From positions 37,219 to 101,218 of the forward strand of contig DASRJL010000110.1 in assembly GCA_035649495.1 (NCBI GenBank): a stretch of 64,000 nucleotides of DNA. The letters run 5' to 3'. The notes under the pieces were generated by a model. It worked only from the letters and a program-made list of their open reading frames with translations, did not search any database and was not told where the DNA came from. The position numbers were made by a program, and so were the translations under genes. Below, piece by piece: positions 1-64,000 of the stretch; within the stretch, counting starts at the first letter, position 1; each line of letters opens with the position of its first letter. Source of the DNA: Burkholderiales bacterium (GTDB lineage Bacteria > Pseudomonadota > Gammaproteobacteria > Burkholderiales > SG8-41).

Positions 1-41
1 AGTTCCGGACACCGAATGGCCTTCCCGCGCCGTACCTGCCC

Positions 42-629
42 GTGCCTGCCCCGCGCCTGATTCTTGCCTCTACGTCGCCCTATCGTCGCGCTTTGCTGGC
101 GCGATTGCGCATTCCGTTCGACGTGAGGCCGCCTGGCGTGGATGAAACCGCGCTGCCGGCAGAGTCTCCGGCCCGCCTTGCGCTGCGGCTGGCCGAGGCC
201 AAGGCGCGCGCGGTGGGCGCAGACTCTCCGGCCTCGCTCGTGATCGGTTGCGATCAGGTGGCGGCGCTCGACGGCGCATGCCTCGGCAAGCCCGGCGGGC
301 ACGTCGAGGCCGTGGCGCAGCTCACGGCGATGCGCGGCCGCGACGTGGTATTCCACACCGCGCTCGCGCTGCTCAACACCGCGAGCGGCGGGATCCAGCT
401 CGCCTCGGTGCCGACGACGGTGCGTTTTCGCGCCTGCAGCGACCCCGAGATCCAGCGTTACCTCGCGCTCGAGCAGCCGTACGACTGCGCGGGAAGCGCC
501 AGGATCGAGGGCCTGGGCATCGCGCTGGTCGAGCGCGTGACGAACGACGACCCGAGCGCCCTCATCGGGTTGCCCCTCATCCAGCTCGTCACGATGCTGG
601 CCAACGAAGGGGTCCCGGTGATTCGATGA
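42..629 (+). CDS. maf: Maf-like nucleoside triphosphate pyrophosphatase (septum formation inhibitor family)
   Basis: The 195-aa ORF starts LILASTSPYRR..L. It has the internal CDQV and AGSARIEG-like motifs typical of Maf/YceF. GTG start at 42. Confidence 0.85.
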   Translation: MPAPRLILASTSPYRRALLARLRIPFDVRPPGVDETALPAESPARLALRLAEAKARAVGADSPASLVIGCDQVAALDGACLGKPGGHVEAVAQLTAMRGRDVVFHTALALLNTASGGIQLASVPTTVRFRACSDPEIQRYLALEQPYDCAGSARIEGLGIALVERVTNDDPSALIGLPLIQLVTMLANEGVPVIR

Positions 630-1399
630 ACGCCCGGGCAGCGGATAGCGCTGCGGCGCAGGCCGGCGCCGGTCGTCTCGGCACGCTGTACCTGATTCCG
701 ACGGGTCTGGGAAGCGGCGACACAGTCCCGATCCTGCCGCCGGCTACGCTCGCCGTGCTGTCCGGACTGCACCGCTTCATCGTGGAAAACCCCAAATCGG
801 CACGCCGCTTTCTCAAGTCCGCCGGCTATCCGCACCCGCTCTCCGAGGCGAGCATGCAGACGCTCGACGAGCATACTGCCGCGGCGAGACTCCCGGAACT
901 GATCGCGCCGATTCTTGCGGGCGAGGACTGCGGCCTCGTGTCGGAGGCGGGGTGCCCTGCCGTCGCCGATCCCGGGGCCGACCTCGTGCGGCTCGCACAC
1001 GAGCGCGGCGTGCGCGTTGCGCCGCTGGTTGGTCCCTCCGCCGTCCTGCTGGCGCTGATGGCGTCGGGCCTGAACGGGCAGCGTTTCGAATTCCACGGCT
1101 ATCTGCCCATTGATGCCGGGCAACGCGCGCGCAGGCTGCGCGAGCTCGAGGACCAGGCTGAGCGCACGGGCGCGACGCAGATTTTCATCGAAACCCCGTA
1201 CCGGAACGACGCCGTGTTCCAGGCCGTGCTCGATCATTGCCGCGACGACACGCTCCTCTGCGTCGCGGTCGATCTCACGCTGCCTTCGGAAGCGATAGCG
1301 ACCCGCACCATCGCAGAATGGAAAAAAAACCGGCCGCCTCTGAATCGGCGGCCGGCCGTTTTTCTACTGGGATGTCCGGATGCCACACCCCGAAAATGA
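626..1399 (+). CDS. SAM-dependent methyltransferase, tetrapyrrole-methylase (RsmI/YraL-like) superfamily
   Basis: This is the C-terminal 257 aa of track ORF 248..1399, starting MNARAAD. It contains LYLIPTGLG, SEAGCPAVADPG and FIETPYRN motifs. The ATG at 626 overlaps the maf stop (ATGA). The upstream part of the ORF is Arg/Pro-rich out-of-frame maf sequence. Confidence 0.75.
   Translation: MNARAADSAAAQAGAGRLGTLYLIPTGLGSGDTVPILPPATLAVLSGLHRFIVENPKSARRFLKSAGYPHPLSEASMQTLDEHTAAARLPELIAPILAGEDCGLVSEAGCPAVADPGADLVRLAHERGVRVAPLVGPSAVLLALMASGLNGQRFEFHGYLPIDAGQRARRLRELEDQAERTGATQIFIETPYRNDAVFQAVLDHCRDDTLLCVAVDLTLPSEAIATRTIAEWKKNRPPLNRRPAVFLLGCPDATPRK
1330..1364. terminator. Bidirectional intrinsic terminator-like hairpin
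   Basis: Perfect 9-bp stem CCGGCCGCC / GGCGGCCGG (1330-1338 and 1347-1355). An A8 run lies upstream and a T5 run downstream, giving a U-tract on both strands. It sits between convergent methylase and sppA genes, inside the last codons of the methylase ORF. Confidence 0.5.
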
Positions 1400-1467
1400 T
1401 GAATGGTTGGTGATTCAGGGATGTATGCCTATACAAAAGGTGATTCACGACCAGGCATCTCATTCAC

Positions 1468-2427
1468 CTATTTGAGGGTAATTCCTCCGGATACCCCGAA
1501 CCGGGCAAGCGACTCGCCCATCGCCGCCCCGAACTTTTTCGCCAGGCGCTCGGCGACGTTCTCGCGCGGCGTGAAGTCCACGATGTCTTCCGCCTTGATG
1601 ACCTCGCGCGCGACGTAGTCGACGTTGCCCAGGGCGTCGGCCAGGCCCAGCTCTATGCTCTTCTGCCCGACGAAGACGAGCCCGGAAAACACCTCCGGCG
1701 TCTCCTTGAGGCGCTTGTCGCGGCCTTGCCGCACCACGGCGATGAACTGCTGGTGAATCTGGCTCAAGAGCCCCTGGGCGTACTCCTTCTGGGACTCGAC
1801 CACGGGCGAGAACGGGTCCATGAATCCCTTGTTCTCCCCCGCCGTAAGGAGCCGCCGCTCGACGCCGAGCTTTTCGAGCGTGCCGGTAAAGCCGAAGCCA
1901 TCCATCAGCACGCCGATGGAGCCGACGATGCTCGCTTTGTCGACGTAGATCCTGTCGGCCGCCACCGCGATGTAGTACCCGCCCGATGCGCAGATGTCCT
2001 CGATCACCGCGTAGAGCGGGATGTCGGGATACTTGGCCCGCAAGCGGCGGACCTCGTCGTTGATGTAGCCGGCCTGCACCGGGCTGCCGCCGGGGCTGTT
2101 GATGCGCAGTATCACGCCCTGCGTGCGCTTGTCCTTGAAGGCTTCGGCCAGGCCGCTGGTAATGACATCCGCGCTCGCGTTGCTGTCGTGCGCGATCACG
2201 CCGCGCACCTCGACCAGCGCGGTGTGCTTCCCGTGACCCGCGTCCTTCTTCGAGATCCATCCCAGGCCGATGAAGAGCAGGACGAACAGGTAGATGAAAG
2301 CGAGCAGCTTGAAGAATATGCCCCAGTAGCGCGCGCGCCGCTGTTCCTGGATGGCGGCCAGCGCGACCTTCTCGAGCACCTGCCGCTCCCACTGGGGCGC
2401 GGCATCGTTCGTATTGGAATCAGCCAT
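1468..2427 (-). CDS. sppA: Signal peptide peptidase SppA, 36K type
   Basis: Motifs RINSPGGS, CASGGYYIA and SIGV, with an N-terminal TM helix. Start set at MADSNTN (cat at 2425-2427); the longer track ORF extension is not SppA-like. Confidence 0.85.
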   Translation of the reverse strand: MADSNTNDAAPQWERQVLEKVALAAIQEQRRARYWGIFFKLLAFIYLFVLLFIGLGWISKKDAGHGKHTALVEVRGVIAHDSNASADVITSGLAEAFKDKRTQGVILRINSPGGSPVQAGYINDEVRRLRAKYPDIPLYAVIEDICASGGYYIAVAADRIYVDKASIVGSIGVLMDGFGFTGTLEKLGVERRLLTAGENKGFMDPFSPVVESQKEYAQGLLSQIHQQFIAVVRQGRDKRLKETPEVFSGLVFVGQKSIELGLADALGNVDYVAREVIKAEDIVDFTPRENVAERLAKKFGAAMGESLARFGVSGGITLK

Positions 2428-2498
2428 GGTCGGATTTGCCTCGATAGGATGAGATGAAGCAGGGGGAAGAAAGTATACGCCCTCGCTCCGGGCGGATG

Positions 2499-3164
2499 TC
2501 ACCCGTGAAGCGCGAGCCAGTCGCGCAGTTCCGCCACGCTCGTGAGGCATGCCAGCGGCCTGCACGCCAGCAGGGCGTCATGCGCATGCGCGCCGTAGGT
2601 TACGCCGACGGCCGCGACGTCCGCCGCGCGCGCCATCTCCAGGTCGTGCGTGGTGTCTCCAATCATGAGCGTGCGGTCGCTGCGGGCTTCCAGCTGCTGC
2701 ATGACCGCCTGCAGCATGCCGGGATGCGGCTTGGTATGGCCCTCGTCCGCACAGCGCGAAGCGTGGAAGTACGAAACCAGGCCCGTCGCATCCAGCGCGC
2801 GCGCCAGGCCGCGCCGGCTCTTGCCGGTGGCTATCGCCAGCTGATAGCCGGCGGCGTGTAGGCCGGCGACGACTTCGGCGATGCCGGGAAAGAGCGCCGT
2901 GCCGCTGTCGAGCGCGAGGAAGTGGTCCCGGTAGCGATCGACCACGCGTGGATATTGCGAGGGATCCAGGCCGGGCAGGATATGGGACAACGCATCGTGC
3001 AGCCCGAGCCCTATGATATAGCGCGCCTGCTCGTCGCCCGGAATGGGAAGGTCGAGGTCGCGGCAGGCGCCCTGCAGCGACGCGACGATGGCGCCCGCCG
3101 AGTCCATCAGCGTGCCGTCCCAGTCGAAGACGATGAGATCGAAGGAAGTTCGCGGGAATTTCAT
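2499..3164 (-). CDS. HAD-superfamily hydrolase, phosphoglycolate phosphatase-like
   Basis: HAD motifs are present: I = DLIVFDWDGTL, II = ATGKSR, and GDTTHD. Start at MKFPRTSF (3164) overlaps the rluC stop by 4 nt. Confidence 0.8.
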   Translation of the reverse strand: MKFPRTSFDLIVFDWDGTLMDSAGAIVASLQGACRDLDLPIPGDEQARYIIGLGLHDALSHILPGLDPSQYPRVVDRYRDHFLALDSGTALFPGIAEVVAGLHAAGYQLAIATGKSRRGLARALDATGLVSYFHASRCADEGHTKPHPGMLQAVMQQLEARSDRTLMIGDTTHDLEMARAADVAAVGVTYGAHAHDALLACRPLACLTSVAELRDWLALHG

Positions 3165-4105
3165 GCCGCCGGATTTCCCAGCGTCGCGAGGAAGCTCTCG
3201 AGCGGCGCGGGCAGCGGCGCTTCGAGCGAGAGGCTGGCGCCGGTCTGCGGATGCTCGATCACCGTGCGCGCCGCATGCAGGAACATGCGCTTCAGCCCCT
3301 CGCGGGCGAGCGATTTGTTGAGCGCGAAATCCCCATATTTCTCGTCGCCGACGATGGGAAAGCCCAGGTGGGCGAGGTGCACCCTGATCTGATGCGTGCG
3401 GCCGGTCTTCAGTTCCGCTTCCAGCAGGCTGAACTCCGGCCACGACTGCCGCAGGCGGAAGATTGTGTGCGCGGGAGCGCCGTCCTCGCGCACGGCCACC
3501 CGGCGCTCGCCCGACCCGAGCACGTATTTGTCGAGAGGCAGCCGTACGTTGCGCTTGGCATCGCGCCAGCGGCCCTTTACCAGCACGAGATAGAGCTTCA
3601 GCACCTGGCCTTCGCGCAATTGCCGGTGAAGGGCGGTGAGCGCGGACCGGCGCTTGGCCAGCATCAGCACACCGGACGTATCGCGATCCAGGCGATGAAC
3701 GAGCTCCAGGAACGGCGCGTGCGGCCGGGCCGCGCGCAGCTGCTCCACCACGCCATGGCTTACACCGCTGCCGCCGTGCACGGCGACCCCGGCGGGCTTG
3801 TCGATAACGACGAGCACCTCGTCTTCATGGATTATTTCGGCTTGCAGCGGCGGCGCGGCGCGCCGCGCCGCAGCGCCCGCGCTGGTGCGCACCGGGGGTA
3901 CGCGCAGGCGATCCCCCTCCTCCAGGCGATATTCCGCCCGCACCCGGCGGCTGTTCACCCGCACTTCGCCGCTGCGCAGGATGCGGTAGATATGGCTCTT
4001 CGGCACCCCTTTCAGCCGCTTCGTCAGGTAGTTGTCGATGCGCTGGCCGGCCGCTTCGGACCCCACCTCATGCCACGTTGCGAAATCTTTACTTAACTCT
4101 TTCAT
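3161..4105 (-). CDS. rluC: 23S rRNA pseudouridine synthase RluC
   Basis: N-terminal S4 domain (QRIDNYL..., SGEVRVN) and RluA-family core (HRLDRDTSG, TGRTHQIRVH). It lies divergent from rne, as in the classical rluC-rne arrangement. Confidence 0.85.
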   Translation of the reverse strand: MKELSKDFATWHEVGSEAAGQRIDNYLTKRLKGVPKSHIYRILRSGEVRVNSRRVRAEYRLEEGDRLRVPPVRTSAGAAARRAAPPLQAEIIHEDEVLVVIDKPAGVAVHGGSGVSHGVVEQLRAARPHAPFLELVHRLDRDTSGVLMLAKRRSALTALHRQLREGQVLKLYLVLVKGRWRDAKRNVRLPLDKYVLGSGERRVAVREDGAPAHTIFRLRQSWPEFSLLEAELKTGRTHQIRVHLAHLGFPIVGDEKYGDFALNKSLAREGLKRMFLHAARTVIEHPQTGASLSLEAPLPAPLESFLATLGNPAA

Positions 4106-4586
4106 TTGCCTATACTATTCCCTGCACACGGCGATGCCGCTCGATACGCGACCTCCAGTCGGACTCGGAGCAGATTGCTCCCCAGTCGGTCAGGTCACTG
4201 CGCGATCCCGGCCCCGCCACGCGGCCAATGCTCCTGCCTAGGACGGGAGACGAAGCCTCGAAGGAGTGTGCCAGACGCGGTCCGCGCGATTCCGGCAGCC
4301 CGGCACCAGGAGTGCACGAGAGGGCGCGGACGCGATCCGCAGTAATGAAATGGTTAACGTCGCTCACCACCCGGAAGTAGCGATACTAGACGAATTACGC
4401 GCTCAAAACACCGTAAGCAGGCTTCGTATCCGCGAGTGCGGATACGCCGGCAACCGCCAGACATCCGGATATCGTTCATTCCATAGACTCGATGTCGAAA
4501 CGCTGAACCGCTCAGCGCCGCCTGCCTGAAGCGCAGGCCCGCTTAGGTTGCCTAATTCCCGTGTCAGAGCGCGGGAAAGAACAACG
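4106..4586 (+). promoter_or_regulatory. Long rne leader / divergent rluC-rne control region
   Basis: A 481-bp non-coding gap lies upstream of rne. In enterobacteria the RNase E leader is long, structured and autoregulatory. A local hairpin TTCCCG...CGGGAA sits just 5' of the start. No homology to the enterobacterial element is claimed. Confidence 0.4.
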
Positions 4587-7364
4587 ATGAAGCGCATGCT
4601 GTTCAATGCGACGCAGGTCGAAGAACTGCGCGTCGCCATCGTCGATGGTCAGAAACTCATAGACCTCGACATCGAGACTCCCGGCAAGGAGCAACGCAAG
4701 AGCAACATCTACAAGGGGCTCATCACCCGCGTCGAGCCCAGCCTCGAGGCCGCGTTCATCGACTACGGCGCGGACCGCCACGGTTTCCTGCCGTTCAAGG
4801 AAATCGCCCGGGCCTATTTCAAGTCGGGGGTCGACGTCGGGCGCGCCCGCATCCAGGACGCCGTGGAGGAAGGCCAGGAGCTGATCGTCCAGGTCGACAA
4901 GGACGAGCGCGGCAACAAGGGCGCCGCCCTCACCACGTTCATCAGTCTCGCCGGGCGCTATCTCGTGCTGATGCCCAACAACCCGCGCGGCGGCGGCGTA
5001 TCGCGCCGCGTGGAAGGTGAAGACCGCAACGAGCTGAAGGACGTCATCGACCAGCTGCCCATTCCCCAGGGCATGAGCGTGATCGGGCGAACGGCCGCCA
5101 TCGGCCGCACCGCCGAAGAGTTGAATTGGGACCTCACCTACCTGCTGCAGCTCTGGACCGCCGTCGAAGGCGCGGCGAAACAGCAAAGCGGCGCTTTCCT
5201 GATCTACCAGGAATCGAGCCTGGTGATACGCGCCATCCGCGACTACTTCCACCAGGACATCGGCGAGGTGCTGATCGACACCGAGGCCATCTACGAGCAG
5301 GCGCAGCAGTTCATGAGCCACGTCATGCCGCAGAACGTCGCCCGCATCAAGCTCTACAAGGACGACGTGCCGCTCTTCTCGCGCTTCCAGATCGAGCACC
5401 AGATCGAGTCGGCCTTCTCGCGCGCGGTGAATCTCCCGGCGGGCGGCGCCGTGGTGTTCGACCATACCGAGGCGCTGGTCGCCATCGACGTCAACTCCGC
5501 GCGCGCGACCAAGGGCGCCGATATCGAGGAAACCGCGTTCCGCACCAACATGGAGGCCGCCGACGAGATCGCCAGGCAGCTCAGGTTGCGCGATCTGGGT
5601 GGGCTGATCGTGATCGACTTCATCGACATGGAGAACAGCCGCAACCAGCGCGAGGTCGAGAACCGGATGCGCGACGCCCTGCACCACGACCGGGCCCGCG
5701 TACAGACCGGGAAGATTTCGCGCTTCGGGCTGATGGAGCTGTCGCGGCAGCGGCTGCGCCCGTCGCTCGGGGAAACCGCGCACAATGCCTGCCCGCGCTG
5801 CCACGGCGTCGGCCACATCCGCGGTACCGAGTCCACCGCGCTGCACATCCTGCGCATCATCCAGGAAGAGGCCATGAAGGAGAACACGGCGTCCGTGCAC
5901 GCCCAGGTTCCGGTGGACGTGGCCACGTTCCTCCTGAACGAGAAGCGCGTGGATCTCCAGATGATCGAGGGCCGCCACCGGGTGTCGGTGATGCTGATAC
6001 CCAACGTTCACCTGGAAACCCCGAACTACGCGGTTTCCCGCCTGAAGCACGACGAGTTGAATCGCACGGAGCCTCTGCCCGCGAGCTACAACCTGGTCGA
6101 GCAGCCGACCGAGGAGCAGAAAGCTACCGCGGGTGCCGCCGAGCCGGCCGCGCCGCGGCCTGAGGCAGTGGTCCGCGGCATCACGCCGCAGCAGCCCGCG
6201 CCCATGCCGGCGGCCGTGCCGGCGCCCGCACCTGCGGCGGCGGCTCCGGCTCCGTTCGAAGCGGTTTCAGCCGTACCGGCGCAAGGCCCGTCCATCATTG
6301 GCAAGCTGTTCGGCTGGTTGAAGCGTCAGCCCGCGGACGCCGCGCCGAAAACCGTCGAGGCGGCACCCCAGCCCGCGCCGGCCCCGGCGCAGCGCGACCG
6401 CGACCGCGGGCGCGACCGCGGGCCGCGGCGCGGCGGGCGCCACGAGCGCTCCGACCGCGAGGGCCCGCGCCGGGATGGCGACCGCCAGCGCGAGGGCGGG
6501 CACCGTCCGCGCCTGGAAGGCGGGCAGCAGCCGCAACAGGGACAGCGGGACCGCAACGACGGGCGCCAGCGTTCCGAGCAGGAACGCCAGGGAGAGCGTC
6601 GCGATTTCCGGCGACCCGATGGGCACCCGCAGCCGCAGCAGCGGCGCGAGCGGGAAGAGACGCCCCGCAATCCTCAGCAGCCGCCAATGCAGGAGCCGCA
6701 GGCCGGCGGACAGCCGGGCGGGGAGCGGCACGGCGGAGAGCGCGAGGGTCGCGAAGGAAGGGGTCGGCGCCGCCGCCGCGGCGGGCGTGACCGCCACGGG
6801 GAGCGCCCGCAGCAGGGCGCAGGGCAGCAACATGAACGCGGCGGCCAGCAGTTCGATCGCGGTGGGCAGCGGCACGAGCCGAGCGGGCAGCAGGAAGAGC
6901 ACGGTGGAATGCAGCAGCAGCCTTCACCGAGGCCGGAGACCTACGCTCCCGCGGCTGAAGCGCCGGCAGCCCCTGCCCGGCGCGAGCCTGTCGCCGCCCC
7001 GGCCATCGTGCCCGAAGGCGGCATCGTGAAGGTTGCGGATGAGATCGTTCGCGAGGATTATCGGGCTGCGCCTCCCGCGCCGCCGCCCGCTCCGATCACT
7101 CCTTCCGTTCCAGCGGCTTCCGAGCCTGTTGCTGCTCCGGTGGCGCGCCGCGCCCCGCCGCCGGTCGAGCTGGAATGGCCGTCGGACCTGGTGCAAGTGG
7201 AGTCCGATCCCAACAAGGTGAAGACCGTGCAGCAGCAGGCGCCGCAGGAAGAATCGGCGACCCGGCCGCGGCGCGAACGCCCCGCCCCGGCTCCCGTCGT
7301 CGAGGAACCGCTGGTGCAGATCGAGACCGCGCGGAAGTCACCGGCGGAAGCGCCGCCTGCATAA
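4587..7364 (+). CDS. rne: Ribonuclease E
   Basis: The N-terminus [23 protein letters not shown] and the S1, DNase-I-like and Zn-link (CPRCHGVG) regions are unmistakable. The C-terminal half is Arg/Gln/Pro-rich low complexity, typical of the degradosome scaffold. Confidence 0.95.
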
Positions 7365-7367
7365 TTC

Positions 7368-7402
7368 GGTCAGGGGTCATGCGTCAGGCGTCAGGCGACC
7401 TG
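7368..7402 (+). repeat. Tandem heptad repeat (GGTCAGG GGTCATG CGTCAGG CGTCAGG CGACCTG)
   Basis: A 7-nt periodicity is visible directly after the rne stop codon. The same GTCAGGS heptads recur at 59445-59479. Confidence 0.7.
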
Positions 7403-7415
7403 AACTACCGTCATG

Positions 7416-7463
7416 GGTCAGGCGTCGCAGCTGATGCGTCACGCATGACGCATCAGCCTGACC
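7416..7463. terminator. Strong intergenic stem-loop between convergent rne and LMW-PTP genes
   Basis: Perfect 12-bp stem GCTGATGCGTCA / TGACGCATCAGC (7430-7441 and 7446-7457) with a CGCA loop. It is extended by GGTCAG / CTGACC. There is no clear U-tract, so the terminator function is inferred from position only. Confidence 0.45.
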
Positions 7464-7481
7464 GGAACGGGTCTCCAGTCG

Positions 7482-7979
7482 CTAGTCCCTAGTCTCCAGT
7501 TCCTGCCGCAAGTGCGTCAGTAGCCCGTCGGCAGCCGCTTCGAGCCGGTCGAGCACTGCGTTGAAATCCTCTTCGCTCCCCTGGTAAGGATCGGGGATCT
7601 CGAGATCCTCGGCGCCGGGCGCGAATTCCATGAAGAGCTTGAGCTTGTGGGCCTGCTCCTTCGGGCAGATCGGCGCCAGCGCCTTGAGATTGTGCTGGTC
7701 CATCGCCAGCACGTAGTCGAACTCCAGAAAATCGCGCCGGATGACCTGCCGGCCGCGCAGCTTGCTCAAATCGTAGCCGCGCCGGTTGGCGGCCTGCTGC
7801 GCCCGTGGATCGGGGGCGTCGCCGACGTGGTAGTCGTGAGTGCCGGCCGAGTCGACCTTAACCCGATCGGATAGGCCAACCTGGGCTAGCTTGTGAAGAA
7901 ACAGCCCCTCCGCGCTCGGTGAGCGGCAGATATTTCCGGTACAAACGAACAAGACCTTGATTATCTTCTCGTCAGGCAT
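7482..7979 (-). CDS. Low-molecular-weight protein-tyrosine phosphatase
   Basis: Contains the CTGNICRSP P-loop (C-X5-R-S) and the downstream DP motif (IPDPY). 165 aa. Confidence 0.85.
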   Translation of the reverse strand: MPDEKIIKVLFVCTGNICRSPSAEGLFLHKLAQVGLSDRVKVDSAGTHDYHVGDAPDPRAQQAANRRGYDLSKLRGRQVIRRDFLEFDYVLAMDQHNLKALAPICPKEQAHKLKLFMEFAPGAEDLEIPDPYQGSEEDFNAVLDRLEAAADGLLTHLRQELETRD

Positions 7980-8233
7980 TGATTCAGTACGTTAAAACCG
8001 CTTCTCACAATCACAACCGAACGCGTGATGATACGCGCAGTTGGCGCCGATCTCACCGATCTCGATTGGAGGTGGTCATCTCCAGCGGCTTGCCCCTGTG
8101 CACGCGTGCTGAACTTGATGGCACTGATTGCGTGCGACACCGAGATGGAACGTTGTCCCGGGACTCGCGGATGTCCCGGGCGGATCATTTAGACAGGCTG
8201 CATCCCCATGCTGAGGATTGCGCCATACGATGC

Positions 8234-8536
8234 TTATCTATTATCGTTCACGAGGAGCGCCAAAAGCTCCGGCACCATCGCGGCAGCGGCGAAGCATAGC
8301 AGAACTACGGTCGCCCCGACCCCCAATCCGCCAACCACCGCAACAAAGCCTTGGAACTTTCTGCTGATTACGCTGAAGTGCAGGCCACAGCTGCGGCAAC
8401 GATAGGGTGAGAACACCCCGAACCGGGACCCGCCTTTCCCATGGAAGGAGGAACGGCGTACGTTCTGGGTCATGCACCTTGGGCAGCGTCTGAACAATTC
8501 GTCCTCGGTGGCCGCAGCGCGTGTGGCGCTCGTCAA
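8234..8536 (-). CDS. Hypothetical zinc-ribbon (CxxC...CxxC) protein with C-terminal TM helix
   Basis: CPRC...CRSC pairs are followed by the hydrophobic stretch FVAVVGGLGVGATVVLLCFAAAAMV. It lies in an AT-richer segment and no family was recognised. Confidence 0.4.
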   Translation of the reverse strand: MTSATRAAATEDELFRRCPRCMTQNVRRSSFHGKGGSRFGVFSPYRCRSCGLHFSVISRKFQGFVAVVGGLGVGATVVLLCFAAAAMVPELLALLVNDNR

Positions 8537-9296
8537 CTAGGTAACAGGGGGGACATGGCTTACTTCTTCCGGCGATGAAAGTGGGCGATGCGGAGGGACT
8601 CGGGCCGCCGCAGAACCGTCTGCAACCAGACAGACTGTCCATTTATCGTCAGCGGATACCAAGCAAACCAGGGTTGCCAGTCGGCTGAGGCACCCCGAGC
8701 GTAGGGTGTTTTCATCGCTGCCCTCCCGGAAGGAGAGAACAGCAAGATGCGGGCCAGACGAGAGCCGGTGAGGCGCTCGCGGTGCGGTCCGAGGCTCAGT
8801 CGCTCTCAGCGGCCAAGTTCGCTCATCGCTTTCTTGATGTCGGATTCGGCGACGTCGAGTTCGATGAGCGCACTTCGCAAGCTCGATACATTCATGTCGG
8901 CGTCGCGCGCCTGATTGATCCTACGCCTCAGGGCGCTCTGAGCGTGACCGAGGGCACTCAGGGCTTTCTTCAGGCGAGTCTTGGCTGTATCAACAGAAAT
9001 AGATCCTCCTCGACCGGCTTGTCACCGTGCCCGCTGTGAGCCGCTCTGCCGCTTCCTATTGCCTCGCGGCAATCTACTGAACGCTATTTCCATTTTCAAG
9101 GTATTACAGGCAGTGCGACAGTATAGCGCTAACCATTTGATATAACTGTTGTTCTGTGGCGTTTCCGGTACAGATGAACCAAGACCCTTATTTTGTCCTT
9201 TTCACTTTATCGCGACGGACCGGATCTGGCCCTCAAGAGACCTCTCTCACAGTCGTAATGACCTGGAGGACATCCCTGCGAAACAGATTGTGAAAC

Positions 9297-9659
9297 GTGA
9301 TGCCAAGGAAGTGCCCTACTGTCGGTCCGGAAACGCGGCTTCTTCGGTCGCCCCGTTCCCGCACGACAATCCAGTTCGGCATCGCCATCCTCATCTGCCT
9401 CACCGCGCTTGATACCGCAGCCACTCCTATCCGCCGGCTCCAGTCCGGCCTCGTGGAATCGGGCATCGCACAACTGGCGCCCCGGCTGACAACCGTTGCA
9501 GCAGTCGCTGTTTCGCCGTCCATCGTCCCTCTCGAAGCCGGCTCGCTGAAAGTGGTCAAGAACGCCCTGAGAGTTGTCTCCGGCCTCATTGCCAAGACTT
9601 CGCAGCAATCGAGAGCCGCGGCGGTCCGTATGGCGACGATCATCGGCTTTCGCGGCTAG
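9297..9659 (+). CDS. Hypothetical small (possibly secreted) protein
   Basis: This frame has high third-position G+C over 9420-9659 and a hydrophobic N-region (FGIAILICLTAL). No family was recognised. A competing antisense ORF 9233..9643 looks less gene-like. Confidence 0.3.
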   Translation: MMPRKCPTVGPETRLLRSPRSRTTIQFGIAILICLTALDTAATPIRRLQSGLVESGIAQLAPRLTTVAAVAVSPSIVPLEAGSLKVVKNALRVVSGLIAKTSQQSRAAAVRMATIIGFRG

Positions 9660-9673
9660 ACGCGGCGCCTTCC

Positions 9674-11815
<2,142 letters not shown>

Positions 11816-11949
11816 TGGGTGATAGATGCGGCCAAACCGTTAATTTTCCCATACCGAAGCCGCCCGCTGCCACAAGTTCTGGCGGCAAGCGCAGGCAAGC
11901 GGGTACAATTGCGGCTGTTTCGTAACGATTTCACCTGCCTCGGATAGCC

Positions 11950-13155
11950 ATGAGTTCCTCCCTCCTCGCCTCCCTCGAGCTGGCGCCGCGCGATCCCATC
12001 CTCGGTGTCACCGAAACCTTCAATTCCGACACCAATCCCCGCAAGGTGAACCTGGGCGTGGGCGTCTATTACGACGACGACGGCAGGGTGCCGATCCTGG
12101 AGTGCGTGCGCCGCGCCGAGCAGAAACTCGCCGCAGCACAGACCCCCCGCAACTATCTGCCCATAGACGGGCTCCAGGCGTACGATCGGGCCGTCCAGCA
12201 GGTCGTTTTCGGCGCGGACAGCGAGGTATTGCGCGACGGACGCGTGGTAACCGCGCAGTCGCTGGGCGGCACCGGCGGGCTCAAGCTGGGGGCCGACCTG
12301 CTGCGCCGTATCAATCCTGCTGCCGGGCTGTGGATCAGCGATCCGAGCTGGGAGAACCACCAGGCGATGTTCGACTACGCCGGCTTCAAGGTCCGGTCGT
12401 ATCCGTACTACGACCCCGCGACGCACAGCGTGAATTTCGACGCGATGCTCGACACTCTCGGGAAGCTGCCCGCGGGCGACATCGTCGTGCTGCACGTGTG
12501 CTGCCACAACCCGACCGGCGTGGATCTGTCGCAGGCGCAGTGGGAACGCATCATCGAGGTGGTCAACCGCCGCGGGCTCGTGCCCTTCCTGGACCTTGCC
12601 TACCAGGGATTCGCGGAAGGACTCGATGCGGACGCAGCGCCGCTGCGCCGCTTTGCGGCCGCCTGCCCGGCCGTATTCGCCTCGACCTCGTTTTCGAAAT
12701 CCCTGTCGCTGTACGGGGAGCGGGTCGGCGCGTTGCACGTGGTTACGGAAAATGCGGACGAGGCCGCGCGCGTGCTTTCGCAAGTGAAGCGCGTCATCCG
12801 CACGAACTATTCCAACCCGCCCACGCACGGCTCGCAGACGGTCGCCACGGTGCTGACGACGCCGGAGCTGCGCACGCTGTGGAACACCGAGCTGGACCAG
12901 ATGCGGGATCGCATCAAGTTGATGCGCCGGCAACTCGTGGACAGGATCCGCGCGCACCGGGCGGATTTCGACTTCAGCTTCGTGGTGAATCAGCGGGGAC
13001 TGTTCTCGTACTCGGGGCTATCGAAGGAGCAGGTGCGGCGGCTGCGCGAGGACTACGGTCTTTATGCGGTAGACAGCGGCCGCATCTGCGTGCCGGCGTT
13101 GAACTCCCGCAACATCGACTACGTCGCGCAGTCGATCGCCAGCGTGCTCGTGTAG
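11950..13155 (+). CDS. tyrB: Aromatic-amino-acid / aspartate aminotransferase (class I, TyrB/AspC type)
   Basis: Contains NLGVGVYYDD, the PLP lysine motif SFSKS.SLYGERVG, and RTNYSNPP. 401 aa. Confidence 0.9.
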   Translation: MSSSLLASLELAPRDPILGVTETFNSDTNPRKVNLGVGVYYDDDGRVPILECVRRAEQKLAAAQTPRNYLPIDGLQAYDRAVQQVVFGADSEVLRDGRVVTAQSLGGTGGLKLGADLLRRINPAAGLWISDPSWENHQAMFDYAGFKVRSYPYYDPATHSVNFDAMLDTLGKLPAGDIVVLHVCCHNPTGVDLSQAQWERIIEVVNRRGLVPFLDLAYQGFAEGLDADAAPLRRFAAACPAVFASTSFSKSLSLYGERVGALHVVTENADEAARVLSQVKRVIRTNYSNPPTHGSQTVATVLTTPELRTLWNTELDQMRDRIKLMRRQLVDRIRAHRADFDFSFVVNQRGLFSYSGLSKEQVRRLREDYGLYAVDSGRICVPALNSRNIDYVAQSIASVLV

Positions 13156-14499
13156 CTACTTCTTCTTCGGGTCTTCCTTGCTCCCGAAGAGGCCCTCGGT
13201 CCACTGCCCCACTTTCGAGCCCACCGCAGTACCCAGCGGCCCGGCCACTGCGGTGCCGATAGCCGCACCGGCGACGCTGCCCCCGGTCGGCAAGAGCACC
13301 GGCGACTGAACCGTTCCCGACACGTTGAGGGGCACGGTCGCGGAGGCCACCGAAACCGCGCTCACCTTCGCATTGATGCGGCCCGACAATTCGTCGCGGG
13401 GTGAAGCGGTGACGTTGCCGTTGGCGGACAGCGACCCGGACGCGATATCGAGCTTCGTCAACCGCCGCGTGCCGCGGTCGAGCACCAGGTGCCCGGACAG
13501 CCGGTCGAAGCGCGTTTCCCCGCCCTTCGCGCCGTCCTTGCTGACGAGCATCGTTGCGGCCTTGCCGATGTCCATCCCGTGCAGCACGCCGCCCTGTACT
13601 TCGAACGGCGTTTCCAGGCGCAGGACCGCCGGAATCTGGTCGACGCTTGCGGCGCGCGCCGAAAATACCGGCCTGGCGGTGAGCCTGCCGCTGACGCTCG
13701 CCGGCCTGCCGAGCGCCTGCAGCACCGGCCTGATGTCGACCTGCCTCACGTCGAGATTGCCTTTGAGCTGCAGTCCTTTTTCCCACTCCACTGCGGCTTT
13801 TCCCGCGACTGTTCCGCCGTAGAGCTTCGCGCGCACGTCGTCGAAGCTGGCGTTCTTGAGCGTCGCGACGCCTTTGACATTCAGCTCGTCGAACAGTATG
13901 GCCGGGCCGACTGGCACCTTCCACCCTTTCGCGCTGGCGTCGATCAGGTACTTGCCTTTGTCGGGCGTGACCACGGCCTTCAACTTTTCGTCCTGCGTGG
14001 TGAAGGATGCGGAGTCCAGCGTGCCCTCGCCGGTCAGCTTCAGGCGCGCATCGAACGGTCCGAAGGTGGCTTTCGCGAGCTTGACGGTGGCGTCGTCGAG
14101 CTTGACGCTGCCGATGCGCACGGCCGGCGGCTCGTTCGGATCGCTCGCCGTCCACGCAGGAATCCGGTCGACGCCCGCCTGCGTCAGCACGAGTTTCTCC
14201 ACTTCGATGCTGCGCAACACCTTCGGCGTGCTCGTGAGCGACCACAGGTCCGGCGTGACGGTCACCTTGCCCAGGGTCAGCATGTCGCCGTCGCCGACGG
14301 TGATGCCGTTGACCGTAAGGTGCGGCACGGGCAGGAGCGCGAGGTGCAGGCTCTTTATCTTCACCGGCTCCTTCAGCCGGGCAGAAGCCTCCTTCTCGAT
14401 CTGCGGGATGTAATCGTTCAGGGAGACGAAGAACGGCACCACCACGAGGATCAGGACGAGGATCCCGACAACCAGGCCGATGCGCTTTAACCACTTCAT
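13156..14499 (-). CDS. AsmA-family outer-membrane biogenesis protein (short form)
   Basis: N-terminal signal anchor MKWLKRIGLVVGILVLILVV, then beta-rich repeats (V.LD.A.V.L, L.G.L.) typical of AsmA-like proteins. Confidence 0.7.
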   Translation of the reverse strand: MKWLKRIGLVVGILVLILVVVPFFVSLNDYIPQIEKEASARLKEPVKIKSLHLALLPVPHLTVNGITVGDGDMLTLGKVTVTPDLWSLTSTPKVLRSIEVEKLVLTQAGVDRIPAWTASDPNEPPAVRIGSVKLDDATVKLAKATFGPFDARLKLTGEGTLDSASFTTQDEKLKAVVTPDKGKYLIDASAKGWKVPVGPAILFDELNVKGVATLKNASFDDVRAKLYGGTVAGKAAVEWEKGLQLKGNLDVRQVDIRPVLQALGRPASVSGRLTARPVFSARAASVDQIPAVLRLETPFEVQGGVLHGMDIGKAATMLVSKDGAKGGETRFDRLSGHLVLDRGTRRLTKLDIASGSLSANGNVTASPRDELSGRINAKVSAVSVASATVPLNVSGTVQSPVLLPTGGSVAGAAIGTAVAGPLGTAVGSKVGQWTEGLFGSKEDPKKK

Positions 14500-14526
14500 A
14501 ATGTTGGGAAAATTGCCAAAAACCCG

Positions 14527-14555
14527 TTGACCGAATTTGCGTCAGGGGCTAATAT
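14527..14555 (+). promoter_or_regulatory. Sigma-70-like promoter (TTGACC - 17 nt - TAATAT)
   Basis: -35 element at 14527-14532 and -10 at 14550-14555, with a 17-nt spacer. It is the only obvious promoter upstream of the endonuclease ORF and the tRNA-Asn gene. Confidence 0.5.
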
Positions 14556-14614
14556 AGGCCTGTTTCCAATTCGGCACCAAGCGCTTTTCTCACGCTTATT
14601 ACTCCCCGATCGCG

Positions 14615-15037
14615 ATGGATGCGGCCGTAAGGCACACGCAGAACAGCAAATCGGTTGGAGATATCACTCAGTCGCAGGTGATGGCGGCTTTGTTGAAGCA
14701 TGGGAAGAACGTGCTCATGCCATTTGGAGATAACTGTCGGTACGACCTCGTAGTGGAACAGGATGGTCTGTTCTTCCGGATTCAATGCAAGACCGGGCGG
14801 ATGAATCGTGGCGCGGTGGTGTTTGCAGTGGCGTCCTCGCAGTATCACAGAGGGGGCAAGCGTCAGGATTATCGGGGGCAGGTAGATGCGTTCGGAATTT
14901 TCTGTCCGGACAATGGGAAGGTCTATATAGTGCCTATAGATGATCTTCCTTTGGCAAGGGAGGCCAAGTTGCGGCTCAAGCCTCCCGGAAATTCGCAGGA
15001 AAAGCGAATAAGATGGGCCGCGAAATATGAGATTTGA
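14615..15037 (+). CDS. PD-(D/E)XK endonuclease, I-Ssp6803I-like (group-I-intron-associated family, PDDEXK_5)
   Basis: The 140-aa ORF contains GDITQSQVMAALLKHG..VLMPFGDNCRYDLVV....FFRIQCKTG and DYRGQVDAFGIFCP...VYIVP. This pattern matches my recollection of the small PD-(D/E)XK homing endonuclease of the Synechocystis tRNA-fMet intron. G+C is lower than the flanks. The stop codon (15035-15037) directly abuts tRNA nucleotide 1. Confidence 0.7.
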   Translation: MDAAVRHTQNSKSVGDITQSQVMAALLKHGKNVLMPFGDNCRYDLVVEQDGLFFRIQCKTGRMNRGAVVFAVASSQYHRGGKRQDYRGQVDAFGIFCPDNGKVYIVPIDDLPLAREAKLRLKPPGNSQEKRIRWAAKYEI

Positions 15038-15353
15038 TCCCCGATAGCTCAGTTGGTAGAGCGACGGACTGTTAACCCAAACCGCTCCGAGCGCTTTGGC
15101 TCAAGGCGGGACAAAAGGCAGCACCGAGGCGAAAGCTTCGGAGGAAAAGGCGTCAAAGTCGGTGAACCCTAACGGCCGCAAGGCCTACGGCAACGCCGAG
15201 CCAAGCCGCCCCGAAAGGGCGGAAGGTGTAGAGACTAGACGGCGCCCGCCTAAAGGCTTCCGGCCCACGGCGAAGGCATAGTCCACGTCCTTGTGAAAAC
15301 AGGGGGCACGGGTAATCCGCAGGTCGCTGGTTCGAGCCCAGCTCGGGGAGCCA
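15038..15353 (+). tRNA. tRNA-Asn(GUU), interrupted in the anticodon by a group I intron
   Basis: Exon 1 (15038-15072) plus exon 2 (15313-15353) give a 76-nt cloverleaf: TCCCCGA TA GCTC AGTTGGTA GAGC G ACGGA CTGTTAA TCCGC AGGTC GCTGG TTCGAGC CCAGC TCGGGGA G CCA. The only imperfection is an A27-C43 mismatch. CCA is encoded. Confidence 0.9.
15073..15312 (+). mobile_element. Group I (IC3-like) self-splicing intron, no internal ORF
   Basis: The core strings GGCAACGCCGAGCCAAGC (15189-15206) and GAAGGTGTAGAGACTAGACGGCGCCCGCCTAAAGGC (15222-15257) nearly match the Azoarcus tRNA-Ile intron as I recall it. GAAA-capped hairpins are present (CCGAGGC GAAA GCTTCGG; CCTTGT GAAA ACAGGGG). A U precedes the 5' splice site and the intron ends in G. 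This is the only split that restores a 7-nt anticodon loop. Confidence 0.9.
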
Positions 15354-15360
15354 TTAATCA

Positions 15361-15397
15361 ATAGGTTATGAGTGTCACTCGTAACCTATTTTTCTTT
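15361..15397 (+). terminator. Rho-independent terminator after tRNA-Asn
   Basis: Inverted repeat ATAGGTTATGAGTG / CACTCGTAACCTAT followed by TTTTTCTTT. Confidence 0.6.
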
Positions 15398-16074
15398 GTA
15401 GGCACTGGTGAAGGCGGTAAATGCCATCGCCCAGAGACCAATACCGATGCCCCGCCACGTACTTGAATGAACGTCACCTGCCGGCTTCGGGTGTCGAACC
15501 GCTTTTCACGACTCGTACAGCGAACGAGATGTTCCAGCTGCGGGCAAATAACGAGCTGCTACGAGTTGGGGGTCGGAATCGAACCGGCCCAGCTTCATAG
15601 GGGAAAATGGAGGGTAACCGGGTCGGCCGTACCCTTACCCGTGCCGTTACCCACTGCCGACCGCCCTACCCTTCCGGCCCGATGTTACAGCCTCCAGGCC
15701 GCGTCGCCCTGGCGCCTTGGCGAAGACCACGGACACCGCCCCGGCGCGCGGCAGCGGCCACCAGCGCGAGCACCGGGGCTCGGGCTGGCGTGAGCCTGAG
15801 ACGTGACCGAGAGCTAGGCGTCTACCTGCGACGCGATGTATGAAAACGCTTGATCGTTGTAACTCGGTCCCTGCCCGAAGTGCGGGAAGCGCGCGGGCAA
15901 GACTCACGAGACCAGTGTGGGAAAGTTTCGGCATTTCGTCATGTGCGGAAACTGCACCTGGGCGCCACCGTCGGCGCGTACCCGTGTAAGCGCTCTGGTA
16001 TTTGGGGTAATCGCATTCTTGGTGTCGCTGATTGTCCACGCGGTCAGACAACCCTACGGTGGTGGGGAGGAACG

Positions 16075-16323
16075 ATGAGTGCATCGATGCCGCCTAACCC
16101 CCGCGTCGAAAGTGACGCTGTCGCGGAGAAAAGGATACGGTTCGGCTGTGGCCTTCTCATCGGAGTCGTTTTGGGCATCATGTCAGCCATTTACTGGAGC
16201 ATCGCGAACGGTTGGTATTTCGCGGCATTGGTTGCTGGTGTCGCGTTGGTGTGCGGCTTCCTCGCCATGAGATACGGCGACGAGTTTTGGTACGAGCTGC
16301 TGAAACTGTGGCGGCCGTATTAG
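16075..16323 (+). CDS. Hypothetical small membrane protein (2 TM)
   Basis: An ATG is preceded by GGGGAGG. Two hydrophobic helices are present (LLIGVVLGIMSAIYW and YFAALVAGVALVCGFLAM). It lies in the low-GC islet. Confidence 0.4.
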   Translation: MSASMPPNPRVESDAVAEKRIRFGCGLLIGVVLGIMSAIYWSIANGWYFAALVAGVALVCGFLAMRYGDEFWYELLKLWRPY

Positions 16324-16784
16324 TGACGTCTAACAACACGTTGGAGCGGACCGTGAATCATGGTGGGCGCATCGTGCTCGCAATCGCGATTCGTGACGAG
16401 CGAAGCCCCAAGCCCGACGCGCTGCTACACCGAAAAGCGCGTTATCGACTGAGCCGCGAGCGCCTCACAGGCGCTGCGGTGGCAAGCAGGTAGGGAGGAT
16501 TGCAGCGATGCCACTAGAAGCCGCGATCTCAGGTATGGCGGAGTCGCGCGGACGGTTGAGGTGTCAACTAATTTGACACCTAATTCACGTCCGTTCGCGC
16601 GTGAGGTGAAGAAGGATGGCGACAGAACACGGGTTCCGTCCGCCGCTAGATCGTTCGCCTGAAACCGTGGTCGTCACGTCACCTATTTTGTCCACAGGTT
16701 CCGCTACCCAACCGACCGAAGCTTTCGCGTCAGCAAGTGCAAGGTCAATAACTGACCCCACAACGCTTGCTGACCCCGCAGCGC

Positions 16785-17723
16785 TTAACAGCGCTTGTGG
16801 CGAGTTAAACCTGCGCTCGCCTTCGTACGTCGCGTCATGACTCCGAGCATGCCGAGGCCGAAGAGGAGCATGGCGTAAGTCGTGGGCTCTGGAACGGCTG
16901 ATACGGATATTGCTGCCATGGAAATTCCGGGCACATCGAAAGATGACCCGGGGATTAATCCCAACGATAATGCGGACACGTAGCCAATGTCGACAAAGGA
17001 TTGGACAGTGGTCTGGCTGATGAATGTCGGCCCGCTAAGCCAGCCGGTCATCAGTTCAAAGGTGGCATCCTGCCCCTGGCTGTTCGTATAACCGGTACAG
17101 CACGCGCCGCCGTCACGCTCGTCCCAATGGCTATTTGCCGTGCCTGGTCCACCGCCCAATTCGACAGGTATGAAGGTCAGGTTCGGTCTGCCTAGTTCTG
17201 CCCTTGCCGCGGCGACGGCGTTCGCTCCCGTGTAACGACCACTGCCGGTTTGGTAAACCCCGTTCACCCCCCACAGCGTACCGAAACCCATCACGTGGGC
17301 CATTTCATGCAGTACCACCGACAAAAAGGTACCGTCGCTCTCCATGTCTTGGACATCGGCCGTGTCAAACTGCATAGTGCCGCGAGTCGAGAGCCAGTAG
17401 CCGCCCTGACGCTTGAGCCCTGCGAAACCCGGACCCGCTTGTCCCAGTATCCCTCCGACACCATCGATAGATATCGCGGATGCATTGATGGTGAGTCCCG
17501 TGATACTGATACCTGGCTGATATGCTGGCAGCAGGCTTTCCCACAAATCCGCCGCCTCGGTGAAAACGGCCTGCTGCGTGTTACTCAGTCCACCGGTGAA
17601 GTTCAGGTTGATACTGAACGGACCCGCCCCTACCCCCTTAGATAACAGAAGGAGCACCGCGACGGCGAAGATTCGAAATCTACCGGCAAAAGTAAGCGCA
17701 AAACGATTGATCGAGATATTCAT
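16785..17723 (-). CDS. Secreted zinc metalloprotease (leishmanolysin/M8-like HExxH) with C-terminal PEP-CTERM sorting signal
   Basis: It has a signal peptide, the HEMAHVMGF zinc motif, and a C-terminal VPEP + TM + RRTK tail (PEP-CTERM/exosortase tag). Confidence 0.75.
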   Translation of the reverse strand: MNISINRFALTFAGRFRIFAVAVLLLLSKGVGAGPFSINLNFTGGLSNTQQAVFTEAADLWESLLPAYQPGISITGLTINASAISIDGVGGILGQAGPGFAGLKRQGGYWLSTRGTMQFDTADVQDMESDGTFLSVVLHEMAHVMGFGTLWGVNGVYQTGSGRYTGANAVAAARAELGRPNLTFIPVELGGGPGTANSHWDERDGGACCTGYTNSQGQDATFELMTGWLSGPTFISQTTVQSFVDIGYVSALSLGLIPGSSFDVPGISMAAISVSAVPEPTTYAMLLFGLGMLGVMTRRTKASAGLTRHKRC

Positions 17724-18180
17724 ACAAATCTCCGCTGGTCAACTATTGACAAATCGTGCCGTCGTCTGCGTTCGCCACGCTCTGACAAGGTGGAACCTTC
17801 TGAAGACTTTACGTGCGCCTTCTCTTTATGCGTGCCCTCTTTCGGCAAAAATTATAGCGGGTTGAATGGGTGCAATGCCAGCGAAACCAATCGACTGCCA
17901 CACTGCCGGTACTAGATCTTGCGCCATAAAAGATGTAGTGACCAACTGAGGAGAACGCCACGACATCAGGTAAAACTCACCATAGCACTGCGGCTGAGCG
18001 GTTCAATCAGACGTTTGGTCTACTACTGACCGCATATGGCGGATGCGCCAGAAACGAAGGCCCGCGTGGGGCCGGCCTGATTCGTGAGCTCGGGTCGGTG
18101 GACCCGCTCAGAACTGGATCAAAATGCTCTCGGGGAAGGGTGAAACCAGTGAAGTAACCTGGCGCCCTTCGAGATACAAA

Positions 18181-18444
18181 CTATGTGATCGAGTTGGGCC
18201 GTCCTTCGGCATCTCCAATCGACGACCCTGGGTCCATCAGAGGTTCGGTGTGCCTCCGTTTACTAACCATTCTAACCATCTCACCAATAACGCAACCAAT
18301 AAAGGCGGACGCAGCCAGCACTAAGCCAAAAAGCAGAACGCCATTCCAGACGCCGAAGTAGATCGATGCCAAGACGCAGAGAATCATCGACAGCGGCGCG
18401 CAAATCGCGATGACAATCACCAGTGCATCCCGCAAAAACTGCAT
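18181..18444 (-). CDS. Hypothetical membrane protein
   Basis: Three hydrophobic segments follow MQFLRDAL. No family was recognised and the start is uncertain (the track ORF extends to 18501). Confidence 0.35.
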   Translation of the reverse strand: MQFLRDALVIVIAICAPLSMILCVLASIYFGVWNGVLLFGLVLAASAFIGCVIGEMVRMVSKRRHTEPLMDPGSSIGDAEGRPNSIT

Positions 18445-18670
18445 ATGGTTCTCCGTGTAACCACATGGAGCAAGAAACGGGCCCACGGAAGCGTACTTCA
18501 CATAATCAGCAGGTTAACCAGCATGTAGCGCGCATGCAGGCTTAGTTTGTAAAGTTTTCCGACACAAGACCAGGCTATGGATTCCCCGAGATGGTGCAGA
18601 GATACAACGTTGGCGAAGGACTTGAACCTCAAGCTGGACTAACTTGCGCCGTGGTTTTGTTTCCGCCGAC

Positions 18671-18868
18671 TTACCCGGCCCTGATGCCGGCTCCCTTCAC
18701 CACTTTCGAATAGCGCGTGCTCTCCGAGTGCAGCAGCGCTGCGAATTGCTCCGGCGTGCTCGGCGCGGAAATCATGTCCTGCAGCCTGAACGTCTCCTGC
18801 ACATCCGGCAGTCGCAGCGCGCGCACGAGGTCGGTATTGAGGCGCGCGACAACGGAGGCGGGCATCAC
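18671..18868 (-). pseudogene. Remnant of a Bug/TctC-family substrate-binding protein (C-terminal ~60 aa only)
   Basis: PASVVARLNTDLVRAL.LPDVQETF......ISAPSTPEQFAALLHSESTRYSKVVKGAGI matches the conserved C-terminus of the intact Bug proteins in this window (for example 30713..31702). An in-frame TGA lies immediately upstream and no N-terminal part is detectable. Confidence 0.55.
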
Positions 18869-19175
18869 ACCTCATGCCAGACTGCGTGCCGCTATTGTGC
18901 CGATCCCCGCGCACGCAACCGATTGCGAGCATGCGCCCGGCGCCTCATGAGAGCAGAACTCACGCTTACCGGAACTAAGTCACGTACGTGCCGGGCCGGA
19001 GTTGAGATGGGATTCATGTGACCGCGGTTTTTGTCAGAAAACTTTACACTTGCCGGGCCATGAACCCGGCCGGCTTGAGCTTTTGTTCGCGTATTCAGCC
19101 ACATAGGAGCAGCGGCCCAGATATTGCTTGAAAAACAAGATGTCTTTGTAAAGCTCAGGGAGAGGGAGAGCGATC

Positions 19176-20192
19176 ATGGTGAGTAAATTGATTCCGGTCA
19201 TGATTGCCATGATCGGCGGACTGACGCTCGCGGGACCTGCCGCTGCGATCGTCATTCGCGACGGCACGTCAGATAGCAGCTACATCGATCTGGCCAATAC
19301 TACCCGTTACAACAGCGTCGGTCAGATCTATGGCACGGACAGCAGCGGCGGCTTCGCCGCATCCGGCGTCCTCATTTCACCAGACTGGGTATTGACCGCG
19401 GCGCATGTAACCTCCGGCGCCCTGTCGTTGAAATTCTATCTCGATTCCGGCGGGGGCTGGAGCAGCTTCGCGACACGAGATGGCGTAAGCGCCGATCGTT
19501 GGTACTCGTATTCGAAGTGGACGGGCGACTTGAATTCCGGTTATGACATCGGTTTGTTCCATCTGGGCACCGGCGTTGGCTGCGGAATTTCGTTCTCCTC
19601 CTCCATCGGCGGGTGCGCCGCAGAGCGATACAGCGGCACGAGCGAGCTCGGCCGGATCGGCACGGAGGTGGGTTTTGGAATGACCGGCACCGGCTCGACC
19701 GGTGCGACTACGTTCGACGGGCTCAAGCGAGCCGGCGAGAACATGGTCGATGCTGTTCTCAGAACCGCCGGCGGAACGAACCGCATTCTGCTTGCCGACT
19801 TCGATTCAGGATTATCTGCGGATAACAACTTCGGCAGCGGCTCGCCGCTGCCGCTCGAGTCCATGATAGGACCGGGAGACAGCGGGGGCGGTCTGTTCGA
19901 GCAGATTGACGGGCGTGAGTTCCTGACCGGTATAACCTCTTTCGGGTGGGGCCGGCTGGACGGAGATCCGGACTCCGATTATGGGGACGCGGGCGGATGG
20001 ACGCGCGTCACGTACTTCAACTCCTGGATCGACAGCGTAATGAACGGGACAGCAGGCGGCGGGGGAAAGCCTCCCAAAGGGCGTAGCGCGGGTATGCAGG
20101 CAACAGCGGTGGAGTTGCCGGAGCCCGCGACCCTGCTCCTCTTGATCCTCGGCATCGCCGGGCTCGGATTGAGCCGACGCAGTTTGGCGTAG
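19176..20192 (+). CDS. Trypsin-like (S1) serine protease with C-terminal PEP-CTERM sorting signal
   Basis: It has a signal peptide, TAAHV (His), GDSGGG (Ser), and a C-terminal LPEPATLLLLILGIAGLGLSRRS tail. Confidence 0.8.
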   Translation: MVSKLIPVMIAMIGGLTLAGPAAAIVIRDGTSDSSYIDLANTTRYNSVGQIYGTDSSGGFAASGVLISPDWVLTAAHVTSGALSLKFYLDSGGGWSSFATRDGVSADRWYSYSKWTGDLNSGYDIGLFHLGTGVGCGISFSSSIGGCAAERYSGTSELGRIGTEVGFGMTGTGSTGATTFDGLKRAGENMVDAVLRTAGGTNRILLADFDSGLSADNNFGSGSPLPLESMIGPGDSGGGLFEQIDGREFLTGITSFGWGRLDGDPDSDYGDAGGWTRVTYFNSWIDSVMNGTAGGGGKPPKGRSAGMQATAVELPEPATLLLLILGIAGLGLSRRSLA

Positions 20193-20250
20193 CGGCGCTC
20201 TCACGCGCCGGTGCCCTGCTTCGCCCCGCGCGAACGAACCACCAAGAACC

Positions 20251-20279
20251 GGCCCGCTTTTGCGGGCCGTTTACTTTTA
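20251..20279 (+). terminator. Rho-independent terminator
   Basis: GGCCCGC TTTT GCGGGCC followed by GTTTACTTTTAT. Confidence 0.7.
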
Positions 20280-20512
20280 TGCGCCCGGCATTCTCGCCCG
20301 CAGTACCCGGTCACGAAACTGACCTTCGGCGATGTCCGATGTGCCGACCCGCGCGAGTCGTCATGAAACGACGCATCGGCTGAAAGGCTGTCGTCTGCCC
20401 GCGACGTTCCCGTGTGTCCTACAACAACCCTCAGAACTCGCTGCATGAGCCCCGGTCGAATTGGTACTGCGGGCAGGGGGAGGACCCGCGTCTTGATGAA
20501 AGGAGTGGCACG

Positions 20513-20962
20513 ATGAACACTCAATCGCAGATGAACACTCGATGGTGGAAAGTCTCGTCGCTTTGCGCGCTCGCGGTGTTGGCAGCGTGCGGCACACGCA
20601 CGGTGATACGCGAGCAACCGATCGTCCAGAACCAGCCGGTGATCGAGCGCGAACGCACGGTCGTCCAGCAACAGCCGTCCGAACGCGTGGTGATCGTCAA
20701 TCCGCCTGCGGCCCCGGTGGAAACCGTTCCGCCCGCGCCTGCGGTGACCGGCTACACCTGGGTCAAAGGGCACTATGAATGGCGGGACGGCAGGTGGGTC
20801 TGGCTATCGGGCCAGTGGGTAGCCGGCACGGTTCGCCCGGTCCCGGCGGCGCCCTATGAAGACGTGACACCTCCCGCGCCGTACTCCGGCGCGCGCTGGG
20901 TGCCCGGCTATTGGCGCTTCGCCGGTAACGACTGGGTATGGGTCCAGGGACGCTGGTTGTAG
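20513..20962 (+). CDS. Lipoprotein with YXWGXW-type repeats
   Basis: The lipobox LAVLAAC is followed by repeated W-rich modules: YTWVKGHYEWRDGRWVW, GQWV, WVPGYWRF.GNDWVWVQGRW. Start at MNTQSQ (20513). Confidence 0.7.
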   Translation: MNTQSQMNTRWWKVSSLCALAVLAACGTRTVIREQPIVQNQPVIERERTVVQQQPSERVVIVNPPAAPVETVPPAPAVTGYTWVKGHYEWRDGRWVWLSGQWVAGTVRPVPAAPYEDVTPPAPYSGARWVPGYWRFAGNDWVWVQGRWL

Positions 20963-20983
20963 CCTCCTGACGGACTGACGGAC

Positions 20984-21004
20984 GGCGGGCCCCGGCGGCC
21001 CGCC
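20984..21004 (+). terminator. GC-rich hairpin after the lipoprotein gene (weak terminator candidate)
   Basis: GGCGGGCC CCGGC GGCCCGCC. The T-run is short and displaced (GGTTTTCC 10 nt downstream). Confidence 0.35.
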
Positions 21005-21240
21005 CCGTCCCGGTTTTCCGCTTGCGGCCGGCGATCGCTGCGCCGCGAGCTTTCCCTCACTCTCCTTTCCAGGCGGTATAGTTGCGCGCCCGCGTGAAGC
21101 GGACGTCGCCCGTTCCGGCATTCGAAGCATGCCGGGTTCGACTGCGGCGCCTTTTGCAGGAGTCCACATATGCTCTACGCGTCGACGTAGTAATGAATCC
21201 CGCGGGTTCTGCCCAGAGCGCCCTATAATCGGGCGGAACC

Positions 21241-24200
21241 ATGTATTTCGACTGGCAGCTCTGGAAGATGACCGGGGGACTGCGCGGGCGTATCGCGCTC
21301 GGCGTGATCCTCGGGATGCTGTCCCTGTGCGCGGGAATCGCGCGATTCGTGTTCCTCGGCCGCCTGCTGGTGCTGGTGTTCCAGGGCGCGGGCCTCGCGG
21401 AGGTGGCGCCGTCGGCCGTGGGGGTCGCGGCGGCGATCGTGCTGCGCGCGGCCCTGGAACAGGCGCGCACGATGATCGCGCACCGCACGGCCACCCGCAT
21501 CCAGGAAACCCTGCGCGCGCGGCTCTTCGACAAGCTCCTCGCGCTCGGGCCGGCCTGGTTCGCAGAGAGCCGCACCGGCGGCGTGATGCTCTCGGTGGTC
21601 GACGGCGTCGAGCAGCTGCAGACCTTTTTCGGCCAGTACCTGCCGCAGCTCTTCATCTCGGCTGCCGCGCCCGTCGCCATCTTCGCGTTCATCGCCTGGT
21701 GGGACCTGCCGGTGGCCACGGTCATGGTCGCCGCGGCGCTCTTCGGGCTCATCCTGCCCGGGCTCGCGCAACGGCGCAACCGCGAAGCCTCGGTCGCGCG
21801 TCAGCGGGCGTTCAAGTCCTTCGGCGAGGAGTTCCTGGACGCGATCCAGGGACTGCCCACGCTGAAGGCGTTCGGGCAGGGCCGCGCGTACGGCCGCCGG
21901 CTGGCCGAGAAGGCGCGCGCGCTTTCCGACGAGACCATGTGGGTGCTCGGGGCGAGCGTCATGACCCGCGGCATCACGGACGTCGCGATTGCCACCGGCG
22001 CCGCGGCCGCGCTCGCGCTCGGCACCTGGCGCGTGTCGCACGGCCTGATGAGCCTGGAGGCGCTGCTGATCGTGCTGATGGCGGGTACCGAAATCTTCCG
22101 GCCGCTGCGCGATCTGCGAACCGTGCTGCACGCAGGGATGAACGGCCAGTCGGCGGCGCAGGGCCTGCACGCGTTGCTTGGCGCCGTGGAATCCGCGCCA
22201 ACCGGCGGCGCGGCGGTATCGGCAGAGACGCGGCGCCGCCCGTCCATCGCCTTCGAAGGCATCCGTTTCGCCTATCCGGGCGTGCGCGGCGCCGCGCTGG
22301 AGGACCTGACGTTCGCGGTGGGCGCCGCGGAACGCGTCGGCATCGTCGGCCCGAGCGGCGCGGGCAAGTCCTCGATCGTGCGTCTGCTCATGCGCCTGCA
22401 TGACCCGCAGCAGGGAAGCGTGCGCATCGGCGATCAGGACCTGCGCGGGCTGGACCCCGAGGATCTGCGGCGTCACATTGCCGTGGTCGCGCAGGACACC
22501 CACCTCTTCCACGGGACGGTCGAGGAGAACGTGCGCCTGGGCCGTCCGGATGCGACCCAGGCGGAGCTGGAAGCGGCGACCCGGGCGGCGAACGCGCATG
22601 ATTTCATCGAAGCGCTGCCCGACGGCTACCGCACCATCATCGGTGAGCGCGGAGCGCGGCTTTCCGGCGGCCAGCGCCAGCGCCTCGCCATCGCGCGCGC
22701 CCTGCTGGTCGACGCGCCGATCCTGATCCTGGACGAGGCGCTGTCATCGGTCGATGCGGAGAACGAAGCGGTGATCCAGCAGGCGCTGGAACGCCTGATG
22801 CAGGGGCGCACCACGCTCATCCTCGCGCACCGGCTCTCCAGCGTTATCGGCGCCGACCGCATCCTGGTGCTGGAGAGCGGGCGCGTGGTCGACAGCGGCC
22901 GTCATGCCGAGCTGATTCGCCGCGACGGACCGTATCGGCGGCTGATGGCCTCGCAGGCCGAGGGCGTGGCCACGTCTGATCTCGCGGAAATGCGCGAGAT
23001 GCAGGTTGCCGTCGGGAGCGACACCAGCCGCGACGCGAGCGCGGACAGCGCAATCCCGGGCATTGCGCTGCGCGACCTCAACGCCGACGCGGCCAGGGTG
23101 GGCTGGTACCCGACGCTCGCGGCGCTCGCGCGCTTCATCCGGCCGTGGCGCGCCCAGCTCGCGGTCGTGACCGGCTGCGGCGTCGCACGCGTGGCGGCCT
23201 TCATCGGCGTCGGCGTGATCGGTGCCCTGGCGATCGCCGGCGTCAAGGGCGGAGGCTTTCCGCAGGCGCTCGTGGTGGCGCTGCTCCTCGTCGCACCGCT
23301 CGCCGGCGTGCTGCACTGGATCGAATCCTGGCTCGCGCACGACATGGCCTACCGCCTGCTCGCCGAGATGCGCATCGGGCTCTATGCCAGGCTTGAAGCG
23401 CTGGCGCCCGCCTACCTCTTCGAGCGGCGCTCGGGCGACCTGGTCGCGCTCGCAGCCCAGGATGTCGAGACGGTCGAATACTTCTTCGCGCACACGGTCG
23501 CGCCGGCGATCGTGGCCGTGCTGGTGCCGTGCGCGGTGCTGGCGTGGCTCGCGTCGTCGGCGTGGCCGCTCGCGCTCGCGCTGGCACCGTTCCTCGCCTA
23601 CGCGGCCGCGTCGCCGTTCCTGCGGCGGCGCCACGTGGACGAGCTGGCGTCGCGCGCGCGCGCCGCCCTGGGCGAGCTCTCCGCGCACGTCACCGAGACC
23701 ATCCAGGGCATGACGGAGCTCCTCGCCTTCGGCGCTCGCGGCCGCAGGCGCGAGGCATTCATGGCGCTTGCGCGGCGTTACCAGGAATTGCGGCTGAACC
23801 TGCTCGACGATCTCGCGCGCCAGTCGGAGCACCTGGAGGTGGCGACCGGGCTCGGCGGCCTGGCAATCGCCATCCTCGGCGCGCAGCTCGCGGCCACCGG
23901 GCGGATCGACCCGGCGCTCCTGCCGCTCTTCATCCTGATCTCGGTGGCGGCCTTCCTGCCGGTCTCGGAGATCGCGCAGGTGAGCCGCCAGCTCGCCGAT
24001 ACCATCGCCTCCACCCGCCGGCTCGAAGTCGTCGAATCCGAGCCGGTCCGGATCGCCGACGGCCCGCTGGATGCTCCGGCGCCGCGCGGCGGAATGGACG
24101 TGCGGTTCGAGCACGTCCGGTTCACCTACCCCGGGCGGACCAAGGCAGCGCTGTCGGACGCGAGCTTCGAGGTGCCCGCCGGAGCAACCGTGGCTCTGGT

Positions 24201-24849
24201 CGGCTCCTCCGGCGCAGGCAAGACCACGGTCGCGAATCTGCTGCTGCGGTTCTGGGATCCCGGCGCCGGGACGATCCGGCTCGGCGGCGTCGAGCTGCCG
24301 CGCCTCACGCTCGACGGGTTACGCCAGAGGATCGCGCTGGTCGCGCAGGACACCTATCTCTTCAACGGCACGCTGGAGGCCAACATCCTGCTCGCGCGCC
24401 CGGAAGCGTCGCGTGCGGAACTGCTGCGCGCCGTGCAGCAGGCCGCGTTGTCCGAGTTCATCGCCGGGCTGCCCGAGGGACTTGCGACCCCCGTCGGCGA
24501 GCGCGGCGTGCAGCTGTCCGGCGGCCAGCGGCAGCGGGTCGCGATCGCGCGCGCCTTCCTGAAGGACGCGCCGGTGCTCGTGCTCGACGAGGCGACCTCG
24601 CACCTCGACGCGCTGAGCGAGGAGCAGGTGCGCGGCGCGCTCGACTCGCTGATGATCGATCGCACCACGATACTCATCGCTCACCGCCTGTCGACCATCC
24701 GCGCCGCCGATCGCATCCTGGTGCTGCACGAGGGCCGCGTCGCCGAGCAAGGCACGCACGACGAGCTCATCGCGCGCCGCGGCTTCTACGCGCACCTGGT
24801 CGAGCGTCAGCGGTCGGGAGCGCGGGAGCGCAGCGTCCCGGTTGCCTAG
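21241..24849 (+). CDS. Fused (TMD-NBD)x2 ABC exporter, CydD/CydC-type
   Basis: The 1202-aa ORF has two Walker A sites (GPSGAGKS, GSSGAGKT), two LSGGQRQR signatures and two six-helix TMDs. The first half shows CydD-like strings (LGPAWF, YLPQL, EIFRPLRDL). Confidence 0.8.
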   Translation: MYFDWQLWKMTGGLRGRIALGVILGMLSLCAGIARFVFLGRLLVLVFQGAGLAEVAPSAVGVAAAIVLRAALEQARTMIAHRTATRIQETLRARLFDKLLALGPAWFAESRTGGVMLSVVDGVEQLQTFFGQYLPQLFISAAAPVAIFAFIAWWDLPVATVMVAAALFGLILPGLAQRRNREASVARQRAFKSFGEEFLDAIQGLPTLKAFGQGRAYGRRLAEKARALSDETMWVLGASVMTRGITDVAIATGAAAALALGTWRVSHGLMSLEALLIVLMAGTEIFRPLRDLRTVLHAGMNGQSAAQGLHALLGAVESAPTGGAAVSAETRRRPSIAFEGIRFAYPGVRGAALEDLTFAVGAAERVGIVGPSGAGKSSIVRLLMRLHDPQQGSVRIGDQDLRGLDPEDLRRHIAVVAQDTHLFHGTVEENVRLGRPDATQAELEAATRAANAHDFIEALPDGYRTIIGERGARLSGGQRQRLAIARALLVDAPILILDEALSSVDAENEAVIQQALERLMQGRTTLILAHRLSSVIGADRILVLESGRVVDSGRHAELIRRDGPYRRLMASQAEGVATSDLAEMREMQVAVGSDTSRDASADSAIPGIALRDLNADAARVGWYPTLAALARFIRPWRAQLAVVTGCGVARVAAFIGVGVIGALAIAGVKGGGFPQALVVALLLVAPLAGVLHWIESWLAHDMAYRLLAEMRIGLYARLEALAPAYLFERRSGDLVALAAQDVETVEYFFAHTVAPAIVAVLVPCAVLAWLASSAWPLALALAPFLAYAAASPFLRRRHVDELASRARAALGELSAHVTETIQGMTELLAFGARGRRREAFMALARRYQELRLNLLDDLARQSEHLEVATGLGGLAIAILGAQLAATGRIDPALLPLFILISVAAFLPVSEIAQVSRQLADTIASTRRLEVVESEPVRIADGPLDAPAPRGGMDVRFEHVRFTYPGRTKAALSDASFEVPAGATVALVGSSGAGKTTVANLLLRFWDPGAGTIRLGGVELPRLTLDGLRQRIALVAQDTYLFNGTLEANILLARPEASRAELLRAVQQAALSEFIAGLPEGLATPVGERGVQLSGGQRQRVAIARAFLKDAPVLVLDEATSHLDALSEEQVRGALDSLMIDRTTILIAHRLSTIRAADRILVLHEGRVAEQGTHDELIARRGFYAHLVERQRSGARERSVPVA

Positions 24850-24924
24850 CCGGATTCCTGCGCGGAACTCCCCCCGCTGCCCGGCGGTCCCTCTCCTGAC
24901 AGAGGACATACCGGGAGTACGGCC

Positions 24925-25218
24925 ATGGACACACCTTCCAGAGATCACGACTTCGAGCGTTGCCCGGAATGCGGCGCGCCGATGGATATGACAGACTCGC
25001 GGCAGGTCGCCCGCCACATGAAAGCCGGACATGAGGCTGTCGTTCCGACCGTCCCCGGCGGAGACCGGGGCGGCCTCCTCGAGGACAACGACCATGCCGA
25101 GGAGCTGGGGAACTTCGCGACTTGTGCGGCGTGCGGTCAGACCTATGACACGCGCGTCAGCGCCGAAGTCCTTCACCACGAGGAGCCCGGGCACCAGCCT
25201 TTGCTGCCGGTCGTTTGA
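24925..25218 (+). CDS. Hypothetical small zinc-ribbon protein
   Basis: CPEC...CAAC pairs plus several His. Codon usage is plausible. No family was recognised. Confidence 0.4.
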   Translation: MDTPSRDHDFERCPECGAPMDMTDSRQVARHMKAGHEAVVPTVPGGDRGGLLEDNDHAEELGNFATCAACGQTYDTRVSAEVLHHEEPGHQPLLPVV

Positions 25219-25236
25219 AGCTGGTGAGAGCCGGCT

Positions 25237-26298
25237 TTATCCTCGATGGAACCAGAGTAGCGACAGGCCCGCCGCGCAGAACGCCAGCAGCGCCGCGAGC
25301 GCGGAGAGCAGCGCGCTCATCTCGGTGTCCCGCTGCTCGAGCGCGAGCTTCGAGTTGAGGGTCTGGTAGACCTTCTTCAGGTCGGCGGCCGTTCCCGCGT
25401 GGTAGTACTCCGCGTCGGTGATCTTCGCGACCTGCTTCAGCGTCTCCTCGTCGAGCATCACGTACGCCGACCACCCGTCGAAATCGATCGTACCGCCTTC
25501 CTTGGTGCCGAAGCCCACCGTATAGACGCGCACGCCGCGATCGGCCGCCATCTTCGCCGCCTCGATCGGATCGGGGCCGGTCGTGCGCCGCCCGTCGCTC
25601 ATGAGAATGATCGCGCCGGACTTGTACGAGCCCGGGGGGACGGGCGTGAAGTCCTTCTTTTCCGCCTTCTCGAGCCTGCGCGGGCGGTCGATGCCGGCGG
25701 CGCCCCCGCCGAAGCGCGAGAAATTGCGGTCGAACACCATCGATTCGAGGTCGATGCCCGAGTCCGGCAGCAGCAACGACAGCGACATGATCAGGCCGCT
25801 GCCGGTGGCCGTGGCGCGCTGGAGCTGAAAGCGGTCGATGGCCGCGATCAGGTCGTCGCGGTTCTGCGTCGGCGTCTGCACGATGGAAGCGGTTCCCGCG
25901 AACGTCACGATGCCGACCCGCAGGTTGTTCGGCATCTGCTCTATGAAGTCCTTCGCGGCCGCCTGCGCGGCGGTGATGCGGTTGGGGTCCACGTCCTTCG
26001 CGCGCATGCTGCGCGACACGTCCATCGCAAGGACGATCGTCTGGCTCTGCGACGGCAGGAGAAATACGGCGCTCGGCCTGGCAAGCGCCACCAGAGCAGC
26101 CGCCATCGCGAGCAGGAAGACGAGCGGCGGCACGTGGCGCCGGAACCGCTGGCCGGGGCCTATCGCATCCCTGACGAGCCGTAGGCTTGCGTAATGCACG
26201 GCCGTCCGCTTCTTGCGCCACAGCACGTACAAGTACGCGGCAACGAGCGCCGGCACAGCCAGGAGCAGCCACAGCAGATCGGGCCAGAGAAACCGCAT
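25237..26298 (-). CDS. VWA domain-containing membrane protein (BatA-like)
   Basis: N-terminal TM helices, MIDAS DxSxS (LAMDVSRSM), a VWA core and a C-terminal TM. It is a paralog of 29589..30644. Confidence 0.8.
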   Translation of the reverse strand: MRFLWPDLLWLLLAVPALVAAYLYVLWRKKRTAVHYASLRLVRDAIGPGQRFRRHVPPLVFLLAMAAALVALARPSAVFLLPSQSQTIVLAMDVSRSMRAKDVDPNRITAAQAAAKDFIEQMPNNLRVGIVTFAGTASIVQTPTQNRDDLIAAIDRFQLQRATATGSGLIMSLSLLLPDSGIDLESMVFDRNFSRFGGGAAGIDRPRRLEKAEKKDFTPVPPGSYKSGAIILMSDGRRTTGPDPIEAAKMAADRGVRVYTVGFGTKEGGTIDFDGWSAYVMLDEETLKQVAKITDAEYYHAGTAADLKKVYQTLNSKLALEQRDTEMSALLSALAALLAFCAAGLSLLWFHRG

Positions 26299-26488
26299 AG
26301 CTGTTACTTTATCACCGCGGCAGCCTGTCGGCTCCCATCCCCAAATTCATTCACTTGCCGTCCGGCCCGGTGTTTACCCGGGTGTAAGAATCCGTCTCGT
26401 GACGCAGTGATGTACCCCCGTCCCGCGAACGTGCTACCGTTTCGGTTATCTCCCGGGAGACAGCGGCGCTGAGTCATCGAGATAACTC

Positions 26489-27430
26489 ATGAAACGAGCA
26501 GCCATTTACAGCACGGCGGGCAAGTCGCGCGGCGGCGCGCAGGCCGGGGGCACCACTGCGCCGCCTGCGAAAGCCACCGAAGCGCGACACGCGCCCGGCT
26601 CCGCCGCTAACGGCGTGGCCGACGGGGAAGGCCGGGTCGGCGCGTTTCTGCGGCGTCACGCGTCCTTCGTGCTCTTCGTCGCGGGCGGACTCTTCGCCCT
26701 CGCTCTCCTGCTGGCTTACGACGCGACGCGGCCGGCACGGCAGGACTTCACGCAGGAAGACATCGACGCCGCCGTGCTCCACACGCTCGAGAACGAGAGT
26801 CTTCCTTCCCGTCCGGCCAAGGCTGCGGCGGCGGTGCTGCCCTCGGTCGTGCGCGTGCGCGGTTACGTCGACGACGGGGGCGGCGAGCTGATGGAGAGCG
26901 CGACGGGCTCGGGGGTCGTCATCATCGACCAGGGCGTGATCCTCACCAATCTGCACGTCGTCCAGGGCGCGGAAAAAGTGACGGTGACTTTCTTCGACGG
27001 CCTCGAGTCGGAGGCCTCGGTCGCCGGCGTGCAGCCCGAGAACGATCTCGCCGTCGTGAAAGCGAAGACCATACCCGACGACCTGGCGGCGGCGACGCTG
27101 GGCAACACGCAGCGGCTGAAGCTGGGCGACGAAGTGGTCGCAGTGGGATTCCCGTTCGGCATCGGCCCGTCGGTGTCGGCCGGCGTGGTCTCCGGACTGA
27201 ATCGCGAGTTCCGCTCGCCCGACGGGCAGCAGGTGCTGACGAAGCTGATCCAGTTCGACGCCGCCGCGAACCCCGGCAGCTCCGGCGGGCCGCTCGTCAC
27301 GATGGACGGCGAAGTCGTCGGCATCGTGACGGCGATCTTCAGTCCGGGCGAAGTGCGCACCTTCATCGGTATCGGATTCGCAGTGACCATAGAGGCCGCC
27401 GGCAACGCGGTCGGCCTGCCACCGTTCTAA
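26489..27430 (+). CDS. Trypsin-like S1C (HtrA-family, no PDZ) serine protease with N-terminal membrane anchor
   Basis: Contains GSGVVI...ILTNLHVV, NDLAVVKA and NPGSSGGPLV, with a TM helix near residue 55. Confidence 0.8.
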   Translation: MKRAAIYSTAGKSRGGAQAGGTTAPPAKATEARHAPGSAANGVADGEGRVGAFLRRHASFVLFVAGGLFALALLLAYDATRPARQDFTQEDIDAAVLHTLENESLPSRPAKAAAAVLPSVVRVRGYVDDGGGELMESATGSGVVIIDQGVILTNLHVVQGAEKVTVTFFDGLESEASVAGVQPENDLAVVKAKTIPDDLAAATLGNTQRLKLGDEVVAVGFPFGIGPSVSAGVVSGLNREFRSPDGQQVLTKLIQFDAAANPGSSGGPLVTMDGEVVGIVTAIFSPGEVRTFIGIGFAVTIEAAGNAVGLPPF

Positions 27431-27485
27431 TTCCGCTGATGTTATCTCTGTGCATCTGCGGTTAATTCAGTAAGGGTAAGAATTC

Positions 27486-28502
27486 ATGGAAGAGCAGACA
27501 ACAGCCGGACGGGGCGAGATCGCCTCCCTGATGCAGCGCATCCTCTACGAAGTGAAGCGCGTGGTGGTGGGACAGGACCACTTTCTCGAGCGCGTGCTGG
27601 TCGCGATGCTCGCGCAGGGGCACCTGCTCGTGGAGGGCGTGCCGGGGCTCGCGAAGACGCTCACGGTCAAGACCCTCGCCCGCACCGTCCGCGGCCAGTT
27701 CAAGCGGATCCAGTTCACTCCCGACCTGCTCCCGGCCGACCTCGTGGGCACGCGCATGTACAACCAGCGCTCGGGAGAGTTCAGCACCGTGCTCGGGCCG
27801 GTATTCACCAACCTGCTGCTCGCCGACGAGATCAACCGTGCGCCCGCCAAGGTACAGAGCGCGCTGCTCGAGGTGATGCAGGAGCGCCAGGTGACGATCG
27901 CCGGGGAGACGCACAAGGTGCCCGAGCCATTCCTGGTGATGGCCACGCAGAACCCGATCGAGACCGAGGGCACCTATCCCCTGCCCGAAGCCCAGGTCGA
28001 CCGCTTCATGATGAAGGTGCTCGTCGGCTACCCGAGCGAGGAGGAGGAGTTCGTGATCGTCGAGCGCGTCACGGGACCCGCCGCCGACGTTGCCGCGGTC
28101 GCCACCACCGAGCAGCTCTCCGCGCTGCAGGGCGAGTGCCGCAAGGCCTACGTCGACCCCGCGCTCATCCAGTACGCGGTGAAGCTCGTCGCGGCCACGC
28201 GCCGCCCCGAGCGCTGCGGTCTCACGGACCTGGCCCGCTACATCACGTTCGGCGCGAGCCCGCGGGCGACGATCCATCTCATAGAGGGCGCGCGGGCGCT
28301 GGCATTCCTGCGCGGCCGCGAATACGTGCTGCCCGAGGACGTGACCGATCTCGTGCCCGACGTGCTGCGCCACCGTCTCGTGCTCTCCTACGAAGCGCTC
28401 TCCGACGCGAAGACCGCGGACGAGCTCGTGGTGCGGATCATGAAGGCGGTCCCCGCGCCCGAGAAGCCGCTCGAAACCCATGTCCGAGTCGCCGCCGGAT
28501 AG
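27486..28502 (+). CDS. MoxR-family AAA+ ATPase
   Basis: Contains VVGQD..LERVLVA.LA.GH.L.EGVPGLAKT, LLADEINRAPAK.QSALLE.MQE and ATQNP.E.EGTYPLPEAQ.DRF. Confidence 0.9.
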   Translation: MEEQTTAGRGEIASLMQRILYEVKRVVVGQDHFLERVLVAMLAQGHLLVEGVPGLAKTLTVKTLARTVRGQFKRIQFTPDLLPADLVGTRMYNQRSGEFSTVLGPVFTNLLLADEINRAPAKVQSALLEVMQERQVTIAGETHKVPEPFLVMATQNPIETEGTYPLPEAQVDRFMMKVLVGYPSEEEEFVIVERVTGPAADVAAVATTEQLSALQGECRKAYVDPALIQYAVKLVAATRRPERCGLTDLARYITFGASPRATIHLIEGARALAFLRGREYVLPEDVTDLVPDVLRHRLVLSYEALSDAKTADELVVRIMKAVPAPEKPLETHVRVAAG

Positions 28503-29478
28503 CAGGAAGAAGGACGCGCCCCGCCTCCATGCCGTCGCCGCCGCGGGCGGCGCGCTGGCCCGCAAGGAGGATCCCGACGCCATCCTCCGCCGTCTCGAGT
28601 GGACGGTCATACGGCGCCTGGACGGCCTTCTGCAGGGCGACTATCGCACGCTGTTCCGCGCCTTCGGCCTCGATCTCGCCGATCTCCGCGAGTATCAGCT
28701 GCACGACGACGTGCGCCACATCGACTGGAACGTCACCGCCCGCCTGCAGACGCCCTACGTCCGCGAGTTTCACGCCGACCGTGAAGTCACGGCCTGGTTT
28801 CTCCTCGACCTGAGCGGCTCGGTGGATTTCGGCTCGGGCAACGTGCGGAAGCGCGCGCTGTCGACCGAGTTGACCGCGGTGCTCGGGCGGCTCCTCACGC
28901 GGCACGGCAATCGCGTCGGCGCCATTCTCTATTCGGACAAGATCGACGGCGTGGTTCCGGCGGGCGCCGGGCGGCGCCACGTGCTGCAGATTCTCGACCG
29001 CATGATGAAGCCGGCCGCGCCGGCCGCCCGGAAGGAGACGAATCTCGGCGACCTCATGGAGAAGGCGCAATCGGCGATCAAGCGACGCTCGGTGATCTTC
29101 GTCGTCTCCGACTTCATCAGCACCCCGGGCTGGGCGCGCGGGCTCGCGCTGCTCGCCCGCCGTCACGAGATCGTCGCCGTGCGCCTCTACGATCCGCTGG
29201 AAATGGAGCTGCCGGACCTGGGCCTCATCGTCATGCAGGACGCAGAGACGGGTGAGCAGCTCTTCGTCGACACGCACGACGCGCGCTTCCGCAGGCAGTT
29301 CGCGGAAGCGGCCCTGCGGCGCGAAGCCGCGCTGCGGGCGGCGTTGAGCGAGGCGGGGGTCGATTGCCTGGAGCTGGCGACGGACGACGATCTCGTCGAT
29401 GCCCTGATGCGTTTCACGGTGTTGCGCAAGCGGCGCAGCCAGCTCGCGGCGGGTGTCTCGCTGACGAGTCACAGGTAG
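28480..29478 (+). CDS. DUF58 domain-containing protein
   Basis: It has the hallmark DD.R.IDWN.TAR...P.VREF and a VWA-like fold. It lies downstream of, and overlaps, moxR. Confidence 0.85.
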   Translation: MSESPPDSRKKDAPRLHAVAAAGGALARKEDPDAILRRLEWTVIRRLDGLLQGDYRTLFRAFGLDLADLREYQLHDDVRHIDWNVTARLQTPYVREFHADREVTAWFLLDLSGSVDFGSGNVRKRALSTELTAVLGRLLTRHGNRVGAILYSDKIDGVVPAGAGRRHVLQILDRMMKPAAPAARKETNLGDLMEKAQSAIKRRSVIFVVSDFISTPGWARGLALLARRHEIVAVRLYDPLEMELPDLGLIVMQDAETGEQLFVDTHDARFRRQFAEAALRREAALRAALSEAGVDCLELATDDDLVDALMRFTVLRKRRSQLAAGVSLTSHR

Positions 29479-29497
29479 TGAACATCGATGAAAGGGC

Positions 29498-29578
29498 GTG
29501 ATTGGCGATTGGTGATCTGGCCGGGCTCAAGCAAGCGCAGCAGCGCTTGACACCAATCACGAATCACGAATCACGCAG
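29498..29578 (+). repeat. Compound hairpin whose arms are tandem heptads (GTGATTG GCGATTG GTGATCT ... CACCAAT CACGAAT CACGAAT CACGCAG)
   Basis: The arms pair at 15 of 17 positions. An inner perfect 7-bp hairpin CAAGCGC AGCA GCGCTTG is present. It lies between the DUF58 stop and the VWA start. Confidence 0.6.
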
Positions 29579-29588
29579 TTAGCTTCAG

Positions 29589-30644
29589 ATGATGATCGAT
29601 TTCGCCAGCATGACCTTCCTGTGGGCCGGGATGCTATGGCTGCTCGCCGCGGTGCCGGCGTTCGTCGCGCTCTACGTGTGGCTCATCGCGCGCGGCAGGA
29701 AGGTCGCCCTGCGCTACGCGAGCCTCGGCCTGGGCGGTGAGACGCCGGGCACGGCCGCGAGAATCCGGCGTCACGTGCCGGCCGTCCTCCTGCTCCTCGG
29801 CTTGAGCGCCATGCTGTTCGCGGTCTCGCGGCCGCACGCATCGCTCACCATGCCGGCGCGGCAGGAAACCGTCATCCTCGCCATGGACGTCTCGGGCAGC
29901 ATGCGGGCGACCGACATCAAGCCGAACCGGCTCGCGGCCGCGCAGGCGGCGGCCAAGGCGTTCGTCGCGAAGCAGCCGCGGCACGTCCGCATCGGCGTCG
30001 TGGCGGTCGCAGGCGCGGCGGCGGTCGTGCAATCGCCGACCGACAACCGCGACGACATCGTCCAGGCGATCGACCGGTTCCAGCTGCAGCGCGGCTCCGC
30101 GATCGGCAGCGGCCTCCTGATGGCGCTCGCCACGCTGCTGCCCAACTCGGGCATAGACGTCGAGCAGTTGAGTTTCGGCCGCCAGTCGCGGCCCTGGCTG
30201 CGCGATCAACGCAAGGCCGAGGAGCACAAGCCCGTGCCGCCGGGATCGAACGGCTCCGCCGCGATCGTGCTCCTGTCCGACGGCGAGGCCAATACCGGTT
30301 TCGATCCGATGGAAGCCGCTAAAATGGCCGCCGAGCGCGGGGTGCGTATCTTTACGGTGGGCGTAGGCACCAAGGAGGGCACGACCCTGGGCTTCGACGG
30401 CTGGTCCATGCGCGTGCGGCTGAACGAGGACGTGCTGAAGAAAATCGCCGCGACCACGGAGGGCGAGTACTTCCAGGCGACGACTGCGCCCGACCTGACG
30501 GCGATCTACAAGCAGCTCACGACGCGGATCGCGCTCGAGAAGAAGCGCACGACGGAGGTGACGGCGCTCTTCGTGGCGATCGGCGCGGCGCTCGCGCTGC
30601 TCGGAGTGCTGCTTTCGATGTTCTGGTATAACCGCATCCTCTAG
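29589..30644 (+). CDS. VWA domain-containing membrane protein (BatA-like)
   Basis: Same architecture as 25237..26298 (LAMDVSGSM, DRFQLQRG.AIGSGL, C-terminal TM). It is the last gene of the MoxR operon. Confidence 0.8.
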   Translation: MMIDFASMTFLWAGMLWLLAAVPAFVALYVWLIARGRKVALRYASLGLGGETPGTAARIRRHVPAVLLLLGLSAMLFAVSRPHASLTMPARQETVILAMDVSGSMRATDIKPNRLAAAQAAAKAFVAKQPRHVRIGVVAVAGAAAVVQSPTDNRDDIVQAIDRFQLQRGSAIGSGLLMALATLLPNSGIDVEQLSFGRQSRPWLRDQRKAEEHKPVPPGSNGSAAIVLLSDGEANTGFDPMEAAKMAAERGVRIFTVGVGTKEGTTLGFDGWSMRVRLNEDVLKKIAATTEGEYFQATTAPDLTAIYKQLTTRIALEKKRTTEVTALFVAIGAALALLGVLLSMFWYNRIL

Positions 30645-30712
30645 GACAACCGCTGCCACGCCGTCCGCGGTTTTCCTTTCATCGAAGACCAAACAATAAG
30701 GGAAGGACAATC

Positions 30713-31702
30713 ATGATTCGCTTCAGAGCGGCCGCTCGCGCGGCTTGCATGGCCGTTGCTTTGACCGGTTTCGCGTTCGCCACTGGTCAATCACTCGCTC
30801 AGGCCTATCCCACGAAACCGATCAGATACCTCGTCGGCTTCACGCCGGGCACGGCCACCGACATCGTCGCGCGCATGGTGAGCCAGAAGCTGACGGAGCG
30901 CTGGGGCCAGCAGGTCATCGTCGACAACCGCGTGGGCGCCGCCGGAACGATCGCCGTCGCCACGGCGGCACGCTCGGCGCCCGACGGCCACACCCTGTAC
31001 ATGGCGTCGTCGACCATGGTGGTGAGCCCCTATTTCATACCGAACGTGAGCTACGACATCTTCAAGGATTTCGATCCGGTGATCCTCATGGTGAGCCTGC
31101 CCACGGTGATGATCGTCCCGCCGCAGTTGAAGCTGGGCTCCGTGCGTGATTTCATCGCACTGGCAAAGGCAAAACCGCGACAGCTGAACTATGCGCACTC
31201 CGGCCGCGGCACCGGCAGCCACGTCGGCGCGGAGATGCTCTCCGCCCTCGCCGGGATCGAGTTGACCGAGATCTCTTTCAAGTCCTCTACCGACGCGCTG
31301 AACGGCGTCATCCAGGGAGAAATCGCGGTCTATTTTCCGAACCTGGCCGCGGCGATGCCCATGATCAAGCAGGGCCGGGTCAAGGCGCTCGCCGTCAGCA
31401 CCGCAAAACGCTCCCCGGTCACGCCCGATATTCCCGGCATGTCGGAAAGCCTGCCCGGCTTCGACACGGCGGCCTTCTACGGTATCGTCGTCCCCGCCAG
31501 GACGCCGCGCCCGGTGATCTCGAAGCTGAACGCGGAAGTGACGTCCATACTCGACCTCCCGGACATACGCGAGCGGCTCACGGGGCTCGGCGCGGAAGTC
31601 ATCGCCGGCGCGCCGGCCACGCTTACCGCGCGCATGAAGACCGAGCAGGAGCAGGTCGTCAAAGTGGTGCGGAGGATCGAAGTGAAGGAAGGCAAGCGAT
31701 AG
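30713..31702 (+). CDS. Bug-family (TctC-like) tripartite tricarboxylate transporter substrate-binding protein
   Basis: Signal peptide, then YPTKPIRYLVGF.PG...D..AR, NR.GAAG and SGRGTGSH. 329 aa. Confidence 0.85.
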   Translation: MIRFRAAARAACMAVALTGFAFATGQSLAQAYPTKPIRYLVGFTPGTATDIVARMVSQKLTERWGQQVIVDNRVGAAGTIAVATAARSAPDGHTLYMASSTMVVSPYFIPNVSYDIFKDFDPVILMVSLPTVMIVPPQLKLGSVRDFIALAKAKPRQLNYAHSGRGTGSHVGAEMLSALAGIELTEISFKSSTDALNGVIQGEIAVYFPNLAAAMPMIKQGRVKALAVSTAKRSPVTPDIPGMSESLPGFDTAAFYGIVVPARTPRPVISKLNAEVTSILDLPDIRERLTGLGAEVIAGAPATLTARMKTEQEQVVKVVRRIEVKEGKR

Positions 31703-32458
31703 TTAAAAAGGGAATAGCCGCTGAATTACCGCGTCGGCGTTTGCATCGAAGTACCGTCCATGGCTGAGCAGGATACGCTGCGGATGCCAAGATTGAATTC
31801 TGCGGAATGCGACCTCGGTCTTCTTTCTTTGTAGCAGGAGCGGCAACCTCATGCCGAAAAAGATTTGCCCGTGCGGATGATACATCCCGCTGAGCTTCGT
31901 AGCCGTTCGCCAAGGTTCAGTGATCTTGTGCAGCTCTAGATTGATAATCGTGTCAGCGAGGATCAGCGTTTCGGACGCCTTGTGGAAGAAAACAAACTCT
32001 TTGAAGATACCGCCCGGAACCAAAGTCTGGTCGATTTCGGTGCGCCATTCCTCGGGTGGATTCGCTGCAAGGTCTCGGGTGAAATGAACATTAACCTGTC
32101 GCGCGCGCGCCCGTCGTCGCACACCAGGCGATGCCCAGGTGCTCGCTTCCGGAAACGCCTTCTGCCACTCCCCTATATGTGCGTAGTGGAACTGATTGGG
32201 CGATACAAGATGGCGAACGGTTCCTAACGTCTGAAGCTGAACTGCCAATTGTTTATCAAAGGCAATAGGTGAGTGCAGGAAAAGGTCGCCATTCGCGAGG
32301 CGAACCACTGTCATCCGCGTCGTAAAGGGTAGCGGCATTCGCAGTCCGGCTACTGTCAGATATTCGAACGGCCCATCGACGATACCGATGTCCGACGCCA
32401 CCGGTTTATAAGTATTTATCGGTTCGTAGAGAATGGGGGCCATGTTGCTCTCTGCCAT
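31703..32458 (-). CDS. DUF4336-like protein (metallo-beta-lactamase-fold related)
   Basis: Motifs RMTVVRL..G.L.LHSP, VRHLVSPN..H and LILADTI match my recollection of DUF4336. AT-richer than the flanks. Confidence 0.55.
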   Translation of the reverse strand: MAESNMAPILYEPINTYKPVASDIGIVDGPFEYLTVAGLRMPLPFTTRMTVVRLANGDLFLHSPIAFDKQLAVQLQTLGTVRHLVSPNQFHYAHIGEWQKAFPEASTWASPGVRRRARARQVNVHFTRDLAANPPEEWRTEIDQTLVPGGIFKEFVFFHKASETLILADTIINLELHKITEPWRTATKLSGMYHPHGQIFFGMRLPLLLQRKKTEVAFRRIQSWHPQRILLSHGRYFDANADAVIQRLFPF

Positions 32459-32606
32459 TCCATGCGAACCTGATAGGCCGGGTCGCCTGCAGCGTGCTGC
32501 GTCCAGGTATTCCCGCCTTTGGGACGATGGGCATCGTCAGCATCCTAATTGATGACTGCCGTGAAGGCAGCGGTGACTCGGGCAAATAGGTACCCGCGTC
32601 GCCACC

Positions 32607-33116
32607 CTAAGCGGGCGGTATGCGATGCAGGAATAGCTCGATGGTTCGGACAAAAATAAATCCGAAGACACACAGAGCCCACGTAAGGACAATCGCGTAC
32701 GGCCCAGCGCCAGGCGGGAATGCGAGTCCGATGACGTTGAGCCAGAGAGCGGCGACCGCCAGGATCGAACCCGCGTAAATGATGATTACCCAAGGGGGAA
32801 ACTTGCCCTCCACGGCGCGGCGACGGCGGAATTGGATAAGCATAACGACGGTGAAGATCGAAGCAGCTACTGCGCTGGACAATGGCCAAACTACAGTTTC
32901 ACGAACATGAAGAAGATTCAGAAGAGTAGGAATCAAGGCCAGAGCCGTCACCAGAAATCCGCCTTCTATGTAAAGGCGCACGAGACGGAGGTGCCTATCG
33001 GACAGCTCCCCTCCCAATGCGCCTCGCAAAGTGACAACCACCGATGAAAACCCAACGAATGACAACGAAAGCGTTGCGAGGCGAAGAAGATAGTCAGATT
33101 CTCCCGGTGTCACCAT
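32607..33116 (-). CDS. Hypothetical integral membrane protein (about 5 TM)
   Basis: Multiple hydrophobic helices. No family was recognised. Start taken at MVTPGES. Confidence 0.4.
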   Translation of the reverse strand: MVTPGESDYLLRLATLSLSFVGFSSVVVTLRGALGGELSDRHLRLVRLYIEGGFLVTALALIPTLLNLLHVRETVVWPLSSAVAASIFTVVMLIQFRRRRAVEGKFPPWVIIIYAGSILAVAALWLNVIGLAFPPGAGPYAIVLTWALCVFGFIFVRTIELFLHRIPPA

Positions 33117-33347
33117 TGGGCTCCCTTTCTCGTCAGGCAACCGGCCTCCCCGTGTGCACAAGCAAGTCCCTGCGACGCTCTAGTCTGAAGAGCGAAAACT
33201 CGTATGTCCACACGAAGTGGACTGTATCCTGGCCCCAGTGAACAGGCACCTGTGGCAAACATTGATTTGAATCAAATGGGGCGATGGTAGGCCTGCTAGA
33301 ATAAGCATCGTTGCCAGCCCAAGGCCGGGCCATTACCATTGGTTTCA

Positions 33348-33707
33348 ATGAGTCTTTCAAGAGCAGCTAAGCGTTATCTGGCAGCGGTGTTTGCTGTCGT
33401 GATGTTGCTTTGCCAGAGCCTGGCTTTGGCGAATGCGTGCCTATCTGGTGCGGCAACCACTGAAGGCGCATCCGCCCCTTGTCATGATTCCGATGACTCG
33501 ACGAAGAGTTTCGGCCAAGACCGTTGCCACCAAGCCTCGCCCGCGTCGGCGGTAAGTACCGATCTGCCCGCGGTAACCGATCTTCCGCTGCTAGCAATCA
33601 ACGTTATCCCTGTCGAAGTACAGGAACATTCGGTAGCCTCTGAGCCACCGCAGCTGTGCTTCGAGCCGCCTCCCCTCAGATTCGTTCTTTGTTGTCTTCG
33701 TAATTAG
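33348..33707 (+). CDS. Hypothetical secreted Cys/His-containing protein upstream of the cus operon (CzcI-like position)
   Basis: A signal-like N-terminus is followed by C..., PCHD, RCHQ and a terminal LCCL. This placement, directly 5' of the outer-membrane factor, is typical of small metal-efflux accessory proteins. Family assignment is not verified. Confidence 0.4.
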   Translation: MSLSRAAKRYLAAVFAVVMLLCQSLALANACLSGAATTEGASAPCHDSDDSTKSFGQDRCHQASPASAVSTDLPAVTDLPLLAINVIPVEVQEHSVASEPPQLCFEPPPLRFVLCCLRN

Positions 33708-33775
33708 ATCCTCCGCTTAGGTTGTGCGGCGGCCATGGTGGTCGTCGTGTTGCCGTACGTCCATTCGGAGGGTTT

Positions 33776-35068
33776 ATGCGTCTCTTTTTCGCGTCTGCTG
33801 CGTTCCGGTCCTGTTTTGCCGCGTGCTTCCTTTTCCTGCTCAGCACAGGCGCAAGCCACGCCGCTGACGCGCTGAGCCTGACGGACGCCCAGCGCATTGC
33901 AGCTGATCGTTCGCGCCAATTGGCGGCCCAGGACCGGGCGGTCTTTGCATCCCGCGAGATGGCGGTCGCAGCTGCCCAGCTACCCGACCCGACGCTCAAA
34001 GCAGGTGTTGAGAACCTCCCGGTGAACGGCGCGGACGCCTTCAGTCTCACCAAGGACTTCATGACTATGCGCCGCATCGGCGTGATGCAGGAGTTCACCC
34101 GGTCTGAGAAGCGCCTGCTTCGCGCTGAGAAATTCGAGCGCGAAGCCGAGAGGACGACTACCGAAAAAGCGGCAACGCTGGCCACCGTACAACGCGACAC
34201 CGCTCTCGCCTGGCTGGATCGTTACTTCGCGGAAGCAATGGCAGCCGTAGTGATCGAGCAAACCAAGGCGGCCCGGCTTGAAATAGAAGCCGCCGAGACA
34301 GCGTATCGCGCCGGTCGCGGCAATCAGGCGGAGATCTTCGCGGCTCGCACCGCTGTTGTATCCCTCGAGGATCGGGCAAGCGAAACGGACCGGCGCGTGC
34401 GCACGGCGAAGAACTCGCTCGCGCGCTGGGTGGGCGAGGTCGCGGACAAGCCACTTGGCACAAAGCCGGGCATAGACGCGTTGTCGCATCTCAATGCGCA
34501 CGATCTCGATAACCAGCTCGTTAACCACCCTGAAATAGCAAGTCTTGCAAAGCAGGTCGAGATTGCGAGAACCGAAGCGAGGCTTGCCCAGGCCAACAAG
34601 CAACCGGACGTAACCGCGGAGCTTATGTATGCCCAGCGCGGTCCTGCCTATTCGAACATGGTGTCGTTCGGAATCGCGATACCGCTGCAGTGGGATCAGA
34701 AGAATCGCCAGAACCGGGAAGTGGCCGCGAAACTCGCCATGGCCGAGCAGGCGGAAGCCCAGCGCGAGGAAATGCTTCGGGCGCACGTGGCCGAAGTGCG
34801 CAACATGGTAAACGAGTGGGAAAACCTCAAGGAGCGCCGCGCCCGTTACAGCCGCGAGCTTCTGCCTCTCTCAGCCCAGCGCACTGAAGCGGTCACAACC
34901 GCCTACCGCGGCGCCCGATCTACCCTGGGTGAGGTGTTCGCGGCTCGCCGCAACGAGATCGACGTTCGCCTTCAGGCACTTCAACTCGAAGCCGAGCAGG
35001 CCAGGATCTGGGCACAGCTCAACTTCCTCATTCCGCATTCGACCGTAGCCTTGGAGAACGCGCGATGA
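33776..35068 (+). CDS. cusC: TolC-family outer-membrane efflux protein (CusC/CzcC-like)
   Basis: Signal peptide, two OEP repeats, and typical L.L..A...A...S..L.A strings. Start at MRLFF is preceded by GGAGGG. Confidence 0.8.
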   Translation: MRLFFASAAFRSCFAACFLFLLSTGASHAADALSLTDAQRIAADRSRQLAAQDRAVFASREMAVAAAQLPDPTLKAGVENLPVNGADAFSLTKDFMTMRRIGVMQEFTRSEKRLLRAEKFEREAERTTTEKAATLATVQRDTALAWLDRYFAEAMAAVVIEQTKAARLEIEAAETAYRAGRGNQAEIFAARTAVVSLEDRASETDRRVRTAKNSLARWVGEVADKPLGTKPGIDALSHLNAHDLDNQLVNHPEIASLAKQVEIARTEARLAQANKQPDVTAELMYAQRGPAYSNMVSFGIAIPLQWDQKNRQNREVAAKLAMAEQAEAQREEMLRAHVAEVRNMVNEWENLKERRARYSRELLPLSAQRTEAVTTAYRGARSTLGEVFAARRNEIDVRLQALQLEAEQARIWAQLNFLIPHSTVALENAR

Positions 35069-36627
35069 AGGCGAAAACGCTCGTCGTTGCGCTCGTGGTT
35101 GCCCTGCTGGCTGGGGGTGGAGGTTATGCCGCGTATCGCCTGGGGATGAATCGCGGGATGCACATGGCCGGACCTGCGGACTCCACGCAGACAACCGCGA
35201 GGCCCCAGAGAGCCGGCGATGTCGATCCAGGTACCGGCAAGAAAGTCCTCTACTGGCACGACCCCATGGTACCGGGCCAGCGTTTCGACAAGCCGGGCAA
35301 GTCGCCCTTCATGGACATGCAGCTTGTTCCCGTCTACGAGGGCGGAGCCAGCCAAGAGGGTGCAGTGGCCATCGATCCACGGGTGCAGCAGAACCTCGGA
35401 ATACGCACCGCCGAGGTTCGACCCGTCGCCCTCACGACTGGAATTGAAGTGGTGGGTAGCGTCGCCTACAACGAGCGTGATGTCGCCGTCGTACAGGCGC
35501 GCGTCAATGGCTATGTTGAAAGGCTACTCGTCCGTGCGCCTCTCGATCCGGTGCGCAAGGGACAGGCGCTCGCCGAACTCTATGCGCCAGATTGGGTCGC
35601 CGCCCAGGAAGAATATCTGTCGGTCAAGCGCATGCCGGGCGGCGGTCTCGAAGGCCTGCTCGATGCGGCGCGCCAGCGCATGCGGCTCGCCGGCATGACG
35701 GAAGACCAGATTCGCTTGGTCGAATCCAGCGGTAAGGTTCATGCGCGGCTGGTCGTGACAGCGCCTCTTGGCGGAGTGATTTCTGAACTGAACGCTCGCG
35801 AAGGCATGACCGTCATGTCAGGAGCGCCGCTTTTCCGGATAAACGGACTGGGCACAGTCTGGGTTAACGCAGAGGTCCCTGAAAGTCAGGCCTCCTTCGT
35901 CCGCCCCGGTGTTGCCGTGGAAGCCCGGGCAGTGGCGCTAACAGGTACGGCGCTCAAAGGCCGGGTCAACGCCCTCCTCCCCGACGTGAACCCGACCACC
36001 CGCACCCTCAAAGCGAGGATCGAGCTGCCCAACCCCGGCAATCGGCTGGTGCCAGGAATGTTTGTCACGGTGAGCTTTGCGCCGGAGTCGCGCCAGGAGG
36101 TCCTGTCGGTCCCGACCGAGGCCGTCATTCGTACCGGCACCCGCAGCGTCGTGATCGTTGCGCAGGGCGAAGGCAAATTCTCCGTTGTGGATGTTGAAGT
36201 TGGAATGGAGAGCAACGGCCAGAGTGAGGTCCGCAAAGGACTGCAGGCCGGGCAGAAGGTGGTCGTCTCCGGGCAGTTCCTTCTGGATTCGGAAGCCAAC
36301 CTGCGCGGAAGTACTGCCCGCATGAGCGAAATGCCCGGAGCCCCTGCCACACCCGCCGCCCCTGCTTCAAAAGGCGGACAAACAAACCATCGCGGCACCG
36401 GCACCGTGACCGAGATCGACGCGGCCAAAGGCCACGTCCAGCTTGATCACGGCGCGATCCCCTCCATGAGCTGGCCCGCGATGCAAATGGGTTTCGCCGT
36501 CAGCGACAAGGCCGTCCTCGCCCGGCTCAAGAAGGGCGACAAGGTCGAATTCGAAGTCCGAGGGAAGCCCAATCCGCAAGGCGACTACGTGATCGAGAAG
36601 ATCGCGCCTGCGGGGAGTAAGCCGTGA
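35065..36627 (+). CDS. cusB: RND periplasmic adaptor (CusB-like) with C-terminal CusF-like metal-binding domain
   Basis: Contains [29 protein letters not shown] (the CusB N-terminal metal site region), an HlyD-like barrel, and a C-terminal [34 protein letters not shown] CusF-type fold. The ATGA overlaps cusC. Confidence 0.85.
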
Positions 36628-39600
36628 TCGCCGGTCTTATCCGCTGGTCGATCGCCAACCGTTTCCTGGTGCTGTTGGTGAGCGTGCTCGTGGCCGCATG
36701 GGGAACGGTGTCTTTGCTCCGCACACCGCTCGACGCGCTACCCGACCTTTCGGATACGCAGGTCATCATCCGCACCCCATTCCCCGGGCAGGCGCCGCGC
36801 ATCGTCGAGGACCAGGTTACCTATCCCCTTTCGACCACGATGATGTCGGTCCCAGGCGCGAAGACCGTGCGCGGGTATTCGATGTTCGGGGACTCCTTCG
36901 TCTACATCCTGTTCGAGGACGGCACCGATCCCTATTGGGCACGATCTCGTGTTCTGGAATACCTCAACCAGGTGCAGTCGCGACTCCCCGCAGGCGCGAA
37001 ACCTGCGCTCGGACCCGACGCCACTGGCGTGGGCTGGATTTACCAATACGCGCTCGTAGACAGGACGGGGAACAACGACCTGGGCCAACTGCGTGCTTTG
37101 CAGGACTGGTTCCTGCGCTATGAGTTGAAATCCGTGCCCGACGTGGCCGAAGTCGCTTCGGTCGGCGGGATGGTACGCCAGTACCAGATCGTGCTCCTCC
37201 CGGAGCGGCTGCGGGCCTACGGCATTTCCCACGGCCGCGTGATACAGGCCGTGCAGAACGCGAACCGGGAGACCGGTGGCTCGGTGCTCGAATTGGGCGA
37301 AGCCGAATACATGGTACGCGCGAGCGGCTATCTGAAAACCCTCGAGGATTTCGCTGCAGTACCGCTGCTCACCACCGAGGCCGGCACGCCCGTCATGTTG
37401 AAGGACGTGGCGCGCATCCAGATCGGGCCGGAAATGCGCCGCGGCATCGCCGAGCTGGACGGAGAAGGTGAAGTGACGGGAGCCATCGTCATCATGCGCC
37501 ACGGCAAAAACGCGCTCACCACCATCGCAGCAGTCAAAGAGAAGATGGCCACGTTGAAGGCAAGCCTGCCAACCGGCGTCGAGATCGTCGAGACCTATGA
37601 TCGCTCCGGGCTCATCGAGCGTTCCGTGCGTCACCTCGCACAAAAGCTGCTTGAGGAATTTGCCGTCGTCGCCTTGGTCTGTCTTGTCTTCCTCCTTCAC
37701 CTGCGCAGTGCTTTCGTCGCTATCGTGACGTTGCCTCTTGGGGTGCTGGCGGCGTTTATCGTGATGCACTACCAGGGCGTCAACGCGAACATCATGTCAC
37801 TGGGCGGCATCGCAATCGCCATCGGCGCCATGGTCGACGCCGCGATCGTAATGATCGAAAATGCCCACAAGAGGCTCGAAGCATGGCATCACGCTCATCC
37901 AGAGGTGGAGCTGTCGGTCTCCGAGCGTTGGCGAGTGATCGGTGATGCAGCCGCCGAAGTGGGCCCGGCACTTTTCTTTTCGCTACTCATCATCACACTC
38001 TCGTTCGTTCCGGTATTCGCGCTGCAGGCGCAGGAAGGCCGGCTCTTCGCCCCCCTCGCTTATACCAAGACCTATGCCATGGCTGCCGCGGCGGGACTCT
38101 CCGTGACACTCGTTCCGGTGCTGATGGGGTATCTCATCCGGGGCCGTATTCCCCAAGAAGGTCGCAATCCGCTAAACCGCCTATTGATAGCCGGATACAG
38201 GCCACTTCTTGCGATCGTCCTTCGCGCGCCCTGGTTGACCATCGCCGTAGCCGTACTCCTGGCGGTTTCGTCGCTCATCCCCTTGAGCCGCCTGGGCACC
38301 GAGTTCCTCCCTCCCCTCGATGAAGGCGATCTCCTTTACATGCCTTCAGCACTGCCTGGGCTTTCCACCGGTAAGGCAGCAGAGCTCCTGCAGCAGACCG
38401 ACCGGCTCATTGCCACCGTGCCCGAAGTAAAGAGGGTCTTCGGCAAAATCGGACGCGCGGAGACCGCAACCGATCCGGCCCCGCTGGAAATGGTCGAAAC
38501 GGTGGTGCAATTGAAGCCTCGCTCGGAGTGGCGTGCCGGGATGACACCGGAGAAACTGGTGGAGGAGCTCGACCGGGTCGTGCGTCTCCCGGGTCTCTCG
38601 AACATCTGGATCCCGCCCATCCGCAATCGCATAGACATGCTCGCGACCGGCATCAAGAGCCCCTTGGGCATCAAGGTATCGGGGAATGACCTCGGCCAGA
38701 TCGAGCAGGTCGCGGGGGAAATAGAACGCGCTGTGAAGGATGTGCCGGGAGTGTCCACCGCCCTTGCGGAACGGGTGCAGGGAGGCCGGTACATCGACAT
38801 ATCGATCGACCGCAACGCCGCCAGCCGGTATGGAATGTCCATCGCGGACGTCCAGTCCGTCGTCTCATCGGCCATCGGCGGGGAAAATATCGGCGAGACC
38901 ATCGAAGGAAGGCGCCGCTTTCCGATCAATGTGCGCTATCCACGTGAATCAAGGGATTCGCTCGAGGGGCTCAAGGCCTTACCCATCGTCACCGAACGCG
39001 GCGCCCAGATTCCGTTGTCAGCAGTCGCCGCGATCAATCTCGCTGACGGGCCGCCAATGCTGCGCTCGGAGAACGCCCGCCTGTCGGGGTGGATCTATGT
39101 CGATATCCGTGGGCGCGATCTTGGTTCTGTCGTCCAGGATGCGCAGCGCGTGGTTGCGCAACGGGTGAAGCTCCCTCCGGGCGTGTCCCTGAGCTGGTCA
39201 GGCCAGTTCGAGTACCTTGAAAGGGCCCGCGCCCGGCTCGTGCTGGTCGTTCCTTTCGTCCTTCTCGTCATCTTCGTGCTGCTCTTTATGACGTTCCAGC
39301 GCATGGACGAGGCCTTGCTCATCATGCTTTCGCTCCCTTTTTCGCTGGTGGGCGGTTTCTGGTTCATCTATGCCCTCGGCCATAATTTCTCCGTAGCGGG
39401 TGCAGTGGGTTTCATCGCACTGGCCGGTGTCGCTGCGGAATTCGGCGTCGTCATGCTGCTCTACCTCAAGCAGGCGGTCGAGCGTCACGGTGTGGGACAC
39501 CTTATGGAGGCAATCGACGAAGGGGCAGTACAGCGCGTTCGACCGAAGGCAATGACCGTCGCGGTCATCATCGCGGGCCTGATCCCGATCATGTGGAGCG

Positions 39601-39743
39601 AAGGCTCCGGCGCCGAAGTCATGCAGCGCATCGCCGCCCCCATGATCGGGGGAATGCTTACAGCCCCTCTGTTGTCAATGTTCGTTATTCCAGCAGCTTA
39701 TCTGTTGTTAAACCGCAACCGCAGGAAAGGAGAAGTGCAATGA
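36624..39743 (+). CDS. cusA: CusA/CzcA-family heavy-metal efflux RND pump
   Basis: The 1039-aa ORF starts IRWSI.NRFLVLL and has 12 TM helices and HME-RND signatures. Confidence 0.95.
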
Positions 39744-40111
39744 AACGCCTCGTAACGCTGTCTGCCATTATGGCTCTGTCGATCAGCGCCGCCTTCACCG
39801 TCCAGGCCCAGATGAAGGATATGGACATGCAAAAAGGCATGGACATGAAGGGAATGGAGATGAAGAAGGACGGCGGCAAATCCGGCCAGGGCACGGTCCA
39901 CAAAGGAACCGGCGTGGTGAAAAAAGTCGACGCCGCCAAAGGCGCCGTCACGCTCGATCACGAGCCAATCAAGAGCGCGAACTGGTCGGCCATGACCATG
40001 ACCTTCAACGTCAAGGACAAGAAGATGCTGGAGAACGTGAAGAGCGGGCAGAAGGTCCAGTTTGAATTCGTTCAAGAGGGGAAGGAGAACGTAATCACCA
40101 GCATCAAATAG
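39740..40111 (+). CDS. cusF: Periplasmic copper/silver-binding protein CusF
   Basis: Signal peptide, a Met-rich linker ([17 protein letters not shown]), and the G.G.V..VD.....VTLDHEPI....W.AMTM.F core. The ATG overlaps the cusA stop. Confidence 0.8.
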
Positions 40112-40237
40112 GGATCTGCCGGGCAGGCGCATACCATTGCTGCGCCGATGCGTTCACCCCTTGCTACCGTACTCGTCGTGTTCTTCGTGGCGGTCGCCCT
40201 TAACTATCCGAGGTAGCTCGCGCGAAGTGGCTGTTGC

Positions 40238-41209
40238 CTACACAGAGCCGCGACTGGTCAGGTTCGCTAGAAGCTTCGCTAGGGAGCGACGTTCCAGCGC
40301 TGCATCGACAAGATGACTGCGTGATTTCACAGCAGCTTCGAGCGCGGTCCGCCATCGGGCGTCTCCGCTTGTGCGTAGGAGCAGGCCGGACAGCGCTACG
40401 TCGTTGCCGACTGGAAACAACGCCGGATAGCGTTTGCCGAGTAGCCCGGTATTGCCACCGATAGCAGACGCGATGACGGGTACGCCGATGGCGATGGCTT
40501 CGGAGACCACGTGAGCGCCGCCCTCCATGCGGCTCGATATCACCATGGCGTGGCTGCGCGCCAGCCAGCGCATGGCGCCGGCGTGATCGAGCTCGCCTAG
40601 CCAGCGATAACGCGGTTCTGAGCGCATCAGCGCGCGTGCCTCGCGCGCGAAGTCGGTCGACATCGCCTTACCCAGGTGCACAACGCGTATGGCCTTGTCG
40701 GCAGGCAGGCGGCGGAGCGCGAGCGCCGCCCGAAATGGATCCTTTTCTTCACGCAAATGGCCGATGACGGTAATCAGACAATAGCTGCGCGGTAGCGCCT
40801 GCCGCTGTACTGCGCGCACCGACTGATGGATCACGAAAGTCTTCCTGCGCAGGGCCGCACCGATTTCGGACAGACCTTCACGCTGCAGAACGACCATCCG
40901 ATCGGCAAGGCGCAGCGATTCACGTGCATCGTCGTCGCTGTGTATATCGCGATAAAGGTCCGTGCCAGTCAGCACCAGCACTAACGGTCGGTCCGGATAT
41001 GCGGCCTTCCAGGCCTTGATTGAAGCGTGACTGCGGCGGGCATGCAGGGCGACGAGGGCCCCGCAATCCTGCCCTGCCCACGTTTGTGTGATGTCTATCC
41101 TGTGGCCGAGGGCGCGCATATGCGCCGCCCAGCGCTCGGCTGTGTTGCGATTGCCATGGCGGGAGCCGGGCCGGGCCGGTGTTACGATGACGATACGCAA
41201 TGCTGACAA
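40238..41209 (-). CDS. GT-B glycosyltransferase (GT1/GT4-like), possibly TIGR04348/SenB (selenosugar synthase) family
   Basis: C-terminal GT1 motif (SSRMEGGAHVVSEAIA.GVPVIAS). The N-terminus RIVIVTPARPGSRHGNRNTAERWA is reminiscent of the TIGR04348 family, but this is unverified. TTG start at 41209 or 41200. Confidence 0.7.
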   Translation of the reverse strand: MSALRIVIVTPARPGSRHGNRNTAERWAAHMRALGHRIDITQTWAGQDCGALVALHARRSHASIKAWKAAYPDRPLVLVLTGTDLYRDIHSDDDARESLRLADRMVVLQREGLSEIGAALRRKTFVIHQSVRAVQRQALPRSYCLITVIGHLREEKDPFRAALALRRLPADKAIRVVHLGKAMSTDFAREARALMRSEPRYRWLGELDHAGAMRWLARSHAMVISSRMEGGAHVVSEAIAIGVPVIASAIGGNTGLLGKRYPALFPVGNDVALSGLLLRTSGDARWRTALEAAVKSRSHLVDAALERRSLAKLLANLTSRGSV

Positions 41210-41234
41210 TCCCGTCGGGAGAAAAAGGGACGGG

Positions 41235-41894
41235 CTAGGCGCGCTCCACAGGAAGGCCGGCTAGCCGCCACTCCGGCATACCCGCTTCAAGCCTGCGTGC
41301 CTTCAGGCCCTTCTTTCGCAGCATAGCCACCGCATCGTAGGACATCAGGCAGTACGGCCCACGACAGTACGCAACAACTTCCCGGCCTTTCGGCAGGTCG
41401 CGCAGGCGCTTTTCCAGCTCGTGGATCGGTATGTTGATCGCGCCCGGCAGATGGCCCGCCGCGTACTCTTCCGGCGGCCGGACGTCGAGGACCGTGACCA
41501 GGCCCTTTCGAGCCCGCTCCAGCAGTTCCTTCGCCGGCACCGGCTCGAGGTCATCCTTTTGCGCCAGGTAAAGCCTGACGATGCGCTCGACCTCCGCCAA
41601 ATACGCCTCGCCTACCTGGCCGAGAGCCGAGAGCAGCCCAACAACCTGGTCCCCCGCGAGACGGTAGAAGACATACAAGCCTTCCTTACGACCGACAATC
41701 AGGCCTGCCTGCCGCAGTTTTTGCAGGTGCTGAGAGGTATTGGCAACCGTCGTTCCGGTCAGGTTTGCCAACTGCTCCACGTTTCGTTCCGCCTGGGCGA
41801 GCAGTTCCAGAAACTCAATCCGGGTCGAGCTGGAGAGCGCCGTTCCGATGCGGGCCAGATTGGTGAATATGTCCCGCTTCGCGTTGGTTGACAT
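41235..41894 (-). CDS. ArsR/SmtB-family transcriptional regulator fused to a rhodanese domain
   Basis: The N-terminal wHTH (RIEFLELLAQAERNVEQLANLTGTTVANTSQHLQKLRQAGLV) is followed by a rhodanese domain (VLDVRPPEEYAAGHLPGAINIP...AYCRGPYC). Confidence 0.85.
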   Translation of the reverse strand: MSTNAKRDIFTNLARIGTALSSSTRIEFLELLAQAERNVEQLANLTGTTVANTSQHLQKLRQAGLIVGRKEGLYVFYRLAGDQVVGLLSALGQVGEAYLAEVERIVRLYLAQKDDLEPVPAKELLERARKGLVTVLDVRPPEEYAAGHLPGAINIPIHELEKRLRDLPKGREVVAYCRGPYCLMSYDAVAMLRKKGLKARRLEAGMPEWRLAGLPVERA

Positions 41895-41917
41895 CCAATG
41901 AACCTCTGTTCTACTAT

Positions 41918-41933
41918 TCAAGTGATTAATTGA
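41918..41933. promoter_or_regulatory. Imperfect palindrome TCAAGTGATTAATTGA in the divergent promoter region (candidate ArsR-type operator)
   Basis: 12 of 16 positions are self-complementary. It lies between the ArsR-rhodanese gene and the divergent desaturase gene. Confidence 0.2.
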
Positions 41934-41985
41934 TTATATGATCGTTTGACTATTGTGTCCATTCTAACCGTGAGCAAAGCCGACC

Positions 41986-42816
41986 ATGGCCGAGTTTGAG
42001 GGGCCGATTCGGCTTGGGGCTTTCCTGGCTGTTTTTGTAGCGGTAGCCCTGTGGGAAGTTCTTGCTCCGTGCCGGAGACAGGAGTTCCGGCGAGCGGCGC
42101 GCTGGCCGCACAACATCGGTCTTCTCCTGGTGAACGTGGTTCTACTGCGGGTGGTAGCGCCGGGTGCAGCGGTTGCTGTGGCCATGACGGCTGAGGCCGG
42201 CGGATGGGGACTGCTGAACGCCCTACCTTTCCCAGCCTGGCTCGCGGTTCCGCTTGCAGTGATGCTGCTCGACCTCGCCATCTACTTCCAGCACGTCATG
42301 TTTCATGCCGTGCCGACGCTTTGGCGGCTGCACCGCGTGCACCATGCCGACCTCGAATTCGATCTCACCACGGGTACCCGCTTTCACCCGTTTGAGATTC
42401 TGATTTCGACCGCAATCAAGTGCGCAGCGGTCGCGGCCATCGGCGCCTCCCCCATCTCAGTCCTGATTTTTGAGGTGCTGCTTAACTCGACCGCGATGTT
42501 CAACCACGCAAACGCTTCCTTGCCGGCGATTATCGATCGATGGGTGCGATGGGTCCTTGTCACCCCCGACATGCATCGTGTTCATCATTCCGTTCGCTAC
42601 GAGGAGTCCTCTAGCAATTTCGGGTTTAACCTGCCGTGGTGGGATCGGCTCTTCGGGACATACCGGCCCCAGCCGAAGCTGGGCCATGCCGCCATGAACA
42701 TCGGCGTCGATGCGTTCCGCTTCCCGGAGGATTCGCGTCTCGACCGACTCCTCGTGCAACCCTTTCGCGATACGCCAGGCCAGTACCCCATCAACCGGCG
42801 AGAGGCCGCGGGGTGA
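41986..42816 (+). CDS. Fatty acid hydroxylase / sterol desaturase superfamily membrane protein
   Basis: Histidine boxes HVMFH, HRVHH and HRVHHS, with several TM helices. Confidence 0.8.
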   Translation: MAEFEGPIRLGAFLAVFVAVALWEVLAPCRRQEFRRAARWPHNIGLLLVNVVLLRVVAPGAAVAVAMTAEAGGWGLLNALPFPAWLAVPLAVMLLDLAIYFQHVMFHAVPTLWRLHRVHHADLEFDLTTGTRFHPFEILISTAIKCAAVAAIGASPISVLIFEVLLNSTAMFNHANASLPAIIDRWVRWVLVTPDMHRVHHSVRYEESSSNFGFNLPWWDRLFGTYRPQPKLGHAAMNIGVDAFRFPEDSRLDRLLVQPFRDTPGQYPINRREAAG

Positions 42817-43120
42817 GCGTCTGCCCGGCAGTGCTTCGGCCGCGGTTATCGATGTGCGGGGGCCGGATGAATTTAACGGGCCTTTGGGACATATACCCGA
42901 TGCCCTTAACGTGCCGCTGGGCGAGCTTGAGGCCCGGCTAGCAGCCCTCACTTCTGACAAACGACAGATGGTTGTAGTCTGCAAAACGGACAAACGATCT
43001 GTAAAGGCTGCAGAGAGTCTTCGAGCCCATGGAATTAAGCATGTGATGGTATTGCGCGGCGGCATGGAGGAATGGAGCTGTCAGGCCGCGCCATCGCAGG
43101 CAATCATTACGCCGATCTAG
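42710..43120 (+). CDS. Single-domain rhodanese (sulfurtransferase), start uncertain
   Basis: Contains VIDVRGPDEF..GHIPDALNVP and the active-site loop CKTDKRS (C-X4-R-S). The only canonical start (42710) overlaps the desaturase gene by 107 nt. Confidence 0.55.
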   Translation: MRSASRRIRVSTDSSCNPFAIRQASTPSTGERPRGERLPGSASAAVIDVRGPDEFNGPLGHIPDALNVPLGELEARLAALTSDKRQMVVVCKTDKRSVKAAESLRAHGIKHVMVLRGGMEEWSCQAAPSQAIITPI

Positions 43121-43185
43121 CGCTCGCTTACCTTTCAGGCAGCCAGCGCGCCGCATGTGGAACACCCTAACCGGGAGACCAATCC

Positions 43186-43485
43186 ATGCATCCGACGCAC
43201 CCACCGTCGCAGGTTCCTCCCGCGCCTGCGAACAAGTCCATGACTTACCTGCTGGGTGGTCTATCCATTTTCACAATGGTCATGACGATCCCACAAGTCC
43301 TGACGGTTTGGATCGGTCATCAAACGGCAGGAGTTTCGCTTATCTCCTGGAGTGCATACTTGATTTCCGCCCTGGTATGGTTCTGGTACGGAATACAAAA
43401 ACGAGATCGAAATATCTACTTGCCGTGCATAGGCTGGATCGTACTTGATGCGGCAGTGGTGTCCGGTGTACTCATTCTAGGATGA
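43186..43485 (+). CDS. SemiSWEET / PQ-loop family small transporter (3 TM)
   Basis: Three helices with the PQ motif (TIPQVLTVW) and W..YG, like bacterial SemiSWEETs. An alternative start at 43240 (MTYLLGG) gives 81 aa. Confidence 0.6.
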   Translation: MHPTHPPSQVPPAPANKSMTYLLGGLSIFTMVMTIPQVLTVWIGHQTAGVSLISWSAYLISALVWFWYGIQKRDRNIYLPCIGWIVLDAAVVSGVLILG

Positions 43486-43539
43486 TTCTTTCTAGCGCAC
43501 GCATGATTCCGGGTTTTAATTCGCTTTGGGGCTAATCAC

Positions 43540-44682
43540 GTGCGACGCGGGTCCACGTTTCAACGCCGCGGAATTGTCGAAGGATTCTTCGGACCTCCCT
43601 GGAGCATGCCGCACCGCAAGGCTCTTTTCCGGTTCGGCGCAAAGAGGGGGATGAACACCTATCTCTACGCCCCCAAGGACGACCCTTATCACCGCGCGCG
43701 CTGGAGGGATCCCTATCCGAAGGGCGAATGGAAAGTGCTGCAGGATCTCATCAAGGCCGCGCAAGAGCAGCATATCGATTTCGTTTACGCCTTCCACCCA
43801 GGAAAGGGGCTGCGGTTCTCCGCTCTAGAGCCCGCGCAGCTTTTGCTCGAGAAGGCCGCGCGCTTCTACGATGCGGGCGTGCGAATCTTCGCGGTTCTGT
43901 TCGATGACATCCCCTCGCGCCTGAGTCACGCGGCGGACCGAAAACACTTTGGTGGTAGCCTGGCCAGGGCCGAAGGACTGTGGCTGGAGAAGATCCTCGA
44001 ACGGCAGCCGGCGTCCTGGACGGAAGTGGAATGGTGGATCTGTCCCTCCCGCTACACGGAACACCCCCGGCTCGAGCGCATGTTCGGCGTCTTCGAGCCG
44101 CGCTTCTGGCAGACGCTCGCCAGACACCTGCCCGCCCCTGTCGCCTGTCTCTGGACCGGGCCTGCCATTGTGCCCCGGACGGTCTCCCTGGCCCATGCGC
44201 GCAAGGTGGCACGTCAGCTCAAGCACCCCCTGATTCTCTGGGACAACTACCCCGTCAACGATTTGTCGATGAGCGATGAGATGCATCTCGCTCCCCTTGC
44301 CGGCCGCGACTCGCGCCTGCCGGCGGCGGTTTACGGCTATCTGAACAATCCCCTGTTGCAGGAGAGTTTGAGCCTGGTTCCGCTCGCCACCTGCTTCGAC
44401 TACGCCGCGAACCCTGCGGCATACGATCCCGAGAGGAGCTGGAGGGAAGTCGTGCGGGAGCTTTTCGGCGCGAGCGCTATTCCTCACTGGCGCGCTATTC
44501 TGGATTTCTGCGAGAGGATGAATCGCTCAAAGGGCGGGAAACGATCCACCGCACTCGCGCCCGGCAGGCTACGCGCACTTCGAGAAGCGGACCGTTACCT
44601 CTTGAGAAATCAAGGACGCCGTTGGTTTGAAGAGTTTCGTCCGTGGCTCGCGCGACTCGAAGCCGAACTGGCGCGGCGGTAA
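43540..44682 (+). CDS. GH84-family beta-N-acetylglucosaminidase (O-GlcNAcase-like)
   Basis: Contains RGIVEGFFGPPWS, MNTYLYAPKDDPYHR.RWRDPYP and FAVLFDDI (the catalytic DD pair). There is no signal peptide. Confidence 0.8.
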   Translation: MRRGSTFQRRGIVEGFFGPPWSMPHRKALFRFGAKRGMNTYLYAPKDDPYHRARWRDPYPKGEWKVLQDLIKAAQEQHIDFVYAFHPGKGLRFSALEPAQLLLEKAARFYDAGVRIFAVLFDDIPSRLSHAADRKHFGGSLARAEGLWLEKILERQPASWTEVEWWICPSRYTEHPRLERMFGVFEPRFWQTLARHLPAPVACLWTGPAIVPRTVSLAHARKVARQLKHPLILWDNYPVNDLSMSDEMHLAPLAGRDSRLPAAVYGYLNNPLLQESLSLVPLATCFDYAANPAAYDPERSWREVVRELFGASAIPHWRAILDFCERMNRSKGGKRSTALAPGRLRALREADRYLLRNQGRRWFEEFRPWLARLEAELARR

Positions 44683-44828
44683 AGGGACCTGACGGCGGCT
44701 ATCTGGAAATCTAAGGCTCGGCCGTATCGGGCGGCAGCCGGCTCAAAAGCGGACACTAAACTTTCATCGGTCAGCCCGTGACACGGGCCCTCAGCTCGGC
44801 AGCGCATACCTCAACCGGCGCGGCCTCC

Positions 44829-45869
44829 TCAAGCTCTAGTCCCGATCGCCCCGATCGCGGAGAAGAGATTCTCGACCGTCTGCCGGGGAATGCCCTTCGT
44901 GATGAACACGAGGCGCGTTCCGTGGTCCGCGCCGGGCCATGCCGCAAGCTCGATGGGAGGATGGAAGAGATGCTGCACCCCCTGCACCACCATCGGGCCG
45001 CTCTTGCCTTCGACGTTGACGAGGCCCTTCACCCGCAGGAGGTCCGGACCGCGGAGCGCCGTCAGGACCTCTATCGTCTGCGTGAACGCCTGCCACGCGA
45101 GCGGCTTGTCGAAGCGAAGCGTGAAAGTCTTGATTGCCTCGTCGTGGTGGTGATGGTGGCCGTGCTCGTCGCCGGCATGGTCCTCTTTCTCCCCGTCGCC
45201 CAGCCAGCGCTCGACCTCTTCCAGGCGTGACTTCGTATTCGTCAGGCCCACGTCAACCAGGAACGCCGGATCCACTTCCCCGTTCAAGGCCCGGGTGAAC
45301 AGCGCGCGCGGGTTGATCTCGCGCAGGCGGCGTTCCAGAGCCTCTACCTGCCCGGCCGGGGCGAGGTCCGTCTTGGTCACCACGATGCGGTCCGCCAGCG
45401 CGACCTGTTTCACCGGCTCGGAAAACGAATCGAGCTGCCCCGGAGAATTGAACGCATCGACCAGCGTGACCACGCAGTCGAGCCGGAACTGGTCGAGCAG
45501 CAGCGAATCGGTCATCAAGGTCTGCATGACCGGCGCCGGGTCGGCGATGCCGGTGGTCTCCACGATGACGCGCTCGAAGTCGATGATCTCGCCGTTGCGG
45601 CGCTTGATGAACAGCTCCCGCAGCGTTTCCTGGAGATCGGTGCGCAGCGTGCAGCACAGGCAGCCGCTGTTCAGCAGCATCATCTGCTCGGACGAGGTTT
45701 CGACGAGGTCGTTGTCGACGCCGATCTCGCCCAGCTCGTTGACGATCACCGCCACGCGGTTCATCTCCGGGCGCTTCACGAGCCGGTTGATGAGCGTCGT
45801 CTTGCCGCTGCCCAGAAAGCCGGTAATCACGGATACCGGAAGCCGTCCCGCCAGTGCGTCCTGCGCCAT
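44829..45869 (-). CDS. CobW/G3E-family metallochaperone GTPase (ZigA/YeiR-like) with His-rich stretch
   Basis: Contains GFLGSGKTTL, the CxCC motif (GCLCCT), the His-rich stretch EHGHHHHHDE and a CobW C-terminal domain. Start at MAQDALAG. Confidence 0.9.
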   Translation of the reverse strand: MAQDALAGRLPVSVITGFLGSGKTTLINRLVKRPEMNRVAVIVNELGEIGVDNDLVETSSEQMMLLNSGCLCCTLRTDLQETLRELFIKRRNGEIIDFERVIVETTGIADPAPVMQTLMTDSLLLDQFRLDCVVTLVDAFNSPGQLDSFSEPVKQVALADRIVVTKTDLAPAGQVEALERRLREINPRALFTRALNGEVDPAFLVDVGLTNTKSRLEEVERWLGDGEKEDHAGDEHGHHHHHDEAIKTFTLRFDKPLAWQAFTQTIEVLTALRGPDLLRVKGLVNVEGKSGPMVVQGVQHLFHPPIELAAWPGADHGTRLVFITKGIPRQTVENLFSAIGAIGTRA

Positions 45870-45941
45870 CAGCGTTCCCGCTGTTTTCCAATGGGGCCTG
45901 CAGTATACTCCAGTGCAATTTCCTGGGAGAACCCTCCGGGC

Positions 45942-46622
45942 ATGAAGGTTCTCGTCGTAGACGATCACGCACTGATCCGCGAGGCGTTGCGCGGCGTCCT
46001 GAAGGAGCTGAAGGACGACGCGACCATCGTCGAGGCGTCCAGCGGGCGCGAGGCCTTGAGTCTCCTCGGCGACCATCCCGACTTCAGCCTCATCCTCCTC
46101 GACCTGAATCTGCCCGACCGGAACGGCTTTGCCGTTCTCGCCGAGCTGCGCGAGCGCTATCCCGCGGTCGCGACCGTGGTGCTCTCGGCTTTCAGCGACC
46201 GCGAAAACATCGCGCGGGCCCTCGACCTGGGAGCGCTCGGTTTCATCCCGAAGTCCGGCTCGCGGTCAGTGATGCTGGGCGCCCTGCGGCTGGTTCTTTC
46301 CGGCGGCATCTACATACCTCCCGACATCCTCGCGCAGCGGGAAACCTCGCCCGCGGAGCCGAAGGCCGGCCGGCCCGCCCGGGACGGACGGCCTCTTTCG
46401 CCGCGCGATGCGGGCCTGACCGAGCGCCAGGTGGAGGTCCTCGCCCTCATGATGCAAGGCAAGAGCAACAAGGCGATCTGCCGGATTCTCGATCTCGCCG
46501 AGCCGACGGTTAAAAATCACGTCACGGCGATATTGAAATCCCTGAAAGTGACCAACCGGACCGAGGCCGTCATTGCAGTAGGTGACTTGGGCTGGGATCT
46601 GCGGTCGACGGCAGGTCGCTAG
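45942..46622 (+). CDS. NarL/LuxR-family response regulator
   Basis: REC domain (VLVVDDH, LDLNLPD, receiver K) plus a LuxR HTH (LTERQ.EVL.L...G.SNK.I...L.....TVK.H). Confidence 0.9.
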   Translation: MKVLVVDDHALIREALRGVLKELKDDATIVEASSGREALSLLGDHPDFSLILLDLNLPDRNGFAVLAELRERYPAVATVVLSAFSDRENIARALDLGALGFIPKSGSRSVMLGALRLVLSGGIYIPPDILAQRETSPAEPKAGRPARDGRPLSPRDAGLTERQVEVLALMMQGKSNKAICRILDLAEPTVKNHVTAILKSLKVTNRTEAVIAVGDLGWDLRSTAGR

Positions 46623-48588
46623 GAAGACCCTCGGCCGCGCCCGCTCGCGACGCCCCGTCGGCGACCCGGCTCACTCTCAGGAGCTGGTTTACCATCGCGC
46701 GCAGCGCCATCGGTGCGACCGGCTTGTGCAGCAGGTGCAAGCCCCGGGCGCGCGCTTCGAGCAGGCGCTCGGGCGCAATGTCGCCCGAGATGAGAAACGC
46801 GGGAATGGGCGCCCGAAACGCCCTCCGCAACCGCTCCACCGCCCCGATGCCGGTGTTCCCGTCGGCCAACCGATAGTCGGAAATGATCAGGTCGGGACGG
46901 CGGTCGTCGCCGTCGAGACTGGCGAGCGCGGCGCGGTCCGATTCGGCGGTGACGACGAAGCATCCCCAGCTTCGCAGGACGCCGCGCATGCCGTCGAGAA
47001 CCAGCGCATCGTCGTCGATCACCACGATCAATCTGCCGGCCGCGGGATCGGCCATGGCGTGGGCCGCTGCGGAAGGCTCCACCGGCCTGCGCCGCGGTGA
47101 AACGAGCGGCAGCGAGACCGCGAAACACGAACCCCTGCCGGGTAACGATACGAGCTCGACCGGATGATTGAGCAGGCGGCACAGGCGATCGACGATGGCG
47201 AGCCCCAGCCCGAGCCCTCCACGGTGCCCCCGATCGGGCGAAGCAAGCTGATAGAACTCCCCGAAGATCTTTTGCGTCTGGTCCGCGGGAATGCCCGCGC
47301 CGCTGTCGCGCACTTCGATCCGGATCCGGCCCCCGCGATGGCGGGCGCCCACGAGGACCCCGCCGCGATCCGTATAGCGCACCGCGTTGGAAACGAGGTT
47401 CAGCAATATCCGTTCCAGCAGGATCGGGTCGCTGCGAACCCACGCGTCACTCGGCACGACGCGCAGCCGCAGACCCTTTTCCCGCGCGGCCGGCGCGAAC
47501 GTCCTCTCGATGCGCTGCAGGATCTGGTCGAGAGCAAGGTCGGTCGGTTCCGGAGCGAGCGCTCCCGCATCGAGCCGGGAGATGTCGAGCAGCGCGTTGA
47601 ACAGATCGTTCATAGCCGTTACCGCGGCGTCGATCTGCGCCGTAACCCGCCCGCGCTCGGCCTCGTCGGTTTCGGTGCGCAACTGGGATACGAACAGGTT
47701 CAAGGCGTGGAGCGGCTGTCGCAGGTCGTGACTGGCCGCCGCAAGAAAGCGCGATTTCGCCAGATTGGCGGCCTCGAGCTGCTGGTAGAGCCGGCCGAGC
47801 TCGTCGTTCATCCGGTTCAGGTTCGTCGCGAGATTTCCGAGCTCGTCCCGGTTCGGGACTTCGAGCCGCCGCGAGAAATCCCCCGAAGCAATCTCGTCGA
47901 ACCTCGTCTCCATGTCCTTCACCGGCTTGATCACCGACCAGGAGATCGCGTATCCGAGCACGAGCGCCAGCGCGATGCTTCCCACGCCGAATCCGAGGAT
48001 CATGAGCTGCGACATCAGGTGCGCCGCCTGGCTCGCCTCGATGCTCGCGACCATGTCGGCCTCCGCGCGGTTCACGAGCTGGTTGGTGAGGCGCTCCATG
48101 CGGTCGGCGAGCGGGCTCGCCTGCGCGACCTGCAACGCCCTGCCCTCGAGCACCTTGCCCTGCCGGATCAGCTCGACCACCCTGGCGACGACCTGGATGA
48201 ATTCGTCGTACTCCTTGCGCAGCTCGGCGAGCAGCCCCACCTCGTCCTTCGCCACGAACTGCAGGCGGTCGAAGTCGTAGCCGAACTGGTTCAGCTGGCG
48301 CAGCGTAGCCTCCAGCGTGCCCTCCTCGGGGACCAGCAGCGCGGCGGTGACGCTGTAGAGCTGCGCCGTCGTGTCGTGCTGGAGCTGGCGGTAGGCGGCG
48401 ATCTTCCGCTGCAAGGACACCACTTCCTCCGCGTGGCGCTGCACGCCGGCCAGCACCTCGAGCCCGACCGCGCCCACCGTGATCAGCAAGACGACGATGG
48501 ACAGAAAGGCCGCGAGCAGCTTGGTGCGTATCGTCACGGGCGCCCGCGCTACGAGCGCGGGGAGCCACTCCGTCAGCCAGCGCTTCAT
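46570..48588 (-). CDS. Hybrid sensor histidine kinase / response regulator
   Basis: A periplasmic helical sensor lies between two TM helices, followed by HAMP, HisKA (SHDLRQPL), HATPase_c (DSGAGI, GLGLAIV) and a C-terminal REC (VIDDD...SDYRL). The start overlaps the SCO stop (ATGA). Confidence 0.9.
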   Translation of the reverse strand: MKRWLTEWLPALVARAPVTIRTKLLAAFLSIVVLLITVGAVGLEVLAGVQRHAEEVVSLQRKIAAYRQLQHDTTAQLYSVTAALLVPEEGTLEATLRQLNQFGYDFDRLQFVAKDEVGLLAELRKEYDEFIQVVARVVELIRQGKVLEGRALQVAQASPLADRMERLTNQLVNRAEADMVASIEASQAAHLMSQLMILGFGVGSIALALVLGYAISWSVIKPVKDMETRFDEIASGDFSRRLEVPNRDELGNLATNLNRMNDELGRLYQQLEAANLAKSRFLAAASHDLRQPLHALNLFVSQLRTETDEAERGRVTAQIDAAVTAMNDLFNALLDISRLDAGALAPEPTDLALDQILQRIERTFAPAAREKGLRLRVVPSDAWVRSDPILLERILLNLVSNAVRYTDRGGVLVGARHRGGRIRIEVRDSGAGIPADQTQKIFGEFYQLASPDRGHRGGLGLGLAIVDRLCRLLNHPVELVSLPGRGSCFAVSLPLVSPRRRPVEPSAAAHAMADPAAGRLIVVIDDDALVLDGMRGVLRSWGCFVVTAESDRAALASLDGDDRRPDLIISDYRLADGNTGIGAVERLRRAFRAPIPAFLISGDIAPERLLEARARGLHLLHKPVAPMALRAMVNQLLRVSRVADGASRAGAAEGLPSDLPSTADPSPSHLLQ

Positions 48589-49178
48589 CGGGGTTTCGCT
48601 TCCCCGGACAGGTTTTTCAGGTCGCGGAGCATCTCGTCCGGATTGAAACGAGTCCCCATGTATTGCACGCGCAGCGTTCCGCTCCGATCGACGAGGGATG
48701 TGAGAAAAGTGTGGTCCACGTCGCCGCGGGGCGTCTTCTTGTAGTAAACCCCGTAATGCCTGGCCACTTCGCGTATCTCAGCCGGTGTGCCGCTCAGGAA
48801 CGACCAGCCGCGGGGATTTGCCCGGTACGCCTCGGCATAGCGCTTGAGCACTGCCGGCGTATCGCGCTCGGGGTCCACCGTGATCGAGACGAACTGGACG
48901 TCGGGCCCGAACGAGGCGCCGAGTCTGTCCTGCAGGCCGGCCATGGTAGCCGTGAGCAGCGGACAGGTGTCGGCGCAGCTCGCAAAGATGAACGTGATCG
49001 CGAGGACCTTGCCGCGCAAGTCCTTCAGGGCGACGCGCCTGTCGTCCTGACTGGTCAGCGTGAACTCCGGGGCGGGACCGATTTTTGCGAGGCGCTCGTT
49101 CTTGCGGGACTCATGGCATGGAGCGTCGGCAGGCCACGCGAGGGCAACCGCAAAAACGACGGCGATTGCCCGGTCCAT
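48585..49178 (-). CDS. SCO1/SenC-family copper chaperone (thioredoxin fold)
   Basis: Contains the CxxxC motif (CADTCP), FVSITVDPERDTP and DHT. Start at MDRAIAVV. Confidence 0.85.
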   Translation of the reverse strand: MDRAIAVVFAVALAWPADAPCHESRKNERLAKIGPAPEFTLTSQDDRRVALKDLRGKVLAITFIFASCADTCPLLTATMAGLQDRLGASFGPDVQFVSITVDPERDTPAVLKRYAEAYRANPRGWSFLSGTPAEIREVARHYGVYYKKTPRGDVDHTFLTSLVDRSGTLRVQYMGTRFNPDEMLRDLKNLSGEAKPR

Positions 49179-49189
49179 GCGCCGGGTTT

Positions 49190-50218
49190 TCAAGCCTTGA
49201 GCTCCTTCCTCAGGGCATGGAGAAAGCGCCAGTCTGTGCCCTGGGCGATGATCTTCTGCGGGGTCGACTTGATCATTCCCGCCTCCTGCAGCCGCAAAGC
49301 GTAGAAGCGAATGGTGTCCTCGGGGTCGTACTCGCGCCATTTGCCGTAGGGCAGCTCCCTCATGACCTGGAGCGCGTACTCGTAGCGGCCCGCATAGCCC
49401 TTGTCGACGAGTGCGCGTGCCGCCCCCTGTGGATCGGCCGCGCATGCGTCGGCCGACTTGAGAATCGCGCGCAGCGCGCGCCTGGTCGCTACCGGGTTCC
49501 TGCGCACGAATTCCTTCCGCGCCGTAAGCAGACAGCAGAAATACTGCGACCAGGGACGGTCGGTCGCGCTGTTGACGATCACGTGGCCGACCTTGCGCGC
49601 CCTCAGTTCCTGAGGCTGGGGCGGGAACCCGAGAAACACGTCAGCCTTCCCTTCCAGGAACAGGCGCATCGACCCTTCGTTGGTGTACGGACCCAGATGC
49701 CCTTCCGGCGAGATCCACTTGATGTCCCGGTGCGGGTCGAGTCCGACATTCGCCGCGATGCTCGCCAGGAAGACGTGCTCCGCGCCGTTCAAGGACGCAA
49801 CCGCGGCGACTTTGCCTTTCAGGTCACGGATGCGCTGGATCCGCTCCGTGGCGACCACCTCGAAACAGCCGACGTGGACCCCCGCGAGAAACACCACCGG
49901 GTCGCCCGCCTCGACGCGGATGATGTTGGGGCCGACGAAATTCAGGCTCATGTCCGCGTCCCCCGCTGCCAGGCGCACCGAAACCGCGCCGGTCGGCATG
50001 TCCACGTAGCTCACGTCCGTGAATCCTTCGGCCCGCAGCAGATCCTCCGCGATGTACTGGGGCGCCCAGCAGATGCTGCCTGTCTTCAACAGCCGCAGAC
50101 GCGTCGTCTCCGGCGGCGGCTCGGCGCCGGCGGCTCCGCCTCCCATTCCGAGGAAGGCCGTTCCGGCGAGAGCAGAACTCACGAATTCCCTGCGGCTCCA
50201 TCCCCGTTCTCGCCTCAT
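49190..50218 (-). CDS. Tat-signal NMT1/THI5-like (NitT/TauT-type) periplasmic binding protein, paralog 1
   Basis: Contains SRREFV (twin-Arg), AEPPPETTRLRLL, VHVGCFE, DRPWSQYFCC and a C-terminal DWRF....LRKELKA. Confidence 0.8.
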   Translation of the reverse strand: MRRERGWSRREFVSSALAGTAFLGMGGGAAGAEPPPETTRLRLLKTGSICWAPQYIAEDLLRAEGFTDVSYVDMPTGAVSVRLAAGDADMSLNFVGPNIIRVEAGDPVVFLAGVHVGCFEVVATERIQRIRDLKGKVAAVASLNGAEHVFLASIAANVGLDPHRDIKWISPEGHLGPYTNEGSMRLFLEGKADVFLGFPPQPQELRARKVGHVIVNSATDRPWSQYFCCLLTARKEFVRRNPVATRRALRAILKSADACAADPQGAARALVDKGYAGRYEYALQVMRELPYGKWREYDPEDTIRFYALRLQEAGMIKSTPQKIIAQGTDWRFLHALRKELKA

Positions 50219-50282
50219 ATGCGTCTCCTCCGAAACGACTGCGTAGCAGCTTTCGAACAGCCTGCTTCCCCGGTGGGCGGCA

Positions 50283-51302
50283 TCATGCCTTCATCTCTTT
50301 CTTGAGTTCTCGCCAAAAGCGCCAGTCCGTTCCCCGCGCGATGATCTTTGCCGGGCTCGACTTGATCATGCCAGCCTCGTTGAGGCGCAACGCATAAAAG
50401 CGCACGGTATCCTCGGCGTCGAAGTCCCGCCAGCGGCCGTAGGGCACGCTCTTCATGGCCTGGAGCGCGTAGTCGTAGTTCTTCGTGAATCCGCGCTCGA
50501 CGAGAGTCCGGGCAGCGCGCTCGGGCTGGTCGGCGCAAATCTGGTCCGCCTTGAGGATGGCCCGGATCGCGCGTTTGGTGGCAACGGGGTGCTTCTGGAC
50601 GAACTGCCGGTTCCCGGCCACCAGACAACAGAAGTACTGCGACCAGGGCCGATCCACGGCGCTGTTGACTACCACGTGCCCGATCTTCTTCGCGCGGAGC
50701 TCTTGAGGGTCAGGCGGAAACCCCATATAGCCGTCGATCTTCCCTTCGGCAAGCAGCCGCTTCGCCTCTGCCGGCGGCCGTTCGATGAAGTCGACATCCT
50801 TCCCCGCGCGGAGCCCCACGTATGCCAGCATGGCGGTGAGGAATACGTGGGGACTCGATCCGAACGCCGGTACTGCGACGGTCTTCCCGCGGAGGTCCCG
50901 GATGGCGCGGACGCGATCGGTGCCGAAGAGTTCGAAGCATCCCGCGTGCACTCCGGCGAGGAGCACGAGCGGAGTGCCGAGGTCGATCTGGACCACCGAC
51001 GGGGCGATGAACCCCTGACTGATATCGAGTTCTCCTGAGCCCAGGCGCCCGTACGCGGCGATGCCCTCCTCCGGAAACTCCAGGTACTGGACGTCCGTGA
51101 ATCCTTCGGCACGAAGCAATCCCTCTGCCACGTACTGAGGCGCCAGGCACAGGCTGGGAAACTTGAGGAGCCGCAGCCGGGTCGTCTCCGGCGGCGGTTC
51201 AGCCGCCGCGCTTGCCGGCCGCAACCCCAGGACCGCGCCCGTTCCTGCAAGAGCGGCGGACCCAAGAAACGCCCTGCGGTCCGATCGAATTCCCGTGCTC
51301 AC
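50283..51302 (-). CDS. Tat-signal NMT1/THI5-like periplasmic binding protein, paralog 2
   Basis: Contains DRRAFL, AEPPPETTRLRLL, VHAGCFE, DRPWSQYFCC and DWRFWRELKKEMKA. Confidence 0.8.
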   Translation of the reverse strand: MSTGIRSDRRAFLGSAALAGTGAVLGLRPASAAAEPPPETTRLRLLKFPSLCLAPQYVAEGLLRAEGFTDVQYLEFPEEGIAAYGRLGSGELDISQGFIAPSVVQIDLGTPLVLLAGVHAGCFELFGTDRVRAIRDLRGKTVAVPAFGSSPHVFLTAMLAYVGLRAGKDVDFIERPPAEAKRLLAEGKIDGYMGFPPDPQELRAKKIGHVVVNSAVDRPWSQYFCCLVAGNRQFVQKHPVATKRAIRAILKADQICADQPERAARTLVERGFTKNYDYALQAMKSVPYGRWRDFDAEDTVRFYALRLNEAGMIKSSPAKIIARGTDWRFWRELKKEMKA

Positions 51303-51338
51303 GTATCTCCTTCCCGGCCATTCCGTGCGCCGACGGCG

Positions 51339-52352
51339 TCAAGCCTTCAACTCTTTCCTGAGCTCTTTCCAGAAACGCCAATCCCCCCCCTGCGCGATGA
51401 TCTTTGCCGGGCTCGACTTGATTATCCCGGCGTCGTGCAGGCGCAGCGCGTAGAAGCGCATCGTATCCACGGGGTCGCATTCTCTCCATTTGCCGTAGGG
51501 AATATCCTTGAGCGCTTGCAGGGCGTAGTCGTACCGCGGCGTGAAGCCCTTGTCGACTATCGATCGAGCAGCGACCTCCGGCTGGAGGGCACAGATGTCG
51601 GCAGCCTTGAGGATGGCCCGTAGCGCCCGCTTGGTGGCGACCGGGTGCTTTTGAACGAATCCACGATTCCCGATTGCCATGCAACAGAAGTACTGCGACC
51701 AGGGCCGGTCCACTGCGCTGTTGACGATCACGTGGCCGATCCTTCTTGCTCGCAACTCCTGTGACGCCGGAGGAAGCGCCAGGAGCCCGTCGATCGTGCC
51801 GTCCGCGAGGAGCTGCATCGCGGTCGATGGCGCATGGAAGACCCAGCGCACGTCCCTGGCGGGGTCCACGCCGACGTAGGCGAGCATGCTCGACAGGAAA
51901 ACCTGTTCCGTCGATCCCATCGCCGGTATCGCCACGGTTCTCCCCTTCAGGTCGCGGACCGAGCGAATCCGCTCCGTCGCGAAGACTTCGAGGCACCCGA
52001 TGTGAACACCGGCGAGGACAAAGACAGGATCGCCGGCGTCGACATGGACGACGGTAGGAGCGGCGAAGAACAACGTGATGTCGGCCTGACCCGCGATCAG
52101 CGCCTTCACCTTGGCGGCGGTGGATTCCACTTTGACGTATTGCACGTCGGTGAACCCCTCGGTCTTCAGGAGCTCCCCGGCGACGTATTCGGGCGCCACG
52201 CAGACCGCCGGCAGCCGAATCAGGCGAAGACGCGTTGTCTCCGGCGGTGGCTCGGCGACAGCGAATCCGGGTCGAACTCCCAGCACGGCAGCCGCTCCCG
52301 AGAGCGCGGTGCCCAGAAATTCTCTACGGCTCCAACGGTCCTCGTTATTCAT
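51339..52352 (-). CDS. Tat-signal NMT1/THI5-like periplasmic binding protein, paralog 3
   Basis: Contains SRREFL, AEPPPETTRLRLI, VHIGCLE, DRPWSQYFCC and DWRFWKELRKELKA. Confidence 0.8.
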   Translation of the reverse strand: MNNEDRWSRREFLGTALSGAAAVLGVRPGFAVAEPPPETTRLRLIRLPAVCVAPEYVAGELLKTEGFTDVQYVKVESTAAKVKALIAGQADITLFFAAPTVVHVDAGDPVFVLAGVHIGCLEVFATERIRSVRDLKGRTVAIPAMGSTEQVFLSSMLAYVGVDPARDVRWVFHAPSTAMQLLADGTIDGLLALPPASQELRARRIGHVIVNSAVDRPWSQYFCCMAIGNRGFVQKHPVATKRALRAILKAADICALQPEVAARSIVDKGFTPRYDYALQALKDIPYGKWRECDPVDTMRFYALRLHDAGIIKSSPAKIIAQGGDWRFWKELRKELKA

Positions 52353-52413
52353 CGATACTCATCACAAGCCATCGGCGTTCATGCACGCGGAGTCGCCACG
52401 CGCGCACGGCGCA

Positions 52414-53439
52414 TCAGGCTTTCAACTCTTTCCTGAGCTCTTTCCAGAAACGCCAATCGGCCCCCTGGTTGATGATCTTCGCCGGGCTCGACTTGATCAT
52501 CCCGACTTCGCGCAGCCGCAGGGAATAGAACTGCACGGTGTCCTCTGGATCGAGCTCGCGCCAGCGGCCGTACGGCAGCTCCTTGATGGCCTGCAGGGCA
52601 TAGTCGTAGCTCTTCGCCCGGCCCCACGCGACGGCTGCTCTGGCGGCTCTCTCGGGATCCGCGACGCAGAGATCGGCCGCTTTCAGGATGGCACGCAGCG
52701 CACGCTTCGTGGCCACCGGATTCTTTCGCACGAAGTCCCTGTTGCCGAACAGCATGCAGCAGAAGTACTGGGACCACGGCCGGTCTACGGCGCTGTTGAC
52801 GACGACGCGCCCGATTTTCTTCGCGCGGAATTCCTGCGGGTTCGTCGGGAAGCCGAGGTAGGCGTCTATCCGGCCTTCCGCGAGAAGCTTCATCGATTCA
52901 TCGGCGGAATGGTTGACCCAGTTGATGTCCTTGCGCGGGTCGAGGCCCACGTACGCCGCCATGCTCGCGAGAAACGCGTAGGGGCTGGGATCCAGCTCGG
53001 GAACGGCGACCGTGCGTCCCTTCAAGTCCCGGATCCCGCGGATCTGCTCGCTACCCAGCAGCTCGAAACAGCCGACATGTTCTCCCGCCAGCATGACGAT
53101 CGGATCGCCCGCCTCGATCCGCAGGATCACCGGCGCCGCAAAGTGCCCGCCGATGTCCGCCGCCCCGGAGGCGAGGGCCCGCTCCACTCCCCGCGTTCCG
53201 CCCTCCGTCGGCAGATACTGGACGTGCGTGAAGCCCTCGGCACGAAGCAGCGTATCGGCGACCCATTCCGGACTGCGGCAGGTGCTGGGGGAGATGGGAA
53301 TCCGCAGGCGCGTCGTCTCCGGCGGCGGTTCGGCCGCTGCCGGTGCATATCGAAGTCCCAGCAAGGCCGAAGTACCTGCAAGGCCTACGGCGTTCAGGAA
53401 TTCACGCCGGCGCCACCCTTTGCCTTCCCCGTTGCGCAT
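52414..53439 (-). CDS. Tat-signal NMT1/THI5-like periplasmic binding protein, paralog 4
   Basis: Contains RRREFL, AEPPPETTRLRI, EHVGCFE, DRPWSQYFCC and DWRFWKELRKELKA. Start set at MRNGEGKGW (53439), not the longer track ORF. Confidence 0.8.
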   Translation of the reverse strand: MRNGEGKGWRRREFLNAVGLAGTSALLGLRYAPAAAEPPPETTRLRIPISPSTCRSPEWVADTLLRAEGFTHVQYLPTEGGTRGVERALASGAADIGGHFAAPVILRIEAGDPIVMLAGEHVGCFELLGSEQIRGIRDLKGRTVAVPELDPSPYAFLASMAAYVGLDPRKDINWVNHSADESMKLLAEGRIDAYLGFPTNPQEFRAKKIGRVVVNSAVDRPWSQYFCCMLFGNRDFVRKNPVATKRALRAILKAADLCVADPERAARAAVAWGRAKSYDYALQAIKELPYGRWRELDPEDTVQFYSLRLREVGMIKSSPAKIINQGADWRFWKELRKELKA

Positions 53440-53479
53440 CGATCGCTCCCTGATGCTGTGCCCGGAAAACGCGGCCCGG

Positions 53480-54514
53480 TCAGTGCAGTCTAGCACTGCG
53501 GGGCGTGGCGCCACGACCGATTGCCGCCAACTCCCAGGCCTTTGCCGCTCCCACGAGCGCCTCGAAGGCGCCGCCGCTTTCCAGCAGCGCGCGCTTCGCC
53601 TTCGCATCGAGCGGCTGCTCGATGCCGGCATCGTCGAGCGGCATCTTGTCCTCACGGACCGCTTTCATGAGGCGCTGTATCTCACCTGCGGCGTGCGCCG
53701 GCGTCTGCAACAGCACGAGCCGCTTCATGCCCTCCGGATTGCTGGGCACGTGGCAGCTGTCGCATTGCGCGTCGCGCATCCTGAGCGCCAGCGCCTTGTA
53801 GGCGGTATCGAGCTTCAACAGATACGGATTGTCCATGCGGAACAGCCCGTCAAAGAGCGTTACCTGAGGCTGTACGCGCCCTGCCGCATCGGTCCACATC
53901 CACTTGTCGTCGAACTTTGCCTGTTGCACGGGCCCGGAGCTGACGATGGGCGGTGTCGTCCCGCGATCGGTGAACTGCGCGACTTTTACCTTGATCGTCC
54001 CGGGATCGATCCAGAAGAGGATCGAGTTCGCCTTCTGATACGCGCTCCACTTCGCCTCGTCGTGCCAGAACGGGTACGGAAACTGGCCCGGCGCGAGCCG
54101 GTTGCGAAACGCGGTTTCCATGCGCATCAGGAAGAGATTCTCCCGCGCGTCGTACTCGACGGTGTGCCGGCCGTTGAACATGAACAGCGGCACGTACAGG
54201 CCGGCGAGCACATCGGGGGCGAACTGGGTGAGCGTGGTTTCCTTGAGGACCGTCCCGGGATCCTTGTGCACCCTCCCCCAAAGCACGCGCGGAGCGAGAT
54301 CGCGCCTCAGCACCGAATCCTGAAACAAGCCTTGCCGGCAGCGATCGAACGCCGCCTGGTCGCCGGGTTCCGCTGGCGGACACAGGCGGGAGAGCTCCGC
54401 GGCGAGGTCCGCCGCAAGCCGCTCGAGCTGCGGCAGCAGCCCGAGCGGGTCCCTCTCGGCCCCGTGTGCGGCTCCGCCGATCAATCCGACCAGAATCAGG
54501 ACGATGACGCGCAT
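53480..54514 (-). CDS. Hypothetical secreted protein with C-terminal CxxCH (cytochrome c / PSCyt-like) motif
   Basis: A signal peptide follows MRVIVLILVG. The single heme-binding motif CDSCH is followed by ...LMKAVREDKMP, resembling planctomycete-type cytochrome c domains. The N-terminal ~250 aa are unassigned. Confidence 0.5.
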   Translation of the reverse strand: MRVIVLILVGLIGGAAHGAERDPLGLLPQLERLAADLAAELSRLCPPAEPGDQAAFDRCRQGLFQDSVLRRDLAPRVLWGRVHKDPGTVLKETTLTQFAPDVLAGLYVPLFMFNGRHTVEYDARENLFLMRMETAFRNRLAPGQFPYPFWHDEAKWSAYQKANSILFWIDPGTIKVKVAQFTDRGTTPPIVSSGPVQQAKFDDKWMWTDAAGRVQPQVTLFDGLFRMDNPYLLKLDTAYKALALRMRDAQCDSCHVPSNPEGMKRLVLLQTPAHAAGEIQRLMKAVREDKMPLDDAGIEQPLDAKAKRALLESGGAFEALVGAAKAWELAAIGRGATPRSARLH

Positions 54515-54542
54515 GTGCACGCTCCTCGCTCGCATCGCCGTC

Positions 54543-55784
54543 TCAGCGCGCCGCATCCGCGGTCTGTCGCGTGGGTTTCAGGTAGTTGCGCACCAGGTGA
54601 TCCGCTATCTTCCTGCCCATGGTTTCCCCGACCTCGGTCGAATTGCGAAAATGGATACCGCCCCAGACGCGCACCAGGCGATGTTCCTCGCCCATTTGCG
54701 CCACACTGGAGAACGTCCGCTGCTTCGACGGATCGACGATGTCGGTGACAGTGAAGGTCAACGCTCCGGTGCCGAAGACCGATTCCAGCACTCCCGCCGC
54801 GGCGCCGACGTTGATGCCGGCCTGCGATGGGTACTCCGGATGCATCGGGGTCGCGTTCAGCGGCGTCCATCCGGCGTCGCGCTCCGTAGCGGCATTGTTG
54901 TCCAGGTCGCCGTTGCGGACCGCCGTAACCGGCCGCCAGAAGTTGTAGTGAAACTTCGCGTCCCAGTCGATGATGAAGCAGTTCGCCAGCCCCATCGAAA
55001 GCAGGGCGTAGAGCCGCGCGTTCTCGGCGACACCCAGGCCCTTTGCATCGGAGAGTTGCCGGGCCGCCTGATACCACGCCGGTCCCAGGTTGGTCTGCGT
55101 CCAGAAATTCACGGCAGCGGTCTGTTCGGGCGTCCGCTTCGCGCTCTTCGCGGCGCCGAAGTCCTTGGTCTCGTTATAGTCGCGTGCATAGAGCGCGCTC
55201 GAGAGCGCCGGTGGCGGCACGGGGCGGAACTGGTCCGCACGGTCGAGGCCCCAGGGCTTCGCCTGTGCGTACTGCGGGAAGAGCGGCGGCGCGGTCGGTA
55301 TCCAGACCCCGGGGGTGGTCACCGGACGGTAGGTATCGGGCGCGCTCGTCGCGTCGTTCGAGCGGTCGGCGTACACGGCTTCTGCGATTCTCTCGCCGAG
55401 CGCGATGCCTTCGGACCTGGGCTGTCCCTCGGGAATCCCCTTGAGTGAAGCCGCGTAGGCCTCGTCGATCTTCGCCTTCTGCCCGGGATAGAGTCGCACG
55501 AGCATTTCGCGCGCCGCGGCCGCTGCGGCAGCCTCGGCCGAAGCCCGGGACGCGACTGGTCCCGTAGCCACATAGCGGGTGTAGCGGCCCTGAACGCCGT
55601 TCACCGCATCGGCCATCGCGACATGCATCATCGCCAGACTGCGGGTCCAGGGATTCCCGGCGACATTGGCAGTCTTCATGACTTCAAGCGCCGTGTGGTT
55701 CCAGTCGGTGATGACGTCGGCCTGGGCGGCCGGCGCGCTCGCGAGCAGCGCGAGCCCGATGATTGCCGAGTGAAGAGTTTTCAT
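54543..55784 (-). CDS. PAP2-superfamily, vanadium-dependent haloperoxidase-like secreted protein
   Basis: Signal peptide, VITDWN N-terminal helix bundle, K-x6-RP (KFHYNFWRP), HPEYPSQAG and RVWGGIHFR motifs. Start at MKTLHSAI. Confidence 0.75.
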   Translation of the reverse strand: MKTLHSAIIGLALLASAPAAQADVITDWNHTALEVMKTANVAGNPWTRSLAMMHVAMADAVNGVQGRYTRYVATGPVASRASAEAAAAAAAREMLVRLYPGQKAKIDEAYAASLKGIPEGQPRSEGIALGERIAEAVYADRSNDATSAPDTYRPVTTPGVWIPTAPPLFPQYAQAKPWGLDRADQFRPVPPPALSSALYARDYNETKDFGAAKSAKRTPEQTAAVNFWTQTNLGPAWYQAARQLSDAKGLGVAENARLYALLSMGLANCFIIDWDAKFHYNFWRPVTAVRNGDLDNNAATERDAGWTPLNATPMHPEYPSQAGINVGAAAGVLESVFGTGALTFTVTDIVDPSKQRTFSSVAQMGEEHRLVRVWGGIHFRNSTEVGETMGRKIADHLVRNYLKPTRQTADAAR

Positions 55785-56025
55785 TGACAGGCTCCTTGAC
55801 AGGTTGAATTCCATTACCCGATTGCGACGGGTCCATTGGACTCGCAATCACCGGTATGGATAAATCACCCTGAAGGATGGCTCGCACGCTGCGCGCGTCG
55901 CAGCGCGCGCAGCGCAGCATCTTGAAAGACTTCACTTATCCGGCCGGCAGGACGCCGGCCGGGCACCTACCAAAGGTCCCGGGACTTAAGTATCGGGCGG
56001 GAAGGTGCGGTCAGACTGCAGTGCT

Positions 56026-57273
56026 TCAGATGTTCGCTTCCAGTATGTACAGCCCGCCCGCGAACCGGTCCACCGCGTACACCACCCCGCGCTCGTCCAC
56101 CCAGACGTCGTTGATCTGGATCGCGCCGACGCGCGACATCGGGGGAGCGCCGGGCACGAAGTAGGCGATCTCCTTCGGCTGGTAGGGATTGGACACGTCG
56201 AACGCCCGCACGCCGCCGCCGAAATAGGTGGCGAATATGGTGGTATCCGAGCGGTAGGAGCACGGTCCCGGCTGGTTCTCGTGCATGTTGTGCGAGCCGT
56301 AGCGGCCGCCGCGCTTGCCGAACACGTCCTTATCCGGCAGCGGGAAGGTCGCCACGGGAACGAGGTTGGATTCCGTGCGCGCGTCCACGACCCAGGTCGG
56401 CTTGGGCCAGTCGGCGAGCGCGTCCCTCACGCACTCGTCGCTGATGATCAGGAAGCCGCTGCTGAAGAGCGGCAGCACCGTGTGCGTGAAGCCGTTGTAG
56501 GGCGGCGAGTACTGCAGGTGCCCCACCGGCTTCGGATGCGCCTTGTCGGCGATGTCCAGTATCCACGCGCCGCCGTCGATATACGCCACGTAGGCCCGGT
56601 CCGGCTTTTGCGGGTAGACGGCGCAGTTGTGCGGCCGATAGCCGCCGTCGAACTTCGGGTGGCGCGGCGGCGGCGGCGCCGAATCGCCCTTGCGCGTCCC
56701 CGGGTACCACCAGCGTCCGACTTCCTGCGGCTTCGAAGGCTTACGTATGTCTATGATCTGGTAGAACTGATCGTCGTTCTTGTGCGTGGGCTCGAAATCG
56801 GCGGACCCGGAGGTGAGGTGCACGTACTCGCCGTCCACGAAGAACACGCAGTGCGCCCCGCGCGAGGACGGCCCCGAGGTGTCGTAGTGCGTGATCAGCT
56901 TCGGCTGCTCGGGCTTGCTCACGTCGAAAAGATCGAAGCCCGCGGGCTTCTGTCCCCATTGCCTGGTCTGGTAGGCCACCGCCATGATGTCGCCCACCAC
57001 GTCGAGCGAGTTGGAACGCACGTCCGCGTGCGGCAAGTCGGTCTGAACGATCATCCTGGGATTCTTCAGATCGGTGACGTCCAGCGCCGTGAAGTTCTTG
57101 GGCGCCGACTCGTGGGCAAGCCACATGATCCGCCGGCCGTCCTTCGTCGCCTGGATATTGATCCCCTCCCCGACGCCGCCGAAACCGGCGAGCTCGTGGT
57201 GAGCGATGAGCTTCATGTTGAGCGCCAGTGTCTGGCTCGCCTGCGCACCCGGCCTCATGCCTTCTGCTGCCAT
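56026..57273 (-). CDS. LVIVD-repeat beta-propeller protein
   Basis: Repeated strings of the form ..FD(V/I)S.P..PK.. (ALDVTDLKNP, FDLFDVSKPEQPK, IIDIRKPSKPQ, WILDIADKAHPKP, RAFDVSNPYQPK, GLYILE). There is no signal peptide. The ATG directly follows the upstream stop. Confidence 0.6.
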   Translation of the reverse strand: MAAEGMRPGAQASQTLALNMKLIAHHELAGFGGVGEGINIQATKDGRRIMWLAHESAPKNFTALDVTDLKNPRMIVQTDLPHADVRSNSLDVVGDIMAVAYQTRQWGQKPAGFDLFDVSKPEQPKLITHYDTSGPSSRGAHCVFFVDGEYVHLTSGSADFEPTHKNDDQFYQIIDIRKPSKPQEVGRWWYPGTRKGDSAPPPPRHPKFDGGYRPHNCAVYPQKPDRAYVAYIDGGAWILDIADKAHPKPVGHLQYSPPYNGFTHTVLPLFSSGFLIISDECVRDALADWPKPTWVVDARTESNLVPVATFPLPDKDVFGKRGGRYGSHNMHENQPGPCSYRSDTTIFATYFGGGVRAFDVSNPYQPKEIAYFVPGAPPMSRVGAIQINDVWVDERGVVYAVDRFAGGLYILEANI

Positions 57274-58215
57274 CTAGCTTCCTTTCCCGATAGTGCGCCG
57301 CCGCGGTTTTGCCCCCTTCAAGCCGGCGCGTTGTCTCAAGACCGCGTGTATGGCCGCGGTATCTTCCATGCCCCAGCCCTGCTTGAGGGCGGCCGTATAG
57401 TACGGCAGGCTCGCCTCGAACAGCGGCGTCGGTATGCGCAAGCCCCTGCAGTACGCCCTGATGATATCGATGTCCTTCTGATAGATCTTCGATTTCATGT
57501 GCGCCGGCAGGTAATGCCCCGCCACCATGAGCGGACCGCGCACCTGGAACATGCGCGAAGAGCCGGCGCCATCGCCGATCACGCGGTACAGCAGCCCGAG
57601 GTCGAGCCCGGCCTTCTCGCCCACCACCATCGCCTCGGCAGTGGACAGGTTGTGTATCGTGACGAGCAGGTTGGCGACGAACTTGAGCTTCGATCCCACG
57701 CCGAACTCGCCGCAATAGTAGGTCGATCGCGAGAACCCGTCGAGCACCGCCCTGCACCGGTTGAAAGCCCGGCGGTCGCCGCTCGCGTAGATCGCGATAT
57801 CCCCGGCCGCGGCCTGCGCGCCGGTGCCGCTGATCGGGCAGTCGAGCATGAGAACCTTGCGCCGCGCCAGCCCGCGCCGCAGCTTCTCCTTCAATTCGAG
57901 CGTCATCGTGCTCGCTTCGATCACGATAGCTCCCGGCCGGGCGCCCGCCGCGATGCCCTCCTTGCCGAAGTACGCTTCCTCCATCGCCGCGGGCGAAGGC
58001 AGTGACGTGATAAGAATCGGTGCCCGCGCGGCGACTTCCGCACAGGAACCCGCGGGCTTCCCTCCCGCCTTCGCGAAAGCTCTGACCGCGGCCGGCGCAG
58101 GATCGTATCCAATGACCCGGTAGCCCGCGCGCAGCAGGTGCCGGGCAAAAGCGCCGCCCATGATGCCGAGGCCGATCTGCCCTACCGTTCCCTTGCTTTT
58201 CCGCTTGCGAGCCAC
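57274..58215 (-). CDS. NAD(P)-dependent oxidoreductase, 3-hydroxyisobutyrate / 6-phosphogluconate dehydrogenase-like family
   Basis: Rossmann motif GQIGLGIMG, with the characteristic DCPISG and GSKLKFV.N motifs. GTG start. Confidence 0.85.
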   Translation of the reverse strand: MARKRKSKGTVGQIGLGIMGGAFARHLLRAGYRVIGYDPAPAAVRAFAKAGGKPAGSCAEVAARAPILITSLPSPAAMEEAYFGKEGIAAGARPGAIVIEASTMTLELKEKLRRGLARRKVLMLDCPISGTGAQAAAGDIAIYASGDRRAFNRCRAVLDGFSRSTYYCGEFGVGSKLKFVANLLVTIHNLSTAEAMVVGEKAGLDLGLLYRVIGDGAGSSRMFQVRGPLMVAGHYLPAHMKSKIYQKDIDIIRAYCRGLRIPTPLFEASLPYYTAALKQGWGMEDTAAIHAVLRQRAGLKGAKPRRRTIGKGS

Positions 58216-58240
58216 GGATCACCGGTCACTGGTCACTGCA
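58213..58240. repeat. Tandem heptad repeat (CACGGAT CACCGGT CACTGGT CACTGCA; reverse complement GTGACCA/GTGACCG/GTGATCC)
   Basis: A 7-nt periodicity is visible at the 5' edge of the dehydrogenase gene. Confidence 0.6.
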
Positions 58241-58398
58241 GTTTGGCTCGGATGCTAGCACGCATTTGGAAATAATCTTTTTCCGCCGGTATTCTTGCCC
58301 GCCTTCGGTCAAGCTGATAAATTCCATGCCGCTTCGTCCCTTTTGACTACCGTCGGCCCGGCAGTTCCAGGCAGCGTCCCTACCCTCACGCGAGGAAC

Positions 58399-59448
58399 AT
58401 GAAACAGATCAGCGTCGGCATCATCGGCACCGGCTGGTGCGGGGGCATACGCGCGGAGACCTGCGCGGCAAACCCCGTAGTAAAGGAGCTGCACATCGCC
58501 GAAACGCGCCCGGAGCGGCTTGCTGAAGTTGCGAAGGCCTGTGCGCCGCGCACCGCCACGGCGGACTACCGCGAGCTGCTCGAGGTCGACGGCCTGGACG
58601 CGGTGATGATCTCGGCGACGCCGGAAACGACGCACTATCCTATGGCTCGCGACAGCCTGCGCGCCGGCAAGCACGTCTTTCTGGAAAAACCGATCGCGAT
58701 CGAGCTGCACGAGGCGGACGAGCTGATCGCGCTCGCGCGCGGGAACGGGCTCAAGTTCACGATCGGCTACTCGCAGCGCTTCAATCCCAAGTTCGCCTAC
58801 GTGCGCAAGGCCGTCGCCGACGGCTCCATCGGCCGCCCGGTGAGCGTCCTGGTGAGCCGGCATATCACGCGCAGCCTGGGCAAGAAGATCACGGGGCGGG
58901 GCAAGCTCTCCCCCGCCGCCATGGAATCGACCCACGACCTCGATTTCGTCCTGTGGTGCCTGGAGCCCGCGAAGCCCGTGCGGGTCTATTCGCAGGTGAA
59001 CTACGGCGCGATGAAGGAATCGACGGGCGGCGACGTCCCCGACAACCAGTGGATCACGGTTACCATGGACAACGGGCTCTCGTTCGTAGTCGGCGGCGGC
59101 TGGAGCCTGCCGCCGGGCTACCCGAATTTCTCCATGACGTGGATCGAGATGATAGGAACCGAGGGCTCGGTGTTCGTCGATGACAGCCACCGCGACGTCG
59201 TGCTGAACACCATGAAGGACGGCATGCGGCTGCCGCTCTCCTCCATGCCCGGGGAATTCGTCGAGCACTCCTATGCGGGACCGATGAAGGCGGAGACGGT
59301 CCATTTCCTCGAGGCCGTCGCCTGCGACCGGCCGGTCCTCGTCACCCCCGAGCAGGCGCGCGCGGTGATGGAGCTTTACATCGCCGCCGATCTCTCGGCG
59401 GAGCGCAACGAGCCGGTGAACCTGCCGCTGCCGGAGTCACGCGCGTGA
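58399..59448 (+). CDS. Gfo/Idh/MocA-family oxidoreductase
   Basis: Contains GIIGTGWCG, the EKP motif (FLEKPIA) and the C-terminal alpha/beta domain. Confidence 0.85.
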   Translation: MKQISVGIIGTGWCGGIRAETCAANPVVKELHIAETRPERLAEVAKACAPRTATADYRELLEVDGLDAVMISATPETTHYPMARDSLRAGKHVFLEKPIAIELHEADELIALARGNGLKFTIGYSQRFNPKFAYVRKAVADGSIGRPVSVLVSRHITRSLGKKITGRGKLSPAAMESTHDLDFVLWCLEPAKPVRVYSQVNYGAMKESTGGDVPDNQWITVTMDNGLSFVVGGGWSLPPGYPNFSMTWIEMIGTEGSVFVDDSHRDVVLNTMKDGMRLPLSSMPGEFVEHSYAGPMKAETVHFLEAVACDRPVLVTPEQARAVMELYIAADLSAERNEPVNLPLPESRA

Positions 59449-59530
59449 CGGGTCAGGCGTCAGGGGTCAGGCGTGATGGCTCGAAGCCTGATCGTTGCCG
59501 TCGGCGTTCATCGGCGTTCATCGGCGGTTA
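59445..59530 (+). repeat. Tandem heptads (GTGACGG GTCAGGC GTCAGGG GTCAGGC GTGATGG) followed by 10-bp repeats (TCGGCGTTCA x2 plus a diverged copy)
   Basis: Seen directly in sequence. It starts on the stop codon of the first Gfo gene and ends just before the start of the second. Confidence 0.7.
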
Positions 59531-59536
59531 AATCTC

Positions 59537-60676
59537 ATGCCCAAGAAACAAGCAAAACGCATAGGCCTCGCCATCGTCGGGGCCGGCCGCGTCGGCCTCA
59601 TACGCGGCGAGCTGGCGGCGCGCCATCCCCAGGTGGACTGGATAGGCATCGCGGAGATCAATCCCGAGCGCGGGGAGATCGTGCGCGAGAAATGCGGCGC
59701 GGATTTCCTTACCACCGATTTCCGGGAGCTCCTCTCGCGCCCGGAAGTGAACGCCGTGATCGTCGCCACCGACGAGCACCTGCACGTGGATCCGGTCGTG
59801 TTCGCTTCCGGGCGCAAGCTGCCGCTCCTGATCGAGAAGCCGCTGGCGACCGATCTCGCCGAGTCCGCCGCCACCCTTGCCGCCGTGGAGAAAGCCGGCG
59901 TCGATGCGGTCATCGGCTACACGCAGCGCTTCCGCCGCCGCTGGCTCGTCGCCAAGGAGAAGCTGCGCTCCGGTGCGCTGGGCGAGGTGACGATGGTCAC
60001 TACGCGCGCCTTCATGAATCGGCTGGTCGCGATAGACAACTACAAGCGCAGCGACAACCGGGCGGAAGTGACGCCCATGGTGATCTCGGGCACGCACGCG
60101 CTCGATATCGTGATGTGGTTCATGGAGGCGAAGAAGCCGGTGGAAGTCTATGCGCGCTCCGTCAACAAGACGCTCGGCCCGACCTGGCAGGGCGTGGACG
60201 GCACGGCCTATACGATCACATTCGACGACGGCGCGGTCTACCACGGCGTGATCTCGTGGGCGCTGCCGGAGGTCTGGCCCGGCGCGGTCTACAGCCTCGA
60301 AGTCGGCGCGGTCGGCACCGAAGGGGTGCTCACCATAGACGACACCCACCGCGACATCATCCTCGCGACCAACCTGATTCAGGCCGAGGGCTACGCCCCG
60401 GACAAGCGCCGCCACGTCGATTTCCTCACCAGCTACCCGGTCGGCGACATGGCGTTGGGCGAGCTGCGCGGTCCCATGCGCGAAGAAACCAATTCGTGGC
60501 TGAACCGGGTGTCCCTGGGCGTACCGACCCAGCACGCGACGGCCCGCGAAGGGCACAACCGGCTGATGCTGACGAAGGCGATAGATCTGTCCGCGCGTCT
60601 GAAGCGCCCCCTGCCCCTGCCGCTTACCCCGGAAGACGAACAGCGGGCATTGGCGCAAACGGTCGCGAGCGGATAG
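59537..60676 (+). CDS. Gfo/Idh/MocA-family oxidoreductase
   Basis: Contains GLAIVGAGRVG, LIEKPLA and the C-terminal domain. Start at MPKKQAKR. Confidence 0.85.
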   Translation: MPKKQAKRIGLAIVGAGRVGLIRGELAARHPQVDWIGIAEINPERGEIVREKCGADFLTTDFRELLSRPEVNAVIVATDEHLHVDPVVFASGRKLPLLIEKPLATDLAESAATLAAVEKAGVDAVIGYTQRFRRRWLVAKEKLRSGALGEVTMVTTRAFMNRLVAIDNYKRSDNRAEVTPMVISGTHALDIVMWFMEAKKPVEVYARSVNKTLGPTWQGVDGTAYTITFDDGAVYHGVISWALPEVWPGAVYSLEVGAVGTEGVLTIDDTHRDIILATNLIQAEGYAPDKRRHVDFLTSYPVGDMALGELRGPMREETNSWLNRVSLGVPTQHATAREGHNRLMLTKAIDLSARLKRPLPLPLTPEDEQRALAQTVASG

Positions 60677-60715
60677 CGGCCGGCAGCGCACGGTCCAAAG
60701 AACGGCCGGCACACA

Positions 60716-61717
60716 ATGAAGGAGGAGAAGACCATGAGAGCTCGGCGTTTCGTACTGCTTGGACTGCTGGCCGCGTTATCGCCTGCGGCGGCGATCGCGG
60801 CACAGGGCAAGGACGACTACCCCAGCCGGCCGGTGCGCATGATCGTGCCGTTCGCGCCGGGCGGGGCATCCGATACCGTCGCGCGCATCATCCAGCCGCC
60901 GATGGCCGATCTCCTGAAGCAGCAGGTGGTCGTGGACAATCGCGGCGGCGCCGCCGGCAACATCGGCGTGGAAGTCTCCGTCCGCGCCAATCCCGACGGC
61001 TACAACTTCCTGCTCGGGAACGTCGGCACGATGGCGATCAACCCGGTGTTCTACCTGAAATTTCCCTACAAGCCCCTGAAGGACCTCATTCCGGTCACGC
61101 AGATCGTGGACGTTCCCGGCTGCCTCGTGGTCCATCCTTCCCTGCCCGCGAAGAACGTCAAGGAGCTGATCGCCCACATGAAGGCGAACCCGGGCAAGCT
61201 GAACTACGGGGCGCCCGCGCCGAGCAGCGCCAACGCGCTCGAGATGCACATGTTCCTCGCCGCCACCGGGACCAACGCGGTGCAGATCGCCTACAAGGGA
61301 GGCGCCGGGCCGGCGATGATCGGCCTGCTGGGCAACGAAGTGCAGATGATGTTCGTGACGTTCTCCTCCGCCATCGGCTTCGTGAAGCCGGGCCGGGTCA
61401 GGATGCTCGCCGTCATCTCGCCGGAGCGCAATCCCGCCCTGCCCGAAATCCCGACGATGCGCGAGCAGGGGCTCAACATGACGGTCGGCTCCTGGCAGGG
61501 ATTGTTTCTGCCGAAGGGTACTGCTAAGCCCATCGTGGACAAGCTCTATCGCGTCGGCGTCGACATGATGAAGGATCCCCAGGTCGTGAAGCGCATGGGT
61601 GAAACCGGGATCACGATCGTCACCAGCAAGAGCCCGGCGGAATTCACGGACTTCGTAAAAGCGGAGACCGACCGCTTCGGAAAAGCGATCAAGGACGGCA
61701 ACATCCCTACGGAATGA
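60716..61717 (+). CDS. Bug-family (TctC-like) substrate-binding protein
   Basis: Contains YPSRPVRMIVPFAPGGASD..AR, NRGGAAGN and a conserved C-terminus SPAEFTDFVKAETDRFGK. Confidence 0.85.
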   Translation: MKEEKTMRARRFVLLGLLAALSPAAAIAAQGKDDYPSRPVRMIVPFAPGGASDTVARIIQPPMADLLKQQVVVDNRGGAAGNIGVEVSVRANPDGYNFLLGNVGTMAINPVFYLKFPYKPLKDLIPVTQIVDVPGCLVVHPSLPAKNVKELIAHMKANPGKLNYGAPAPSSANALEMHMFLAATGTNAVQIAYKGGAGPAMIGLLGNEVQMMFVTFSSAIGFVKPGRVRMLAVISPERNPALPEIPTMREQGLNMTVGSWQGLFLPKGTAKPIVDKLYRVGVDMMKDPQVVKRMGETGITIVTSKSPAEFTDFVKAETDRFGKAIKDGNIPTE

Positions 61718-62757
61718 GGCGCCGTTTCCCTGCCATAGTGGCGCTTCCAGGCGTACCGGGCATGAACTGGAGCGCGTGCGCGTGCCTGATCGGAGCAGCC
61801 CTGGTTTCCGGGGCTGCGTATGCCGCCCCGGCCGCGCCAGCGAAGGCCGACGACTACCCTTCGCGCCCGGTCCGCTACATGGTGCCGTTCGCGCCGGGCG
61901 GCGCGGCGGATTTCGTCGCCCGCCTCATGCAGCCCCGGCTGTCTGAATTTCTCGGCCAGCAGGTGGTGATCGACAACCGCGCCGGCGCAGCCGGCAATGT
62001 CGGCATGGAAGTCGTGGCGCGGTCGAGCCCGGACGGGTACACGATCATGCTGGGCAGCGTGGGCCTCGTCGCGATCAACCCGGTCGTATTTCCGAAATTC
62101 CCGGTGATCCCGCTTCGCGATTTCATAGGTATCATGCAGATTACCGATGTGCCGGGCGCGCTGGTGGTGCACCCCTCGGTCCCGGTGAAGTCGGCGAGCG
62201 AGTTCGTCGCCTATCTCAAGGCGAATCCGGGCAAGCTGAACTACGGCTCGCCGGGCGCGGGCAGCGCCAACCGGCTGGAAATGGAGATGTTCCGCATCAT
62301 CACCGGCACGCAGATGACCCACGTGCCGTACAAGGGCGGGGCCGGCCAGGCGGTCACGGCGCTCTTGGGCAACGAAGTGCAGACGATGTTCGTGACGTTC
62401 ACGTCGGTGGTGAGCTTCGTCAAGCAGGGACGGCTGCGCATGCTGGGCGTGGTATCGCCGGAGCGCAACCCGGTGCTGCCGGACGTCCCGGCGATGCCGG
62501 AGCTGGGATTCCCGAAGCTGACGAGCGGGACCTGGCAGGGCCTGTTCGTACCCAGTGGCACGCCGGAGCCGGTGCTGAAAAAGCTGCTCGCCGCGGGCAC
62601 GCGCACCATGGAACACCCGGAGGTGGTGAAGCGCCTCGCCGAGAGCGGCGCGCGCGTCGTCATCAGCAAGTCACCCGCAGCTTTCAGGGAGTACTGGAAG
62701 TCCGAATACGAGCGATTCGCGAAAGTGGTCAGGGACGCTAAGATAGAAACAGAATGA
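61714..62757 (+). CDS. Bug-family (TctC-like) substrate-binding protein
   Basis: Contains YPSRPVRYMVPFAPGGAAD..AR and NRAGAAGN. The ATGA overlaps the previous gene. Confidence 0.85.
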   Translation: MRRRFPAIVALPGVPGMNWSACACLIGAALVSGAAYAAPAAPAKADDYPSRPVRYMVPFAPGGAADFVARLMQPRLSEFLGQQVVIDNRAGAAGNVGMEVVARSSPDGYTIMLGSVGLVAINPVVFPKFPVIPLRDFIGIMQITDVPGALVVHPSVPVKSASEFVAYLKANPGKLNYGSPGAGSANRLEMEMFRIITGTQMTHVPYKGGAGQAVTALLGNEVQTMFVTFTSVVSFVKQGRLRMLGVVSPERNPVLPDVPAMPELGFPKLTSGTWQGLFVPSGTPEPVLKKLLAAGTRTMEHPEVVKRLAESGARVVISKSPAAFREYWKSEYERFAKVVRDAKIETE

Positions 62758-62779
62758 AATTACCCACACGGAGATAAAG

Positions 62780-64000
62780 ATGGCGAACTTCGGCATTGCA
62801 GGTCTGGACTGGCAGCAGCGGGTCAACTGGGAGCGGCTGCGCAACTACCGCCTGGAGCGGGCGCGCGAGCGGATGAAGGCGCATGGCCTGGGCGCGCTGC
62901 TGCTCATGTACGACGAGAACGTACGCTACGTGACCGGGACGCTCACGCCGGGCTGGAACCGCCTGAAGCCCGGGCTGCGCTACGCCATGCTGTGCGGCGA
63001 CGACAAGCCGGTCCTGTTCGAGCAGGGCGACCTGGGCTTCCAGATCGAGCGCCATTCACCGTGGATCCCCAAGGAAAACGTGCGCTATTCCTACGCCTGG
63101 ATCAAGGGAGCGGCAGGTCCCGCCTCCAGCCAGCAGGTGAAGAAATTCACCAACGCGGTAAAGCAGGAAATGAAGAAATCCGGTGTCGAGGGCGCCAAGC
63201 TCGGCGTGGATTTCATCGACATCAACATGCTGAAGGTGTTCGCGGACGAGAAGATCGACTGGACCGACGGCATGACGGCGATGATGGAGGCGCGCGCGGT
63301 CAAGAACGTCGACGAGCAGGAATGCCTGCGCATGGTCGGCGCGATCGGCGACGGAGCTCATTGGGAGTTCATGAAGGCGCTCAAGCCGGGCATCACCGAG
63401 AACAAGCTGACGGCGCACATCATGGAGTATCTTTACTCCATCCCGGGCATGGAAGACGTCGAGGACGTGATCGTGTCCTCCGGCCCGAACACATGGCCGA
63501 ACTGGCGCAATTTCTCCGACCGCATCGTCAAGCCGGGCGACATCGTGTTCATGGATCTCGCCGCGCTCACGTGGAACGGCTACAAGTCGTGCTACTACCG
63601 CACCTATTGCGCCGGCAAGGAGCCGACCAAGGACCAGAAAGAGGTATACGCAACGGCATTGAAGTGGCTCTACGACTCCATCAAGGCGGTCAAGGTAGGC
63701 GCCACGACCAAGGAAATCGCGGAGAAGTGGCCGTCGGCTAAGGACGCCTGGGGCTACGCCGAGGAAGACCAGGCCGCCGCCAACCTGTGGGGCCACGGGC
63801 TGGGGCTCGCCCAGTACGACCAGCCGGTCATCTCGCGCATCTGGTCGCTCGATCACCCGATCGAGATCAAGGAGGGCATGGTGTTCGCGCTCGAAACGCA
63901 GCACGGCAGGAAGTTCGAGTGGGGCGTACGCATCGAGGAGATGCTGATCGTGCACAAGGACAAGGTGGAGATCATCTCCAACTTCCCGGTCGAGCAGATC
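62780..64000 (+). CDS. M24-family metallopeptidase-fold protein (creatinase / Xaa-Pro peptidase-like), 3'-truncated by window end
   Basis: I translated an open frame from the ATG at 62780 (preceded by GGAGAT) to the window edge: MANFGIAGLDWQQRVNWERLRNYRLERARERMKAHGLGALLLMYDENVRYVTG...GDIVFMDLA...HGLGL...EGMVFALE. It is not in the ORF track because no stop is reached. Track ORFs 62992..63741 and 63056..63955 are out-of-frame or antisense artefacts of it. Confidence 0.75.
   Translation, partial: MANFGIAGLDWQQRVNWERLRNYRLERARERMKAHGLGALLLMYDENVRYVTGTLTPGWNRLKPGLRYAMLCGDDKPVLFEQGDLGFQIERHSPWIPKENVRYSYAWIKGAAGPASSQQVKKFTNAVKQEMKKSGVEGAKLGVDFIDINMLKVFADEKIDWTDGMTAMMEARAVKNVDEQECLRMVGAIGDGAHWEFMKALKPGITENKLTAHIMEYLYSIPGMEDVEDVIVSSGPNTWPNWRNFSDRIVKPGDIVFMDLAALTWNGYKSCYYRTYCAGKEPTKDQKEVYATALKWLYDSIKAVKVGATTKEIAEKWPSAKDAWGYAEEDQAAANLWGHGLGLAQYDQPVISRIWSLDHPIEIKEGMVFALETQHGRKFEWGVRIEEMLIVHKDKVEIISNFPVEQI

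Follow-up and report, generated by a model that had tools for sequence, protein, structure and literature searches.

A free-standing I-Ssp6803I-family endonuclease gene flush against an intron-split bacterial tRNA-Asn gene: a candidate for collaborative homing

We describe a betaproteobacterial tRNA-Asn(GUU) gene that has a free-standing gene of the I-Ssp6803I family at its 5′ edge and is itself split by a group I intron without an open reading frame (ORF). Collaborative homing of the two elements is, in our judgement, the probable explanation, with appreciable doubt remaining. The locus lies in a stretch of 64,000 nucleotides from a Burkholderiales bacterium, the whole of which is referred to here as the window; all features below are on its forward strand. 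What our analysis shows is the anatomy of the locus, the family membership of the gene, the boundaries of the insertion, a series of alleles among relatives, purifying selection on the ORF and separate histories for the ORF and the intron.

The ORF occupies positions 14615–15037 (ATG at 14615, TGA at 15035–15037) and encodes 140 amino acids. A preliminary description of this DNA had likened its product to I-Ssp6803I, and the likeness held under both HMM search and structure prediction. The product matched PF11645 (PDDEXK_5) with an E value of 6.7e-40 and 136.7 bits (cut-off, 26.1), the alignment spanning profile positions 2–136 of 138, and its top match by sequence in the PDB was 2OST, the structure of I-Ssp6803I (E = 3e-8). 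With an AlphaFold2 model of the product (pLDDT 83.6), the top four Foldseek matches were all 2OST chains (TM 0.62–0.71, E = 7e-9); a scan of NCBIfam with the ORF gave no match. In a family alignment of 16 diverse members, D44, Q57 and K59 are invariant and line up with the YD...QVK of I-Ssp6803I (a YD...QxK motif), and residue 16 is acidic throughout (D in the window ORF and its closest relatives, E in distant members). We take D44, Q57, K59 and the acidic position 16 to be the catalytic residues, both the assignment and the numbering being our assumption. Judged by sequence and predicted fold, the ORF is a free-standing PD-(D/E)XK homing-endonuclease gene of the I-Ssp6803I family, the cleavage specificity of which is inferred.

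The tRNA gene begins at the very next nucleotide. Exon 1 (15038–15072; tRNA nucleotides 1–35, ending in U35) is the same as in relatives, the intron (15073–15312) is inserted at 35/36, and exon 2 (15313–15353) supplies nucleotides 36–76 with the CCA encoded. When joined, the exons fold as a tRNA-Asn(GUU) cloverleaf and are identical at 76/76 positions to the uninterrupted tRNA-Asn of a related locus (L090). The intron is 240 nucleotides (nt) long, ends in G and contains no ORF; with the ORF ending at 15037, the endonuclease gene is not intron-encoded, so that coordinates and joined exons both agree with the earlier description of a tRNA-Asn gene split by an ORF-less intron and an endonuclease gene outside it. 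Insertion at U35|U36 was found in 28 loci, with a preceding U and a terminal intron G in 28/28. Against Rfam RF00028, the window intron stays below the gathering score of 50, at 31.9–32.5 bits (E = 1e-6 to 5e-6), and 60–67 bits were obtained for the introns that L001, L026 and L087 carry at this position. RNAfold predicts a P1 helix between exon CUGU(U) and the internal guide GGCAG, and the P1 loop of the window intron carries an inserted hairpin of ~37 nt. In its core, the intron is similar to that of Azoarcus tRNA-Ile (68% over 145 nt), and we therefore presume it to be Azoarcus-like and IC3-like.

Standard tRNA prediction does not recover this gene. Default ARAGORN found no tRNA in the window, and its intron option called a tRNA-Thr(GGU) with an intron at 33/34. 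This call was rejected because U35|U36 alone reproduces the uninterrupted tRNA-Asn exactly, and only U35|U36 fits the U/G splice rule in the 28 loci; the same evidence rules out the Asp and Thr labels that ARAGORN assigned to relatives. The locus explains annotation missing some intron-containing tRNA genes.

Upstream of the ORF, the sigma-70-type promoter of the preliminary description was recovered at 14527–14555 (TTGACC-17-TAATAT, 9/12 matches), with −35 and −10 hexamers that are conserved across ORF-bearing, intron-only and empty alleles. Its function is inferred, as is our interpretation that it is the tRNA gene's own promoter, now driving the ORF too. Transcription is predicted to start near 14562, within a transcribed tRNA-Asn leader (14556–14602) that is homologous to the sequence directly 5′ of tRNA nucleotide +1 in three empty alleles (L090, L091 and L096). 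The leader is followed at 14603–14610 by the 8-mer TCCCCGAT, which recurs at 15038–15045 as the start of the tRNA. Both positions had been reported correctly, but as a repeat the 8-mer is not statistically significant: the window contains 4 copies against 3.1 expected, 36/100 shuffles reach 4, and its meaning comes from position only. Alignment places the upstream copy of ORF-bearing alleles exactly over tRNA nucleotides 1–8 of the three empty alleles, and we therefore regard it as a vestige of the old tRNA-Asn 5′ end that marks the left cassette boundary. In relatives, the consensus of this vestige is TCCCCGAT(A/T)CCGCA-ATGG and resembles tRNA nucleotides 1–19, from which we infer that the original insertion junction may have lain in the D-loop; among distant family members there was no general signal of a second tRNA 5′ end ahead of the ORF. 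At the right border, the TGA directly abuts tRNA nucleotide +1 at 15037/15038, as previously noted, and an intrinsic-terminator-like hairpin with a T run (15360–15400) would close the inferred promoter–ORF–tRNA transcription unit.

ORF-less alleles were located indirectly, through AsmA homologues, and across relatives the AsmA/promoter/tRNA-Asn locus occurs in three states: empty, carrying ORF and intron, or carrying the intron with a deleted or internally deleted ORF. In the empty alleles, the same AsmA gene, promoter and leader run into an uninterrupted tRNA-Asn. The occupied state is represented by the window, L001–3 and L007–14, and decay is seen in L087, L089 and L093, and in L019, where the ORF is frameshifted. 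L087, on a 4.0-Mb contig, keeps the intron but of the ORF just its last 9 nt; in L089 the intron is accompanied by the first ~20 codons and last 14 nt of the ORF; L093 has the intron and no ORF. Each ORF-less intron allele found keeps, or may keep, a trace of the ORF. The insertion of a cassette between promoter and mature tRNA, as first proposed, is supported by the empty alleles and the in-register 8-mer, and the comparison with relatives yielded both alleles without the ORF and alleles without ORF and intron. An upstream copy of the 8-mer in genomes lacking the ORF would have counted against this reading; those genomes carry it once only, as the tRNA 5′ end. These states match the life cycle of a homing endonuclease, with invasion, fixation, decay and loss. 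One occupied and one empty locus (L002 and L090) have AsmA proteins that are 89% identical and flanking DNA that is 82–92% identical, which we interpret as a recent presence/absence polymorphism between close relatives. In the same pair, identity dips in the leader and in the first 150 nt downstream, which could reflect either an imported tract or merely unconstrained non-coding DNA.

Under collaborative homing, the insertion would have left upstream at least 8 nt from the start of the old tRNA and rebuilt a complete tRNA right after the stop codon. The tRNA promoter would then produce a single RNA with leader, ORF, intron-containing pre-tRNA and terminator; the ORF would be translated at a low level, RNase P would cleave at 15037/15038 and the intron would self-splice to give a normal tRNA-Asn. 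In tRNA-Asn alleles without the intron, the anticodon stem-loop DNA is uninterrupted and would be recognized and cut by the endonuclease; the resident allele would be immune because the intron splits the endonuclease site. Repair templated by the occupied allele would copy the intron and, with the ORF only 35 base pairs (bp) from the break, co-conversion would carry the ORF too, while decay of the ORF after fixation would leave intron-only alleles. The adjacency itself is observed, in that a free-standing endonuclease gene adjoins an ORF-less intron of the same gene and lies 35 bp from the insertion site. Co-transcription, RNase P processing, cleavage specificity, intron-given immunity and co-conversion are inferred, and the cleavage site is deduced from a homologue only ~25% identical, with no biochemical data.

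The ORF might instead be an ordinary free-standing homing endonuclease with a target elsewhere, for example at the leader/tRNA 5′ junction, which the ORF disrupts by inserting there, and the intron an unrelated passenger. We consider this unlikely, although several observations speak for it: the ORF is inserted at tRNA nucleotides 8–19 and not at the anticodon, and in distant relatives the flush neighbour is an uninterrupted tRNA-Asn or tRNA-Thr gene, so the intron is not generally needed for self-immunity. Histories also differ. In a neighbour-joining tree of the 140 residues, built without support values, intron-associated ORFs form one clade and the outgroups sit beside intron-less tRNAs; within the clade, the window ORF is nested among ORFs paired with another intron type that is 53% identical to the window intron. 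The intron of the window is thus unlike the one found with the closest relatives of its ORF, which gives the two elements separate histories and which we count in favour of collaborative homing too; we take the tree as evidence that the intron partner was exchanged in the window lineage, an exchange for which simple co-conversion does not account. Against a target at the 5′ junction, however, the right end of the cassette restores the start of the tRNA, and insertion would thus alter no more than the leader side of such a site. The pairing is also constant: ORF and intron-bearing tRNA-Asn adjoin in 26/26 close-clade loci, contrary to what would be expected had relatives carried the ORF at unrelated loci, and no intron allele was found from which a trace of the ORF could be excluded. 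Further, in three relatives (L043, L053 and L056) a split tRNA-Asn or tRNA-Thr gene holds, within its anticodon loop, a cassette of ORF and intact tRNA, and the characterized homologue I-Ssp6803I is reported to cut a tRNA anticodon region. The three insertions point to the anticodon loop as the target of the family, though this support is indirect. Clean cloverleaves of matching identity were obtained only in these three loci; ARAGORN long-intron calls spanning the ORF in L005, L018, L023, L025, L027, L030, L050, L062, L072 and L078 look spurious, and that in L031 is ambiguous.

Across the wider family, the flush junction between TGA and tRNA was seen in ~20 loci, and the ORF often stops at a TAG formed by U8-A9-G10 of the tRNA itself. 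Two loci (L068 and L061) have the same pairing with a tRNA-Lys split by a group II intron. In a plasmid collection, the family had one weak match only; in total, it comprises roughly 7,700 clusters.

Domestication is a second alternative, which we hold to be improbable: the protein would be kept for a host or intron function (as a splicing aid, in regulation of the tRNA locus or in defence) and no longer be mobile. The ORF has a dN/dS of ~0.05–0.09 (~0.08) over saturated synonymous divergence, which indicates strong purifying selection on it; synteny with the neighbouring aminotransferase and AsmA genes is conserved and, in many lineages, the ORF stops exactly where the tRNA begins. A syntenic, long-lived arrangement under purifying selection is also what is expected of a domesticated gene. 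However, intron-only alleles with a deleted ORF, such as L087, imply that neither intron nor host needs it, its presence is polymorphic among close relatives, copies are frameshifted or truncated (L019 and L060), and the residues that we assume to be catalytic are kept. The base composition of the ORF is also foreign (52.7% GC; GC at third codon positions, 0.61 versus 0.87 in adjacent genes). The same selection bears on one claim of the preliminary description: the arrangement does fit a collaborative-homing intermediate, but not a fleeting one, as the ORF has diverged to ~50% identity while under purifying selection. Lastly, that the ORF is a dead relic, the repeat chance and only the intron-containing tRNA functional is scarcely credible, for although the 8-mer count is no higher than chance and no obvious Shine-Dalgarno sequence precedes the ORF, the 140-residue frame is intact with every family-invariant residue present, purifying selection is strong and the 8-mer lines up with the first nucleotides of the tRNA in empty alleles.

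Compared with known systems, the window protein shares its Pfam family, fold and D...QxK residues with I-Ssp6803I (2OST) of the Synechocystis tRNA-fMet group I intron, at ~25% identity, and both are tied to a tRNA gene with a group I intron in the anticodon loop. They differ in that the gene for I-Ssp6803I is intron-encoded whereas the window gene is separate from the intron and directly abuts the start of the tRNA; in the tRNA (fMet versus Asn) and host (a cyanobacterium versus a betaproteobacterium); and in intron site, 33/34 in Synechocystis tRNA-fMet against 35/36 in the window (numbering of PMC13011429). Close parallels in arrangement are the phage cases of collaborative (trans) homing, F-CphI with the psbA intron of cyanophage S-PM2 and mobE with the I-TevIII intron of T4 nrdB (PMC3984707, PMC2790892). 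There too, a free-standing endonuclease gene adjoins an ORF-less or defunct group I intron of the same gene, but the phage pairs involve protein-coding genes and other nuclease families, and targeting is undemonstrated for the window. The window locus, in turn, differs from them in its bacterial chromosome, tRNA gene, PD-(D/E)XK enzyme and placement of the ORF inside the tRNA transcription unit, and in a natural allele series that runs from empty through occupied to decayed. Nakagawa et al. 2026 (PMC13011429) described group I introns at 35/36 of tRNA-Asn and tRNA-Asp, mostly of subgroup IA and from Patescibacteria, with 1/28 in Pseudomonadota, and sought endonuclease genes only within introns >500 bp. 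Those introns share with the window the site, the tRNA and a gene missed by standard tRNA finders. They are mostly IA, whereas the window intron is presumably Azoarcus-like (IC3-like) and has its endonuclease partner outside. Endonuclease genes are also embedded among tRNA genes in other systems: T4 SegB (GIY-YIG) makes its cut inside tRNA genes and thereby drives the inheritance of adjacent DNA, and HNH endonuclease genes sit beside tRNA arrays (PMC2330249, PMC8421152, PMC5966550). These belong to other nuclease families and lack an intron, and a flush or overlapping ORF–tRNA junction is not reported for them. The preliminary description knew of no such arrangement for a bacterial chromosomal tRNA, and our search likewise found no account of an endonuclease ORF so joined to an intron-split tRNA in the searchable literature.

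On a broader reading, which remains a possibility that we do not yet adopt, the I-Ssp6803I family would be a guild that homes into tRNA genes and has three interchangeable ways around breaking an essential target. The endonuclease may reside within a group I intron, as I-Ssp6803I does; it may lie flush beside a tRNA interrupted by a group I or II intron that is independent and has no ORF, as in the window and L068; or the split target tRNA may be accompanied by an intact replacement tRNA in the same cassette, as in the three anticodon-loop insertions. If so, the window would represent not a transient intermediate but a stable and long-lived partnership, in which the endonuclease is joined to an interchangeable intron, and endonuclease pressure would drive self-splicing introns into the anticodon loops of bacterial tRNAs. 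With a stop codon flush with or inside the tRNA 5′ end, expression of the endonuclease would compete with RNase P processing.

The origin of endonuclease–intron partnerships is a long-standing question, and collaborative homing has so far been backed by two phage systems only. The locus adds an example in a bacterial chromosomal tRNA gene, with an allele series and evidence for exchange of the intron partner, and is a natural test system for how endonuclease genes and introns team up; the collaborative-homing model predicts that the empty allele is cut, that the intron makes its allele immune and that co-conversion extends over 35 bp. Enzymes of this family would be small, new, tRNA-gene-specific nucleases, and the pressure that they exert may be one reason bacterial tRNA genes gain introns.

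The tRNA gene is a tRNA-Asn(GUU) whose two exons (15038–15072 and 15313–15353, + strand) join into a cloverleaf that matches a relative's uninterrupted tRNA-Asn (locus L090) at 76/76 positions. Between them lies a 240-nt group I intron (15073–15312, +), and the break falls after U35, the only splice site that always gives a U at the exon end and a G at the intron end across 28 related loci. As the preliminary description had held, no ORF lies inside this 240-nt intron, and tRNA nucleotide +1 (15038) is the base directly after the TGA of the endonuclease ORF. The intron scored 31.9–32.5 bits (E = 1e-6) on the Rfam group I model (RF00028), under the gathering score of 50, and relatives' introns at the same site scored 60–67 bits; a hairpin of ~37 nt in the P1 loop (CCGCUCCGAGCGCUUUGGCUCAAGGCGG, 15076–15112, between the 5′ splice site and the internal guide sequence), which is missing from other intron types, may partly explain the low score. 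RNAfold pairs exon CUGU(U) with the internal guide GGCAG (P1), and the core resembles the Azoarcus tRNA-Ile intron (68% over 145 nt). Default ARAGORN reported no tRNA over the whole 64,000-nt window. With introns allowed, it proposed a tRNA-Thr(GGU) with a 33/34 intron, which the U/G rule excludes in the 28 loci, and its labels for relatives (L002, L003, L005 and others), Asp(GUC) or Thr(UGU), are also wrong; the mislabelling comes from misplacement of the 35/36 splice site. Group I introns at 35/36 of tRNA-Asn were described in 2026, mainly from Patescibacteria, with 1 of 28 introns at this position belonging to Pseudomonadota in a set of 4,934 complete genomes; that survey looked for endonuclease genes only within long introns (PMC13011429).

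The free-standing ORF (14615–15037, +; 140 aa) had been said to resemble I-Ssp6803I, and this resemblance was borne out by both checks proposed for it, an HMM search and structure prediction. The protein matched Pfam PF11645 (PDDEXK_5) at E = 6.7e-40, far over the curated cut-off, and a PDB sequence search returned 2OST (I-Ssp6803I) as the sole significant match (E = 3e-8). Using an AlphaFold2 model built on 16 homologues (pLDDT 83.6), the top four Foldseek matches were the four chains of 2OST (TM 0.62–0.71), followed by SPARDA nuclease domains and archaeal Holliday-junction resolvases. When diverse family members are aligned, D44, Q57 and K59 do not vary, and every sequence has an acidic residue (D or E) at position 16; these residues align with the YD...QxK motif of I-Ssp6803I, which we take to be its active-site motif. 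An identical public protein is annotated 'group I intron-associated PD-(D/E)XK endonuclease [Burkholderiales bacterium]'. While the window protein belongs to the same family as I-Ssp6803I, its gene, by contrast, is not intron-encoded. GC3 is 0.61 in the ORF versus 0.87 in the flanking genes.

The first 8 nt of the tRNA (TCCCCGAT, 15038–15045) are present a second time upstream of the ORF ATG, at 14603–14610, as first reported. We recovered relatives' loci via homologues of the divergently transcribed AsmA-family gene, and in L090, L091 and L096 this gene and a TTGACC/TAATAT promoter are followed by a leader that joins directly to an uninterrupted tRNA-Asn. With promoter and leader sequences aligned, the upstream 8-mer of ORF-bearing alleles coincides exactly with tRNA nt 1–8 of these empty alleles, in agreement with the earlier proposal that a cassette inserted at the 5′ edge of the tRNA. 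It is this position, and not its count, that gives the putative tRNA remnant its significance; the repeat by itself is meaningless because TCCCCGAT occurs 4 times in the window versus 3.1 expected. Similarity extends past the 8-mer in several relatives (TCCCCGAT(A/T)CCGCA-ATGG vs TCCCCGATAGCTCAGTTGG), from which we infer that the insertion junction may lie in the D-loop, with the ORF ATG at the junction. The cassette lacks its own promoter and any evident Shine-Dalgarno sequence, and is served by the predicted tRNA promoter (TTGACC/TAATAT, 14527–14555) and a predicted terminator (15360–15400). This anatomy is observed; co-transcription and RNase P processing are inferred. By eye only, a small hairpin is possible in the first ~20 nt of the predicted transcript (14563–14585 and homologous leaders), with a stem that varies among loci while keeping its pairing potential (GCGCC...GGCGT, GTCC...GGAC, TTCC...GGAA), and could be a 5′ stabilizing stem-loop of the tRNA transcript.

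The comparison of relatives proposed in the preliminary description recovered both alleles without ORF and intron (L090, L091 and L096) and intron-only alleles with a deleted or largely deleted ORF (L087, L089 and L093). L087 (4.0-Mb contig) keeps the intron, with the ORF reduced to its last 9 nt (GAGATTTGA) before the tRNA; in L089 the intron is accompanied by the first ~20 ORF codons joined to the final 14 nt of the reading frame; and in L093 the intron remains with no more than a possible 4–5-nt scar. The intron-only alleles found here keep a remnant of the ORF, unambiguous in L087 and L089 but only possible in L093, and the ORF is frameshifted in L019 and truncated in L060. Occupied and empty alleles occur in close relatives (L002 and L090; AsmA proteins 89% and flanking DNA 82–92% identical). 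As judged from sequence alone, the observed allele series is the cycle of invasion, fixation and decay expected of a homing endonuclease gene. An intron-bearing tRNA-Asn abuts the ORF in 26/26 assessable close-clade loci, and no close-clade ORF beside an intron-less tRNA was found among these; that the endonuclease has a different target, and that the intron is a mere bystander, is unlikely but cannot be dismissed. Domestication of the protein seems slightly less probable still, and is weakened by alleles in which the ORF is deleted yet the intron retained, and by ORF presence or absence among close relatives. The ORF is very improbably a dead relic, which is contradicted by the selection observed on it (median dN/dS 0.085 over 19 collinear ORFs, synonymous divergence saturated).

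Three intron types were found among ORF-associated loci: most loci have type 1, whose members share 80–98% identity even at ORF identities as low as ~50%; L005, L018 and L023 have type 2; and the window intron represents a third type that shares just ~53% identity with type 1 (introns of L001–L029 compared). The observed neighbour-joining protein tree unites intron-associated ORFs in one clade, nests the window ORF among type-1-associated ORFs, next to L002, and has ORFs beside intron-less tRNAs as outgroups. Nesting among type-1 ORFs together with a third-type intron implies that the intron partner was exchanged at the same 35/36 site independently of the ORF. A free-standing ORF next to a tRNA seems to be the ancestral state. 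In the three type-2 loci, CGA replaces the stop TGA (L005 junction at locus position ~3421), and the ORF continues across the whole of tRNA exon 1 and ends at an intron TAG, gaining RSPIAQLVERRTVK; the same extended protein is present in the database (P0077). Separately, the MAG labels of L002, L003 and L004 ('uncultured Streptomycetaceae' or 'Enterobacteriaceae') look unreliable; these loci share AsmA/aminotransferase/tRNA-Asn synteny with betaproteobacterial MAGs at 65–89% protein identity.

Collaborative (trans) homing is the best-supported mechanism, although cleavage specificity and co-conversion are inferred. The enzyme would cleave the anticodon arm of tRNA-Asn genes that are uninterrupted, the intron would confer immunity on its carrier, and repair would copy the intron and, over 35 bp of exon 1, the ORF too. 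Free-standing endonucleases of other families are known from tRNA clusters, and the window locus follows the same logic as collaborative homing in phages, described for two systems (PMC3984707). The preliminary description was aware of no such case for a bacterial chromosomal tRNA; in the searchable literature (most subscription journals outside scope), we likewise saw no account of a PF11645 gene that directly abuts a chromosomal tRNA carrying an intron.

A profile search for the family returned 7,720 clusters (50% identity) at E ≤ 0.001. Among 86 loci encoding relatives (L001–L086; 83 assessable), a tRNA gene end lay 0–70 nt, mostly 0–20 nt, from the end of ORF homology in 68/83. The partner tRNA either shares the strand of the ORF (tRNA-Asn, Thr, Ala or Arg) or lies tail-to-tail with it (tRNA-Lys(UUU)), and many loci are situated inside tRNA arrays. 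The ORFs of L033, L037, L038, L047, L050, L053, L072, L073 and L078 extend across the acceptor stem and take the conserved U8-A9-G10 (TAG) of the tRNA itself as their stop codon, so RNase P cleavage would strip the stop from the mRNA. Annotated phage records reveal a similar layout: in Pectobacterium phage My1 (L098, JX195166.1 30019–30486), the family member My1_056 overlaps the start of a tRNA-Ile by 7 nt in a tRNA cluster, and in Salmonella phage SM5 (L100) a homologue begins 24 nt past a tRNA-Met. An ORF and an intact tRNA-Asn lie inside the anticodon loop of a split tRNA-Asn in L043 (2409–3038) and L056 (704–1312, opposite strand), as do an ORF and an intact tRNA-Thr(GGU) inside that of a split tRNA-Thr(UGU) in L053 (2448–3008, with a 4-nt TAAG repeat at both cassette junctions). 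The split halves rejoin into clean cloverleaves in all three, and the element apparently brings along a substitute tRNA rather than an intron, an arrangement for which we found no description in the searchable literature (with the same restriction on subscription journals). Bacterial tRNA genes with group II introns are reported to be extremely rare (PMC13011429); two tRNA-Lys(UUU) genes that abut an endonuclease ORF carry ORF-less group II introns of ~692 nt in the anticodon loop (L068, 2861–3625, − strand, 62.9 bits on RF00029; L061, from ~2985, − strand, 59.8 bits), both exceeding the gathering score of 40. Together, the split tRNAs and group II introns point to the anticodon loop as the target of the family, with cleavage inferred from sequence, and to carriers that would survive by interruption or replacement of the tRNA.

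Follow-up and report, generated by a model that had tools for sequence, protein, structure and literature searches.

A free-standing PD-(D/E)XK homing-endonuclease gene flush with a tRNA-Asn gene split by a group I intron in a Burkholderiales genome

Which tRNA is encoded by an interrupted gene in a Burkholderiales metagenome-assembled genome, whether the insert still has the structure of a self-splicing intron, and why an endonuclease gene ends exactly where the tRNA begins are the questions raised by this locus. We examined them in a stretch of 64,000 nt (hereafter the window, meaning the whole stretch of DNA that was analysed), in which all the features described below lie on the plus strand.

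The split gene occupies positions 15038–15353. Its first exon (15038–15072) covers tRNA positions 1–35, with G34 and U35 as the last bases, and its second exon (15313–15353) runs from U36 to the encoded CCA end; between them lies a group I intron of 240 nt without an open reading frame (15073–15312), which closes with a terminal G at 15312. The joined exons form a 76-nt tRNA that ARAGORN called as tRNA-Asn(gtt), as the original prediction had it, and in BLAST both exons were 90–93% identical to tRNA-Asn genes without an intron or to att sites, the matching records being from a Ralstonia phage and from Acinetobacter. Both exons were also supported by the pair count given below, which includes two compensatory pairs in the T stem encoded by exon 2. 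The core sequence of the uninterrupted tRNA-Asn gene is GACGGACTGTTAATCCGCAGG, with a predicted exon junction of ...GGACUGU|UAAUCC.... Within the 64-kb window we looked for another tRNA-Asn 3' half and for an uninterrupted Asn anticodon arm, and found neither.

The original prediction had also held that a U at position -1, a terminal G and a 7-nt anticodon loop left a single possible split, between positions 35 and 36. We found that two splits agree with these features, namely Asn(GUU) at 35/36 and Thr(GGU) at 33/34, the second of which would give the junction CU|GGUAAUCC and the loop CUGGUAA. The Thr split is the one that ARAGORN returned in its intron mode, as tRNA-Thr(ggt) i(34,240), while without that mode the program called no tRNA at all in the whole 64-kb window. 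That the gene is a tRNA-Thr(GGU) with an intron between positions 33 and 34 is nevertheless extremely improbable: the exons are those of a tRNA-Asn by similarity, the wobble G of the P1 helix stands opposite U35 while U33 pairs with A, and in nine homologous split genes, whose exons are 83–99% identical, only the Asn split is possible. The same miscall of Asn 35/36 genes as Thr genes with a 33/34 intron has been documented for both ARAGORN and tFind (PMC13011429). The Asn reading and the 35/36 position therefore stand, on the exon similarity, the P1 wobble at U35 and the nine Asn-only homologues taken together, and the evidence strongly supports 15038–15353 as a tRNA-Asn(GUU) gene split at 35/36 by a group I intron that has no ORF. 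The gene shows why such genes go unseen or misnamed, given that tRNA searches return nothing or a Thr gene and that the intron falls under the Rfam threshold.

We searched the intron with the Intron_gpI model (RF00028), which had been proposed as a check of the prediction. The model covered 15087–15305 end to end, with 31.9 bits and E = 2e-6 in E-value mode on 501 nt, so that a match was obtained, but one that lay below the gathering score of 50; a default Rfam scan of the whole window was empty for this reason. A sub-threshold score is expected, because bacterial introns are absent from the Rfam seed, as noted by Williams 2020, where cut-offs of 18–20 bits were used (bioRxiv 10.1101/2020.01.27.920355).

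A complete core could be drawn from P1 to P9, including P3–P8 and the P3/P7 pseudoknot. P1 spans 15069–15121, where the exon-intron stretch CUGU|U (15069–15073) pairs with the guide GGCAG (15117–15121) and encloses a 28-nt hairpin in L1 (15082–15109); the G·U wobble falls at U35, and the P1 loop reaches ~43 nt. The minimum-free-energy fold recovered this P1 in the window, in L012 (a homologue from a Betaproteobacteria MAG with an 84% identical intron) and in L113, an unrelated Asn intron with an even larger P1-loop insert; a guide ~45 nt into the intron and an extended P1 loop had been correctly anticipated from the sequence. GGCAG after the P1 loop was common to every Asn intron lineage, and the first intron base was U or C across those lineages, pairing as U·G or C-G. 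The exon side of P1 is invariant, and P1 is therefore unable to show covariation. P2 is a hairpin with a GAAA loop (15124–15141), which relative to L012 has one double-sided and two single-sided changes with pairing kept. The catalytic core (15149–15283) was drawn with P3 (15149–15154 with 15238–15246), P4 (15159–15164 with 15194–15199), P5 (15168–15190), P6 (15200–15227), in which P6a has two compensatory CG-to-UA pairs, P7 (15233–15237 with 15279–15283), an invariant GACUA/UAGUC pairing, and P8 (15247–15272), where one pair of P8a appears as AU, CG and UG. Finally, P9 (15286–15310) is a second hairpin with a GAAA loop, and three of its pairs vary on one side among the three sequences with pairing kept.

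The helices P1–P9 and the cloverleaf were drawn by hand, and pairs were counted directly on an alignment of the window, L012 and L021, a partial metagenome copy (2.3 sequences in the intron lineage of the window). Standard pairs filled 97.4% of the cells in these three sequences, and in seven pairs both partners had changed; these lie in P2, P6a, P8a, the T stem and the inner L1 hairpin. None of 500 shuffles reached the observed pairing values, and slid controls paired at 31–45%. Across 20 helices the differences between the window and L012 were compensatory or wobble changes, except for the inner L1 hairpin, whose place is taken in L012 by another hairpin that does not align, and for an A27-C43 mismatch in the anticodon stem, which is present in both.

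That same mismatch, the score under the Rfam gathering threshold and the unusual 28-nt hairpin in the P1 loop are what could suggest a dead pseudogene, with an intron that has lost the ability to splice and a tRNA that is not produced. We regard this as very unlikely. The A-C pair is shared by L012, the remaining helix differences from L012 keep pairing save in the inner L1 hairpin, L113 scores 78.8 bits with a large P1-loop insert of its own, and promoter-like and terminator-like sites are present. In addition, the locus was identical in at least eight independent metagenome assemblies, from soil and rhizosphere.

The intron core shared 74% identity with a tRNA-Leu(UAA) intron over 163 nt. 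It was likewise 74% identical, over 187 columns, to what we take to be the sequence of the Azoarcus tRNA-Ile IC3 intron, a figure that serves as a lead only. As far as sequence likeness goes, these two resemblances point to subgroup IC over IA. With the Azoarcus tRNA-Ile(CAU) IC3 intron the window shares the P2–P9 architecture, the GAAA loops of P2 and P9 and long stretches of identical core sequence, and the core strings and loops named in the original prediction are indeed present. The Azoarcus P1 is short, whereas that of the window carries the long loop with its hairpin. The Azoarcus intron interrupts tRNA-Ile at 36/37, and both the host tRNA and the site thus differ from those of the window. 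There is strong support for a core like that of the Azoarcus intron and for an unusual hairpin insert within the P1 loop.

Asn(GUU) had been thought to be missing from the known hosts of bacterial tRNA introns. This has been overtaken by the literature: 'Asn.4Ug' is one of the 21 classes of bacterial tRNAs split by introns in Williams 2020 (bioRxiv 10.1101/2020.01.27.920355, as relayed in PMC13011429), and Nakagawa et al. 2026 showed precise in vitro self-splicing of Asn and Asp 35/36 introns for one Asn and one Asp member (PMC13011429). The host and the 35/36 site are therefore not new, since the class has already been described. The latter authors reported 28 introns at 35/36 in 4,934 complete genomes, 19 of them in Patescibacteria, one in Pseudomonadota, and 25 assigned to subgroup IA (PMC13011429). 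The introns of the described class and that of the window have in common the host tRNA, the insertion point, the U at -1, the terminal G and the miscall as Thr. They differ in that the described introns are nearly all IA and mostly from Patescibacteria, whereas ours resembles the Azoarcus IC type and comes from a Burkholderiales MAG; the hairpin insert in the P1 loop is a further difference, and where an endonuclease is present in the described introns it is an HNH enzyme encoded inside the intron, while in the window a PD-(D/E)XK enzyme is encoded outside it. The Azoarcus-like Burkholderiales intron is thus a new member of the described Asn 35/36 class, and we consider the endonuclease to be the more useful part of the finding.

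The endonuclease is encoded by an open reading frame of 140 aa at 14615–15037, upstream of exon 1 and outside the intron, which itself has no open reading frame. Its TGA stop abuts the tRNA: the reading frame ends at 15037 and tRNA position 1 is 15038. The original prediction did not mention it. The protein matched PF11645 in Pfam with E = 6.7e-40 and 136.7 bits (cut-off 26.1), and a chain of PDB 2OST, the I-Ssp6803I structure, with E = 3e-8. In Foldseek an AlphaFold model (pLDDT 85.8) matched 2OST best (TM 0.70, E = 5.8e-9), and Holliday-junction resolvases and SPARDA nucleases followed at a clear distance. In an alignment of 26 sequences including 2OST we found the motif GD..YD..Q.K, in which D44, Q57 and K59 were invariant and G38-D39 nearly so; D44, Q57 and K59 are the putative catalytic residues. 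At NCBI the protein carries the name 'group I intron-associated PD-(D/E)XK endonuclease [Burkholderiales bacterium]', the reading frame had no match in NCBIfam, and no close relative was found in viral_contigs. The family match, the fold and the motif strongly support 14615–15037 as a free-standing PD-(D/E)XK homing-endonuclease homologue of the I-Ssp6803I family.

Comparison of the endonuclease genes gave dN/dS values of 0.04 to 0.21 with saturated synonymous sites, which indicates strong purifying selection on the coding sequence. In the comparison with L132, the endonuclease gave pN 0.100 and pS 0.70, and the flanking aminotransferase gave pN 0.152 and pS 0.59. Since the pS of the endonuclease is as high as that of the aminotransferase, its divergence resembles long vertical co-inheritance and not recent homing.

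We found a promoter-like site, TTGACC-17-TAATAT, at 14527–14555 by a consensus scan, and presume that it drives a unit of endonuclease and tRNA; an intrinsic-terminator-like hairpin followed by a T run lies at 15360–15400. The relatives of the locus show how this unit is built. The motif TTGACC...TA(A/T)(T/C)AT with a GCGCGTT-like motif was found directly before the tRNA in three loci that have no endonuclease (L124, L022 and L066), and before the endonuclease leader in L139, L133, L132 and L082. For example, in L124 the 68 nt between the start of an asmA-like gene and the tRNA hold TTGACC-17-TATCAT, 15 nt and then the tRNA, and no endonuclease, while the endonuclease-bearing alleles have the promoter motif, a leader of ~58 nt, the reading frame and the tRNA in that order. 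This comparison strongly supports the endonuclease being a cassette of ~480 nt that entered between the promoter of the tRNA and tRNA position 1. Because the cassette lies between the two, the endonuclease mRNA and the pre-tRNA are probably one transcript.

We then considered how the split gene and the endonuclease are distributed. A scan of a genome collection with a strict core-plus-junction pattern returned L012 only. A metagenome scan with the pattern G|TAATCCG...GGTTCGA, in which a G directly before exon 2 was required, returned nine more complete split tRNA-Asn genes, or ten with L012, together with the truncated copies L021 and L029. The split tRNA-Asn arrangement is common in soil metagenomes. 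The introns fall into at least five lineages, including that of the window, with a mutual identity of 48–67%, and four of the nine metagenome inserts exceeded the Rfam gathering score, with 60.8–78.8 bits (L022, L120, L132 and L113). The uvrB-aminotransferase-(asmA-like) locus of the window was shared by seven of the ten split genes, and L012 has a different neighbourhood. Since the pattern demanded a G before exon 2, the sample cannot include intron-less alleles of the locus, and the association of endonuclease and intron may therefore merely reflect an intron that is fixed in the clade.

Among the ten intron-bearing loci, which were found irrespective of the endonuclease, three had an intact endonuclease gene, one had a remnant and six had none. 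The three intact genes (L028, L082 and L132) encode homologues 79–84% identical to that of the window, at the same position. The remnant, in L012, which shares lineage A with the window, consists of 54 C-terminal amino acids with an internal stop. At the same syntenic locus the cassette was absent from L124, L022, L066, L120 and L131. These proportions agree with co-conversion reaching the intron more readily than the endonuclease. Conversely, we performed six look-ups that started from endonuclease homologues of 68–85% identity and were blind to the intron (P0030, P0053, P0072, P0005, P0010 and P0062), and in all six the stop codon lay 0–7 nt before an intron-split tRNA-Asn gene. All six loci carry a 221-nt intron of lineage B, and an intact endonuclease together with a lineage A intron was found in the window only. 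The endonuclease thus accompanies two intron lineages with a mutual identity of ~50%, and the window intron is closer to the tRNA-Leu intron than to the other endonuclease-linked Asn lineage.

More distant members of the family (46–54% identity) adjoin tRNA genes without a group I intron. The end of the reading frame overlaps the tRNA 5' end in L137 and L142, and lies 1 nt from a tRNA-Lys in L144 and 68 nt from a tRNA-Ala in L145; L143 is a tRNA array. The habit of sitting at a tRNA border therefore does not need the intron.

The most likely reading of the locus, which we hold with moderate confidence, is that endonuclease and intron could form a two-part module of collaborative (trans) homing. 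The joint transcript would be cut by RNase P at the tRNA 5' end, and the intron would remove itself with its guide (15117–15121), the G·U pair at U35 and the terminal G at 15312 to leave a normal tRNA-Asn. The endonuclease would cut the anticodon stem-loop of an uninterrupted tRNA-Asn gene, as I-Ssp6803I does with tRNA-fMet, at a candidate target of 21 bp. The intron would destroy this site and so protect its carrier, and repair of the break would give the cut allele a copy of the intron and, in fewer cases, of the endonuclease cassette, which lies 35 bp from the intron. Loss of the intron would be penalised in the same way, which would explain the long retention of both parts. A two-part homing module fits the data because of the strict neighbourhood, the association with two intron lineages that are unrelated to each other, the clean empty sites, the decayed copy and the excess of loci with intron only. 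Several points run counter to it: the divergence of the endonuclease looks as old as that of host genes, the intron scores 31.9 bits against an Rfam gathering threshold of 50, the sample could only contain alleles with an intron, and the distant family members sit beside tRNA genes that have no group I intron. A further step, which we put forward tentatively and with some doubt, is that a probably essential chromosomal tRNA gene may host a selfish pair, made of an endonuclease that would cut the anticodon arm and of interchangeable ORF-less introns that would confer immunity, with retention resembling addiction. If this were true, it would explain the persistence and the movement of tRNA introns 'lacking homing endonucleases'.

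The same data can be read without any cooperation between the two parts. The endonuclease might be an ordinary free-standing element of 'intronless homing', with the tRNA 5' border or leader or another tRNA feature as its target, so that its own insertion gives it immunity, and the intron an old, vertically inherited and functionally unrelated bystander. We consider this unlikely, though a serious rival. In its favour, the distant members of the family abut tRNA genes without a group I intron (L137, L142, L143, L144 and L145). The placement of the cassette, which in every close relative is precisely at tRNA position 1, would also be accounted for, as would the common intron-bearing alleles without endonuclease and synonymous sites in the endonuclease as saturated as those of the flanking gene. 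However, the DNA upstream of the insertion differs between loci, being an asmA-like gene in some and an aminotransferase 11–18 nt away in others (L135 and L136). Since the upstream DNA is not conserved, a conserved target would lie inside the tRNA, where the intron is the only difference from an empty allele. The solved relative is reported to recognise the anticodon region of a tRNA, and the unbiased look-ups placed a split tRNA-Asn beside every close homologue examined (six out of six).

A weaker option than the bystander intron, and in our view an improbable one, is that the PD-(D/E)XK protein has been domesticated, either as a nuclease of defence or repair or as a factor that works on the pre-tRNA or on the RNA of the intron, and is kept in place by the shared tRNA promoter. 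Strong purifying selection in spite of saturated synonymous divergence would agree with a host function, and so would the smaller share of amino-acid changes relative to the aminotransferase (pN 0.100 vs 0.152). A weak PADLOC match to the model 'HEase' and the listing of PF11645-type domains in several phage-defence candidates (PMC10952713) point the same way. But six loci, orthologous or related, have no endonuclease and L012 has a decayed one, which is the pattern of a dispensable selfish gene, and no conserved partner genes adjoin it; moreover, we know of no RNA-binding or maturase role for the PD-(D/E)XK fold. The collaborative homing module remains the reading that we prefer.

Both parts of such a module have known counterparts. 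The endonuclease belongs by sequence, fold and motif to the family of I-Ssp6803I, whose host in Synechocystis PCC 6803 is likewise a bacterial tRNA gene, tRNA-fMet, with the anticodon loop split by a group I intron. The gene of I-Ssp6803I lies inside its intron, whereas that of the window is free-standing and flush with the tRNA 5' end, beside an intron without a reading frame. The arrangement itself resembles the collaborative homing described in phages, where a free-standing endonuclease acts with an ORF-less intron in cyanophage psbA and T4 mobE acts with I-TevIII (PMC3984707, PMC2790892). Common to the phage cases and the window are a free-standing endonuclease that adjoins an ORF-less intron, a polymorphic presence and absence of the endonuclease, and alleles that have the intron without the endonuclease. 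The phage systems concern protein-coding genes and HNH or Endo VII-type enzymes, and their intron insertion site is the shown target, while the window has a chromosomal tRNA gene of a bacterium, a PD-(D/E)XK enzyme under long-term purifying selection and a candidate target only.

Our literature search returned no account of a free-standing cassette with an I-Ssp6803I-type endonuclease that directly adjoins a split tRNA gene on a chromosome. The most recent survey of tRNA introns in bacteria sought endonuclease genes only within introns, and concluded that the mobility of tRNA introns is limited because most of them lack endonuclease genes. An endonuclease encoded outside the tRNA gene may explain how tRNA introns without genes of their own spread and persist. 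If the endonuclease of the window targets the intron insertion site, the collaborative homing known from phages would also act on chromosomal tRNA genes of bacteria, and surveys would need to look beside introns as well as within them.

Finally, most sequences returned by the metagenome scan were unrelated tRNAs, such as Thr(UGU), and we rejected several candidates that looked closer to the split gene. L114 was unrelated to the split tRNA-Asn, and L017, L040, L125 and L128 were repeats of a tRNA 3' half of the kind left by integrated elements and not introns. Four others with a group I-like appearance (L016, L039, L093 and L129) proved to be ordinary tRNA-Ser(GCU) genes, in which the match lay in the variable arm.

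Distant homologues of the endonuclease were also found at tRNA genes. In a Deltaproteobacteria MAG (JAOKMR010000001.1, locus L142, 1128-1717), a homologue with 53% identity lies next to a whole tRNA-Thr(GGU) gene, the first 10 nt of which are the last 10 nt of the homologue ORF. The pair is flanked on both sides by parts of another tRNA, a 5' part at 1128-1161 (acceptor GCCGCCG) and a 3' part at 1675-1717 (acceptor CGGUGGC), with the interruption falling close to the anticodon loop. By its appearance, a cassette of endonuclease plus tRNA has inserted here into one of the tRNA genes of an array.

A second homologue, 54% identical and located within a tRNA array (loci L137 and L138, 1501-2005), has an ORF that reads on into an intron-less tRNA body resembling Asn(GTT). 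The 5' and 3' acceptor strands of this body are unpaired, ARAGORN made no tRNA call on it, and its match to the Rfam tRNA model is limited to model positions 5-66; it may be a chimeric pseudo-tRNA. Three further distant PF11645 homologues also adjoin tRNA genes. In L144 (599-1115) the distance to the 3' end of a tRNA-Lys(UUU) gene, which is convergent, is 1 nt; in L145 (1201-1751) a tRNA-Ala(GGC) gene is 68 nt away; and in L143 the homologue is within an array of 15 tRNA genes. The PF11645 family in general seems to lodge at tRNA genes.

In some endonuclease homologues (P0077 and P0072) the stop codon was lost or displaced. The C-terminus of P0077 (...YEIRSPIAQLVERRTVK) reads as translated tRNA-Asn exon 1 that continues into an intron; therefore, on the protein sequence alone, the P0077 gene likewise abuts a split tRNA-Asn.

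A 38-nt segment of the 3' half of the window tRNA-Asn (window 15311-15348) is matched at 97% within the immunity or transcriptional repressor genes of mycobacteriophages, about 45 in number, Charlie, Xeno and Phrann among them; these matches are presumably attP cores for integration into tRNA-Asn. Partial tRNA-Asn 3' copies were present 3' of the full gene in two of the retrieved loci, L136 (about 2260-2330) and L017 (5366-6160), the latter having an intact, intron-less tRNA-Asn followed by the 3'-half repeat about 640 nt downstream. These copies resemble the traces left by elements integrated at tRNA-Asn. Downstream of the window tRNA, positions 15400-21000 have a G+C content of 57-60%, compared with about 65%, and code for PEP-CTERM-tagged peptidase-like proteins, M8-like (16785-17723) and trypsin-like (19176-20192). 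A tRNA-Asn repeat, as the signature of an integrated island, was sought in the window and none was found.

Finally, the core of the window intron was matched at about 74% by 1,264 resistance plasmids of Escherichia, Klebsiella, Salmonella, Acinetobacter and others, among which the copy on pCTX-M3 (NC_004464.2) was the one inspected. This copy is an unannotated, intron-split tRNA-Leu(UAA) gene (locus L001, 2452-2750; about 61823-62121 of the record), with a 213-nt group I intron (Rfam Intron_gpI, 36.8 bits) splitting it at U34|...G|A35; the joined exons were called as tRNA-Leu(taa) by ARAGORN. The gene is flanked by a hypothetical gene and an 'AAA family ATPase' gene, which adjoins aac(3)-IId.

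Follow-up and report, generated by a model that had tools for sequence, protein, structure and literature searches.

Do the six genes gathered around a divergent promoter in this Burkholderiales DNA form a pathway that makes, moves and turns over a chalcogen-linked GlcNAc? Within the stretch analysed, a 64-kb window, all six ORFs are present at the positions and with the domains originally predicted for them, each assignment having been checked (Table 1). The block is AT-richer than its surroundings, as had been noted (GC of 0.608, compared with 0.655-0.686 on either side; the intergenic region 41895-41985 has 0.385), but the low-GC zone is wider than claimed, spanning 31.7-44.7 kb and including cusCBAF. 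The block is a discrete unit (40259-44679), being the only part of the window common to a relative, the locus L001, at 88-92% nucleotide identity. This homology comes in three segments (40259-41228, 41242-42155 and 44252-44679) with unrelated flanks, and the grouping is not a chance one: the homology begins at 40259 and stops at 44679. The block is a 4.45-kb portable cassette; its host is an uncultured soil Burkholderiales, and its setting an island of Cu/Ag resistance (cus). It looks like two interleaved modules, one comprising SenB, SemiSWEET and GH84, and the other the ArsR-rhodanese regulator with its divergent FA-hydroxylase. The idea of six genes as one coherent conserved set has to be given up, since the latter module occurs separately, without SenB, on plasmids.

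Table 1. Features of the cassette, with positions counted from the start of the window.
Feature	Position	Strand	Basis and size
senB, selenosugar synthase (Se-glycosyltransferase)	40238..41209	-	TIGR04348; 323 aa
ArsR/SmtB winged-helix regulator with C-terminal rhodanese	41235..41921	-	NF033788, Pfam HTH_5/HTH_20, Rhodanese
Divergent control region	41888..41961		Promoter scan and conserved inverted repeat
Membrane di-iron fatty-acid-hydroxylase/sterol-desaturase superfamily protein	41986..42816	+	Pfam FA_hydroxylase; 276 aa
Single-domain rhodanese	42710..43120	+	Pfam Rhodanese, 63 bits
SemiSWEET-type 3-TM PQ-loop sugar uniporter	43240..43485	+	PDB matches, PQ motif; 81 aa
GH84 beta-N-acetylglucosaminidase, cytoplasmic, single-domain	43540..44682	+	Pfam NAGidase, 275.7 bits; 380 aa

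The glycosyltransferase, earlier likened to SenB, is, judged by its sequence, a genuine selenosugar synthase. It scores 373.5 bits against TIGR04348 (curated cutoff 300), matches the SenB structures 8jjq, 8fbx and 8k5u at an E-value of 1e-59, and is 77-82% identical to SenBs of clusters in which senC-senA is divergent from senB (72-82% over canonical clusters of other Burkholderiales), its clade nesting among such senA/senC-linked SenBs in a neighbor-joining tree. The published residues compared (N20, T23, H58, R61, T83, T85, R155, K158, E231 and E239) align with N20, T23, H56, R59, T81, T83, R153, K156, E229-GGAHV and E237 of the window protein, and all published catalytic, UDP-sugar-binding and selenophosphate-binding residues are kept. 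Its gene is the second of the ArsR-rhodanese operon, on the same strand and 25 nt past the first. In the selenoneine (sen) cluster senA-senB-senC, described in Variovorax paradoxus and others (Kayrouz et al. 2022), SenB is the orthologue of this enzyme, but the window has neither senA (NHISS) nor senC/selD within 64 kb and links its senB to a regulator's operon and to SemiSWEET and GH84, genes that the cluster as described does not include. As had been pointed out, the usual partners are missing: tblastn recovered no selD, senA or egtD in the 64-kb window, and Pfam scans of its other genes no selD or senA, which counts against the preferred explanation set out below in that it posits a selenium flux through SenB. 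The ovoselenol (ovs) cluster offers a second comparison, as it combines ovsA and ovsM with a senB/senC selenosugar cassette; there, more than a single acceptor enzyme draws on the SenB selenosugar, the genes may be chromosomally separated, and the sugar departs as 2-acetamidoglucal, released by selenoxide elimination (PMC11030361). The window differs from it in having no OvsA/OvsM-like genes and in its other accessories, namely GH84, SemiSWEET, the rhodaneses and the hydroxylase.

The GH84 protein has no N-terminal extension and conserves the catalytic FDDIP pair along with the YAPKDD, CPxxY, WDNYPVND and NNP motifs. Its PDB homologues are OGAs (5diy at an E-value of 3e-62, NagJ, BT_4395 and hOGA). 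With Thermobaculum terrenum OGA (5diy), Clostridium perfringens NagJ and Bacteroides BT_4395 it shares the fold family, the DD pair, substrate-assisted catalysis and the K, Y, N and D residues that bind GlcNAc, and with 5diy also the short cytoplasmic form. It is distinguished from them by its want of carbohydrate-binding or secretion domains, by its membership of a separate cross-phylum clade with SenB as genomic partner, and by its proposed substrate, which would be not an O-GlcNAc protein or glycan but a GlcNAc glycal or Se-linked GlcNAc. The members of this clade, of about 380 aa, are at least 58% identical across phyla and at most 37% identical to any GH84 on 72,556 plasmids. The clade adjoins SenB in Binatia-type and Syntrophobacterales-type genomes: versions 60-64% identical to that of the window lie upstream of SenB in L081/L096-98, L103-104, L082 and L105, and in L094, a near relative, the identity reaches 83%. 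When four GH84 relatives were looked up blind to context, a SenB-type glycosyltransferase was adjacent in three, and the fourth (80% identical) had no SenB within 8 kb. The linkage takes three architectures: a short FGE-sulfatase gene divergent from GH84-SenB; a co-directional series of Amidohydro_2, GH84, SenA and SenB, with GH84 in L082 and L105 placed between the amidohydrolase and a bona fide SenA; and SemiSWEET-GH84 divergent from SenB. The GH84-linked SenBs fall in two distant clades of the neighbor-joining tree. Of the 80 genome loci nearest to the window SenB, only 2 carry the GH84, which marks it as an optional accessory and, like the one relative with no SenB nearby, counts against the preferred explanation.

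The SemiSWEET ORF reaches up to 43186, with the start placed at ATG 43240. Like the SemiSWEETs of Vibrio sp. (4qnd), Leptospira biflexa (4qnc) and E. coli (4x5m), it has about 80 aa, three TM helices and a PQ motif in TM1, and it aligns with these structures over the motif (best matches 9kon/4qnd, E-value 1e-6, followed by 4qnc and 4x5m). The predicted 3-TM SemiSWEET is thus upheld by its motif and structural matches but misses the curated family cutoffs (NCBIfam SemiSWEET_3, 36 against 100 bits; Pfam, 18.4 against 23.7), which counts against the preferred explanation. Orthologues 56-64% identical adjoin SenB in L094 and L091 with different genes between. As this divergent protein, unlike the known ones, is genomically tied to SenB, it may carry GlcNAc, SeGlcNAc or 2-acetamidoglucal in place of glucose or sucrose.

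The second module centers on the regulator, with a likely start at ATG 41894 giving 219 aa, in which an ArsR domain (NF033788, 71 bits; cutoff 55) is fused to a rhodanese (Pfam, 68.6 bits). Its only cysteines, C187 and C192, both lie in the rhodanese loop CRGPYC. An orthologue 95% identical is encoded upstream of SenB in L001, and orthologues 47-56% identical occur on Hydrogenophaga, Roseibium, Thioclava and Bradyrhizobium plasmids. The promoter scan recovered two back-to-back sigma-70-like sites with 10-11 of 12 matches, where 1.1 sites were expected: TTGACA(41888)-18-TACTAT(41912-41917) on the plus strand and TGGACA(41961)-17-TATAAT(41938-41933) on the minus strand. A candidate operator, ATTCAAGTGATTAATTGATT, lies at 41916-41935 and extends into both -10 boxes. 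Its inverted repeat ATTCAA-N8-TTGAAT is found at the same position upstream of the orthologues in L001, Roseibium, Thioclava and Hydrogenophaga, being perfect in Roseibium and Thioclava and carrying one mismatch in Hydrogenophaga. The half-sites are similar to those of the SqrR/YgaV box, ATTC-N8-GAAT (PMC9774250). With SqrR, BigR and YgaV and their ygaV-ygaP and bigR-blh operons, the system has in common an ArsR-family repressor, half-sites of the ATTC...GAAT type over the promoter, and an association with rhodaneses and, in relatives, with MBL-fold (persulfide-dioxygenase-like) genes. It departs from them in its half-site spacing (ATTCAA-N8-TTGAAT), in the fusion of regulator and rhodanese, which are separate in ygaV-ygaP, and in a regulon that takes in a selenosugar synthase. 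The conserved divergent partner of the regulator is the hydroxylase, which scores 99 bits in Pfam and displays HX3H, HX2HH and HX2HH boxes, in keeping with its description as a di-iron membrane enzyme; with the OlsE model it reaches only 82 bits, where the cutoff is 475. Homologues 56-61% identical are carried by plasmids, where they divergently adjoin the ArsR-rhodanese gene in Roseibium and Thioclava and elsewhere lie within mer/cop islands. The pair recurs without SenB on alphaproteobacterial metal- and sulfur-stress plasmids.

The explanation that we prefer, and regard as an even call, is that SenB makes SeGlcNAc, GH84 removes or recovers GlcNAc after selenium transfer, SemiSWEET moves the sugar, and a reactive-chalcogen sensor controls them. 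Selenophosphate would come from SelD/SenC encoded outside the window, and any SenA-like acceptor enzyme would likewise be encoded elsewhere in the genome. UDP-GlcNAc is the preferred sugar donor of SenB (PMC10891094), which matches a GlcNAc-specific hydrolase. GH84 would attack the GlcNAc moiety of metabolites derived from SenB once selenium has been passed on. Most likely, it would cleave beta-Se-GlcNAc glycosides to a selenol and GlcNAc, an example being the hercynyl-SeGlcNAc selenoether, a documented shunt product (10.1101/2022.04.13.486033); a close second is that it regenerates GlcNAc by hydrating the 2-acetamidoglucal that selenoxide elimination leaves as a by-product. Thioglycosides are cleaved by OGA without general acid catalysis according to Macauley 2005, as cited in PMC10636738. 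Human OGA does not hydrolyse Cys-S-GlcNAc (PMC10636738), so cleavage of a Se-glycoside would depend on the leaving group. Hexosaminidases are tightly bound by N-acetyl glycals, as Santana 2016 is cited in PMC6017319. SemiSWEET would carry one of its candidate sugars across the inner membrane, the direction of transport being putative. The ArsR-rhodanese repressor is predicted to bind the candidate repeat over both -10 boxes. As its ArsR domain is devoid of cysteines and of the canonical dithiol sensor, sensing would have to use the CX4C loop, whose cysteines a reactive sulfur or selenium species, the probable inducer, might modify; release of the repressor would then turn on both operons, senB included. 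The predicted pathway of a chalcogen-linked GlcNAc, from its synthesis to its turnover, fares reasonably well for SenB, SemiSWEET and GH84, but not for all six genes: the regulator, the hydroxylase and the rhodanese are mostly found without a selenium gene, which counts against the preferred explanation. Its import lies in a true SenB set apart from its usual selenoneine partners and packaged with a sulfur/selenium-type sensor-regulator, a sugar channel and a GlcNAc-cleaving enzyme that neighbours SenB in distant phyla as well. This hints that bacterial selenium metabolism includes a sugar-recycling or deglycosylation step not yet described.

Best placed among the alternatives, though we consider it unlikely, is juxtaposition without functional coupling. 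A metal/sulfur-stress island would have gathered unrelated pieces: an orphan senB serving a sen cluster in trans, an RSS-sensing unit of ArsR-rhodanese, hydroxylase and rhodanese, and a GH84 and SemiSWEET engaged in ordinary cytoplasmic GlcNAc (cell-wall/glycoconjugate) recycling and sugar passage. The occurrence of the regulator-hydroxylase pair without SenB on the Roseibium and Thioclava plasmids speaks for it, as do the association of ArsR-rhodanese elsewhere with an MBL hydrolase, an MFS protein and a rhodanese, and the location of the block within the low-GC island with cusCBAF. The uneven nucleotide identity to L094 (93% for SenB, 73% for SemiSWEET/GH84) also fits assembly from pieces. 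A 2.1-kb deletion in L001 has taken most of the divergent operon, leaving a GH84 stub and an N-terminal hydroxylase relic beside an intact SenB, so that in this locus SenB can do without GH84 and SemiSWEET, a point that also counts against the preferred explanation. SenBs without SenA are, moreover, common, both partners lying within 5 kb in 827 of the 2,353 TIGR04348 genes. However, neither chance nor housekeeping explains why GH84 adjoins SenB under three architectures that are unrelated, and with SenBs of two distant clades; SemiSWEET also accompanies SenB in L094 and in L091, with different genes in between, and senB lies inside the regulator's operon in two relatives.

Selenosugar salvage or storage appears more doubtful still. 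Here SeGlcNAc, made by SenB or taken up from neighbours via SemiSWEET, would be a selenium transport or storage form that GH84 splits directly into GlcNAc and selenide, with one or both rhodaneses capturing the selenide as a perselenide and passing it to SelD. H2Se is a good leaving group, and rhodanese perselenide has been reported to serve in vitro as the selenium donor for selenophosphate synthetase. SenB rather than SenA is common to all GH84 contexts, including the window clade with no SenA nearby, and the block encodes two rhodanese domains. Yet direct hydrolysis of SeGlcNAc by an enzyme expressed from the same operator as SenB would make a futile cycle consuming ATP and UDP-GlcNAc, the rhodanese is conserved with neither GH84 nor SenB in any other locus compared, and the single operon of L082 and L105, with GH84 between amidohydrolase and SenA, fits a pathway step better.

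We think it highly improbable that the locus is a decaying remnant, in which senB was stranded after the loss of senA/senC and the accessory genes are being deleted. The L001 deletion with its stubs, the odd and possibly truncated N-terminus of the rhodanese, and an FGE-sulfatase relic beside SenB in L058 would accord with decay, but all six window ORFs are intact with their catalytic motifs, four independent metagenomic contigs carry an intact SenB of the window clade, and purifying selection acts on SenB (dN/dS 0.14-0.16, the same value as against canonical SenB), GH84 (0.17) and the regulator (0.056). Least probable of all is a sulfur pathway, in which SenB would use thiophosphate or a rhodanese persulfide to form a 1-thio-GlcNAc handled by GH84 and SemiSWEET; no biological source of thiophosphate is known. 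The two rhodanese domains, the SqrR/BigR-like candidate operator and the selD-free window would suit it, and the original prediction had allowed for a "thio-" product, but SenC forms no thiophosphate from sulfide (10.1101/2022.04.13.486033), and a SenB 82% identical to those of selD-linked clusters, with its entire selenophosphate pocket kept, speaks against it.

The stand-alone rhodanese, which we count with the second module, drops out of the conserved set, as no other locus compared has it beside SenB, GH84 or the hydroxylase. Where it starts is uncertain: about 100 nt of the ORF overlap the hydroxylase gene, and the start called by JGI, GTG 42854, loses the first beta-strand of a conserved domain that begins at about 42839. 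The active loop is intact, as predicted (C-KTDK-R, of the C-X4-R form), and among PDB entries the protein most resembles the rhodanese domain of BpPRF, a persulfide dioxygenase-rhodanese fusion (5ve3, E-value 5e-16).

The block is a variant of the known sen-type system in which SenB has previously undescribed gene partners. Judged by its sequence, the block's glycosyltransferase is SenB: it scores 373.5 bits against TIGR04348, the NCBIfam model 'selenoneine biosynthesis selenosugar synthase SenB' (curated cutoff 300; runner-up model 93 bits), and the match runs end to end, from protein residues 6-315 to model positions 1-309 of 310. This score, on which the original prediction had staked its SenB call, bears that call out. 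Alignment with the V. paradoxus SenB (8jjq) pairs N20, T23, H56, R59, T81, T83, R153, K156, E229 (in EGGAHV) and E237 of the window protein with N20, T23, H58, R61, T83, T85, R155, K158, E231 and E239, respectively (PMC10891094). In the latter numbering, these comprise the catalytic K158, the selenophosphate pocket (N20, H58, R61, T83, T85 and R155), the sugar contacts N20, T23 and E231, and the ribose contact E239 (PMC10891094); all are invariant in 26 relatives. SenBs with 72-82% identity to that of the window occupy textbook senC-senA|senB clusters (loci L002 and L085-L088), and in a neighbor-joining tree the window protein forms one clade with those of loci L094 (94% identity), L001 (92%) and L091 (88%), nested among the canonical SenBs. 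The dN/dS ratio is 0.14-0.16 inside this clade and 0.147 against canonical SenB, pointing to a SenB kept under purifying selection after its departure from senA and senC. The family converts UDP-GlcNAc and selenophosphate to the selenosugar SeGlcNAc (10.1101/2022.04.13.486033; PMC10891094; PMC11030361), and the window enzyme is predicted to do the same, with selenophosphate presumably supplied by a SelD encoded outside the window.

All six ORFs were found where the original prediction had placed them.

Genes of the SenB-containing block and the basis of their assignment
Feature	Coordinates	Strand	Basis or remark
Predicted SenB glycosyltransferase, 323 aa	40238-41209	-	TIGR04348
ArsR/SmtB-rhodanese fusion	41235-41921, probable start ATG 41894	-	25 nt upstream of senB, same strand
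FA_hydroxylase-family membrane protein	41986-42816	+	PF04116
Stand-alone rhodanese, loop CKTDKR	ORF 42710-43120	+	PF00581
PQ-loop protein (SemiSWEET-type), 81 aa	43240-43485	+	PDB homology
GH84, 380 aa	43540-44682	+	PF07555

A 91-bp region of 38.5% GC separates the ArsR-rhodanese gene from the four plus-strand genes. The limits originally proposed for the block match real homology breakpoints: in the closely related farmland-soil contig L001, the 88-92% nucleotide identity to the window is confined to 40259-41228, 41242-42155 and 44252-44679, and everything beyond differs. Compared with the window, L001 has lost 2.1 kb, comprising most of the hydroxylase gene, the rhodanese and SemiSWEET genes and most of the GH84 gene with recognizable stubs left behind, and an FAD-disulfide oxidoreductase gene of PRK06370 type has been added between those for the regulator and SenB. 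This oxidoreductase (L001 8539-9918; 748 bits to PRK06370), related to MerA, RclA and lipoamide dehydrogenase, may be an accessory that reduces selenium or metals; a 46% identical homolog occurs in a Blastocatellia selD-senA-senB locus (L074, around 5870). The gene order of the window itself recurs on a 65.6-kb contig of JGI metagenome 3300041967, with a GH84 99% identical to that of the window.

The block has, as originally proposed, a lower GC content (60.8%) than its flanks (65.5-68.6%), but the zone of low GC and low GC3 is wider (~31.7-44.7 kb) and takes in cusCBAF. This zone (31703-44682; GC 0.55-0.62 and lower GC3, against 0.655-0.686 in the flanks) contains a gene for a DUF4336 protein, two ORFs without a family match, cusC-cusB-cusA-cusF (33722-40111) and the six-gene block, and probably represents a metal-resistance island gained by horizontal transfer. 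Its CusB has a C-terminal CusF-like domain (36370-36573). No integrase, transposase or flanking direct or inverted repeats were found marking island or block, and the 64-kb window has no detectable tRNA genes or Rfam families. The remainder is chromosomal housekeeping, such as RNase E and UvrB, the latter 89% identical to the UvrBs of Burkholderiales MAGs.

A tblastn search of the whole 64 kb returned no SenA match at E<1e-3, and neither selD/senC nor egtD was found within the window. Among 80 related genome loci, senA adjoins senB in about 62, and several of the roughly 18 without an adjacent senA have a SpoU methylase gene beside senB instead. In the original survey, both sen partners lay within 5 kb for 827 of 2,353 TIGR04348 genes (10.1101/2022.04.13.486033), and ovoselenol genes can be chromosomally separated (PMC11030361). 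The SpoU RNA methylase neighbor is conserved beside SenA-less SenBs of Sulfuricella, Thiobacillus and Sulfurisoma types (L020, L039, L040, L044, L058, L062 and L080), one of which (L058) retains a 194-aa FGE-sulfatase relic. In locus L053, the gene after senB (1202-2311) encodes a protein of 369 aa with an N-terminal rhodanese domain, which resembles SelU/MnmH in size and architecture. A tblastn search of plasmids found four SenBs, all distant.

Within the window clade, SenB is repeatedly combined with SemiSWEET and GH84 in varying arrangements. L094 has GH84 and SemiSWEET genes divergent from senB (GH84<-SemiSWEET|SenB) and is without regulator, hydroxylase and rhodanese, while L091-93 show the order SemiSWEET<-MFS_MOT1 transporter|small ORF->SenB. 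The MFS_MOT1 permease between SemiSWEET and SenB in L091 (384-1556) is molybdate-transporter-like and may carry an oxyanion, perhaps selenate or selenite. We took as SemiSWEETs proteins of ~80-100 aa with a single PQ-loop triple-helix unit and homology to solved SemiSWEETs. The window candidate has 81 aa and an aligned PQ motif, and its seven best PDB matches are all SemiSWEETs or SWEETs (E 1e-6 to 2e-3); it falls below the curated cutoffs of NF037969 (36.1 against 100 bits), NF037968 (30.7 against 80) and Pfam MtN3_slv (18.4 against 23.7). The 79-80-aa PnuC-like ORFs near the GH84 gene of locus L099 gave no alignment and were rejected as SemiSWEET orthologs.

The GH84 protein scores 275.7 bits against PF07555 (NAGidase; cutoff 25) and finds OGA homologs in the PDB with E-values down to 3e-62. 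Its motifs FDDIP (with the catalytic Asp pair D122 and D123), YAPKDD, CPSRY, WDNYPVND and NNP are invariant in an alignment spanning three phyla; the GlcNAc-binding residues checked were the K of YAPKDD, the Y of CPxxY, the N and D of WDNYPVND and the N of NP. The GTG at 43540 is the better start, because the conserved RGIVEGFFGPPW motif is lost if translation begins at the public (JGI) call, 43606. The protein is without an N-terminal extension and reaches 191 bits against a cutoff of 1000 for the secreted multidomain β-N-acetylglucosaminidase equivalog NF041654, the match being confined to the catalytic core.

GH84s 60-64% identical to that of the window directly adjoin SenB in two further architectures: in Binatia-type genomes (L081, L096-98, L103-104) a short FGE-sulfatase-like gene diverges from GH84->SenB, and in Syntrophobacterales-type genomes (L082, L105) the order is Amidohydro_2->GH84->SenA->SenB, with a SenA of 511 bits (cutoff 420). 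A lookup from the GH84 side found SenB adjacent in three of four relatives; the fourth has a transposase and a ParE gene as neighbors and no SenB within 8 kb. The SenBs of the Binatia- and Syntrophobacterales-type loci form a clade distant from the window SenB; hence, there was more than one origin or transfer of the GH84-SenB association. Among the best 120 database clusters, this GH84 clade holds at least 58% identity across Betaproteobacteria, Binatia and 'Deltaproteobacteria'. The clade is remote from other GH84s: by tblastn, the 88 plasmid-borne ones reached 37% identity at most, none being a close relative. A scan of viral contigs for GH84 found nothing. GH84 is an optional accessory of SenB: of the 80 loci whose SenB is nearest that of the window, only 2 carry it. 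The FGE-sulfatase-only protein of the Binatia-type loci (286-293 aa; L081 7597-8457, L096-L098 9038-9898, L104 7051-7932) fails the SenA model (101 bits against 420), is without a DinB domain, and may represent another type of enzyme that uses selenosugar.

Bacterial selenium-specific small-molecule metabolism was discovered in 2022 and has so far comprised three enzyme types, namely SelD/SenC, SenB, and the NHISS enzymes SenA and OvsA. The literature searched left the fate of the sugar and the regulation of the pathway to spontaneous chemistry or did not address them, and no paper was found there linking GH84, glucosaminidase or glycoside hydrolase to selenosugars or selenoneine. We know of no enzyme handling either of two GlcNAc-derived species, the hercynyl-SeGlcNAc selenoether and 2-acetamidoglucal. 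The first forms if the selenoxide is reduced rather than eliminating, and the reduced Se-glycoside is a dead end of selenoneine chemistry (10.1101/2022.04.13.486033); the second is set free stoichiometrically, one per turnover, in selenoxide elimination (PMC11030361).

As the window GH84 is predicted to be cytoplasmic and fully GlcNAc-competent and is co-inherited with SenB, it is best explained as an enzyme that removes or recovers GlcNAc from SenB-derived metabolites. Its favored reaction would be cleavage of a Se-glycoside, with hydration of the glycal a close second. Lai and Withers reportedly observed, in 1994, the hydration of 2-acetamidoglucal by GH20 hexosaminidases. N-acetyl glycals are cited as tight hexosaminidase binders (Santana 2016, cited in PMC6017319), and thioglycosides with good leaving groups as cleavable by GH84 enzymes without acid catalysis (Macauley 2005, cited in PMC10636738); Cys-S-GlcNAc is resistant to cleavage by human OGA (PMC10636738). 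SemiSWEET would carry a small sugar species across the membrane, and the ArsR-rhodanese repressor would make expression responsive to reactive sulfur or selenium species; beyond the substrate of SenB, we infer all substrates, the direction of transport and the inducer. The conserved SenB-linked GH84 clade of distant phyla is a concrete, directly testable candidate for the sugar step. With it, a family of 'orphan' O-GlcNAcase homologs from bacteria would receive its first proposed role in physiology. The most useful outcome is this clade as a candidate for an undescribed step of selenometabolite biosynthesis, together with a candidate regulator and operator.

The ArsR-rhodanese fusion, the hydroxylase and the rhodanese belong to a module separate from, and older than, the SenB set. 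The ArsR domain scores 71.2 bits against NF033788 (cutoff 55), and the regulator reaches 32.6 bits against the cutoff of 155 for the BigR equivalog NF040642. Unlike SqrR and BigR, it does not have the cysteine pair in the ArsR domain: residues 1-186 are cysteine-free and the sole cysteines, C187 and C192, lie within the rhodanese loop CRGPYC. Hence, any thiol-based sensing must run through the rhodanese domain. A 20-bp inverted repeat, ATTCAA-N8-TTGAAT, stands at the same position 5' of the regulator in the window (41916-41935), L001, Roseibium, Thioclava and Hydrogenophaga. In the window it covers part of the -10 box of each predicted divergent promoter, so that one repressor could shut both operons. 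The half-sites of this candidate operator recall the SqrR/YgaV box ATTC-N8-GAAT (PMC9774250), but the spacing differs, with the outer ATTC and GAAT 12 nt apart. No characterized ArsR-rhodanese fusion was found in the literature searched. If senB is under such a repressor in a metal-resistance island, selenosugar synthesis would be linked to reactive-sulfur and metal stress, and this link offers a handle on the timing of bacterial selenosugar production.

The two PF00581 domains score 68.6 bits (fusion, loop CRGPYC) and 63.4 bits (stand-alone). The stand-alone protein most resembles the rhodanese part of a fusion with persulfide dioxygenase (5ve3) and was not found with SenB, GH84 or hydroxylase in any other locus examined. 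The public (JGI) call from GTG 42854 looks too short, since it drops the first β-strand. The long ORF shares ~100 nt with the hydroxylase gene in a different frame, so that its start is tentative or the gene may not be intact; a frameshifted hydroxylase-rhodanese fusion at 42710-42860 was considered, and no homolog supports it. The hydroxylase scores 99.2 bits against PF04116 (cutoff 31), with the His boxes HVMFH, HRVHH and HRVHH in its translation. It was ruled out as OlsE (82 bits against 475).

The ArsR-rhodanese and hydroxylase genes are also divergent neighbors on plasmids of Roseibium (54% and 61% identity) and Thioclava (~53% and 56%), surrounded by copper, iron and IS elements, and members of the hydroxylase family occur within mer and cop islands. 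Further orthologs of the fusion head MBL-hydrolase/MFS/rhodanese units, which resemble persulfide-detoxification operons. One such unit, whose ArsR-rhodanese is 47% identical to that of the window, lies 4 kb from senA|senB inside a mer/cop/chr/ars island on Hydrogenophaga sp. BPS33 plasmid pBPS33-1 (L106, NZ_CP044550.1 49964-66899); this is a second case of SenB among metal-resistance genes. A GDCCVxC (seleno)protein is also encoded nearby.

The recurrence of the ArsR-rhodanese|hydroxylase pair on the Roseibium and Thioclava plasmids argues against a single six-gene pathway as originally proposed, leaving two modules instead. The suggestion made there of a chalcogen-linked GlcNAc that is made, transported and turned over holds up, in its Se-linked form, as a reading of the SenB, SemiSWEET and GH84 set, given the conserved linkage of GH84 and SemiSWEET to SenB elsewhere. 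The main rival, to which we give roughly a one-in-five standing, is that all six genes are a functionally uncoupled island mosaic; this is partly true of the regulator, hydroxylase and rhodanese but is hard to square with the recurrent adjacency of GH84 and SemiSWEET to SenB. Somewhat less probable is a salvage or storage system, in which GH84 hydrolyzes free SeGlcNAc and the rhodanese traps selenide: SenB as the common denominator fits, but co-expression of the genes would imply a futile cycle, and the rhodanese lacks conserved linkage to the rest. A further reading, improbable when taken whole, makes the cassette a self-contained, chalcogen-sensing selenosugar system independent of selenoneine with SeGlcNAc as its end product. 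SeGlcNAc would then be a low-molecular-weight selenol made on demand, under the first selenium- or perselenide-responsive ArsR-rhodanese repressor. SemiSWEET would export it to the periplasm, where it would bind or reduce soft metals (Cu/Ag, which the adjacent cus system handles, and Hg on related plasmids), GH84, as the first dedicated Se-glycosidase, would recover or degrade it, and the membrane di-iron hydroxylase could fill the oxidative role held elsewhere by SenA. A thiosugar pathway, the sulfur alternative of the original prediction, is unlikely and a sulfur version of SenB was rejected, since the window protein has an unaltered selenophosphate pocket and groups within the selD-linked SenBs; a decaying remnant is likewise unlikely, and decay of the window copy was rejected with its ORFs intact and dN/dS low.

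Just beyond the homology block and convergent to the GH84 gene, the window encodes a metallochaperone GTPase of the CobW/G3E family that has a His-rich stretch (44829-46076); genes for a response regulator of LuxR type and a hybrid histidine kinase follow. A run of three to four genes for NMT1/THI5-type solute-binding proteins (49190-53655) lies 5-9 kb from the block, and an NMT1-type ABC transporter precedes the Syntrophobacterales-type GH84-senA-senB operon of L082 (3561-6216); the proximity of NMT1-type genes to both may be coincidence. Unrelated to the block is a second stretch of lower GC (0.59) at 14500-21240; its products are a PEP-CTERM protein that has a segment resembling leishmanolysin, a protease of the trypsin type and a protein with WXXGXW repeats.

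Follow-up and report, generated by a model that had tools for sequence, protein, structure and literature searches.

Gene content of the locus

The window (the whole 64-kb stretch of DNA that was analysed) carries, on its minus strand, a tandem array of four complete open reading frames that are separated by 64, 36, and 61 nt and encode proteins of 337–342 aa with the NMT1/TauA fold. Gene 1 (52414–53439, minus strand; 341 aa) has an RRREFL signal and scores 69.8 bits with Pfam NMT1 and 42.3 bits with NMT1_2; its start was set at 53439, giving MRNGEGKGWRRREFL, while the mechanical open reading frame extends to 53655. Gene 2 (51339–52352, minus strand; 337 aa; NMT1_2, 72.6 bits) provides the residue numbering used below. 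It is followed by gene 3 (50283–51302, minus strand; 339 aa; NMT1_2, 69.4 bits), which starts with GTG, and by gene 4 (49190–50218, minus strand; 342 aa; NMT1, 43.3 bits), which contains a 7-residue insertion and adjoins a Sco gene. The preliminary description had recognized four tandem NMT1-like paralogs sharing long sequence blocks, and this is confirmed: all four copies exceed the gathering scores of both NMT1 and NMT1_2, and the blocks AEPPPETTRLR, DRPWSQYFCC, PVAT(K/R)RA(L/I)RAILK, and DWRF were all found. Full-length pairwise identity to copy 1 is 56–60% and mean column identity in the four-copy alignment is 73%, far above chance. The AF2 model of the gene 2 product (pLDDT 90.3) has TauA (6ssy) as its top Foldseek match, and this protein is 100% identical to one (P0001) from a Burkholderiales MAG. 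The nearest relatives of the gene 1 product (81–83% identity) are found in Burkholderiales and Rokubacteria loci, and the gene 4 product is 80–87% identical to copies in three other loci (L006, L007, and L008). Of note, family members are publicly annotated as ABC transporter substrate-binding proteins.

As also reported earlier, the array lies directly upstream of a SCO1 gene and a hybrid kinase gene. The first of these (48585–49178, minus strand), whose start at 49178 is 11 nt downstream of the array, encodes a 197-aa Sco/SenC-type thioredoxin-fold copper chaperone (Pfam SCO1-SenC, 112 bits) with an N-terminal hydrophobic anchor and an intact copper-binding CxxxC...H triad. Its stop codon overlaps the start of the second (ATGA at 48585–48588), a hybrid sensor histidine kinase gene (46570–48588, minus strand) for which Pfam domains indicate the order TM, periplasmic four-helix bundle, TM, HAMP, HisKA, HATPase, and REC. 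The kinase sensor is of the Pfam 4HB_MCP_1/TarH type, and the AF2 model of residues 1–235 is all-helical and matches the sensor domains of NarQ, Tsr, Tar, MCP2201, and LytS-N. Absent from the preliminary description was a NarL/FixJ-type response regulator (45942–46622, plus strand; Response_reg, 84 bits; GerE, 65 bits), which is convergent with the kinase, so that the two genes share about 50 nt at their 3′ ends; this arrangement is seen in 11 related loci.

On the other side of the array lie two minus-strand genes for secreted proteins. One (53480–54556; 358 aa) has a single CDSCH (CxxCH) motif and no match in Pfam, NCBIfam, or the PDB; it is an accessory gene limited to Burkholderiales-type loci, being located upstream of the array in the window and in L036, L067, L084, L089, and L090. 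The other (54543–55847) encodes a vanadium-haloperoxidase/PAP2-like protein (PDB 4CIT, a vanadium-dependent haloperoxidase, E 1e-24; weak Pfam VCPO_N and VCPO_2nd matches), and similar genes are frequent but not obligatory: 10 of the first 83 loci have one beside the array. CusCBA is also encoded in the window.

Putative export signal and cysteine/histidine signature

The twin-arginine motif proposed at each N-terminus was recovered in all four copies as [SDR]RRxF[LV], followed by an uncharged stretch of 15–21 residues and an A-x-A site, and the same rule is satisfied by 156 of 162 family members. When the four copies were scanned with the Pfam TAT_signal model, all stayed below threshold, the best score being 15.6 bits for one copy only. 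Tat export is inferred from these N-termini, in the absence of export data.

The preliminary description further listed five cysteines as invariant. This stands for the four copies and for 77 aligned homologs, and C51, C120, C223, and C224 are conserved at 100% in 231 members from 80 loci, but C254 only reaches 98%. Together with H117, the first four form a set conserved at 99–100% in these 231 members. In relatives down to 34% identity, the CC pair is found in all and C51, H117, and C120 in at least 90%, whereas C254 is lost from more distant relatives and is probably not part of the site.

Whether the cysteines are dispersed or gathered, a point on which the earlier proposal of a cofactor site had been made to depend, can be approached through the HMMER alignment to TauA (E 7e-8). 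There, C223 and C224 coincide with the ligand residues Leu204 and Asp205, C120 precedes Glu106 by two residues, and Ser32 is about 2 residues away from C51; four of the five cysteines are therefore on, or within 2 residues of, TauA pocket residues, C254 being again the likely exception. Mean-field DCA couples the two hinge strands (pair 116–226, rank 71 of 44850), and weak pairs 51–119 and 54–220 rank only at about 300 and involve near-invariant columns. Clustering of the cysteines is hence an inference from one alignment and weak DCA signals. C223 and C224 also align within the iron-binding CCCFC motif of THI5.

A module conserved across bacteria

The genomic context of the family was surveyed in 77 genome loci anchored on an NMT1-like gene and in 80 metagenome loci. 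The order of N NMT1-like genes, then Sco, then kinase recurs in both sets, in bacteria whose descriptions place them in about eight phyla, and is found as such in about 50 of the 77 genome loci. Among the kinases of these genome loci, Sco is directly upstream in 46 of 48 and an NMT1-like gene is upstream in 46 of 47. The reverse test, in which metagenome loci were anchored on the kinase sensor domain, retrieved Sco in 58 of 66 cases and an upstream NMT1-like gene in 39 of 43. In 103 of 114 Sco-kinase pairs, kinase residue 8 begins only 3–23 nt past the Sco stop, so that the genes overlap; as judged from these coordinates, the two are translationally coupled. Recurrent neighbours of the homologs in the 77 genome loci are Sco and a sensor kinase rather than ABC permeases or ATPases. 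Neither half of the refuting pattern set out in the preliminary description is therefore seen: homologs are not routinely beside ABC genes and, by alignment, four of the five cysteines are not scattered. The earlier suggestion that the placement fits sensing or metal/redox handling better than uptake is strengthened, since it reflects a conserved and coupled module and not an accident of one genome. We found no description of the proposed signalling system.

The 53 module Sco proteins keep CxDxCP and a downstream DH. In a 47-locus comparison, many columns of the kinase sensor domain reach a conservation of at least 90%, as do the motifs LQRxIAAYRQxQHDTTxQLY, LRQLNQFGYDxDR, and RLERLTNxLVNxAEADMV, and no cysteine is present in this domain. 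Alignments indicate that the periplasmic bundle is exceptionally conserved while cytoplasmic outputs vary, these being a hybrid kinase with a REC-GerE regulator, a GAF-containing kinase with REC and REC-Guanylate_cyc proteins, or REC only. Some arrays comprise seven divergent paralogs or more. The best identity within an array is 62%, versus 87% between loci, and at a 70% clustering threshold only 9 of 209 copies fell together with another member of their own array; by these comparisons, the paralogs are old and non-redundant. Copper or respiration genes are found near some arrays, such as ccoNOQP-GHIS with an MFS protein in L001 or ccm genes in L021.

The same survey bears on the possibility, which we consider very unlikely, that these are ordinary orphan NitT/TauT solute-binding proteins supplying an unlinked ABC permease with nutrients that resemble sulfonate, nitrate, or pyrimidine, as is thought for Bug/TctC orphans, with a link to Sco and kinase that is regulatory at most. 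The fold, the top structural matches (TauA, SsuA, and NrtA), and the public annotation all agree with this, as do two loci with a permease-ATPase pair 3–8 kb from the array. S. fredii NGR234 and about a dozen other loci with adequate coverage, moreover, have copies that stand alone or arrays lacking Sco or kinase. However, none of the 77 genome loci has a NitT/TauT permease or ATPase next to the array; where ABC genes do occur within 10 kb, which is seldom, they are of oligopeptide type, lie on the opposite strand, or are separated from it by more than 3 kb. As previously stated, no ABC permease or ATPase is near the array, the sole ABC protein of the window being a fused exporter-type one (21229–24849). 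In addition, the scores of the proteins fall far short of the SsuA_fam, TauA, and SaoX cut-offs, the two TauA ligand residues are replaced by Cys-Cys, and the linkage to Sco and kinase is observed from either anchor gene. Also set against this explanation is the size of the family, whose clusters at 90% identity number more than 8000, versus 1013 proteins with the kinase sensor domain (E ≤ 1e-10).

A putative sensory function

As the array precedes Sco and a sensor kinase, and not a transporter, across bacteria assigned to about eight phyla, the NMT1-like family most likely provides the input to a signalling system of wide distribution. More specifically, we propose, with a probability of about 0.5 and without binding, export, or metal data, that the array encodes Tat-exported co-receptors with a thiol/His site, which dock on a single kinase, have Sco as their partner, and feed no transporter. 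These periplasmic receptors, built on the NMT1/TauA fold, would form a single sensory module with Sco and the histidine kinase. C51, H117, C120, C223, and C224 would come together at the base of the cleft between the domains and hold a thiophilic cofactor or ligand, the first guess being copper, delivered or policed by Sco, and the next either an Fe-S cluster acquired ahead of Tat export or a set of redox-active thiols. Each paralog could owe a separate specificity to the variable cleft rim, while the conserved C-terminal helices may dock the loaded protein on the single four-helix-bundle sensor, much as XylFII does on LytS, TorT on TorS, or MBP, RBP, and GBP on Tar and Trg. Output would then pass through the NarL-type regulator here and through REC-cyclase regulators in rhizobia and Rokubacteria.

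Several points count against this proposal. Genes preceding a two-component system in an operon are as typical of regulated effectors as of receptors, and the known role of Sco is CuA assembly of cytochrome oxidase. The kinase sensor domain could also sense its signal directly. Furthermore, all paralogs have the same invariant pocket core, which argues for one shared cofactor instead of many ligands. The loci with solitary copies or without Sco or kinase, the sub-threshold TAT_signal score, and the indirect basis of the cysteine clustering, all described above, weigh against it as well. There is a second explanation, possible but rather doubtful, in which the NMT1-like proteins are effectors, i.e., enzymes or metal buffers containing copper or another metal and matured by Sco, and the two-component system senses the metal or substrate itself and regulates their expression. 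Sco, which follows the arrays, is a metallochaperone for periplasmic or membrane copper sites, an invariant core is expected of a prosthetic site, C223/C224 occupy the position of the catalytic iron motif of the THI5 enzyme, and the copper and respiration genes mentioned above for L001, L021, and the window are close by. It is also common for operons to have structural genes ahead of those for their regulators. Nonetheless, selection for dosage or storage predicts similar, recent duplicates, and the paralogs are instead old, divergent, and non-redundant; the catalytic Lys62 and His66 of THI5 are not conserved, and there are no candidates for catalytic residues. Protein partners in the periplasm are moreover suggested by the Sco-kinase overlap and by how extremely conserved the kinase periplasmic domain is.

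The co-receptors of the proposed module might alternatively lack a cofactor, the cysteines forming disulfides or a thiol-disulfide switch with Sco as oxidoreductase, so that the periplasmic redox state or thiol-reactive oxidants, and not a metal or solute, would be reported. Folded-protein export by Tat from the reducing cytoplasm is unusual for disulfide-dependent proteins, the Sco copper-binding triad is intact, and a pure redox sensor has no obvious need for seven or more divergent paralogs, which makes this variant unlikely. It does find support in the odd number of cysteines, which leaves at least one free thiol, in the cysteine-free kinase sensor, in the recurrence beside arrays, in several phyla, of the haloperoxidase-like gene, whose family makes hypohalous acid, and in the similarity of Sco/SenC to thiol-disulfide oxidoreductases (PMC9147068).

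Comparison with known systems

The sensory module proposed here has partial precedents. The xylose sensor XylFII-LytS/YesN of Clostridium beijerinckii also relies on a non-transport receptor of binding-protein fold, encoded beside a two-component system and docking on the periplasmic four-helix bundle of the kinase, and LytS-N of this complex (PDB 5xsj) is among the top structural matches of the present sensor (TMt 0.80, rmsd 2.4). XylFII is, however, a single-copy, sugar-type (class I) protein without a Sco partner. It is not known to have a cysteine site or a Tat signal. In chemotaxis, several different binding proteins (MBP, RBP/GBP, and DppA) converge on one four-helix-bundle receptor (Tar, Trg, and Tap), of the same sensor domain type as this kinase; unlike the array proteins, they also serve ABC transporters, the receptor gene is unlinked, and the output is not a kinase. 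In the E. coli TMAO sensor, the hybrid kinase TorS reads, through an all-helical periplasmic sensor, both the binding protein TorT and the membrane-anchored redox protein TorC (PMC8534201), a pair that parallels the NMT1-like proteins and membrane-anchored Sco. Differences are that TorT is a single-copy class I protein, that TorS has two stacked bundles, that the ligand is known, and that there is no cysteine cluster. Cotranscription of Sco with a two-component system also has a precedent in Rhodobacter, where the Sco homolog SenC/PrrC is invariably cotranscribed with the redox-responding RegB-RegA (PrrB-PrrA), as senC-regBA (PMC9147068). No binding-protein genes are involved there, and the Sco/kinase gene overlap is a feature of the present module. 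RegB is also not known to have a periplasmic four-helix bundle.

Among binding proteins themselves, TauA, SsuA, NrtA, and CmpA share the fold and Pfam families of the array proteins but are only 12–21% identical to them; the array proteins lack a permease/ATPase partner, have cysteines in place of ligand residues, and carry a Tat signal. THI5/NMT1 pyrimidine synthase, also of this fold, bears its CCCFC motif on the second hinge strand, but this enzyme is cytosolic and performs a single turnover, and of its four cysteines only two are matched. Finally, in the arsenite sensor AioX-AioS-AioR, a kinase receives its signal from a periplasmic sensor that uses thiols and belongs to the related phosphonate-binding family, of which Pfam Phosphonate-bd also weakly matches copy 3 of the array; AioX differs in being of another family and single-copy, without Sco, with a sigma-54 regulator, and encoded next to arsenite oxidase genes.

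The NMT1-like array and its operon

The preliminary description had claimed four tandem paralogs of a Tat-exported, cysteine-rich NMT1-like binding protein at 49190-53439, and all four ORFs were recovered there on the minus strand. In the order of transcription, they encode proteins of 341 aa (52414-53439), 337 aa (51339-52352), 339 aa (50283-51302) and 342 aa (49190-50218, next to the Sco gene), with gaps of 61, 36 and 64 nt from 53439 down. Third-position GC in these ORFs is high, as in genuine genes of this genome, the other copies are 56-60% identical to copy 1 across the whole length in an alignment of the four, and one copy is 100% identical to a Burkholderiales MAG protein named "ABC transporter substrate-binding protein". 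The NMT1-like identity was borne out by a profile search, as Pfam NMT1 and NMT1_2 (PF09084, PF13379) match all four copies at 38-73 bits, above the gathering thresholds of 20.5 and 24.7. Copy 3 (the 337-aa protein encoded at 51339-52352) displays, in its AF2 model (pLDDT 90.3, pTM 0.85), the standard two-lobe class II binding-protein fold, and Foldseek relates it to TauA, NrtA, CmpA, SsuA and THI5 with E-values between 1e-16 and 1e-12 (TM 0.6-0.8); the closest structures, at 12-21% identity, are TauA, a Bordetella orphan (3qsl), NrtA, CmpA, SsuA and THI5.

Two further features that had been noted also hold: five cysteines are invariant across the four copies, and each N-terminus carries a twin-arginine motif, [S/D/R]RRxF[L/V], then a stretch of 15-21 residues without charge and an A-x-A site immediately ahead of an invariant EPPPETT. 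All four thereby satisfy a TATFIND-like rule, export itself being inferred. Across the family, the RR motif is present in 156 of 162 members and at least 13 uncharged residues in 145 of the 162. Pfam TAT_signal, run on the four N-termini, matches copy 3 alone and below threshold (15.6 bits for a cut-off of 22.7), and TIGR01409 gave no match in the array copies at E <= 0.01.

The array lies within a co-directional string of minus-strand genes with tiny gaps, which extends from a gene for a vanadium-haloperoxidase/PAP2-like secreted protein (54543-55847; PDB 4CIT, E 1e-24) down to the kinase gene. The second gene of this string (53480-54556, minus strand) encodes a secreted 358-aa protein with one CxxCH motif (CDSCH, heme-c type), which belongs to no known family, no Pfam, NCBIfam or PDB relative having been found. 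The array was correctly placed directly upstream of the Sco and kinase genes: the Sco/SenC gene (48585-49178, minus strand; PF02630, SCO1-SenC, 112 bits) begins 11 nt past the array, and the ATG of the hybrid kinase gene (46570-48588, minus strand) overlaps the Sco stop codon. Within this operon, no intrinsic terminators or promoters were detected above shuffled expectation. The kinase has the Pfam domain order TM, 4HB_MCP_1, TM, HAMP, HisKA, HATPase, REC. Convergent with it, a NarL/FixJ-type response regulator (REC and GerE; 45942-46622, plus strand) overlaps the kinase gene by about 50 nt at the 3' ends, an arrangement that is the same in 11 related loci; this regulator had been masked by an over-called mechanical CobW ORF (44829-46265, minus strand), whose true start is near 45875.

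Conservation of the gene order and absence of an adjacent transporter

A word-indexed homolog search returned at least 8000 clusters at 90% identity, most of those listed being 60-66% identical to the query, and a profile search run exhaustively against 1.84 billion sequences, each representing one cluster at 50% identity, gave 1086 at E <= 1e-30. Scanning one genome per species provided 77 loci, whose taxonomy was taken from record titles and covers about eight bacterial phyla: Beta- and Alphaproteobacteria (Mesorhizobium, Sinorhizobium/Ensifer, Rhizobium, Microvirga), Rokubacteria/Methylomirabilota, Binatia and Acidobacteria, together with single MAGs labelled Eisenbacteria, Syntrophobacteraceae, Fimbriimonadales and Acidimicrobiaceae. 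Neighbours were analyzed by unbiased clustering of flanking ORFs and then by HMM-based detection. The dominant architecture, found in about 50 of the 77 loci, consists of one to seven or more NMT1-like genes, then Sco, then a kinase with the same periplasmic domain; many of the remaining loci are short contigs.

When the kinases of these NMT-anchored loci are considered, Sco is directly upstream in 46 of 48 cases and an NMT1-like gene is upstream in 46 of 47. The reverse test, on 80 metagenome loci fetched with the kinase sensor domain alone, found Sco upstream in 58 of 66 testable loci and NMT1-like genes in 39 of 43; on inspection by eye, Sco is still listed among the genes of several apparent exceptions. 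For 103 of the 114 Sco-kinase pairs, residue 8 of the kinase, which is conserved, starts 3-23 nt past the Sco stop codon, so that the two genes must overlap; Sco and kinase are thus probably translationally coupled, as far as gene layout can indicate.

The preliminary description had also pointed to the lack of a cognate transporter. A Pfam scan of GC3-selected ORFs over the whole window found no ABC importer, the sole ABC protein being a 1206-aa fused exporter (21229-24849); exporters of this type work without binding proteins. The survey of homolog neighbourhoods leads to the same picture: Sco and kinase recur, while ABC permease and ATPase genes are not routine neighbours and none is adjacent in the 77 genome loci. 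ABC ATPase signatures occur in only eight of the fetched loci, and in two rhizobial loci a permease-ATPase pair lies 3-8 kb from the array. ABC genes near arrays were rejected as partners, those examined being of the oligopeptide type on the opposite strand, or distant.

These data bear on the possibility that the NMT1-like proteins are NitT/TauT transporter subunits. They do share fold and Pfam membership with the TauA/SsuA class, but the missing permease and ATPase are at odds with such a role, and the proteins fall short of the NCBIfam cut-offs for SsuA_fam/TauA/SaoX-type proteins, scoring 56-89 bits against 163.5 (TIGR01728), 27-37 against 304 (TIGR01729) and 29-49 against 300 (NF040735).

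Complete modules, i.e., NMT1-like genes followed by Sco and the kinase, are present in culturable rhizobia (Mesorhizobium delmotii, M. kowhaii, Sinorhizobium mexicanum pEmeITTGR7a, S. americanum and Ensifer adhaerens), which makes the question directly testable. The NCBI annotation of the S. mexicanum plasmid module reads "ABC transporter substrate-binding protein" five times, three of them within the module string, along with "SCO family protein", "GAF domain-containing protein" and, twice, "response regulator". The model strain S. fredii NGR234 was set aside as a candidate, since its one family member (L164, pNGR234b 223448-224434) is solitary, neither Sco nor the module kinase occurring within 9 kb of it.

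Solitary family copies were also seen at four other loci (L004, L005, L016, L035). At a few loci (L001-L003, positions 1-8450; L021, L055, L071), the genes upstream of the arrays are, in some cases, the cbb3 oxidase operon ccoNOQP-GHIS with an MFS gene, immediately ahead of the array, and in others the cytochrome c maturation genes ccmC/E/F/G/H; such neighbours could point to a connection with respiration or copper, or could be coincidental.

A conserved cysteine-histidine signature

In 231 full-length members, C51, C120, C223 and C224 (copy-3 numbering) are conserved at 100%, H117 at 99% and C254 at 98%, and the invariant Cys and His residues lie in the motifs G-x-H-x-G-C-x-E-L and D-R-P-W-S-Q-Y-F-C-C. 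In a set of representatives reaching down to 34% identity, all keep the CC pair and at least 90% keep C51, H117 and C120, while C254 is lost; from this pattern, C254 probably lies outside the core site. Many of the distant relatives (34-50% identity, P0122-P0269) have a lipobox (LLxGC) after the RR motif, and a subgroup has a C-terminal tail with an extra F-x-C-D/E motif.

Residues were placed in the fold by sequence alignment to TauA and THI5, and by mean-field DCA. The TauA pocket is lined by Leu204, Asp205, Ser32 and Ser60 (PMC6906117). In the HMMER alignment to TauA (E 7e-8), E122 corresponds to Glu106, a hinge residue essential for taurine binding, with C120 two residues before it, and C223 and C224 correspond to Leu204 and Asp205. 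By extrapolation of this alignment, C51 is in the first turn of helix 1, about two residues from the Ser32 position; this placement uses what we take to be the N-terminal sequence of TauA, which agrees with the numbering in the TauA paper. The TauA ligands Gln30, Thr132 and Asp205 are not conserved, Asp205 being replaced by C224 and the Thr132 position varying among paralogs, so that Glu106, as E122, is the only ligand-site residue retained. Judged by cut-offs, genomic partners and ligand residues, the NMT1-like proteins fail all three criteria examined for the NitT/TauT transporter-subunit class, and a transporter role has only weak support.

In the THI5 alignment, C223 and C224 fall inside the CCCFC motif, only two of its four cysteines being matched; this motif has been described as iron-binding and essential (PMC10512395, citing Coquille et al., 2012). 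The other features of a THI5-type HMP-P synthase are lacking, as the catalytic Lys62 aligns with Ala and the substrate His66 with Pro99.

The DCA, based on 482 sequences (Neff 262), gave a single clear signal, the pair 116-226 (rank 71 of 44850), which agrees with the two hinge strands pairing in antiparallel orientation and would place C120 beside C223. The pairs 51-119 and 54-220 rank around 300 and the neighbourhood of C254 is uncoupled; all three are weak, in near-invariant columns. Convergence of four cysteines and one histidine at the cleft floor is hence inferred from alignment and covariation, and not demonstrated.

Divergence of the paralogs

The copies of an array vary at residues ~140-158, which correspond in TauA to a helix N-terminus at which the ligand is bound, and at the residues flanking C51. 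The C-terminal third (Y..WR....ED..RFYALRL.E.GM.KS.P....GTDWRF..ELK.ELK) shows a conservation that is unusual for a binding protein. Within an array, a copy's best match is 62% identical (median), versus 87% for its best relative in another genome, and at a threshold of 70% identity the 231 proteins form 95 groups, with only nine of 209 copies grouping with another copy of their own array. By these comparisons, the paralogs within an array are old. Their place within the array is not conserved: positional orthology, in which the Sco-proximal copy would form a clade, was rejected, as position-1 copies are no closer to one another (identity 0.557) than to the remaining copies (0.559).

The main competing explanation is that the NMT1-like proteins are effectors that are matured by Sco and regulated by the kinase. 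It accounts well for the invariant pocket core, but poorly for old, non-redundant paralogs.

Kinase sensor, Sco and outputs

The periplasmic domain of the kinase is remarkably constant over 47 loci and has no cysteine. Its Pfam 4HB_MCP_1 score is 27.0 bits, exactly at the cut-off, and its AF2 model (pLDDT 81.5) is all-helical, with four helices between two TM segments. The model most resembles NarQ, MCP2201, Tsr, Tar and Adeh_2942, together with LytS-N as seen in the XylFII-LytS complex; TMt goes up to 0.7-0.8, and the Foldseek E-values are weak, as is usual for helical bundles. The 53 Sco proteins of the modules conserve CxDxCP and the distal His (DH).

Outputs are of several types. Burkholderiales-type loci have a hybrid kinase and a NarL-type regulator, rhizobia and Rokubacteria a GAF-kinase, a REC protein and a REC-adenylate/guanylate cyclase, and a further type is a REC-only protein. 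A constant periplasmic input with a variable output is, judged from domain composition, the signature of a sensory module.

A possible periplasmic co-receptor module

Binding proteins that act on a helical kinase sensor without taking part in transport have a precedent in XylFII-LytS and TorT-TorS, where the receptor gene likewise lies beside that of a kinase with a periplasmic helical sensor. Several binding proteins also share one 4HB receptor in the case of Tar, Trg and Tap. TorS, the sensor on which TorT acts, additionally responds to TorC, a membrane-anchored redox protein (PMC8534201), and a Sco protein is linked to a two-component system in senC-regBA (PMC9147068). In its mode of action the module would most resemble the XylFII-LytS/TorT-TorS class of binding-protein-dependent sensor kinases, from which it differs by its NMT1-type receptor with a Tat signal and a Cys4-His site, its many receptors, its obligatory Sco and its broad distribution.

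We propose that the NMT1-like proteins are non-transport co-receptors of the kinase. They would leave the cytoplasm folded, via Tat, and would either hold or trap a thiophilic species at their invariant Cys4-His site, for which there are no binding data. Paralogs, differing at the cleft rim, would dock via their conserved C-terminal surface on the single four-helix-bundle kinase, a step inferred from conservation only. Sco, whose gene is coupled to that of the kinase, may serve as another partner in the periplasm, either loading copper or resetting thiols. Copper is a first guess for the bound species because Sco is always present, because Cys and His are typical Cu(I) ligands, and because the module follows ccoNOQP-GHIS and an MFS gene in one lineage. 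An Fe-S cluster, to which the Tat-type signal and the four cysteines point and for which tandem-Cys ligation is known elsewhere, or a thiol redox switch, remain open instead.

Taken as a whole, the module would represent an unrecognised class of periplasmic metallo- or thiol receptors on the NMT1 fold, exported folded by Tat, with a Cys4-His site loaded or served by a dedicated Sco, and used in combinatorial arrays drawn from about a hundred subtypes with one highly conserved four-helix-bundle kinase, for signalling by soil bacteria assigned to about eight phyla in response to copper, redox or thiol-reactive compounds; present annotation invariably presents these receptors as ABC transporter subunits. 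This reading is tentative, and we give it a probability of roughly one in three (0.35).

It is not categorically new, as indirect sensing through binding proteins is already established. The thiol site and the Sco partner are without a described counterpart in the full-text literature, where no published description of the combination of NMT1-like protein, Sco, kinase and Tat signal was found; the joint occurrence of a thiol-site binding-protein fold, a Sco copper chaperone and a Tar-type sensor kinase is, as far as full-text searching could tell, apparently unreported. If confirmed, the module would be a new input type for two-component signalling and would give Sco proteins a defined signalling partner, to our knowledge an open issue since SenC/PrrC was tied to RegBA. 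The family's clusters at 90% identity (at least 8000) are labelled "ABC transporter substrate-binding protein" or "NitT/TauT family"; the evidence says that most belong to the signalling module, and metabolic reconstructions of soil genomes therefore over-count transporters, among others in Rokubacteria/Methylomirabilota, Burkholderiales, rhizobia and Binatia.

Other features of the loci and of the window

The vanadium-haloperoxidase/PAP2-like gene recurs beside arrays in several phyla (L001, L028-L030, L036, L042, L067, L089, L090, L136). The window copy has YPSQAG in place of the PSGH motif, and the acid-base His appears to be missing, as read from the sequence. The gene of the 358-aa CDSCH protein is always between the haloperoxidase-like gene and the array, and is confined to Burkholderiales-type loci (L036, L067, L084, L089, L090). 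Further upstream on the same strand, a gene for an LVIVD-repeat protein (56026-57273) and a 3-hydroxyisobutyrate-dehydrogenase-like gene (57274-58218) form a pair that lies 178 nt before the haloperoxidase-like gene. The LVIVD-repeat protein was not found in the other loci, and its identification as the methanethiol oxidase MtoX was rejected (14.7 bits for a cut-off of 650).

A second kind of orphan binding protein is encoded in the same genome by three plus-strand genes for TctC/Bug-family tripartite tricarboxylate receptors (30632-31702, 60677-61717 and 61603-62757), for which no membrane components were found among the window ORFs scanned. No tRNA, rRNA or other Rfam family was found in the window. 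A CusC/CusB(-CusF fusion)/CusA copper-silver efflux system (33704-39743, plus strand) occupies a lower-GC stretch 10 kb from the array, with an ArsR-rhodanese fusion regulator nearby (41235-41933, minus strand). A cluster of MoxR AAA ATPase, DUF58, VWA and BatA genes with a trypsin-like protease gene spans 25237-30644, and the stretches 14500-20400 and 31700-33700 have a lower GC (0.57-0.60) and few high-GC3 ORFs.
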